Shown here piece after piece: positions 1-30,323 of a DNA stretch of 30,323 nucleotides. The notes below the pieces were generated by a model that saw nothing but the letters and a program-made list of their open reading frames with translations, made no database searches and was not told where the DNA came from. Both the position numbers and the translations under genes were made by a program. Position 1 is the first letter of the stretch. Every line of letters starts with the position of its first letter. The DNA comes from a virus (taxonomy: Duplodnaviria; Caudoviricetes): positions 1 through 30,323 of IMG/VR virus record IMGVR_UViG_3300029183_000025. The stretch is one strand, 5' to 3'.

Positions 1-17
1 GTTTCCCAGTCACGATC
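1..17 (+). other. Random-amplification (Round A/B, SISPA) primer remnant GTTTCCCAGTCACGATC; technical artefact
   Basis: Exact primer-B sequence at position 1, with its exact reverse complement at 30307-30323. Confidence 0.93.
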
Positions 18-43
18 AAGCCGAAAAATATCTGAAGTTTTTG

Positions 44-71
44 TTGCAAAAGTATTTTATGCGATTATACT
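44..71 (+). promoter_or_regulatory. Phage promoter P1 (class A)
   Basis: TTGCAA 44-49, 16-nt spacer, TATACT 66-71, ATG 9 nt later; 1 of 8 related copies. Confidence 0.85.
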
Positions 72-80
72 GGTGGCGTT

Positions 81-368
81 ATGAGAAACACCGCTACTAC
101 CTGCACCGAACCCAACACCAACTTTACTGTGATTCCCTGGAAGGTCTGGGTTCACACTTCTGGCCAAACCGCCAGCGTCTACGGCGCTGTTCCTTACCAC
201 AACGAGGAACAGGCCAAGGAGTGGAAGATGGAGCAGCGCGGGTATACCGCCCAGTGGGAGGACGGGACTGTCGGGCTCGGTCATCACGGCTCCTGCCAGA
301 CCGAGGATGAGGTGACCGAGATCGCTTCCAAGTTCTTCCCCAGCTTCAAGGGGTATTCCCGCCGCTAG
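81..368 (+). CDS. Hypothetical protein (probable early gene)
   Basis: 95-aa ORF starting 9 nt after the P1 -10 box. Confidence 0.8.
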   Translation: MRNTATTCTEPNTNFTVIPWKVWVHTSGQTASVYGAVPYHNEEQAKEWKMEQRGYTAQWEDGTVGLGHHGSCQTEDEVTEIASKFFPSFKGYSRR

Positions 369-408
369 GTTCACTCTCAATTTTTTTCGGATTCTTTCAT
401 CTTTTTTG

Positions 409-436
409 TTGCGAAAGTCTTTTTATCGGTTACACT
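409..436 (+). promoter_or_regulatory. Phage promoter P2 (class A)
   Basis: TTGCGA 409-414, 16 nt, TACACT 431-436, ATG 9 nt later. Confidence 0.85.
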
Positions 437-445
437 GTCCTCGTT

Positions 446-649
446 ATGAGAAACACTGATACACTTCCCGCCGTCCTCACCGCTCTCCGCACCCTCGCCA
501 AGGACGACCCCGCCCTCGCTGAGAAAATCTCTGACGGCCTGATGGACGTCGGGATGAGCGCGGAGATGGAAATGGAGGAGGGAGAGAACCTTCGCGCCAA
601 CCGCCTCCGCCGCAAGGGAGCCAATCTTCTGATCGACATCTTTTCTTAG
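446..649 (+). CDS. Hypothetical protein
   Basis: 67-aa ORF after P2; same GTTATGAGAAACAC start context as the gene at 81. Confidence 0.8.
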   Translation: MRNTDTLPAVLTALRTLAKDDPALAEKISDGLMDVGMSAEMEMEEGENLRANRLRRKGANLLIDIFS

Positions 650-653
650 AACC

Positions 654-875
654 GTGAGAACCACTAGTCCCGTCACCGATCCAGAGGAGATCCGCCGCAG
701 AATCCGCGCTTACATGGAGGAGAAGCCCGGGAGCGTTCCTAACCCCAAGACCATAGGGACGGACCCCGACGCCGACAGAGACGTGTGGAAGAAGATGCTC
801 GCCTCGGGAGAGGTGGTCCGCAGGAAGGTCCGGAGCAAAAAGGGCAGGATGGTCACCCACTTTTTTCTTTCCTAG
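654..875 (+). CDS. Small basic hypothetical protein
   Basis: 73-aa GTG-start ORF filling the gap between the previous stop and P3. Confidence 0.7.
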   Translation: MRTTSPVTDPEEIRRRIRAYMEEKPGSVPNPKTIGTDPDADRDVWKKMLASGEVVRRKVRSKKGRMVTHFFLS

Positions 876-892
876 AAAGTTGATCTTTTTTG

Positions 893-920
893 TTGCAAAA
901 GTCTTTTTATCGATTACTCT
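893..920 (+). promoter_or_regulatory. Phage promoter P3 (class A)
   Basis: TTGCAA 893-898, 16 nt, TACTCT 915-920, ATG 9 nt later. Confidence 0.85.
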
Positions 921-929
921 ACCCGTGTT

Positions 930-1121
930 ATGAGAACTTTCGATGTAATCCGCGCCCCGGACCACAACCTCACCATCATTGAGAAGCGGGACGGAGAGGA
1001 GATCTACAAGATGGACGACGCCGGGTTCAACGCTTGGCTGGACCACACCCGCTCCAACGGCCACAAGGTCAACGTGACCTTCGCCTTTGAGGGGTCAGAG
1101 TTCCTTGTGGGCCGAGTTTGA
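930..1121 (+). CDS. Hypothetical protein
   Basis: 63-aa ORF after P3; its TGA stop lies inside palindrome copy 1. Confidence 0.8.
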   Translation: MRTFDVIRAPDHNLTIIEKRDGEEIYKMDDAGFNAWLDHTRSNGHKVNVTFAFEGSEFLVGRV

Positions 1122-1133
1122 AGAGTCTTCAAA
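1117..1133. repeat. Dispersed 17-bp palindrome, copy 1 (TTTGAAGAGTCTTCAAA)
   Basis: Read directly; 8 copies in the window. Confidence 0.95.
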
Positions 1134-1137
1134 ATTC

Positions 1138-1410
1138 ATGAGCCTATACGACGAGACGCGCAAATACAGAATCCGGGAGGCGCTGTGCGGGGGGTTGATC
1201 CTCTTCGCCATAGTCGGCGGTGCCGTGAAGACCTACTACGGTGGGTGGGGCGGTGGCTTCCAACTACTAGGGGGAATCCTCTGCGCCCTCGCCGCGTGGT
1301 CCTCTTTCTCCAAGACCCATCTCAAGTGGGTGGAGTATTACAACGCGCAGGGAGACTACGACGAAGAAGATGACCCAGACGACCCCACCGACCCAGACCA
1401 GCCCGCCTGA
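1138..1410 (+). CDS. Small membrane protein (2 hydrophobic segments, acidic tail)
   Basis: ATG 1138; ALCGGLILFAIVGGAV and FQLLGGILCALAAW segments. Confidence 0.75.
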   Translation: MSLYDETRKYRIREALCGGLILFAIVGGAVKTYYGGWGGGFQLLGGILCALAAWSSFSKTHLKWVEYYNAQGDYDEEDDPDDPTDPDQPA

Positions 1411-1915
1411 CCCAGATCCAGACTTTAGCCGCGTAGTGGTGGACCAGCCCATCTACCGCTTCCGGAATATGAAGATGTGTCATATGATGAGCAAAGATCT
1501 GGAGGCGCTTCACGCCATGGCGCGGAGGATAGGACTCAAGCCGGAATGGTTCCAGAATAAGCCCGGTGGCACCCCACACTACGACGTAGCCATGAGCAAG
1601 CGCGCTTTGGCTATTACCTACGGCGCGGTGGTAGTAGGACGCCGGGAGATCCACGAAATCATCAAGCACTTCAAGCCACCCCCTTCTCCGGCCAAGCTGC
1701 GGAGGATGGCCAAGAACCGAGAGCGGAGGAGGAGACAGAAGATGGAGAAGCGTAGACGGGAGGCGCAGGAACGTCTCCGGATCTCCAAGTGCTGCGTGGG
1801 AAACGTAGTCCCGTGGGATTGCCACTGCACATTCGGTCCTCCGTCTTGTAGCTCCTGCCACCTGAAGTGGGAGTGCGAAAAGTGTGGGGCGCTCTTTGAA
1901 GAGAAACCGGAATGA
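1370..1915 (+). CDS. DUF4031-family protein with C-terminal Cys-rich (Zn-finger-like) extension
   Basis: VVVD...MCHMMS...LHAMARRIGLKPEWFQ...HYDV...KRALAI.YGA pattern; CC, CHC, CSSC, CEKC at the C-terminus. Confidence 0.8.
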   Translation: MTQTTPPTQTSPPDPDPDFSRVVVDQPIYRFRNMKMCHMMSKDLEALHAMARRIGLKPEWFQNKPGGTPHYDVAMSKRALAITYGAVVVGRREIHEIIKHFKPPPSPAKLRRMAKNRERRRRQKMEKRRREAQERLRISKCCVGNVVPWDCHCTFGPPSCSSCHLKWECEKCGALFEEKPE

Positions 1916-2118
1916 ACATTGGAGTTTACAGAGCGGAGAACTATCCGCGCCGCGTCTACGGTAGGGTGGAGTGGATGACGTCCCCGGGACCTTGGATTCA
2001 CGTCATGGTCGTCGGTCCAAGATTTACTCCGTTGATGCGGAAGTCTCGACTGACCTTGAGCTATCTGGTCTACACCCCTCCCTACCTTCAAGACAGGACG
2101 GAGACATCCCCGGGCTAG
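1912..2118 (+). CDS. Hypothetical protein
   Basis: ATGA overlap with the upstream stop; 68 aa. Confidence 0.6.
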   Translation: MNIGVYRAENYPRRVYGRVEWMTSPGPWIHVMVVGPRFTPLMRKSRLTLSYLVYTPPYLQDRTETSPG

Positions 2119-2193
2119 TTTGGTCAACCCACTAAAAGTTCTTTTGCAATAGAGACTTGACCGCGCCCCGCTTTCGTGGTTGGCTGCGGTCCT

Positions 2194-3180
2194 ATGGCCA
2201 AGAAAAAATCACCACGTAAGAAAGCCCGAGCCAAGAAGAAAGCTGCCATGAAAAAGGCGGCGAAGAAGAAGTCCCCCAGAAAGAAAGGCAAGGCCCACAA
2301 GAGAAGCGCCATGCCAGTGATGCGCGACGACGCGGAGGACTCTCCCCCGGAGCCCGTGGTGAAGGACTTGGCCGAGGTGATGACGCTGCGGGTTGAGCGT
2401 ATGTCGCTCGCCGATATCCAAGACCACCCCCGCAACCAAGAGATCCGCAACCATCCCGAGCCCGATAGTCAGGAGTGGGAAACTCTCCGCGCCTCTTTGG
2501 CCTACGACTACTTCGACCCGCTGGTGGTCAACATCCGCAACGGCCAACTCGTCTCCGGTCACTTGCGGAAGAAGCTCATGCTGGCGGAGGGAGTGAAGGA
2601 AGCGGACGTTGTGGTGAAGGACTACGATGAGCCCACCCACATGGCCCGGATGCTCGCCGCCAACAAGACGGTAGGCGCTCAGATCAATCAGGGCGTGGAG
2701 GCTTGGTTCAAGGAATTTGAAACCGTAGGTGGCGACTTCGACCCCGCAATCGCAGGCTTCACTTTTGATGAACGCGCTGGATTCATGGACGAGGAGCCCG
2801 GTTTCCAGTTCCCCGGCCAAGGAGCGACAGGGGCGACAGGAACGACCGATGGCAACAATGCCCAGAATGATCAGGGAGCGGACGGAGATAAGGGGAGCAG
2901 CGGAGGGAATGACCCGACCAACTCTTCTATCCGCTACACTCAACTCATCTACACCCTCGCCCAGCACGAGGAGTTCATCGGGCTCGTGGATCAGGTAAAG
3001 GCCAACTACGGTCAACAGATCACAGAAGCGCACGGTGAGGATACGCTCCCCGCCGTCGTCCTTTGGTGCGTAGGCCAACTGGCCGCTGCCGGGGATGAGG
3101 AGGAGACGGAGAGCGCGGAGGAGATCACCTCTGGCGATCTTGGCGACAGCGCCGACAGTTACGACAGTGCCCACGGATGA
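2194..3180 (+). CDS. ParB/Srx-like N-terminal domain protein with histone-H1-like basic N-terminus
   Basis: ATG 2194; HPRN..R.H, LRASL...DPLVVN..NGQLVSGHLR motif; K/A-rich start with two KKSPRKK. Confidence 0.85.
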   Translation: MAKKKSPRKKARAKKKAAMKKAAKKKSPRKKGKAHKRSAMPVMRDDAEDSPPEPVVKDLAEVMTLRVERMSLADIQDHPRNQEIRNHPEPDSQEWETLRASLAYDYFDPLVVNIRNGQLVSGHLRKKLMLAEGVKEADVVVKDYDEPTHMARMLAANKTVGAQINQGVEAWFKEFETVGGDFDPAIAGFTFDERAGFMDEEPGFQFPGQGATGATGTTDGNNAQNDQGADGDKGSSGGNDPTNSSIRYTQLIYTLAQHEEFIGLVDQVKANYGQQITEAHGEDTLPAVVLWCVGQLAAAGDEEETESAEEITSGDLGDSADSYDSAHG

Positions 3181-3235
3181 CCCCCGGTGGTCACCCCTAA
3201 AGATCTTCAAAGATCTTGGAAAATCCTAGAGAACC

Positions 3236-4240
3236 ATGATGGACCTTGACAGCATCCGTGCCCTCCCCGCCGAGCGGGTAGAGGTTTCCAAACTACTCAC
3301 CGCCGACCAGACGGTTGAGCGGGAGGGGAAGTTCTTGGAGCGTTCCCAGATCCCCACCATCATCAAGGGGGAGAACGTTGACGTGTTCTGTAAGGAGACC
3401 GGCAAGTGCCTCCTGAAGCTACGCACCAACGTCACTCCTCCGGACGTTGTAGTGGCTGGATACAACGCGCTCCATGAGGCGGGAGAAAGGACCAGCTACA
3501 ACCGTGGCATGGCGGCGGGGGAACACTCAGATGAAGTCCTGATGAAGGAGAACGCCAACGGGCGAGGAATCGTCCGCCTTTCCGGATACCGCTACAAGCG
3601 GATATTGGCTGACGGAACGGTGAGCGGGACATCCTATGCGAAGGAAACGAACGGATCGATTGTCGGCTATTTCGGGAGTGACCCGCGCTTTCCCTACTGC
3701 CGCCTGACCGCCTACACGCAGGAGAACTTCCAGAAGTTCCAAGCAGCGTTCCCCATGATCCGGAGCGTGGATGACGTCTATCAGGCGCTCATGCCTGAAC
3801 CCTACCAGAAGCAAAGAGCGGTGGTGGACGCGTCTTCCTCGGACTTCGTGGTGGAGGGCACTGCGTTCTCTACCGTTACCGTGAACAAGAATTTCCGCAC
3901 CGCCTGCCACTACGACCAAGGCGACTTTCGTGAAGGGTTCGGAAACCTCGCCGTGGTGCGCCGGGGACGGTTTGAAGGGAGCGAGACGTGCTTCCCCCAA
4001 TACGGAATCGGCGTGGATGTTCAAACCTGTGACGTGCTTCTGATGGACGTCCACCAGCTCCACGGAAACCTCCCTTTCAAGCCGCTGGAACCCAAGGCCA
4101 CCCGCCTCGCCTTGGTGATGTATTTCCGCGAAGATATCCAAGAGTGCGGAACCCAAGAAGAGGAGCTGAAGAAAGCCCGAGATGTCAACGAAACCAGAGC
4201 AAGACGCCCCGGAAGTAACCGCGCTAGTAACCGCAAGTGA
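3236..4240 (+). CDS. TET/JBP-family 2OG-Fe(II) DNA-base dioxygenase
   Basis: FSTVTVNKNFRTACHYDQGD (HxD), distal His in HQLHGN, 2OG-binding Arg in RLALVMYFRE. Confidence 0.9.
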   Translation: MMDLDSIRALPAERVEVSKLLTADQTVEREGKFLERSQIPTIIKGENVDVFCKETGKCLLKLRTNVTPPDVVVAGYNALHEAGERTSYNRGMAAGEHSDEVLMKENANGRGIVRLSGYRYKRILADGTVSGTSYAKETNGSIVGYFGSDPRFPYCRLTAYTQENFQKFQAAFPMIRSVDDVYQALMPEPYQKQRAVVDASSSDFVVEGTAFSTVTVNKNFRTACHYDQGDFREGFGNLAVVRRGRFEGSETCFPQYGIGVDVQTCDVLLMDVHQLHGNLPFKPLEPKATRLALVMYFREDIQECGTQEEELKKARDVNETRARRPGSNRASNRK

Positions 4241-4628
4241 GCCCATCCGCAGCGCGGAGGAGTATGACCGCGATTGGATTGAGGCGCTGTGGAAGAAGTG
4301 CGGGGTGTTCGGGAATTTCCATTGGCCTTGGTCTGCCTACATGGACAAGTGGAAGGGGCAGTGGCGCGTAGTCCCGGGCGGAGGATTTGCGCGGTGGCGA
4401 CACTACAAGGGAAAGACGACGCTCTACGATATCGCAGTTGACCCGTCCTGTCGCAGAATGGGGATAGCTTCCCGCCTGATTGAAGAGATGCCTGCCCCCA
4501 TCGTCCTCAAGACGGACGCGGACAACACCGCCGCTCAAGCGTTCTATGAGCGCCTTGGTTTCAGGTGTATGGGAACCACCAAGACCAAGAAGGGCAAAGA
4601 ACAAATCGAATACGCAAAACTGTCATGA
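4182..4628 (+). CDS. GNAT-family acetyltransferase
   Basis: LYDIAVDPSCRRMGIASRL (motif A) and NTAAQAFYERLGF (motif B); exact start uncertain. Confidence 0.9.
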   Translation: MSTKPEQDAPEVTALVTASEPIRSAEEYDRDWIEALWKKCGVFGNFHWPWSAYMDKWKGQWRVVPGGGFARWRHYKGKTTLYDIAVDPSCRRMGIASRLIEEMPAPIVLKTDADNTAAQAFYERLGFRCMGTTKTKKGKEQIEYAKLS

Positions 4629-5086
4629 GAATCCTTATTGTAGGGCTGGGTGATAACCACCGCGTGCCTCTGGCCTATGCCGCCATGAAGCGCACCCGCC
4701 CCAACGCCGAGATCCTTCACGCCTCCCTCCTCTCCTACCAAGCCGCAGACTGGAAGCCGGGACCCCCGGGCAAGAAGATCCGCCAGACCGCCAACAACCT
4801 CCACCTTGATCTCCGCGACTACCAGTCAGGGAGGCTCACCGCCGCCAAAATCAACATGGCCGACGCAATTGTCTTCATGGACGCCGGAAACCGGAAGCGC
4901 GTGGAGACAATCCTTGCCAAGTTCCCTGAGTGGGAGGGGAAGCTGATTGCGCTGGGACCGTTCGCCCAGCCGCCCGCTCGCCGCATCGCCGCGCTACAGC
5001 CTCTCAAGCAAGCCAGCGCCCTTTACCGCCAAGTGGTGCGTCAGGTAGTCTCCGCCGCCGAACAATTCGCCACCTCCCACCTTTAG
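4625..5086 (+). CDS. Low-molecular-weight phosphatase/ArsC-fold protein with degenerate active site
   Basis: ATGA overlap; MRILIVGLGDNHRVP aligns to the C-x5-R loop but lacks the Cys; ADAIVFMD..N motif retained. Confidence 0.7.
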   Translation: MRILIVGLGDNHRVPLAYAAMKRTRPNAEILHASLLSYQAADWKPGPPGKKIRQTANNLHLDLRDYQSGRLTAAKINMADAIVFMDAGNRKRVETILAKFPEWEGKLIALGPFAQPPARRIAALQPLKQASALYRQVVRQVVSAAEQFATSHL

Positions 5087-5090
5087 AGCC

Positions 5091-5735
5091 ATGTGCGCGA
5101 TCATCGGTTATAGCGGACCCGGGGACAGTGGTGAAGATTTGAAGTGTCTTCAAAACCTGATTCGTGAATCCCGCATCCGTGGCGTCCACTCCTTCGGTAT
5201 GGCGTGGGTGAATGACGCGGGGGAGGTTGAGACCTTCAAGGCCCACACCGAGGAAGATCTGGTGGCCCATCTACTGAAGACGTGGCCCGCCACCGGTCAG
5301 TTCCTATTCCACCTCCGCTATTCAACGAGCGGCGACTGGAAGGACCACAAGAACAACCAGCCCATCCTCCGCCACGGGATAGCCATGTGCTTCAACGGGA
5401 CCCTCCACATGGGAACCAAGAGGGAGATGGAAGCGGAGTATCACGTCAGCCTTGAGACGGAGAACGATTGTGAGCTGGCGCTGCTGGCGCTCCACGGGAA
5501 GAAGCTGAAAACGTTCGTCGAGGAAACGCAGGGCACGTTCGCCGGGGGGTGGCTTACAAAGGACGGGCTGGGGTTCATGCGTAACCTCAAGCGCCCTCTT
5601 TGGTCTGGCCAGTGCAATGACGGGATCTTCGTTGCCTCGACTCGGGATATCTTCGGTCGCGCTTTCAAAAGACGGAAGCTGCGTGGGCTGGGCGAGATCC
5701 CCGCCTACTACAAGATGGAGATCCCTGCTGTATGA
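5091..5735 (+). CDS. Class II (Ntn-hydrolase) glutamine amidotransferase, stand-alone domain
   Basis: N-terminal MCAIIG (Cys2 nucleophile), RG.HSFG, HLRYSTSG, NNQP, FNG, ENDCE. Confidence 0.9.
   Translation: MCAIIGYSGPGDSGEDLKCLQNLIRESRIRGVHSFGMAWVNDAGEVETFKAHTEEDLVAHLLKTWPATGQFLFHLRYSTSGDWKDHKNNQPILRHGIAMCFNGTLHMGTKREMEAEYHVSLETENDCELALLALHGKKLKTFVEETQGTFAGGWLTKDGLGFMRNLKRPLWSGQCNDGIFVASTRDIFGRAFKRRKLRGLGEIPAYYKMEIPAV
5138..5154. repeat. 17-bp palindrome, copy 2 (TTTGAAGTGTCTTCAAA), intragenic
   Basis: Read directly; lies within the amidotransferase CDS. Confidence 0.95.
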
Positions 5736-6664
5736 GGCAGGTGAATCAACAGCGCGTTGAGGAATTCCTCCGCTACCATTCGGACTCAAGTCACGCGCTG
5801 GATATTGATCCCGCCAACGACTGCCTCCGCTACATCTGTGATCGCTACGAGCTGAACCCGGAACAGCGCAGTTGGTTGGCGTTTCTCTACGCCACCTGCT
5901 ATTCGCCCACCACCGCGTTCTTCATGTATAATGAGTTCCCGGACTACGAAACGATCGATGACGGGAGACTCCAGAGATGGTGGGACGCTAACCGGGAGAA
6001 GGTGATTTTCCAAACAGACCGCCGCTGGACTCGTTCCCGCAACCAATGGGTGGACTGCGTGCGGAGTTATCGGGAGCACATCCAGAACGCGGGGTGGATA
6101 CAAGGGCTCGCCTTTGCCAAGGTAGGGGATGAAACCGCAACCCAGCTCCACAACCGCATGTGGGACTACTTCAAGAACGTCTTCACTTTCGGACGCTTCA
6201 CCATGTTCCTCTACTTGGAGATGGTGAACACGCTCACCTCCCACGACCTTGCTCCCACTACCCTCAACATGCGGGAGGCGGAGAGCTGCCGGAATGGGGT
6301 GGCCTACGCGCTGGGATTTGATTCCCTGCTCACCAAGGACGACAAGCGCAGAGACAACGGCCAGCGCCTCTCCAAACCGGAGATGAATGGACTCCAGCAA
6401 TCCTTCGACTATCTCCGGGATAGAGTCTATGACGACGCCAACGGAGGACTGGAGCAGCACGACAACGTCTGGTCCATAGAGACTACGCTGTGCGCCTACC
6501 GCAAATTCAAGGAGGGGAAGCGGTGGGTCGGCTACTACATCGAACGCGCCCGTCGTGAACTTGTCCAGATGGAGCAGAACGTCCAAGATGGAGTAGAGTG
6601 GGACGTGCTCTGGCAGTTCCGCCGCGAAACCTATGATCCAACTTACCTGAAAGAACTATCATGA
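5732..6664 (+). CDS. Amino acid:DNA transferase (aGPT-pyrophosphorylase clade 2, HhH-glycosylase-like fold)
   Basis: DIDP, WLAFLY, FQTDRR, FGRF..F.YLE, ETTLCAYRK, R..GYY motifs; adjacent to a P-loop kinase. Confidence 0.8.
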   Translation: MRQVNQQRVEEFLRYHSDSSHALDIDPANDCLRYICDRYELNPEQRSWLAFLYATCYSPTTAFFMYNEFPDYETIDDGRLQRWWDANREKVIFQTDRRWTRSRNQWVDCVRSYREHIQNAGWIQGLAFAKVGDETATQLHNRMWDYFKNVFTFGRFTMFLYLEMVNTLTSHDLAPTTLNMREAESCRNGVAYALGFDSLLTKDDKRRDNGQRLSKPEMNGLQQSFDYLRDRVYDDANGGLEQHDNVWSIETTLCAYRKFKEGKRWVGYYIERARRELVQMEQNVQDGVEWDVLWQFRRETYDPTYLKELS

Positions 6665-7194
6665 ACCTGATTGCAATTTGCGGCGAGCCCGCAGTAGGAA
6701 AGACCACCTTGTTGAGACGCTTCCGTGAAGAAGCGGCGGAGAGGCTGGGGGAGTTTGAACCGTTCCAATTCGGACTGGTGCGGGGCATTGTTGACAAGGA
6801 CCGTTCACTCTGGATCACCGGAGTCTATGACGGGTCCGTGTTCGAGGGAGGGGACAAGCTATCCATGGCGGTCCAGCCCGTATTCATCAAGATGCTTCAC
6901 CAGTTGGAAGGGCAGGACTGCGCGGTGATCGTCGAAGGCGACCGCCTCACCAACGCCTCCCTTTTCAGAGAGTTCCCAACCGAGACGGAAGGGATCATCG
7001 TTGAGGTATCCGAAGAGGTGCTGGCGGAACGCCATGCCGGAAGAGGCGCGGAGCAATCAGACAAGTTCCGCCAAGCTAAGCGCACCAAGGTCCAGAACCT
7101 TGAGCAGGAGTTCGGATTCGAGCGCCTTTCCAACAACACCGAAGCCGAGCAGGATGAGATCATTGCTTGGTTGGCCGAGCGGTGTTACGGGTAA
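6661..7194 (+). CDS. P-loop nucleotide kinase, probable hydroxymethyl-pyrimidine DNA kinase
   Basis: Walker A GEPAVGKTT, G.Y...FEGGDKLSMAVQP, IVEGDRL, R..R lid; gene context. Confidence 0.8.
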   Translation: MNLIAICGEPAVGKTTLLRRFREEAAERLGEFEPFQFGLVRGIVDKDRSLWITGVYDGSVFEGGDKLSMAVQPVFIKMLHQLEGQDCAVIVEGDRLTNASLFREFPTETEGIIVEVSEEVLAERHAGRGAEQSDKFRQAKRTKVQNLEQEFGFERLSNNTEAEQDEIIAWLAERCYG

Positions 7195-7196
7195 AA

Positions 7197-7213
7197 TTTG
7201 AAGAGTCTTCAAA
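7197..7213. repeat. 17-bp palindrome, copy 3 (TTTGAAGAGTCTTCAAA)
   Basis: Read directly; between the kinase and terS. Confidence 0.95.
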
Positions 7214-7226
7214 CTTGAGCTAAACT
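7198..7226 (+). promoter_or_regulatory. Candidate terS promoter with its -35 box inside palindrome copy 3
   Basis: TTGAAG 7198-7203, 17 nt, TAAACT 7221-7226, ATG 10 nt later. Confidence 0.45.
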
Positions 7227-7236
7227 GTTCCCCACC

Positions 7237-7791
7237 ATGGCACAAGGAATCCACCAACAGATCAACCCAGCCGCTCCGGTTGCCCTTACCCTAGTGGACG
7301 AGTGCCCGGATACCGGCAACCAACTCTCGCGCCGAATCATCATTCCCCGGGGAAAGCGGAAGCAGGACGTGAGGGCACGCAAGGATATCTTCCTCCAACT
7401 CTTTGTGCGGAATCTGGGCAATATAGCCATCTGCTGCCGGAAGATGGGGATTGACCGCACCGCCTACTACGAGTGGATGAAGACTGACGCCACGTTCCGT
7501 CAACAGATCGCGGAGATTGAAGAGGTGCGGTTGGATTTTGCCGAGCACGCTCTTTGGGCGCGGATGAAAGCCGGGGACACCAAGGCAATCATCTTCTACC
7601 TCAAGACCAAGGGGAAAGAACGCGGGTATGTGGAGAAGCAAGACGAGCTGATTCCTGTGGACCACAACAACGCTACCGTGCGGAGTGCGTTGGACGTTGT
7701 TCTATCTCACCTTACCCCCGAGCAGATGAAGGCAATTACTCAGGAGATCGAACCCGATGGCGGTAGCAGTCAAGAAGAAGGCCACGCGTAA
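7237..7791 (+). CDS. terS: Terminase small subunit (HTH)
   Basis: GNIAICCRKMGIDRTAYYEW HTH, AIIFYLKTKGKERGY motif; overlaps the start of terL. Confidence 0.8.
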   Translation: MAQGIHQQINPAAPVALTLVDECPDTGNQLSRRIIIPRGKRKQDVRARKDIFLQLFVRNLGNIAICCRKMGIDRTAYYEWMKTDATFRQQIAEIEEVRLDFAEHALWARMKAGDTKAIIFYLKTKGKERGYVEKQDELIPVDHNNATVRSALDVVLSHLTPEQMKAITQEIEPDGGSSQEEGHA

Positions 7792-9376
7792 ACGACGCAG
7801 GCTCAAGTCCAAGCAAGTCCGCCGCGCCGAGAAGAAGGCTGCGGAGATGGAGGAGCGTAGGCAGGCGGCAAGGGACCGTCAGCGTGCAGCTATCGAGAAG
7901 GCGGAGAACGAAGCCGCTGCCGCCTCTGCGCAGTTGCTCCCCGCGCAGATCAAGGCAATCGCCGGGGCGAGGACGGACCCCACCATGTTCTTCCTCCTCA
8001 TCAAGGAGATCCTGAACCCAACCCCCGAGCGCCCCTACATCCTTGGGGAGATGGCCCGCCAACTACTCCAGTTAGTTCAGGACGTCCACAACATGGATCA
8101 GAAGCGCCATGCGGTCTCAGTCCCTCCCCAGCACGGCAAGTCCACCATCCTGACGATCATCACCGTCGCTTGGCTGGTGGGCCGCTTTCCGGGTATCCGC
8201 GTCGGCATCACCGCCTACTCTCCCTCTCTGGTCTGGACGTTCTCGGATAAGATCCGGGACATCATCAATCATCCGATTTATCAGCTCATCTTCCCGAACT
8301 GTAAGCTGTGCCGCTCGCTCCAGAAGAAAGAGGAGTGGGTGACTACTACCGGGAGCAAGGTGATGGCCAAGTCGCGGGGGATGAAGTTCACCGGTCACGG
8401 TCTGGACTACCTCATCATTGATGACCCGCACTCTGGCCGCGCAGACGCCGAATCCGACGTGGAGAGGACCAAGGTGAAAGATTGGTTCTTCGCCGACTGC
8501 CTGTCCCGCCTTTCTCCGGACAGCAAGGTGTTCATCATCATGACGCGGTGGCACCCGCAGGATTTGATCGGGACACTCAAAGATCCGGACTACAACAAGA
8601 ATCTGGACCTTGAAGGATTCGGCTACCGGAAATTTGTATTCCACAACTACCCCGCGCTGTCTACCGGCGGGCCGGATGATCCTCTGGGTAGGATGGAAGA
8701 GAACCAAGCACTGTTCCCGGAATTCAAGGATGCGCACTTTCTCATGGCGGAGAGGGCAACCCAGCCCGCCTACGAATGGGAAAGCCAGTATCAGGGCAAC
8801 CCAATCCCTGCTGGCGCGGGGCAGTTGGATATCTCGAAGATTCATAGGATCAAGCGCGAAGACGTTCCACGCAACATCCCAAGAGCGCGGGGGTGGGACT
8901 TGGCGCTGACGGAGAAGCAAACGAGTGACTACTCGGTGGGCGCTCTTTGCGCGTGGGATAGCGGCACCCGTGAATTCTATATCTTGGATATCTGGCGGAA
9001 GAAGCTGGTGTGGACCAAGATGCAACCGCGCCTCGTTGACCTCGCCCGCCAAGACAAAGAGGAGGAGAACGCCAACACGCTTGGGATGGAGGCGGTGAGT
9101 GGATTTGAGATGGGACGGTTGCAGGTGGCCAAGCTATTGCGCGGAGACGTGAAGGTCATCAAGTGCAACCCACCCAAGGGAGGAAAGATGGCTCGCGCCG
9201 AGGCTTGGATGCACGTTGCGGAAGCTCGCCGCCTTTACGTCTGTGAGGGAGACTGGAACCGCGCTTTCTTTGAGGAGCTGACATACTTCCCGGACGTGGA
9301 GCATGATGACCAAGTGGACGCCGTGTCTGTAGCTTGGGAGACTCTGACGCGTCGCCGTCGTCTCAAGCTCGCCTGA
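7757..9376 (+). CDS. terL: Terminase large subunit
   Basis: Walker A PPQHGKS, Walker B LIIDDPH, IMTRWH coupling motif, nuclease GWDLA..SDYS and HDDQVDA. Confidence 0.97.
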   Translation: MAVAVKKKATRKRRRLKSKQVRRAEKKAAEMEERRQAARDRQRAAIEKAENEAAAASAQLLPAQIKAIAGARTDPTMFFLLIKEILNPTPERPYILGEMARQLLQLVQDVHNMDQKRHAVSVPPQHGKSTILTIITVAWLVGRFPGIRVGITAYSPSLVWTFSDKIRDIINHPIYQLIFPNCKLCRSLQKKEEWVTTTGSKVMAKSRGMKFTGHGLDYLIIDDPHSGRADAESDVERTKVKDWFFADCLSRLSPDSKVFIIMTRWHPQDLIGTLKDPDYNKNLDLEGFGYRKFVFHNYPALSTGGPDDPLGRMEENQALFPEFKDAHFLMAERATQPAYEWESQYQGNPIPAGAGQLDISKIHRIKREDVPRNIPRARGWDLALTEKQTSDYSVGALCAWDSGTREFYILDIWRKKLVWTKMQPRLVDLARQDKEEENANTLGMEAVSGFEMGRLQVAKLLRGDVKVIKCNPPKGGKMARAEAWMHVAEARRLYVCEGDWNRAFFEELTYFPDVEHDDQVDAVSVAWETLTRRRRLKLA

Positions 9377-9385
9377 TCTTAAATA

Positions 9386-9414
9386 TTGCAAAAGTATTTT
9401 TACCGGTCTACAAT
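9386..9414 (+). promoter_or_regulatory. Phage promoter P4 (class B)
   Basis: TTGCAA 9386-9391, 17 nt, TACAAT 9409-9414, GTG 6 nt later. Confidence 0.8.
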
Positions 9415-9420
9415 AGGCCG

Positions 9421-9761
9421 GTGAGCTACACGCAGGAGATCAGCAGCAACCCCGCCACCGGTTGGTTGGGGCATTTGTCGTGGCAAGGCATTATAGTTAC
9501 ACCTGTTCAAGCTTTTAGTGGTAGGGAACACGGCATTATTGAAGGTCACATCTGGAAACACGTTGAAGGGCGGAGGTGGAGGCGCAGTGGCCTATTGGCT
9601 CAATCCACCGTTGCAAGAGCGGCAACAAATACCTTATGATGCACTACGGCTGGGAAGCGTTTTCCAAGGACACTGACGAGGACGCAGAACCACCGAAACC
9701 AACCCGCGCTTTACCGGAGAGAGGAAGGCGCAAGCTGAAGAGAAAGAGAACCACCACATGA
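9421..9761 (+). CDS. Hypothetical protein with RALP..GRRK C-terminal motif; apparently split by a -1 frame break (9421-9639 and 9576-9761)
   Basis: GTG 9421 follows P4; the overlapping -1 frame ORF ends PTRALPERGRRKLKRKRTTT. Confidence 0.55.
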
Positions 9762-11323
9762 GCCAATCCACCATTCACTCCTCTGCGGGAGTCAATCCAC
9801 ACAAAGAGGTGACCAAAGATCCCAACCGGATACTCCAAGGCCAGCTTACGTTCATCGTGGTTTGCTGTGACCGTCCGCGCAAACTCCAACGGCTGCTCGA
9901 CTCCATTGCCAAGTTCTTTCCCGGGGTCAACGTAGTGGTTGCGGACGTCTCAGAGAATCCGGTGTTCGTGAAGCTCCATGAGGGACAGCGGGTGTTCCGC
10001 GTAGGAGAACCGGACGAGGAGACGGGCATCGCCAACTTGAGCGCGGGAAGGAATCTCGCCCTTTCCAAAGTAGGCACCAATTTCTTCTGCCTCGTGGACG
10101 ACGACCACTTCTTTGAACGCAAGAAGGACGTTTACTCAATGTTCGCTGCCTGCCGCGCTACCTCCAAACCGAGTGAGCGCCCTGACGTGGTTGGCGGTAG
10201 CTATCACAACGTGGATGGAACCCGCAGCCATTGGTTCGGTCACTTCAACTACGAAGGTGGGGGAATCCGGATGCGCATCCCTCGGGTCAGGAAGATTGAC
10301 ACCACCATCCGCGTAGATATCTGCCACAACTTCTTCGTTGCCCGCACTCATTCCATCAAGCGGATGGGAGGCTGGGACCCCGCCATCCCAATCGTCTCCG
10401 AGCACATGGACTTCTTCATCAAGGGCAAGATGGCGGGGCTGAAAGTCTTCCACCTCCACCGCGCCAACATCCGCCACGATCCCGGAGGAGATCTCACCGA
10501 TGAGAAAGGACTGAAGGGAAAGCGGCGGGTGGACAAGGCGCAGAGGAACTACGACAAGAATCGGAAGCGCGAAGGATTCCGTGCAACGCTCCTCAAGAAG
10601 TGGAGCTTGTCCCACCTGACCCATCACCGAGGCACCCGTCACTTCCTCAAGACGGATGGCGTGCTGGACTTCAAAAAGCGAGACTATCGGTCCTCGGTGG
10701 GTATCGTGGTGCTGACCACCGGGCGCTCGGGTTCCTCCTGCATCTCTCAGGTTCTCCACACGCTGGGGGTCTGCATGGGGGATAACTTGGCCGAGCCACA
10801 GCAGGGATTCTCCGACGTGAACCCAGACGGATATTTCGAGGATCTTCGGCTCATCGGTCTGGGTAAGGCGCTGGCCAACAACCCCGGCGCGTGGGAGCTG
10901 CACAACGAGCTGGACGACCACGTCCACTCACTCTCTACCCGCTACGACTACTGGGGGATGAAGAACCCGCAACTGTCGCTGTGCGTGCCCGCTTTGGAGA
11001 AGCTGCGCAAGAGCCGGGGACTCGATCTGCGCTACGTCTGGATTCACCGCAAGCTCCACAAGTGCGTCGCCTCTTTGGCCAAGACGGGGTGGCTGGGACC
11101 GGACTCCAGCGAGGCGGACGGTTACATGACGCAGATGTATCGGAAGGTGCGCGGTCACTTCGATTCCCTCCCCGCCAAGATCAAGCTGCGCGTGGAGTAT
11201 GAGGACTTGCTGAAAGATCCGTTTGGAGAAACGCGGAAGCTCGCCCACTGGGTGGGGATCACCGAGGGCAACACCATCGGTAGGGCGTCTGAGACTATCA
11301 AACCCAGCCTGCGGCATTTTTGA
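9758..11323 (+). CDS. Glycosyltransferase family 2 - sulfotransferase fusion
   Basis: N-terminal GT-A motifs (DRP..L.RLL.SI, VVVAD, LSAGRN, LVDDD, GGWD, EH.DFF); C-terminal PAPS loop TTGRSGSS, WGMKNP, VEYEDLL.DP. Confidence 0.9.
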   Translation: MSQSTIHSSAGVNPHKEVTKDPNRILQGQLTFIVVCCDRPRKLQRLLDSIAKFFPGVNVVVADVSENPVFVKLHEGQRVFRVGEPDEETGIANLSAGRNLALSKVGTNFFCLVDDDHFFERKKDVYSMFAACRATSKPSERPDVVGGSYHNVDGTRSHWFGHFNYEGGGIRMRIPRVRKIDTTIRVDICHNFFVARTHSIKRMGGWDPAIPIVSEHMDFFIKGKMAGLKVFHLHRANIRHDPGGDLTDEKGLKGKRRVDKAQRNYDKNRKREGFRATLLKKWSLSHLTHHRGTRHFLKTDGVLDFKKRDYRSSVGIVVLTTGRSGSSCISQVLHTLGVCMGDNLAEPQQGFSDVNPDGYFEDLRLIGLGKALANNPGAWELHNELDDHVHSLSTRYDYWGMKNPQLSLCVPALEKLRKSRGLDLRYVWIHRKLHKCVASLAKTGWLGPDSSEADGYMTQMYRKVRGHFDSLPAKIKLRVEYEDLLKDPFGETRKLAHWVGITEGNTIGRASETIKPSLRHF

Positions 11324-11335
11324 AGTGTCTTCAAA
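11319..11335. repeat. 17-bp palindrome, copy 4 (TTTGAAGTGTCTTCAAA)
   Basis: Read directly; contains the TGA stop of the GT2 gene. Confidence 0.95.
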
Positions 11336-11360
11336 ATCCGACATATCGCGTTGGCCGGGC

Positions 11361-11906
11361 ATGGTTGAAGTTGGCCCGGATATCTGGACGGTGAGCGAAT
11401 TCGTTCCGCCCGCTGTTTGTGATGTCGTTCTCAAAGCGCAGGAGGAAGTAGGGTGGACCAAAGCCCTGCCTCATTGCTATATTCAGGACAACAACCTTTC
11501 CTATCGTTTCCTTCACCCACACATCCTTGCCGTCCTCCAGAAGATCCACGCGGAGTTGGACCGGTTCGACAAGAACAACCTCCTCGCGCCACCGGGACCG
11601 GAGCACATCCAACTATCGCGGGGGACGACCTACAAACCGGGCGGTGAATTCAAGTCCCACTTCGACTGTCCCGCTTTGGATAAGATGGGGGAGTGGTATT
11701 GGAGCGTGATTGTCTACCTCAACGATGACTACACCGGAGGGCACTTGGTCTATCCGCGCCACGGAGTGAATCACGTTGCAAAGCGCGGGGACGTTGTGGT
11801 CCACTTAGCAGGACCGACCCACCCCCATACTTCCACGCCGCTATTGAGCGGGCAGAAGTTCATCGTCTTCAACCGCGTCTCGCTCAACTACCGAGCGACT
11901 TCCTGA
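11361..11906 (+). CDS. 2OG-Fe(II) oxygenase, prolyl-4-hydroxylase-like
   Basis: ATG 11361; YKPGGEFKSHFD (HxD), VIVYLNDDYTGGHL, HPH...P..SGQKF. Confidence 0.9.
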   Translation: MVEVGPDIWTVSEFVPPAVCDVVLKAQEEVGWTKALPHCYIQDNNLSYRFLHPHILAVLQKIHAELDRFDKNNLLAPPGPEHIQLSRGTTYKPGGEFKSHFDCPALDKMGEWYWSVIVYLNDDYTGGHLVYPRHGVNHVAKRGDVVVHLAGPTHPHTSTPLLSGQKFIVFNRVSLNYRATS

Positions 11907-12534
11907 CCAACATCTGCCCGGTGTGGGAGTTGATATTGGTCATGGTCTCAGCCTCTCCCTTGAAGTAGAGATCGTAGAGAACCTTGGAGGTGTTCCGCAC
12001 CTGATAGCCTTTGTGGTCGCCTTTGTCTGCGGAACCCCAATCGTCGATCAGGCACCAGCCTCCGGGCTTGAGTTGCGCCCACGCGGCGACGAACTGAGAA
12101 GTTGAAAGCGGGGAGTCGTGGTCCGCATCAACGTGGATGAGATCGAACTCGCCCAAGTCATAGACTTGATCCCCCTCCCGGTCTTCGATTCGGAAGTTGC
12201 TCCACCCGCGCTTCTGGAAGGCCATCTTCAATCCAGCCTCCGCCCTTTCGTTGGACTTGGGGTCTTGAAAGCAGCGGTCAATCCCGATGAACTCCGGGTT
12301 GGGCGTTCCCGCGTCAATCGCGCCTTGAATCATCGCCACCGCCGAGTAGCCGTAAAGCACGCCGATCTCAAGGATGCGGGCAGGAGCAGCCGCCCGAGCG
12401 ATTGAGTAGTGCCACTCATAGTAGTTCCCGCCGTGGAGCCAGTCCTTGGGGTCACCGAACGGATTGTGCTTGGTGTAGCAGCGCTTTTGGATCAGCTTGG
12501 GGACGGCGGCGGAGGCGGGATGCTTTACGATCAT
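11884..12534 (-). CDS. Class I SAM-dependent methyltransferase (Methyltransf_24-like)
   Basis: ILEIGVLYGYSA, FDLIHVDADH, LKPGGWCLIDDW; the only clear minus-strand gene. Confidence 0.9.
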   Translation of the reverse strand: MIVKHPASAAVPKLIQKRCYTKHNPFGDPKDWLHGGNYYEWHYSIARAAAPARILEIGVLYGYSAVAMIQGAIDAGTPNPEFIGIDRCFQDPKSNERAEAGLKMAFQKRGWSNFRIEDREGDQVYDLGEFDLIHVDADHDSPLSTSQFVAAWAQLKPGGWCLIDDWGSADKGDHKGYQVRNTSKVLYDLYFKGEAETMTNINSHTGQMLVRKSLGS

Positions 12535-12540
12535 CCTCGA

Positions 12541-12568
12541 AGCGTAGCAGGAAAAAATTCCATCTCAA
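12541..12568 (-). promoter_or_regulatory. Candidate divergent promoter for the methyltransferase
   Basis: Minus strand TTGAGA, 16 nt, TACGCT, ATG 6 nt later; back-to-back with P5. Confidence 0.5.
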
Positions 12569-12581
12569 GGCATCTTTTTTG

Positions 12582-12609
12582 TTGCAAAAGTCTTTTTATA
12601 GGATACACT
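12582..12609 (+). promoter_or_regulatory. Phage promoter P5 (class A)
   Basis: TTGCAA 12582-12587, 16 nt, TACACT 12604-12609, ATG 9 nt later. Confidence 0.85.
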
Positions 12610-12618
12610 ACTGGAGTT

Positions 12619-12885
12619 ATGAGAAGATTAGCAAGAACGCCAGAAAACTTGAATCTGCTATGCGAGATCCGAGATCTCACCCGCGCCAAGGAACTGCTCG
12701 AAGAATTGATTGAGCGGAAGGACGCGCAACTCGAAGTCGCCGACGCTGGCAACTGGTGGTATGAGGTAGATGGTCACTGGCCTTCCGTAGACCTTGAGAC
12801 TTTCTGTCAGGAGATGGACGAGTGCATCCAAGACGGACGCAAGCACCAGCGCGGGGTCGCTATTCCGGAAGGAGAGGAGGGATAG
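12619..12885 (+). CDS. Hypothetical protein
   Basis: ATG 12619 in GTTATGAG context after P5. Confidence 0.8.
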   Translation: MRRLARTPENLNLLCEIRDLTRAKELLEELIERKDAQLEVADAGNWWYEVDGHWPSVDLETFCQEMDECIQDGRKHQRGVAIPEGEEG

Positions 12886-12887
12886 TC

Positions 12888-13142
12888 ATGGCCGAGCCCG
12901 AACGCAGACCCAAGCCGCCCGCCCCCGTCCGCTACTACGCCAGCGTGTGGGACGAGAAGTTGGGCCACTACACCAAGGTGCCGATTGACGGAGACTCCGT
13001 TGAGATCCACGTCGGCAGCAAGATCCTTCGCGTGAAGGGGCAGGGCGACGGAGAATTTTTCGAGGTGGCCACCATCCGGGGAACGCTCCAGATCGAACCC
13101 CGCGCCGCGAATTCCATCCACATCAAGGAGACCGACCTATGA
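12888..13142 (+). CDS. Hypothetical protein
   Basis: ATG 2 nt after the upstream stop; ATGA overlap downstream. Confidence 0.75.
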   Translation: MAEPERRPKPPAPVRYYASVWDEKLGHYTKVPIDGDSVEIHVGSKILRVKGQGDGEFFEVATIRGTLQIEPRAANSIHIKETDL

Positions 13143-13459
13143 AGATTGAAATCACCCGCAGTCTCGCCTTTGAGCTGTTTCCCAAACAGGCGAAGAACAT
13201 AGAAGCCCTGCACGGTAGCCGGGTGGAGGAGTTCCACGTTGAATACGGTATCGAAGGGCAGGCGCTCACCATCAATCAGGTGATAGGTAAGGAGCCTAGA
13301 CCGGACCCGCCCAAGAAGGTGGAGCGCATTAAGCTATTCTTCGCCGCGCCAACTGGAACCGTCGGCAAGGAGAGCATGGAACCCACCGGAGCCTATGACC
13401 TTTTCGCAGGAGAGGGATACACCAAACTCAAGGAAACTATCGAAGAAAACCTCGCATGA
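13139..13459 (+). CDS. Hypothetical protein
   Basis: ATGA-coupled ORF, 106 aa. Confidence 0.75.
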   Translation: MKIEITRSLAFELFPKQAKNIEALHGSRVEEFHVEYGIEGQALTINQVIGKEPRPDPPKKVERIKLFFAAPTGTVGKESMEPTGAYDLFAGEGYTKLKETIEENLA

Positions 13460-13668
13460 AACTCTACGTCACCTACTACGCCGACGAGGCGGGAGACCGC
13501 CAACAGTTTCATGGCTCCAAGTCTGAGATGAAGGTCGCCCGCGCCATCCTTCGCGACGACCCAAAGATCACCATGAAGCCCCAGCTCAATAACGCGGAGG
13601 GCGTCGAAGTCCCCACGGACAAAGCTGGCCTTCTCAAGTTCCTCAACTCCCACTGCTCCACGACATGA
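13456..13668 (+). CDS. Hypothetical protein
   Basis: ATGA-coupled ORF, 70 aa. Confidence 0.75.
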   Translation: MKLYVTYYADEAGDRQQFHGSKSEMKVARAILRDDPKITMKPQLNNAEGVEVPTDKAGLLKFLNSHCSTT

Positions 13669-14057
13669 CCCGCTTTCTCATCATCGCCCTTTTAGGTTTT
13701 CTCATAACACTTGTCGCCTACCTGCTCCGCGAGTCCGGTGGTCTCAGCACCTCCACTCAAGGAGACCCAACCAACCAACGAGCGGGTGGGCGGCAAAAAT
13801 GGGAGGACGGTGAAGCCGAACGCCGTCGCCGCCAACGTCTCCGGGATATCTACACCCACATGCCCCAGCGCCCCAAGAAGCTCTCCGAACAAGCCGTGGC
13901 GCGGAGGGAGAGGCTAGCCGACCAAGAGGTATGGAGGCAGCTCGCCTTGGACCCCTACAACACCCTCACCGTAGACGGCGGAGTGGCGCGGTGGATAGTT
14001 TTCGAGACCAGTGAAGGAATGCTGATCTCACAACCACAAGAAAAACACGACGAATGA
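13665..14057 (+). CDS. Hypothetical protein with N-terminal membrane anchor
   Basis: FLIIALLGFLITLVAYLL segment; ATGA-coupled. Confidence 0.75.
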   Translation: MTRFLIIALLGFLITLVAYLLRESGGLSTSTQGDPTNQRAGGRQKWEDGEAERRRRQRLRDIYTHMPQRPKKLSEQAVARRERLADQEVWRQLALDPYNTLTVDGGVARWIVFETSEGMLISQPQEKHDE

Positions 14058-14581
14058 AAAATACCAGAACCAAACTCGCCTCTCTGGCGACCGCCCTACT
14101 GACCCTCGCCCTGCTCCCCTTTGGCATCAACGCCATGGAGTCCGGAGAGAACGAACAACCCAAGAAGGAGGACCCCAAGCGCATCAAGGTTTTCGACGTC
14201 TATGAGCACAACCGGAACCACTCCGAAGACAACGTGCTCGGCAACGCCGTCGGGAATCACGGTGGGGGACCGATTGCGGTGGAGGCTTGGCAGGGAGCCG
14301 ACCAGACTCCCCGCACGCTCCCTACTACGATCAAGCTCACCGATCTCAAGGCGGACGCCAACGGCATCACCGCCATCTGTTCCGACGCCAAGGTGGCTGC
14401 GGACGTGAAAGCCGGGAAGCTGAAAATCACGCTCACGGTCCAGACCGTGGCTCCGCGTGGCTCCAGTGACCCCAGACCGAAGCAGGACCCCAAGGGACGC
14501 TATTACGTCGTGTCCATCAACATCGTCGGCGCTTTGGCCCACGGCGGAGTCCTGAACGGCGCAACGCTCCCTGCTTGGTAA
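14054..14581 (+). CDS. Putative secreted/periplasmic protein
   Basis: Sec-like signal MKNTRTKLASLATALLTLALLPFGINA. Confidence 0.75.
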   Translation: MKNTRTKLASLATALLTLALLPFGINAMESGENEQPKKEDPKRIKVFDVYEHNRNHSEDNVLGNAVGNHGGGPIAVEAWQGADQTPRTLPTTIKLTDLKADANGITAICSDAKVAADVKAGKLKITLTVQTVAPRGSSDPRPKQDPKGRYYVVSINIVGALAHGGVLNGATLPAW

Positions 14582-14589
14582 ACTTCCCA

Positions 14590-14666
14590 TAGGGTCAGGC
14601 CCGTCCAGCCTGATCCACCCTAGCCCGTCCCCCATAGTTCCCGAACTAGTTCCCCGGGGGACGGGC
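14590..14666 (+). other. Intergenic double stem-loop (possible terminator, processing site or small structured RNA)
   Basis: TCAGGC/GCCTGA stem (14595-14613) and a perfect 11-bp stem GCCCGTCCCCC 14623-14633 / GGGGGACGGGC 14656-14666. Confidence 0.5.
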
Positions 14667-14677
14667 GCAACCCAAAA

Positions 14678-14694
14678 TTTGAAGACACTTCAAA
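14678..14694. repeat. 17-bp palindrome, copy 5 (TTTGAAGACACTTCAAA)
   Basis: Read directly; 3 nt upstream of ATG 14698. Confidence 0.95.
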
Positions 14695-14697
14695 ATC

Positions 14698-15003
14698 ATG
14701 ACTGAGTTCGAGGATTTTGATCTGGGAGGTGAGTGGAAGATCTTTTGAGCGGTAGCTGTAACCGTGGGCAAGTCTTGCCCTGTAGGCGCACTACCGATTG
14801 GATCAGCCAAGACCAAAGATGAAGCCAAGTCGATGGTGGTTCTCACCTGCTCGCTTGGAACCGACAAACTCTACTACCCCAACGCGTTCAAAGGCGTGGA
14901 CGTGGATAACGAGAGCGCACGCATCGCCGCTTTCAATAAGTTCGGTCACGATCTAGCACGCGCCCGAAAATTCATTCGGGAAAGGCGCGAGGAGCCAGAG
15001 TAA
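14698..15003 (+). pseudogene. Hypothetical gene with in-frame TGA at 14746-14748 (error, nonsense mutation or readthrough)
   Basis: ATG 14698 is in frame with ORF 14764-15003, with a single TGA after codon 16. Confidence 0.5.
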
Positions 15004-15006
15004 TTC

Positions 15007-15035
15007 TTGCAAAAGTCTTTTTATTAGTTTACAAT
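15007..15035 (+). promoter_or_regulatory. Phage promoter P6 (class B)
   Basis: TTGCAA 15007-15012, 17 nt, TACAAT 15030-15035, ATG 11 nt later. Confidence 0.85.
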
Positions 15036-15046
15036 CTCACAGTGTT

Positions 15047-15880
15047 ATGAGTAAGCCAGTTGATGAGATTATCTGCTACCTCGAAAGAGGACCGAGGAAG
15101 CCGCACACCGCCCACCTTTCGCTTCGCCACCATGAAGGTCAGAAGTGGATGCTACTGGAGGTGAGCAACGATCCGGAAGGGAAGCCACCGGGCATCTACA
15201 AGTTCTTGTGTTACGAGGTATCCAGCCCGCACGGAGTCTACACCCTCGCGCCGGATCAGATGCGGATGGCCCAGAACCCGCAGGAGAATTTGATGGGGAT
15301 TGCCCTCCGCCGCGACTTCAGTTTAGAGCACATAGAGCAGGGAGCGCATGTTTGCCTCCACCTACTGAAGGAAGGCGAGGCGTGGGAACGGGAGAAGCTT
15401 GAGCTGAGGTGTAGGATCGGGCAGGACACCACCATGATGGCGAATGGCGCTCTCCTTTACGACAAGGGTGACCGTGCTTTGCTACGCCCCGGAGAGTATG
15501 ACCCGGAAGATGAGATTTTCGACACCGTGGTCCTCGTTTGGCAGACGAGGGAGCAATGCTGGCGGAAGTTCACTGTGCGGGAAGATCTCGCTGCCCGGGT
15601 AGGCGGAATGATCCGAGAGTATGAGTGGCGCGGTGATCGTTGGTTTTTCCTGAACTCCATTGAGCGGGAGGACGTCGGCAGTGCCATCATGGACGTCGGC
15701 AAACTCTCTGCGCGGTATCTTGGCCAAACCCGGAAAGAGGCGGGGATGTGGCAGTGGACCAACTGCACCGACAAAACGCTCGCCGTTGGGTGGGTTCCCC
15801 CGGACGAGACGCCGGGACCCGCCCGCGCTTTGCCCTCCGCAGGCAGGAGGAAGATCAAGAGGAAGGTGGTGAAGCCATGA
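15047..15880 (+). CDS. Hypothetical protein with RALP..GRRK C-terminal motif
   Basis: 277 aa; ends PARALPSAGRRKIKRKVVKP. Confidence 0.85.
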   Translation: MSKPVDEIICYLERGPRKPHTAHLSLRHHEGQKWMLLEVSNDPEGKPPGIYKFLCYEVSSPHGVYTLAPDQMRMAQNPQENLMGIALRRDFSLEHIEQGAHVCLHLLKEGEAWEREKLELRCRIGQDTTMMANGALLYDKGDRALLRPGEYDPEDEIFDTVVLVWQTREQCWRKFTVREDLAARVGGMIREYEWRGDRWFFLNSIEREDVGSAIMDVGKLSARYLGQTRKEAGMWQWTNCTDKTLAVGWVPPDETPGPARALPSAGRRKIKRKVVKP

Positions 15881-16413
15881 CAACGGTAGCAGTGAAACAG
15901 CTATTCTTCTCTCAGGGTCGCTCTGATAAGTTCTACAAGGCCGTCATCCGGCACTACGATACACCGAACAATCACTACCAAGTAGCCTTCTCTTGGGGAC
16001 GGCGGGGAGGCACCGGGTCGGCCAACTACACCTCTTACGATACTTGGGACCAAGCCTTGGCCGCAGCCAATAACAAGCTCACGGAGAAGCACAGTAAAGG
16101 ATACACGGCAAACAATGACGGAGTGACGCCCTGCTCCCACGTAGAGGCTATGATCACCAACGCTCAGGTTCTCCCGGGAGCTACGAACGGCAATTTTTCG
16201 CAGGCGCTCAACGCCGTGAATTTCCAGATGGCGAATCCGGGGATGAACAACGGCGCACAATTCGCCGCCGCAAAGAAGAAAGCCGCGAAGAAGTCGGCGG
16301 GGAGAGGAAACCGACCCGGACAAGCACCAAGGAACGCGCCGAAGCCGGAACCGCCTGCTCGCGCTTTACCAACCAGAGGACGGAGGCGCATGAAGCGGAA
16401 GAAGAATGGCTGA
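15877..16413 (+). CDS. WGR-domain protein with RALP..GRRR C-terminal motif
   Basis: ATGA overlap; SDKFY...V.FSWGRRGGTG...A......EK.SKGY; ends PARALPTRGRRRMKRKKNG. Confidence 0.85.
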   Translation: MTTVAVKQLFFSQGRSDKFYKAVIRHYDTPNNHYQVAFSWGRRGGTGSANYTSYDTWDQALAAANNKLTEKHSKGYTANNDGVTPCSHVEAMITNAQVLPGATNGNFSQALNAVNFQMANPGMNNGAQFAAAKKKAAKKSAGRGNRPGQAPRNAPKPEPPARALPTRGRRRMKRKKNG

Positions 16414-17236
16414 TGCGAATGATTTATCTCCAGAGCAGATTCAACACATAGCGGATACCGTTCAAAGGAACCGCATGGCGCGGGTAGGTCAGTCACCTCA
16501 ACGGGACCGATTGGTGCTGGAGCATAAGTGGAAGAAGGGAGAGAGTAGCATCAATCTCCGGATCACTGAGCGCCCCGGCCAAGAGAAGCCGTGGAGGCTC
16601 GCCATGATCACTACCAATTCCAAGGGTAAATCTAGCTTCCACTCTGCGAGCTACAATAGCGAGCACTCAGCGCGGTCCCATCTAGGGCAAGTCGAACTCA
16701 CCATTCAGCACTCGAACTGGATCAAGCAGGAGGGGTCCACCCCGCTTTCAGATATGCCAACCACCAATTCCGCCGACAGCTCTGGTAACGTTTTCACTTT
16801 GGAGGATTTGAAAGAAGCGCAGAAACTCTTGGCAAGCATGGGAGCTGATCCATCGCCGCCGTTCGGATTGGATTTCACTGTGGCCACGGAGCAAGTCTCC
16901 AAGGCGCTGGCCAATCTCGGGAAGACCGCCGCCAGCGGCATCACCAACTACGCTCAAGCTATGAGGGGGCTGGCGGAAGCGAAGGCGAAGCCCGCCGTGG
17001 TTTGGTTCGAGAGAGATTTGTCGGTCAACGGCAACTGGATCTTCAAGAAGGGCGAGGAACTTCACCTCTCCAAGGTAGAAGGAACCCAGAACCGTTACGT
17101 CTATCCAGATCAGGACTATGAGGGTGCGCCGGGGGTGAACTGGAGCATGATCCGAGATTACGTCACGACGGAGAAGCCTCAACCTGTCCGGGCGTTACCT
17201 CAGCGCGGTAGGAGAAAGATCAAGCGGAAGAAGTGA
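16406..17236 (+). CDS. Hypothetical protein with RALP..GRRK C-terminal motif
   Basis: 276 aa; ends PVRALPQRGRRKIKRKK. Confidence 0.85.
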   Translation: MADANDLSPEQIQHIADTVQRNRMARVGQSPQRDRLVLEHKWKKGESSINLRITERPGQEKPWRLAMITTNSKGKSSFHSASYNSEHSARSHLGQVELTIQHSNWIKQEGSTPLSDMPTTNSADSSGNVFTLEDLKEAQKLLASMGADPSPPFGLDFTVATEQVSKALANLGKTAASGITNYAQAMRGLAEAKAKPAVVWFERDLSVNGNWIFKKGEELHLSKVEGTQNRYVYPDQDYEGAPGVNWSMIRDYVTTEKPQPVRALPQRGRRKIKRKK

Positions 17237-17237
17237 G

Positions 17238-17764
17238 ATGCCTCTCAATTCAGAGTTCGTAGCCAACACGGTTGAGGTGCGGTTCCACAGTGGCGCGGAT
17301 AACCACGAGATGCGTTGGAGTCCGTCGCTGAACAAGTTCCAGATGTGGAACGCCCAGAAACAGTTGTTCGAGCCCACCAAGATCTTTATCGGGAACCCCA
17401 ACCAGCTCGACAAAGAGGCAACCCGGTCCCGCTTTCCGGATACGAATGGAACCACCACACGATGTCTCCGTTCCGTCCGTTCCTTGAATGGTTTGTGAGG
17501 GTGATGTTGACCGGTAGATTCAAGCCGGGGTCTGTGATCCGCTTTGAAGGGACCAGCACCGGGTTCGGTGGAGCGCGAGGTAAAGAGAGTGTGACGTTGG
17601 ATCTCACCCATCCGTGGGACGCCATCCTCGTCAACGGCTCGCACGTCGAGGTGCTGTCTGGCTACAAGCGCGGTGGGAAGATCCCCGCGCCTCGGGGCAC
17701 CAAGGTCCGCGCCCTCCCAACGCCGGGAAGACGGAAGCTGGGCAGAAAAAAGTTCAGCAAGTAG
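17238..17764 (+). CDS. Hypothetical protein with RALP..GRRK C-terminal motif; apparently split by a -1 frame break (17238-17498 and 17315-17764)
   Basis: ATG 1 nt after the upstream stop; the overlapping -1 frame ends KVRALPTPGRRKLGRKKFSK. Confidence 0.6.
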
Positions 17765-17774
17765 CAACTTTTTG

Positions 17775-17802
17775 TTGCAAAAGTCTTTTTATAGGTTATA
17801 CT
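17775..17802 (+). promoter_or_regulatory. Phage promoter P7 (class A)
   Basis: TTGCAA 17775-17780, 16 nt, TATACT 17797-17802, ATG 9 nt later. Confidence 0.85.
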
Positions 17803-17811
17803 GATGTTGTT

Positions 17812-18231
17812 ATGAGCATCAGAGACGAATCAGAGAATTATCGTGGTTTCCGCATCGAGCGTTTCGACGTCGGAGACGAAGACAGGGAAGCCGCCGCCGT
17901 CATGGTTTACGCTCCCGGAGCCAGCAAGGGTCAGTTCCTCCCCGGACTCACCTGCAATCAGGACATCGAGTTCGCCAAGGCTTGGATCGACGCCGGTTGC
18001 CCCGACGACTTTCCCCCTACCAAGCATGACGTGGACTGGAGGATTCACGGTTCCATTCAGGAGCACATCCGCCACTACTTCCCCTCTGACGCCGCCCCTA
18101 TCAACGAAGATTGGGAGAGGGAGGCGCGGGAGATGATCCACACCGTCGCCAACATGGGACACGACGCCGGGTATTGCTCGCGGTGCGGTTCCTTCCACAA
18201 CCACGGAGCACGCTGCCAACTCGCATCATGA
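17812..18231 (+). CDS. Hypothetical protein with C-terminal CxxC...H...C
   Basis: ATG 17812 in GTTATGAG context after P7. Confidence 0.8.
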   Translation: MSIRDESENYRGFRIERFDVGDEDREAAAVMVYAPGASKGQFLPGLTCNQDIEFAKAWIDAGCPDDFPPTKHDVDWRIHGSIQEHIRHYFPSDAAPINEDWEREAREMIHTVANMGHDAGYCSRCGSFHNHGARCQLAS

Positions 18232-18905
18232 AAACCTTTTTCCCCGGGTTTCGGCCCAAGTTCAACGTCATATCTGTCCCAGAGCAGATGTCCCTCACCG
18301 AGCGCCAATCTCGCTCCCGTAGCTGTGATGGGTACCAAGGCTGCTGCGTTCTCCCCCAGATCGAAGCCAAAGCGGAAGCGGAAGGCGCGAGGGTCTACGC
18401 CTCGTTGGGGCTGGAGTTCAAACCCTACCCCAAGGACAAGCCGTTCAACGTCGAGTGCGAACACTGCACCGGGAGCGGTTGCGCGATCTACGAGGATCGG
18501 CCCTCGCTTTGCCAAGACTGGCAGTGCCTCTACCTCCGTGGACTCACTCCGCCTGACGCTCATCCCAAGGAGACCGGAATGGTGTGGGCGTTCGAGGCAG
18601 AGCGCGACCCCCGGGTTCAGGCCAAGGGAATGCAGGTCATGGTGGCAGGCTACTGCGCGGACGCGGAGAAGCAACTCAGCAACCCCAAGGTTCACGCGCA
18701 GATCCTCGCTTTCATGGAGACAGGGATGGCCGTGGTGGTGCGCGGGCCAAAGAACGTCCGCCGCTACTGCAACTTCACCGGATACAAGATGGTGGACGTG
18801 GACCCGAACTGCCCCAACAACTCAACGCCTCTCATCCAAACCGAGCGCGTGTGTGACATCCCGCTTCTCTCACCTCAAGAAATCACCAACCAACTAGGAG
18901 AATGA
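18228..18905 (+). CDS. YkgJ-like (CxxCxxCC) Zn/Fe-S cluster protein
   Basis: RSCDGYQGCC, CEHC..SGCAIYEDRPSLC..WQC. Confidence 0.8.
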   Translation: MKTFFPGFRPKFNVISVPEQMSLTERQSRSRSCDGYQGCCVLPQIEAKAEAEGARVYASLGLEFKPYPKDKPFNVECEHCTGSGCAIYEDRPSLCQDWQCLYLRGLTPPDAHPKETGMVWAFEAERDPRVQAKGMQVMVAGYCADAEKQLSNPKVHAQILAFMETGMAVVVRGPKNVRRYCNFTGYKMVDVDPNCPNNSTPLIQTERVCDIPLLSPQEITNQLGE

Positions 18906-19126
18906 CGCCAGACCAAGCAGCCGCCTTTGTAAACGCCCAGACAGCATTCATGAACGCCGAAGCGCAAGTGATGCTTGCGGAAAACCAGGAACGTGAGTTG
19001 GCGGGTAAAGCCCCAGCCAATGGAGCCGAGGAGTGGCAACGCTTCCATGACCAGTGGCTTCCGATTCTTGGAGTGAATGCGGTGACGCAACTTTTCAACG
19101 AAGCCAACGAGCACTACCCGCAATGA
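18902..19126 (+). CDS. Hypothetical protein
   Basis: ATGA-coupled on both sides; 74 aa. Confidence 0.75.
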   Translation: MTPDQAAAFVNAQTAFMNAEAQVMLAENQERELAGKAPANGAEEWQRFHDQWLPILGVNAVTQLFNEANEHYPQ

Positions 19127-19827
19127 ATCACTTCACCATCGACAAGAGACCGTGCCCGAGTTGCCCCTACGTCAAGGCTACGCCGCCGGGGGTTTGGCAT
19201 GAGTCTGAATACCGGAAGCTGCCCGACTACGACAAGCCGACCGGAGAGCAGCCAGTTGGAGTCTTCATGTGCCACAACGGCGGGGAGAAGAAGTCCAACA
19301 ACTGCCTTTGCCGGGGGTGGGCTGACGTTCACGACCCTCACCACCTCCTCAGTCTCCGGTTCGCCCAGATGGGTGGCATTCACGTTCCCGAGGAAGTCTT
19401 CACGCCCTCCGGTGTGGAAGTCTACGCCAGCGGTCAGGAAGCCTGCGATGCCGGTATCCGAAAGAAGGCAGAAGGGAAGGCGCTCGTGATGGCCAACCAC
19501 CTCATGGAGAAGCATGACCACCTCCGCGAAGCCGGGGAGGAGGACGAGATTGGCTGCGTCTCTTGCGGAGAGCAAATGATGCGGAACGAATGCCCCAACT
19601 CAAAGCGCGAGTGCGGTCACCACTGCAACTGTTCTTGGAGCCAAGACAAGTGCTGCTGGTGCGGGATGGAGTGGAGCGACGAGGAGGAGGACTACACGGC
19701 TCACTATTGGGTCTATTCGGCGGAGAGAGGCAGGATGGTCCTCTGCGCGTCGGAAGGCCGAACCATGAACGAATTCCTCCGCTTTTGGCGGGAGGAGCGC
19801 AACACAATCTACTACCACATGACTTGA
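19123..19827 (+). CDS. DUF6283-like protein with additional Cys/His-rich C-terminal domain
   Basis: PCPSCPY...PPGVW...EY.KLP.YD.PT.EQP..VF.CH...LC.GW; C-terminal CGHHCNCSWSQDKCCWCG. Confidence 0.75.
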   Translation: MNHFTIDKRPCPSCPYVKATPPGVWHESEYRKLPDYDKPTGEQPVGVFMCHNGGEKKSNNCLCRGWADVHDPHHLLSLRFAQMGGIHVPEEVFTPSGVEVYASGQEACDAGIRKKAEGKALVMANHLMEKHDHLREAGEEDEIGCVSCGEQMMRNECPNSKRECGHHCNCSWSQDKCCWCGMEWSDEEEDYTAHYWVYSAERGRMVLCASEGRTMNEFLRFWREERNTIYYHMT

Positions 19828-19828
19828 T

Positions 19829-20383
19829 ATGGGATACTCAGTTTACATTCGACTCACCGAGCAGGAACGCCCCAAAGTGGCCGCTTTCCTCTCCATCTAC
19901 TACGACGCAATCAAGGAAGCCATGGGGGACGCTGGAACCTACATCAGGGGACCCCGGATAGGCGATCTCGCCTACGCCGCAGATGAGGACAAGGCCAACG
20001 ACAACTACGTGGGGTGCAGCTACAACGGAAGCTACGACATCGCCAACACCGTCGTCTTCGCGCTGGGAACCGCGCTGGGGAAATCCGAATACGTCTACGA
20101 CGGTTGCGAGGTATGCCCGCTCAAGCGACCCTACTGCTACACTTCAATCGCACCGCCACCGGGACAGACGGAGGATGACATGATCGCCCTGTCTCTGACT
20201 ATCCGTTCTGCTTGGGCAGAATTTGAAGACACTTCAAAAAGTCTGAGGGAGAAAGTCGAGATCGAAGATCCGTTGTCCGTCTGGGGACCGGGGTGCGGAA
20301 AGCCGCGCAAGCGCCTCGCTTGGATACTCGGTGCGCTCACCCTCGCTTTCTGGGCGTGGGTCATCTATGGCTGCGTCAATTAG
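19829..20383 (+). CDS. Hypothetical protein with C-terminal transmembrane segment
   Basis: 184 aa; LAWILGALTLAFWAWVIYGC at the end. Confidence 0.75.
   Translation: MGYSVYIRLTEQERPKVAAFLSIYYDAIKEAMGDAGTYIRGPRIGDLAYAADEDKANDNYVGCSYNGSYDIANTVVFALGTALGKSEYVYDGCEVCPLKRPYCYTSIAPPPGQTEDDMIALSLTIRSAWAEFEDTSKSLREKVEIEDPLSVWGPGCGKPRKRLAWILGALTLAFWAWVIYGCVN
20222..20238. repeat. 17-bp palindrome, copy 6 (TTTGAAGACACTTCAAA), intragenic
   Basis: Read directly; encodes FEDTSK within ORF 19829-20383. Confidence 0.95.
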
Positions 20384-20385
20384 GC

Positions 20386-20414
20386 TTGCAAAAGTATTTT
20401 TACTCATCTACAAT
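20386..20414 (+). promoter_or_regulatory. Phage promoter P8 (class B)
   Basis: TTGCAA 20386-20391, 17 nt, TACAAT 20409-20414, ATG 11 nt later. Confidence 0.8.
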
Positions 20415-20425
20415 CCACGTCACTT

Positions 20426-20758
20426 ATGAATCCAAGAACACTCCGCCCAATCAACAAGAACGTCACCGTCGAACTCGACCGCCCCGAAACCGAAAGCGCC
20501 GGGGGCATCATCATCCCCTCCGGATCTCAGGAAATGCCGCAGGTGGGAACCGTCCTTGCAATTGACGAGAAGCTGAATGATCCTCACCCGTGCGATATCC
20601 AACCCGGCGACCGCGTTCATGTCCCTTGGTCCGCAGGAACCCATCTCAGGAACCCACCGGGCGCGGAGGACAAGTGCGACGTCGTTCTCCTGAAGGTCGG
20701 CCAGATTCTTTTCCGGGAGGATGCCAACGAGGAAACAGAAGAGAAGAAGGCGGGCTGA
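20426..20758 (+). CDS. groES: Co-chaperonin GroES (Cpn10)-like protein
   Basis: LRPI..NV.V......ESAGGIIIP...E.PQVGTVLAI...IQPGDRV. Confidence 0.9.
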   Translation: MNPRTLRPINKNVTVELDRPETESAGGIIIPSGSQEMPQVGTVLAIDEKLNDPHPCDIQPGDRVHVPWSAGTHLRNPPGAEDKCDVVLLKVGQILFREDANEETEEKKAG

Positions 20759-20760
20759 TC

Positions 20761-21057
20761 ATGGAGTTGGTGCTCATAATCGCCGGTAGCGTCTTCCTCT
20801 TCTGGGGGTTGCCGGGGCTGATTGTCTGGTTACTCTATGTCAGTCCCCGCAACCCTTTCTCCCTCGCCAATTGGGCGGAGAATGTCCTCGCCCTGCTCTG
20901 CGGTCCTCTTACTTGGTTGTTCATCTTCCTCGCCACTCGGGACCCGGGCGCAATGAAGGAAGAGACCCCGCTGGAAGAGATCAAACGACTCGAAAGGGAG
21001 CACGAGCATCGCGCTGCCTCTCCCCCTGAACCGCCCTCGAAATTTGAATTCGACTAG
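20761..21057 (+). CDS. Small membrane protein
   Basis: ATG 20761; two hydrophobic stretches. Confidence 0.75.
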   Translation: MELVLIIAGSVFLFWGLPGLIVWLLYVSPRNPFSLANWAENVLALLCGPLTWLFIFLATRDPGAMKEETPLEEIKRLEREHEHRAASPPEPPSKFEFD

Positions 21058-21061
21058 ACCC

Positions 21062-21613
21062 ATGAACACGCCCGCCTTTTACCTCGACCAGTCTGCCAAG
21101 ATCCTGTGGATGATGCCCGGATTCCTCCGCAACGACGACGTCTTCAACAACACCAGTTTGGGAGTAGCCGAGCGCGTGGGGATGAAGGCACTCCACATCC
21201 CCCTTTGGCGGGACATGACGCGGATTGCGCTGGTGGCTTGTCCTCGGAAGTATCTGCGCTCGGTAGCCGACCGCGCCCCCGGATTTTACAAGCAGTTCTC
21301 CGATTGGTGGAGGCACCAAGAGACGGAGAAGCCCGAGCCGTTCACCTCCCAACTCCAGACCGGTCACCGGATGATTGAGGCGGACGTGATCGTCGACATT
21401 GGCGGAGATTACGAGGAAGCCATTGAGGCGATCTGTTCCCGGTGGAATGTTCCCTACTTCCGCGAATACTTCCCATTCGTCACTCCCGGCACCAAGCCTC
21501 TCACTGATTCCGAATTCGGCCTCATCATCGACGCCGCCGAGTTCACCTCCATTTACCGGGAGGATGTGGAATTCGTTGCAGAGATGGACGGGTTGCCGTT
21601 TATTGCCCCATGA
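21062..21613 (+). CDS. Hypothetical protein
   Basis: ATG 21062 in CCATG context; 183 aa. Confidence 0.75.
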   Translation: MNTPAFYLDQSAKILWMMPGFLRNDDVFNNTSLGVAERVGMKALHIPLWRDMTRIALVACPRKYLRSVADRAPGFYKQFSDWWRHQETEKPEPFTSQLQTGHRMIEADVIVDIGGDYEEAIEAICSRWNVPYFREYFPFVTPGTKPLTDSEFGLIIDAAEFTSIYREDVEFVAEMDGLPFIAP

Positions 21614-21777
21614 CGGTCAAGATTGAGCTGACTCTCACCGATGAGGAGCACGCCAAGCTGGAGCTTGCGGCCACGGAGAAGGCCAAGCCAGTTGGGGATT
21701 TCATTTTGGACGAGGCGCTGAGAGTGGCGGACATCGACGAAGAGTCGGAGCCCCGCTGCGTTGACTGCACGGATTAA
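21610..21777 (+). CDS. 55-aa ribbon-helix-helix-like DNA-binding protein (absent from the ORF track)
   Basis: ATGA overlap; MTVKIELTLTDEEHAKLELAATEKAKPVGDFILDEAL shows a strand-helix-helix RHH pattern. Confidence 0.65.
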   Translation: MTVKIELTLTDEEHAKLELAATEKAKPVGDFILDEALRVADIDEESEPRCVDCTD

Positions 21778-21840
21778 GAAATGGCTTGGAAATCTCGTGT
21801 AATCGGGTAGGTTGCACAGGACATTTTCCCACCGCTTCTG

Positions 21841-23241
21841 ATGCAGTTGCTCAAAGTTCAAAAGAAATCATCGCAATTCGCGGGAGCCAGCAGGGCGGAG
21901 ATCGTAGCCAAGGCCAGAGTCATGGCTGGCCAGAAGGAACGCCGGTTCATTGAGCAACGGCTGAAAATTCCTATCTCCAAGCTGCGGCATTACGACGCCT
22001 ACATGGACACCTCCTGCAAGAAGGTGTGGGCGACATTCCGCGCAATGCACCTCTGCGCCTCGGTGGTGACATCCACCGCCTTTAAGGTAGTCACCGGACC
22101 AAACCGGGACGAGGTGAACCCCGACAACAACCCCCTCCTCCTCCAGCTTGAGTCACCAAACCCGTTCGACTCTTGGACTGAGATGACCTACCAGTGGACC
22201 TTCCACGTGAAGGGCACCGGTAACGCCTACTGGTTGAAGGATCTCATGGATGCCCGGGGAAGGCCCAAGCACGTCTATCCCCTCCTGCCTCAATACGTCG
22301 AGATCATCCCGGACGAGACGGAGAAGGTGGCGGGCTACGTCTACAAGATCAACGGCGAGGCTACCACCTTCGAGCCCGACGAGATCATTCATTTCCGCCG
22401 CCCGCATCCCAAGACGTTCCTCCACGGGATGGGCGACATCGAACCCTCTGTCCCGCTTTACGAGAAGTTCATCAATCGGGACACCATGGAGGAGCGGTTC
22501 ATGGAGAACGGTGCCCAACCGTCCGGGATCTTGGTCAAGAAAGACGAGGATCTGATCGACGACGAGGACGAGATGGATGAAGGCGAGTGGGGTCGCCTCA
22601 AGAAGCGGTGGCAGGCCAACTACGGCGGAAAGCGGAACGTCGGCAAGACCGCCTTTCTACAGGGCGACTGGGACTACATCCGCTTGGGTCTCACCTCCTC
22701 CGAAATGGAGAGCATCGAGCGGGAGAAGTTCTCAATCCAAGAGATCTTCATGAACCACGGGGTGCCCCTCACCATCGCTGGATTTGAGAAGGCCGCGAAC
22801 TACGCCACCGCTCGCATCGATCAGATCAACTTCCGCGCTTTTGAGATCAAGCCGTTGCTCGACATCTTGGTGGACAAGCTCAACGGCACCAATGATTTCG
22901 CTCAGACGCGGGGAGTCTATACCCGTGCGTTCAACGACCAGTGGCGTCTGGCCTACGATCTCTCCGGACTGGTGGACGTGGAGCAGGTCACCCGCGATTA
23001 CCTCCCCGCCGTCCAGAATGCGGCGATGACTCCGAACCAGTTCCGCGAGAAGATTGGCGAGGACCCCGATCCGAATCCTCTGATGAACACCTATTACATG
23101 AATGGCGTGCCGCTTGAAATGGTAGGACTCCAGATCATCAACGAGCAGCAACTTCTGGGTGCGGGAGATCCCAACAACCCCAGCCAGCCTGCTCCGAACC
23201 CTGACGACGCCAATGCCTCTCCAGATAGCTCGCAAGCCTAG
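21841..23241 (+). CDS. Phage portal protein (HK97 family)
   Basis: LESPNP, GNAYW, PLLP..V, DEIIHFR, FMENGAQPSGIL, GVP, NYA, MTPNQFR. Confidence 0.95.
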   Translation: MQLLKVQKKSSQFAGASRAEIVAKARVMAGQKERRFIEQRLKIPISKLRHYDAYMDTSCKKVWATFRAMHLCASVVTSTAFKVVTGPNRDEVNPDNNPLLLQLESPNPFDSWTEMTYQWTFHVKGTGNAYWLKDLMDARGRPKHVYPLLPQYVEIIPDETEKVAGYVYKINGEATTFEPDEIIHFRRPHPKTFLHGMGDIEPSVPLYEKFINRDTMEERFMENGAQPSGILVKKDEDLIDDEDEMDEGEWGRLKKRWQANYGGKRNVGKTAFLQGDWDYIRLGLTSSEMESIEREKFSIQEIFMNHGVPLTIAGFEKAANYATARIDQINFRAFEIKPLLDILVDKLNGTNDFAQTRGVYTRAFNDQWRLAYDLSGLVDVEQVTRDYLPAVQNAAMTPNQFREKIGEDPDPNPLMNTYYMNGVPLEMVGLQIINEQQLLGAGDPNNPSQPAPNPDDANASPDSSQA

Positions 23242-24217
23242 AACGGAGTCGGCCAAGATTTCTCACTACCGCCGTTTCCAGATGGCCCGCCGCAGCCGGG
23301 TTCCGGATGCAGGTTGGGCGCAGTGCTACTTCGAGGGCCGCAAGGGACTCTCGTTGCAGATGGACATGATCATGATCTACCGCCTCGAAAGGGCGCGGGG
23401 GATCGAGCGCCTTTCCCGCGATCTCAAGGAGATTCTTGATGCGCAGTATGGCGCGGTGGTAGACCGGGCGCGGGAGGCAACGCTGGGAGCCTATGGGCAG
23501 TTGAGCTGGAAGGGATTCAACGTGCCTCAACGAGACATCCTCTCTATCTGGCTGGAAGCCATCCGCACGGAGACCGTTCGATTCACTGACGCTATCAAGC
23601 GCCGAATCCGCAACGCCGCGACGAGCATCGCCTTTGGAGTCTTCACCAAGACCGCAGAGCTGCTTGGCTACCGTGCCCAAGCCACTTCCCAGACCGCGCT
23701 TGTGCGGAAGATCGGGGAGATGGCCGAGGATTCCGAATCGCTCACTGGAACATCCCAGCGCCGACTCAATGACCGGGTGGACCGGGAGATTCAGCGCATC
23801 GGTGAGGCGGACGGTGACGTGCCCGCTATCGCGGTGGCCGATCGGTTGCAGAACGAGATCGGGAAGATGGTGGATGGCCGAGTGCCGACTATCTCCCGCA
23901 CGGAAGCAGGAAGGGCAGCGGACATTGGCCGCATTGAAGCTCTCCAGCAAAGCGGGGTGGTGACTCATGTCTCCGTAGTGGGGTGTTGCTGCATTGAAGC
24001 CACCTCGCCGACTTACCGAGGAATCCCGACGTGCAACATCCAGAACGTCCCCATTGAGGACGCCTCACAGCTCACTTTCCATCCCAATCACCAAGGGATG
24101 ATTATTCCCTCCCGCTTGGTCGATTCTCCGGGGAGGGCACCCGCTACTACGATGGGTGAAGGAGTCATCGACCCACGTCTTGGCGGAGACGACCCGAATC
24201 AGCTCCCTTTGCTGTAA
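23213..24217 (+). CDS. Head morphogenesis/minor capsid protein (Mu gpF/SPP1 gp7-like)
   Basis: Follows the portal; TISRTEAGRA and HPNHQG (HPNCRC variant). Confidence 0.8.
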   Translation: MPLQIARKPRTESAKISHYRRFQMARRSRVPDAGWAQCYFEGRKGLSLQMDMIMIYRLERARGIERLSRDLKEILDAQYGAVVDRAREATLGAYGQLSWKGFNVPQRDILSIWLEAIRTETVRFTDAIKRRIRNAATSIAFGVFTKTAELLGYRAQATSQTALVRKIGEMAEDSESLTGTSQRRLNDRVDREIQRIGEADGDVPAIAVADRLQNEIGKMVDGRVPTISRTEAGRAADIGRIEALQQSGVVTHVSVVGCCCIEATSPTYRGIPTCNIQNVPIEDASQLTFHPNHQGMIIPSRLVDSPGRAPATTMGEGVIDPRLGGDDPNQLPLL

Positions 24218-24218
24218 G

Positions 24219-24235
24219 TTTGAAGTGTCTTCAAA
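24219..24235. repeat. 17-bp palindrome, copy 7 (TTTGAAGTGTCTTCAAA)
   Basis: Read directly; 1 nt after the stop. Confidence 0.95.
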
Positions 24236-24282
24236 ATTCACTTTCAGCTTGTGTTTGAGTTGCCAGACGGTATTGTGACGCC

Positions 24283-25170
24283 ATGGCAAAGAAGAAAGCG
24301 AAGAAGAAAGCCGGGGCCAAGAAAAAGGCCGCAGCCAAAAAAGCCGCCCAGCCAGCCGCCAAGAAGAAGGTGGCATCGCCCTTTGTCCGTGTGAGATACA
24401 CGGGTGAAAACGAGCAGCGCATGGGACGCTACGGCAAGCTTGTCCCGGGGATGGAGTTCTCCATGACCCGAAGCGACTGGCGCTACGTGGCCAAGTCTGG
24501 AAACCCTCTTTTCGAGTTCATCTCCGACGCCAAGGTTGCCGAGCAGCCGCACAATCCGAATCTCAAGGTTCCCGAGGTTCCCGCAGAGGATACGGTGAAC
24601 AGCGAAGACGAAACCCAAACCAGTAAGAACGATGGCCAAGCAGGAGACAATTCCGCAGAAACCCCCAACGCCGAAGAAGGGGGGCAAGTTCAGCAAACCG
24701 ACGACACGCAAAGCAGCGGACAGTCGGAAGACTCAAGCGATTCCAGCGACGAAGTAAGCGGGGAATCATGGGAGTCGGATGAATCCGAGGATTCCGAAGA
24801 CTCCAGCGCCGAGGACGTGAAAGTCGTCGGAGAAGAAACCACTCACACAGAAACTATCAACGACGGTGGCGAAGTCACCGTGGACGACTACAACGATCTC
24901 ACCGTGGCAGTGCTCAAGGAGGAGATCGAAAGGAGAAACAGTGAAGACGCCGCAGGCATCGACATCCCTTCAGGCGCTCGCAAGGGCGATCTGGTCGGAT
25001 TGCTTGAAGCGGATGACCAGCGACGGTCATCTGGCGGAGACGCTGTGCCCGAAGGAGAAGAGGATGACTCCACCGAAAGCGGAGAGTCAGAAGGAAGCTC
25101 ATGGTGGAGTTCCTATGACTCTCAAGAAAGTTACGATTCTGGGGATCTCGACGAGTCCTCCGAAGGGTAA
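24283..25170 (+). CDS. Low-complexity protein: H1-like basic N-terminus, acidic Ser/Glu/Asp linkers, HeH/Rho-N-like motif
   Basis: MAKKKAKKKAGAKKKAAAKK; YNDLTVAVLKEEIERR...IPSGARKGDLVGLL. Confidence 0.8.
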   Translation: MAKKKAKKKAGAKKKAAAKKAAQPAAKKKVASPFVRVRYTGENEQRMGRYGKLVPGMEFSMTRSDWRYVAKSGNPLFEFISDAKVAEQPHNPNLKVPEVPAEDTVNSEDETQTSKNDGQAGDNSAETPNAEEGGQVQQTDDTQSSGQSEDSSDSSDEVSGESWESDESEDSEDSSAEDVKVVGEETTHTETINDGGEVTVDDYNDLTVAVLKEEIERRNSEDAAGIDIPSGARKGDLVGLLEADDQRRSSGGDAVPEGEEDDSTESGESEGSSWWSSYDSQESYDSGDLDESSEG

Positions 25171-25265
25171 CACTCAGAAGCCATTCGAGATCTTCGACGA
25201 GCACAAAGCTGCTCCTGACTCCACCAGCCCTACTACCACCGACCTGCACCAACCGAACTAGGACC

Positions 25266-26123
25266 ATGGCCAAAGGACTTGTGGTCGTGAGCGACGCCAA
25301 GGCGTTCCGCAAGCGACAGCAGAAAAAATCAGCACCACCCGCGCCTACGCCCTCGCCTTTGAAGGGCAAGGCCGGGATGGTGAAGAACTCCGAAGGCAAG
25401 CAACTGATCATGGTTGCGGACTCCTCGGAAGGCGGGAAGGTGACCGGTAAGCTGGCGGTGCCCAACTCCGCTGGCCTTCTGGTCAAGACCGACACCACCA
25501 TCTCCGTCGGTGAGGACACCTTCGAGGAGTTCAACGGCATCGTCACGGAAGGCACCGCCAAGTCCTTCGAGCGCATCTCTGAGTTCGAGCTGGACCAGAA
25601 GCGGATGACCGAGGTGAAGACCGACGAAGGGGTCATTGACTACCTCAACGTGTCCGTCTTTGGGTATGCCTCCACCTTCGGTTCCATCACTCCCGCCGAC
25701 CGTGACGGAGACGTGATCGCTGACGATGCTTTCAAGTCCACCCTGTCGGAGTTCAAAAAGAACCCGGTGATGCTGGTGGATCACACCAACCGGGTCTCTC
25801 ACCTCGCCGGGTCCTTCTCCAAGATGGGAATTGACACTGCGGGTCTCTTCGTTCAGGGAGACATGAGCAATAGCCCGCATCTCAAGCATGAGCGGTTCCT
25901 CGTGGCGGAGGGTCACCTGAAAGCCTTCTCCATCGGGGGCATGTTCTTCTACGACAATGACGGTCACACCATCAAGGAGGTGAACCTGTTCGAGATCTCC
26001 CTCACCCCGGTTCCCGCCAACCAAGACGCCCTTTTCACCGTCCGCAAAGCGGGAGAGATGGATGCCGCCAAGGCGTTCGACATCTTCAAGAAGCGCGGAG
26101 GCACCAACATTCAGCTCAAGTAA
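25266..26123 (+). CDS. HK97-family prohead maturation protease with N-terminal extension
   Basis: GYASTF, DRDGDVI...AF, MLVDH, FSIG (catalytic Ser), LFEISL.PVPAN..A. Confidence 0.95.
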   Translation: MAKGLVVVSDAKAFRKRQQKKSAPPAPTPSPLKGKAGMVKNSEGKQLIMVADSSEGGKVTGKLAVPNSAGLLVKTDTTISVGEDTFEEFNGIVTEGTAKSFERISEFELDQKRMTEVKTDEGVIDYLNVSVFGYASTFGSITPADRDGDVIADDAFKSTLSEFKKNPVMLVDHTNRVSHLAGSFSKMGIDTAGLFVQGDMSNSPHLKHERFLVAEGHLKAFSIGGMFFYDNDGHTIKEVNLFEISLTPVPANQDALFTVRKAGEMDAAKAFDIFKKRGGTNIQLK

Positions 26124-26132
26124 TCGAAGCCC

Positions 26133-26684
26133 ATGAATATTTCGACCACTGCCATCATGAACCTGTTCGCGCAGGTTGACCCGACCGAGGCGGGAGTCCT
26201 CGACAATTACCGGGGCGGTCTGGCCAGCTTCCGCACCACGTTTCCGGATCAAGCCAACGGAGGACCCGATGTCGCCTTTGTCGAGCGGGTCACGGTTCCG
26301 AAAGGCGGAGGAACGGTCACCTACGAATTCCCCGGGTTCAACCTCCCCGCGCAGCCTGCCAAGAAGGACTTCGACTGCGTGGACGTGAACCTGTTCGAGA
26401 TCTACGGATTCGCCATCGCCATCGTTGACAATGAGTTCAACGACAACACTCTCGCCACCCAGTGCGAATTCGATCTCACCAATCTCATCTCCCGTCCTGC
26501 CGGTGGTTCCGGTCCCAGCTCTGGGGCGCAGGTCTCCGGTCTGCTGGAGAACCACGGCAGCGCCAACTACTTCGCGTGGCCGGGAGGAGTTGAGGTGCAG
26601 GCTACCTCTGAGCTTGTCCTGACTCAGGTTCCCACCAACGCCGACGTGATTGCTGACGTGGTGGTCATCGGCAAGAATATCTGA
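26133..26684 (+). CDS. Hypothetical protein, probably virion structural
   Basis: 183 aa, in the head module, strongly biased codon usage. Confidence 0.75.
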   Translation: MNISTTAIMNLFAQVDPTEAGVLDNYRGGLASFRTTFPDQANGGPDVAFVERVTVPKGGGTVTYEFPGFNLPAQPAKKDFDCVDVNLFEIYGFAIAIVDNEFNDNTLATQCEFDLTNLISRPAGGSGPSSGAQVSGLLENHGSANYFAWPGGVEVQATSELVLTQVPTNADVIADVVVIGKNI

Positions 26685-26723
26685 TCCCACCCACCTTCAC
26701 AGAACCGCCCGACCTTTTAAGCC

Positions 26724-27302
26724 ATGAACGACGGAGTTATCAATCGCGCTGCCACCCTCAGAAAGAAGCATCTGGGGGGCGAGAGCGGCATGAACGACAA
26801 TCAATACAGCTCCCGCATGGCCATCTACTTCCGGCAATCCGGAGCGGAGAACCGGGCGGAATTCGAGGAGGCAGTGAACGCACGCGCCTCGAAGCTGAAT
26901 CTCGGCAATGGCGTAGGTGCCACGGCCAAGAGTGCTCCCGCCCCCACCGAATACCAGCCCATGAGGGCAACCAAGGCGGTGGCGTCCAACGACGGCACTC
27001 TCTCCGGTCTCATCCCCGGTGCCCTTTACGTGGTGGTGGATCTCCCGCCCAACCACAAGGTGGTGGCGAACCCTCCCGCAAACATTGGGACCACCTCTCC
27101 CTCTCGCCGTAAATCGGTGAGTATCACTGGATTTTTTGACCCAGTTGACCCTGCTGTCGTTGCTCAAGAGATTGCCAAAGAGGAAGCGGAACTCGCTGCC
27201 GAGGTGGCGCAGGAAACTCCCCAGCCTGCCCCCAAAAAGAAGGCCAAGAAGAAAGGCGCTGCCAAGAAGAAGGTGAAGCGTCGTCCTCCTCCAAGCGCCT
27301 AA
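26724..27302 (+). CDS. Hypothetical protein with K/A-rich C-terminal tail
   Basis: 192 aa; ends PKKKAKKKGAAKKKVKRRPPPSA. Confidence 0.75.
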   Translation: MNDGVINRAATLRKKHLGGESGMNDNQYSSRMAIYFRQSGAENRAEFEEAVNARASKLNLGNGVGATAKSAPAPTEYQPMRATKAVASNDGTLSGLIPGALYVVVDLPPNHKVVANPPANIGTTSPSRRKSVSITGFFDPVDPAVVAQEIAKEEAELAAEVAQETPQPAPKKKAKKKGAAKKKVKRRPPPSA

Positions 27303-27471
27303 TGGGCGGATGGGATGCTTCACCCATCTTAAATTAAACGTTGCACTAATTTTCAAATCGCTGCATCTTGTGCAGCAACATCGCGCCCTTTCCATGCCAA
27401 ACCAGTGCGGGAGTAAGCCGGAACTTGCGCAACTCAACTAGAACCAACCAACCAATTCTACCCATCAAACG

Positions 27472-29214
27472 ATGAAACTGAATCAGACGGAAAAGAAGAG
27501 GCTGCGGGAGTTGAACGGCAAGTCCGACCGCACCGAAGAAGAGGAGTCCGAATTCCAAGGGCTCAAGGCACGCGCTGAGGCGTCCGAATACGACTACGAG
27601 GGGGATGATCCCGAACTCGAAGAAGGCGGCAAGTCCAAGAAGGACGACGATGATGACCCGAACGTTCTCGACGAAGACGGCATCAAGTCTCTCGTCAAGG
27701 ACGCTGTGACGGACGTCTTCAAGAGTGCCGGTCTGGACAAGGACACTCTCGAAAAGCTCGGTGAGTCCATCGACGGTTCCAAAGGCGTCAGCGCCGAGGA
27801 TCTGAAGAAGGCCATCAATGACGCTCTGGGCGGAGAAGGCGTCGATGAGGAAGCTCTGGCCAAGGAGCTGGAGAAGCGCCTCAAGAAGGACGACGGCAGC
27901 GCGAAGAAGCTGGAAGACGTCGAGAAGCTGGTCAAGGGACTCAAGGACGAGTTCGCCAAGGTGGGGAAGCGGCACAGTCGCATGATCCATCAGGGTGTCG
28001 TCGAGGTCGCTCCCGTCGGTCACCGGAAGGGCAACCTGTCCGTCGCCGAGAAGCAGCTCCTCAACATCTGCATGATGCACGCCAAGCAGGAGGCGCTGGA
28101 CGCTTCTGACGGCGGTCACGGCATCAAGCGCCCCGAGGGCATGAACGATGGCATCTCCGAGGAGCAGCTCGCAGGAGCCAAGCGCAACGGAGAGGGTTAC
28201 ATCAAGTCGATGACCCATCAGGCCATCCATCAGGGCAAAGCCGCTGCTCCCGGCATGATGACGGACGCTCCCGGATTCGGTGCGGAACTCATCAACACGG
28301 AACTCTCCAGTGAGATCGTGGCTCGCATGTATCTCGAAAGCGAAGTTGCTGCCCGCCTCCTCGCCACCGAGATCGAGATGCCGACCGGAACGTTCAAGCT
28401 CCCGGTCTCCACCACTCGCCCGACGTTCTACCGGGGTGAGGAAGCGAGGGCCGCACAGGTGTCCCGTCCGGGAACCGGTGAGGTGATCCTCGACGCCAAG
28501 AAGATGATCGCGCAGACCAACTACAGCTACGAGGCTGAGGAGGACTCCATCATCCCGCTGCTTGGCTTCCTTCAGGGCCAGCTCGCTGTCTCCGCCGCCG
28601 ATGCGCTGGAGCAGGCATTCATCAACGGTGACGACTCCGGAAACCACATGGACTCCGACGTGCTCGCCACTCTCGACCAGCGCAAGGTCTGGAAGGGATT
28701 CCGGAAGTATGCCATCGAAGGCGGTCTCCTGACCTCCTTTGCCACTGGCGGTATCACCGCTCAGAACATCGGCGCTCTCCGGAAGTCCATGGGCCGCTAC
28801 GGTATCCGCCCGCAGGATCTCATGATCATCGCCGGGGTGAACGGTTACAACGATCTGGTCATGCTCGACGAGACTCTGACCGTCGACAAGGTGGGACAGG
28901 GCAACGCTCGCATCCTGACCGGTGTCGCTCCTCAGATCTTCGGTATCCCGATCATCGTCTCGGCTGCGATCCGCGAGGATCTGAACGCCGCTGGCGTCTA
29001 CGACGGAGCCGTCACGGATCAGGGCTCGCTCCTTCTCGTCCACCGCTCCAAGTGGATGGTTGGTCGTCGCCGCAACTTCACCATCGAGGTGGACAAGGAC
29101 ATCCAGAACCAGTGCAACTGGATCGTCGCTTCCTTCCGCCGCGACTTCGTGCCTCTCGAAAACCCGAGCGCCACCGAGCAGCTCGTGGCCATGGCACACG
29201 GCTACGCTGCCTAA
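27472..29214 (+). CDS. Major capsid protein (HK97 fold) with long charged N-terminal scaffold-like region
   Basis: Position after the protease; coiled-coil-like N-terminus; GAELI.TELS.EI, GE, A..LEQAFINGD, IFGIPII. Confidence 0.92.
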   Translation: MKLNQTEKKRLRELNGKSDRTEEEESEFQGLKARAEASEYDYEGDDPELEEGGKSKKDDDDDPNVLDEDGIKSLVKDAVTDVFKSAGLDKDTLEKLGESIDGSKGVSAEDLKKAINDALGGEGVDEEALAKELEKRLKKDDGSAKKLEDVEKLVKGLKDEFAKVGKRHSRMIHQGVVEVAPVGHRKGNLSVAEKQLLNICMMHAKQEALDASDGGHGIKRPEGMNDGISEEQLAGAKRNGEGYIKSMTHQAIHQGKAAAPGMMTDAPGFGAELINTELSSEIVARMYLESEVAARLLATEIEMPTGTFKLPVSTTRPTFYRGEEARAAQVSRPGTGEVILDAKKMIAQTNYSYEAEEDSIIPLLGFLQGQLAVSAADALEQAFINGDDSGNHMDSDVLATLDQRKVWKGFRKYAIEGGLLTSFATGGITAQNIGALRKSMGRYGIRPQDLMIIAGVNGYNDLVMLDETLTVDKVGQGNARILTGVAPQIFGIPIIVSAAIREDLNAAGVYDGAVTDQGSLLLVHRSKWMVGRRRNFTIEVDKDIQNQCNWIVASFRRDFVPLENPSATEQLVAMAHGYAA

Positions 29215-29275
29215 AGCGTAGCGAGATAGATGTTTCTGGTTGTTCGTCTTCCAGATTCCTGAACCAAGGACATCG

Positions 29276-29314
29276 GTGGGGCACCTCTGGGCGGGGGTGC
29301 CCCACTTCTTTTTT
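29276..29314 (+). terminator. Rho-independent terminator after the capsid gene
   Basis: GTGGGGCACC/GGTGCCCCAC 10-bp stem followed by a T-rich tract. Confidence 0.9.
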
Positions 29315-29354
29315 GGTGGACGTTGTGGCGGAGTGCGGGTAACCTGTCCGGACC

Positions 29355-29762
29355 ATGAGAACAGTCCGCTACAAAGGCCCCGCCCAAACCGTCGGTCGTC
29401 ACGGTCACACTGAGACCGGCGACAAACTCGTCCTTTCTGAACAGGAGTGGTTGACCGCTTGCGGTGATCCCCGCTTTGAACTCCTCGAAGATGAAGAGGG
29501 ATGCGAGCTTGTCCTGCCTGCCGGGGTGGAGCCTCAGAAGACCGTTGACTTCGATCTCACTTCCATCAACTGGAAAGGGAGCCAGATCTACCGGAAGCTG
29601 AATCGCTTGAGCATCGTCAATATCCGCAAGGTGGCAAAGGCGATGAGAGAGTTGGGATTCGCTACCGTGGCCGGGGCACCGCAGGACACCCGCCCGCAGA
29701 TTGTGGACTCGGTTCTCGAACACGCTTCCCGCCAAGGTTGGACCGGACTCGCTCCGGTTTAA
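29355..29762 (+). CDS. Hypothetical protein (possible C-terminal Rho-N/HeH-like motif)
   Basis: 135 aa; LNRLSIVNIRKVAKAM; position after the capsid gene. Confidence 0.75.
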   Translation: MRTVRYKGPAQTVGRHGHTETGDKLVLSEQEWLTACGDPRFELLEDEEGCELVLPAGVEPQKTVDFDLTSINWKGSQIYRKLNRLSIVNIRKVAKAMRELGFATVAGAPQDTRPQIVDSVLEHASRQGWTGLAPV

Positions 29763-29763
29763 T

Positions 29764-29780
29764 TTTGAAGACACTTCAAA
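29764..29780. repeat. 17-bp palindrome, copy 8 (TTTGAAGACACTTCAAA)
   Basis: Read directly; between a stop and the next ATG. Confidence 0.95.
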
Positions 29781-29786
29781 CTTTCG

Positions 29787-30306
29787 ATGAGCACCGGTAA
29801 CAAGAGAGGCAGCACGACTCCAGTCACGCTGCTCCGTCCTTACTGCACCTTGGAAGAGGTTCAGATGGAACTCGGCAACGAGAATTCCTATGAGAACAAT
29901 TGGTTGCTGGACTGCATCAACCGCGCCTCGCGGTGGGTGGAGGAGAAGTGTCATCGCCAGTTCTGGTATTTTGACTACCGCTCCAATGGTTTCCGTGTTC
30001 CCACTGATTGGCTCCTCCAAGATGAGTTCTACCTCCCGTGGCCCTGCCTTGACGTTGACAACCTATCGGTGGAACAGGACGACGAAGCAGTCTCGACGGA
30101 CGTCTACGACTTCACCAATCCCCCCAACAATCAGGGCACGTCCAAGTTCGCCCGCTATGATGACTCGTGGTGGGATCTCCACGCGCAATGCCGCGACGGA
30201 GAGCGACCGCGCATTCCCGGGTTCACGTCGCCTTTGAAACCTACCCGCGTGGTGGTGAAAGGTCTGTTCGGCTACGAACTGAACACCGCAGCCACTTCCC
30301 CGGACC
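29787..30306 (+). CDS. Head-tail connector/adaptor protein, 3'-truncated
   Basis: YCTLEEVQ..LG...LL..INRASRWVEE.C.RQF; the apparent stop at 30312-30314 is inside the primer. Confidence 0.8.
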
Positions 30307-30323
30307 GATCGTGACTGGGAAAC
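30307..30323 (-). other. Random-amplification primer remnant (reverse complement); technical artefact
   Basis: GATCGTGACTGGGAAAC is the reverse complement of bases 1-17. Confidence 0.93.

Follow-up and report, generated by a model that had tools for sequence, protein, structure and literature searches.

Five proteins encoded in the window, by which we mean the whole analysed stretch of 30,323 nt from an uncultured aquatic phage (35% of its genome), share a C-terminal peptide of 14 residues with the pattern RALPxxGRR[KR][ILM][KG]RK. All five tags are on the + strand, where each starts 15–18 codons 5' of the stop and is followed by 1–4 residues, confirming the arrangement described in the initial annotation. 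A degenerate DNA pattern allowing up to two mismatches had exactly five matches in the window and none in 100 dinucleotide shuffles. A Pro-rich linker precedes the tag in all five carriers. Nine tag positions are invariant, the non-basic A, L, P and G among them, and the last 15 residues have a net charge of +7 to +9. The features are listed below, with the tag copies placed by motif location and the degenerate DNA pattern.

9386..9414, +, putative sigma70-like promoter TTGCAA-17-TACAAT, upstream of carrier 1
9636..9761, +, carrier 1, 41 aa, or 61 aa from GTG 9576; no family
9705..9746, +, tag copy 1, RALPERGRRKLKRK
15007..15035, +, putative sigma70-like promoter TTGCAA-17-TACAAT, upstream of carriers 2–5, near-leaderless
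15047..15880, +, carrier 2, 277 aa; no Pfam, PHROG or NCBIfam family
15824..15865, +, tag copy 2, RALPSAGRRKIKRK
15877..16413, +, carrier 3, 178 aa, with an N-terminal WGR domain
16360..16401, +, tag copy 3, RALPTRGRRRMKRK
16406..17236, +, carrier 4, 276 aa; no convincing family
17189..17230, +, tag copy 4, RALPQRGRRKIKRK
17238..17498, +, untagged 86-aa ORF
17495..17764, +, carrier 5, 89 aa, or 100 aa from ATG 17462; no family
17708..17749, +, tag copy 5, RALPTPGRRKLGRK

Carrier 1 is the least certain gene of the five, and its stop overlaps the start of a glycosyltransferase-sulfotransferase gene. The stop overlaps or abuts the next gene in four of the five carriers. For carriers 1 and 5, codon scores favour the starts listed above, and Logan contigs, from sequencing runs that may be the source of this DNA, are identical letter for letter across the overlapping frames, so these overlaps are not assembly indels and sequencing frameshifts were ruled out in both genes. 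An ESM Atlas search with carrier 2 gave no usable match. Carrier 3 has the WGR domain that had been noted on one of the tagged proteins, and a similarity search with it returned only itself among 155 candidates. WGR domains bind nucleic acid in other proteins. Several other proteins of this phage have Lys/Ala-rich histone-like tails.

The tagged genes had also been proposed to be co-regulated, four of them in one operon. The four tagged genes are indeed there, yet the untagged 86-aa ORF lies among them, between the third and the fourth. The promoter class common to both sites does not establish co-regulation, as a third copy at 20386 precedes groES and the portal gene. Five matches from a promoter scan elsewhere were AT-rich and were taken as chance. 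The probable source runs contain further contigs in which these promoters occur, at comparable depth.

Selection on the peptide and its distribution

At the nine invariant columns, 28 of 90 codon pairs are identical, where 29.8 are expected from this phage's codon usage; this random level rules out a DNA repeat. The best BLASTP match between different carriers had E=1.7, and body-wide similarity of the kind expected of a paralogous family was thus not found at the sequence level. With unrelated protein bodies and randomised synonymous codons, the peptide itself is what selection acts on. A conserved RNA structure at the tag copies was ruled out as well (−0.92 kcal/mol). Together with the shuffles, these results support the earlier description of a portable short linear motif on dissimilar bodies, selected as a peptide.

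The motif could instead act during translation, through nascent-chain pausing or coupling to the gene that follows. The rare codon TTA encodes the Leu of RALP in three of the five copies, whereas across 50 ORFs it accounts for 11 of 698 Leu codons; the copies also contain many AGG/AGA codons, and most carrier stops touch the following gene, as described above. RALP also resembles the RAPP/RAGP ribosome arrest motifs, which stall nascent chains upstream of a regulated gene. However, a new promoter and no coupled gene comes after copy 5, RNA structure is not conserved, and the sister tags of two related phages (see below) run up to the stop codon and have no RALP. We consider a role in translation very improbable.

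No other C-terminal carrier of the exact 14-mer was found, at moderate sensitivity, in IMG/VR, JGI, GTDB or 1.8 billion proteins; within these databases, and as judged by sequence searches, it belongs to this phage alone. A strict back-translated pattern had no match in IMG/VR, two in JGI metagenomes and six in GTDB genomes. Three of these eight matches are peptide-exact, lying 57–869 codons from the stop in places where long frames overlap, and the other five are loose or internal; all were rejected as chance. None of the six matches among 185,579 GTDB genomes is C-terminal in a credible gene. A profile of the tail found only the window's own four proteins among 1,737 candidates, and likewise in 1.84 billion representatives. 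Since only two of the five carriers would reach E<=0.001 when left out of this profile, rare carriers may be missed. The profile had no match in nine records of relatives (positive control included), the exact tag had none in 91 terminase or portal loci, and a single-sequence scan with the capsid found nothing. No publication on the tail was found in a search of literature listings and the openings of abstracts.

The tail of a Ycf46-like module in related phages

Relatives recognised by their head genes (capsid 44–49%, terminase 43–50%) encode Pfam AAA, DUF1257 and DUF2997 proteins. This gene set comprises Ycf46 (an AAA+ protein of the SpoVK/Ycf46/Vps4 type), Ycf35 (DUF1257, PF06868) and DUF2997 (PF11211), with DUF3150 (PF11348) on some elements, and the ATPase of the relatives is a Ycf46-like AAA+ with the Cdc48 fold. 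The module is present in four of the six capsid-bearing relatives found without the ATPase as query; the two without it are a 33%-complete fragment and a distant complete genome. The module genes (Ycf46-like ATPase, DUF1257, DUF2997) are absent from the window, which holds 35% of the genome, and co-occurrence of tag and module in this genome is a prediction.

The C-terminal tails of the ATPase and of a partner or DUF3150 protein match the tag core, G-R-R-[KR]-hydrophobic. RR occurs within the last 16 residues of 82 of 120 ATPase homologues. For RR[KR]-hydrophobic, the counts are 39 among 159 ATPase tails and 22 among 949 other ORFs of the ATPase loci. The partner, a family of 210–250 aa encoded beside the ATPase, has the tail in 10 of 13 cases. 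Five of the 159 ATPases end in the exact core GRR[KR][IV] (SAGRRKI, for example), as do two DUF3150 proteins (VGRRKI). The five ATPases with GRR[KR]-hydrophobic belong to a distant clade (26% identity), and this core was not found among the 120 nearest ATPases.

In the carriers, as in the module tails, an RR-[KRx]-hydrophobic core follows a flexible linker close to the C-terminus, and the shared part is this core of 4–5 residues only. On ATPase tails, RALP gains no higher score than on shuffled ones (p=0.48), and the RALP and KRK flanks are additions of this phage's own lineage. The tails of its closest relatives end in E-hydrophobic, not KRK; the acidic-hydrophobic ending L-E-F/L/W, found in the nearest relatives and in many cellular ATPases, has no match in the window. 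That ending is not obligatory, since it is also missing from other members of the module (GRRKIAA, RKIKTR).

A profile trained only on the 82 ATPase tails, with an anchoring pattern picked after the window tags had been seen, ranked the carriers 1, 2, 3, 4 and 6 of 50 window genes. The window's terminase ranked fifth, indicating that arginine richness alone contributes to the score, and the other basic tails of the window scored low. These results bear on a further reading, that the tag is a generic basic anchor for nucleic acid or the ribosome copied onto several genes. The net charge of the tails, the histone-like tails elsewhere in the phage and the nucleic-acid binding of other WGR proteins would suit such an anchor. 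However, nine invariant positions that include A, L, P and G exceed the needs of a charge patch, the remaining basic tails do not score as module tails, and the sister tags contain an acidic Glu. We regard a generic anchor as quite unlikely.

Two complete relatives, G001 and G268, have their own version of the tag, RR/RK-L-E-hydrophobic, on three accessory proteins in one phage and seven in the other. The pattern R[RK][LIM][ED][FLIW] occurs at six C-ends of G001 (0.57 expected) and at four of G268 (0.27 expected), the latter count being an independent test of a pattern defined on G001. A loose pattern, RR[KR]-hydrophobic, shows hardly any enrichment at C-ends (7 against 3.9 in G001, 4 against 2.9 in G268). 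The outcome on C-terminal enrichment in relatives, the lack of which had been named as counter-evidence, is thus split: the exact 14-mer is absent from the relatives searched, but the sister tag is enriched in both of these. In each of the two phages, one tail version is common to the ATPase, its partner and the tagged accessory proteins. Thirteen of 15 other relatives searched had no C-terminal RRLEF-type match, and the single match in G269 lies on its partner protein. Each of the three phages whose accessory genes are tagged, namely G001, G268 and this one, has the tag on a WGR-like protein, by WGR matches that are weak (34% over 90 aa and 24% over 91 aa, with a Pfam match at E=0.1 in G268 and none in G001).

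Because the arginine core matches the tails of the module's ATPase and partner, the peptide likely plugs its carriers into that machine, and we conclude that the tag is probably an address for the Ycf46-like AAA+/DUF1257/DUF2997 module. The two-thirds of the genome outside the window are predicted to encode the module. The tag itself may have spread as copies of a gene's 3' segment, of which the TTA codons would be a remnant, and then been kept by selection. The match to the module tail leaves none of the partners first suggested (capsid, RNA polymerase, ribosome, protease or nucleic acid) as the best candidate.

A tag independent of the module, used for host-hub docking or capsid loading and resembling ATPase tails through convergence of basic tails, appears unlikely. 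It would fit the absence of the module from the window, the fact that RALP and KRK are not common to ATPase tails, the promoter class at the groES-portal operon and the similar terminase end. Against it stand the lack of any credible C-terminal match in GTDB and the relatives, in which the WGR-like family is likewise tagged and the peptide is clearly that of their own ATPase and partner. The T4 capsid targeting sequence, with which the tag had been compared, is likewise a single short peptide found on phage proteins that otherwise diverge, but it is an N-terminal propeptide of 10 residues, removed by processing on head maturation (PMC9026906). All tags here are C-terminal, so the analogy fails on position; the only link to head proteins found is the common promoter class, and capsid loading is disfavoured.

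Candidate readers of the tag

We scored 37 distinct cellular ATPase loci, using 1.5-kb flanks and self-built DUF profiles. Twelve have both the tail and an adjacent DUF1257/DUF2997 gene, 20 have neither, three have only the DUF gene and two only the tail (Fisher p=1.8e-5, for loci that are not phylogenetically independent). In phages, 13 of 44 loci with DUF genes fail the tail pattern. The model of a relative's ATPase (pLDDT 92.8) has two Cdc48/p97-like rings, with Cdc48/p97 as the best PDB matches, and aligns over its full length with p97 D1-D2, leaving no N-domain. Its last 20 residues (pLDDT about 55) do not fold back in the monomer model, and the tail is probably disordered. A Foldseek search of the DUF1257 model against the PDB gave no match at E<=0.001. 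Prediction of G268 DUF1257 and DUF2997 with a G268 accessory tail returned no complex (score 0.00), which is neutral, and sequencing runs mapped at 80% to a relative's ATPase operon gave no match, the divergence being too large for such mapping.

The AAA+ ring itself could read the tag as a substrate or cofactor signal, the ATPase's own copy being an autoinhibitory or inter-subunit element; we view this as possible but doubtful. All of the tail-family evidence on ATPase and partner applies to it, and p97 cofactors bind their ATPase through the arginine-rich linear motifs VIM and VBM (PMC5389986). However, 20 of 22 cellular ATPases without an adjacent DUF1257/DUF2997 gene lack the tail, and the modelled ATPase has neither an N-domain nor a folded-back tail. 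Since the tail is mostly missing where these genes are not adjacent, a reader among the DUF proteins fits better. We therefore give nearly even weight, for and against, to the proposal that the tag docks its carriers on the module and is most likely read by a candidate DUF1257-DUF2997 complex. The carriers would dock at the site that the ATPase's own tail would occupy, most likely on DUF1257-DUF2997, and so reach the motor, where they would serve as clients or cofactors and be remodelled or released.

p97/Cdc48 offers a parallel, as VIM, VBM and the C-terminal PUB-interacting motif are short Arg-rich or C-terminal motifs on unrelated proteins that serve a two-ring AAA+ of the same fold (PMC5389986). 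VIM and VBM are described there as helical and as binding the p97 N-domain, with the consensus RRx5AAx2R or RRhRLxRF. The tag does not fit that consensus, and the N-domain is missing from the relative's model. Additionally, the p97 ATPase tail and its cofactor motifs are given as distinct sequences, whereas the module ATPase and clients here share one.

The literature we found treats the Ycf46/Ycf35/DUF2997 set as genes only, with no tail motif, reader or tagged clients; a preprint reports that the cyanobacterial operon is stress-induced and that Ycf46 interacts with KaiC (bioRxiv 10.1101/2025.07.21.665879). In relatives of this phage, the ATPase and partner of the set end in an RR-x-hydrophobic core after a flexible linker. 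In contrast, the window lacks the module; its tails belong to five unrelated accessory proteins, where RALP and KRK, both private to this phage, flank the core.

Ycf46 and Ycf35 are long-standing genes of cyanobacteria and red-lineage plastids whose mechanism is undescribed, and a portable common tail is a handle on them, giving a peptide for reader pull-down and a rule that predicts clients. Seventeen records of cultured phages have a DUF1257 homologue (Rhizobium L338C, P11VFA and RHph_I4, Aeromonas HJ05, Pseudomonas SM1 and kin), so the proposal is testable now. More tentatively, Ycf46-DUF1257-DUF2997, conserved among cyanobacteria, plastids and phages, may be an undescribed tag-addressed Cdc48-like remodelling machine, with DUF1257 and DUF2997 as reader or scaffold and with motor and clients competing for one site through their common C-terminal peptide. 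Phages would rewrite the peptide by lineage, graft it onto fast-evolving accessory proteins and route these through their own motor. Should the tag be sufficient to bring proteins to a p97-like motor of bacteria, this would amount to a new addressing code and possibly a tool.

Five C-terminal peptides and their carriers

The 14-residue tag RALPxxGRR[KR][ILM][KG]RK is present exactly as the initial annotation claimed, in five copies on the + strand, each followed by one to four residues and then a stop codon, and the observation is real. A DNA pattern allowing up to two mismatches recovered exactly these five copies in the window and none in 100 shuffles, and nine of the 14 tag positions are invariant. 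The tagged genes are:

9636..9761 (+), carrier 1
15047..15880 (+), carrier 2
15877..16413 (+), carrier 3, a WGR protein
16406..17236 (+), carrier 4
17495..17764 (+), carrier 5

Full-length paralogy was checked, and the dissimilarity of the bodies was borne out (best cross-alignment E=1.7). At invariant columns 28 of 90 codon pairs are identical against 29.8 expected, which is chance; the 30 nt upstream of the tags share no more than 7–15 positions, and a search for a common RNA structure at the five tags found none. Because the bodies do not align, codon identity is at chance and no RNA structure is common, selection on the tag acts on the peptide and not on a DNA repeat, as had been proposed. 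The Leu of RALP is TTA in three of five copies vs 11 of 698 Leu codons, an excess that may be left over from the copying of one ancestral segment. An action of the tag through a translational effect is highly improbable.

At carriers 1 and 5, both of which overlap with other frames, Logan contigs (possibly the source data of the window) lack indels. By codon score, the likelier starts are near 9576/9636 and 17495, respectively. The four-gene tagged cluster contains one untagged ORF.

Genome setting and regulatory sequences

The window is a linear 30,323-bp virus contig from an aquatic metagenome, comprising the entire record and estimated to be 35% complete; complete genomes of relatives (terminase identity 43–50%) are 81–88 kb. 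Its head module is of HK97 type (terminases, portal, prohead protease and capsid), and ~12 kb of accessory genes separate the large terminase from the portal. Within that interval, 9758-12534 holds a glycosyltransferase-sulfotransferase fusion, which also follows the terminase in a relative locus, L018 (38%), a 2OG-Fe(II) oxygenase and an opposite-strand methyltransferase. A DNA hypermodification cluster at 3236-7194 contains a Tet/JBP oxygenase, GNAT, LMW phosphatase, glutamine amidotransferase, amino acid:DNA transferase and P-loop kinase. Histone-like Lys/Ala-rich stretches occur in a ParB-like protein (2194-3180), two head-region proteins (24283-25170 and 26724-27302) and the WGR carrier (16258-16312).

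Eight near-identical promoter-like sequences (TTGCAAAAGT and similar), in two classes, lie at 44, 409, 893, 9386, 12582, 15007, 17775 and 20386. At all eight the start codon follows the -10 box by just ~6–12 nt, so near-leaderless transcripts are predicted. The ORF at 9421-9639 immediately follows promoter 9386, and its codon scores resemble those of non-coding sequence; the 150–210 nt before carrier 1 may therefore be leader RNA. Co-regulation of the tagged genes had been suggested; they do have a common promoter class, but that class also stands before groES-portal, so co-regulation is not established. The palindrome TTTGAAG-N3-CTTCAAA has eight copies (1118, 5139, 7198, 11320, 14679, 20223, 24220 and 29765), mostly at gene ends with two inside genes; further copies lie elsewhere in the source runs, on other contigs, and none was found in 91 relative loci. 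The palindrome probably serves a dimeric phage regulator as its operator.

Sister tags and the tail of an AAA+ module

Searches for the exact tag with the strict pattern gave no viral, two metagenome and six genome-collection matches, and none of these is a credible C-terminal carrier. Profile searches returned the window's own proteins alone (leave-one-out sensitivity 2/5), and there was no match in nine records of relatives or at 91 terminase or portal loci. Judged from these collections, the exact tag is private to this phage. The motif search suggested earlier thus yielded no other credible carrier of the exact tag, but some relatives have a sister tag.

An unbiased comparison of C-termini inside whole relative genomes revealed a different common ending in G001, a complete relative phage, where nine ORFs have at their C-terminus a Pro-rich linker followed by R-x-R-[RK]-[LM]-E-hydrophobic or a near variant of it. 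These are seven accessory proteins, a 542-aa AAA+ ATPase and an adjoining 207-aa protein (the partner); DUF1257 and DUF2997 genes lie downstream of this pair, making up the Ycf46/Ycf35/DUF2997 set, here termed the module. The pattern, fixed on G001, was then applied to a second complete relative, G268, and fifteen others. G268 has four C-terminal matches, on three accessory proteins and the partner, where 0.27 are expected; G269 has one, on its partner, and 13 of the 15 others have none. G001 and G268 each have one tagged WGR-like protein, with weak similarity to carrier 3 (34% identity over 90 aa with E=1e-7, and 24% over 91 aa with E=3e-4). A further G001 ORF (L108 5177-5467), directly 3' of a gene ending in the sister tag, starts rather than ends with it (MNKRMRLLEF).

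The tag's core, GRR[KR]-hydrophobic, was compared with module ATPase tails. RR occurs within the last 16 residues in 82 of the 120 best ATPase homologues and the exact core in none. RR[KR]-hydrophobic is found in 39 of 159 distinct ATPase tails vs 22 of 949 other ORFs at ATPase loci, and GRR[KR]-hydrophobic in 5 vs 5; of the latter five non-ATPase ORFs, three encode module partners, among them two DUF3150 proteins with the ending VGRRKI. ATPase tails score above their own shuffles on the core profile (p=2e-21) and no better than shuffles on RALP (p=0.48). With a profile built from 82 ATPase tails alone, the carriers rank 1, 2, 3, 4 and 6 among 50 window genes. A role of this basic tag as a generic nucleic-acid anchor is improbable. 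Rank 5 is the large terminase (7757-9376), which ends RRRRLKLA, with similar endings in relatives (e.g. RRKKLLYA); this ending may make the terminase a sixth carrier or may simply belong to the terminase itself.

The tail is present in 10 of 13 members of the partner family. The module is also carried by cultured phages: in Aeromonas phage HJ05 three proteins bear the tail, the ATPase and the partner among them, and in Pseudomonas phage SM1 the tails are degenerate. The G002 module ATPase (L113 5300-7780) is 826 aa; database homologues that long carry intein and HNH domains.

Module genes are not in the window, which is about one third of the genome. A module-independent role, in docking on a host hub or capsid loading, would fit that finding and is nonetheless rather unlikely; the tag is not a T4 capsid targeting sequence (PMC9026906). 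When the ATPase was not used as query, six capsid-bearing relatives were found, of which four carry the module, a count that excludes three more found via the ATPase; the two without it are a 33%-complete fragment and a distant complete genome. In the capsid tree this phage falls among the capsid relatives of the module survey, its sister not being resolved. The tag is probably the form that the module tail takes in this lineage.

A candidate reader and its implications

Tagged proteins would dock through the tail on a module reader, likeliest DUF1257-DUF2997, and docking would lead to their remodelling. Taken whole, a module tail read by DUF1257-DUF2997 has close to an even chance of being correct. 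Among 37 distinct cellular ATPase loci, drawn from two phylum samples with short flanks and not phylogenetically independent, 12 have both the tail and adjacent DUF1257/DUF2997, 20 neither, three the DUF genes only and two the tail only (p=1.8e-5). Of phage loci with DUF genes, 13/44 fail the tail pattern. The main rival, in which the ATPase ring itself reads the tail, has an appreciably lower probability. Over its whole length the model of the G001 ATPase (pLDDT 92.8) matches Cdc48/p97 D1-D2, its tail being low-confidence. A PDB comparison of the DUF1257 model (pLDDT 94) gave no match at E<=0.001.

The p97 cofactor motifs (PMC5389986) serve as a comparison system: the tag would work alike, yet is not one of them. 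Ycf46 appears in print (10.1101/2025.07.21.665879) as a gene of a stress-induced cyanobacterial operon. Our search of listings of the open literature found no description of the module tail. To that tail the window would contribute a lineage version whose RALP prefix and basic suffix are private, together with a recurring tagged WGR-like protein.
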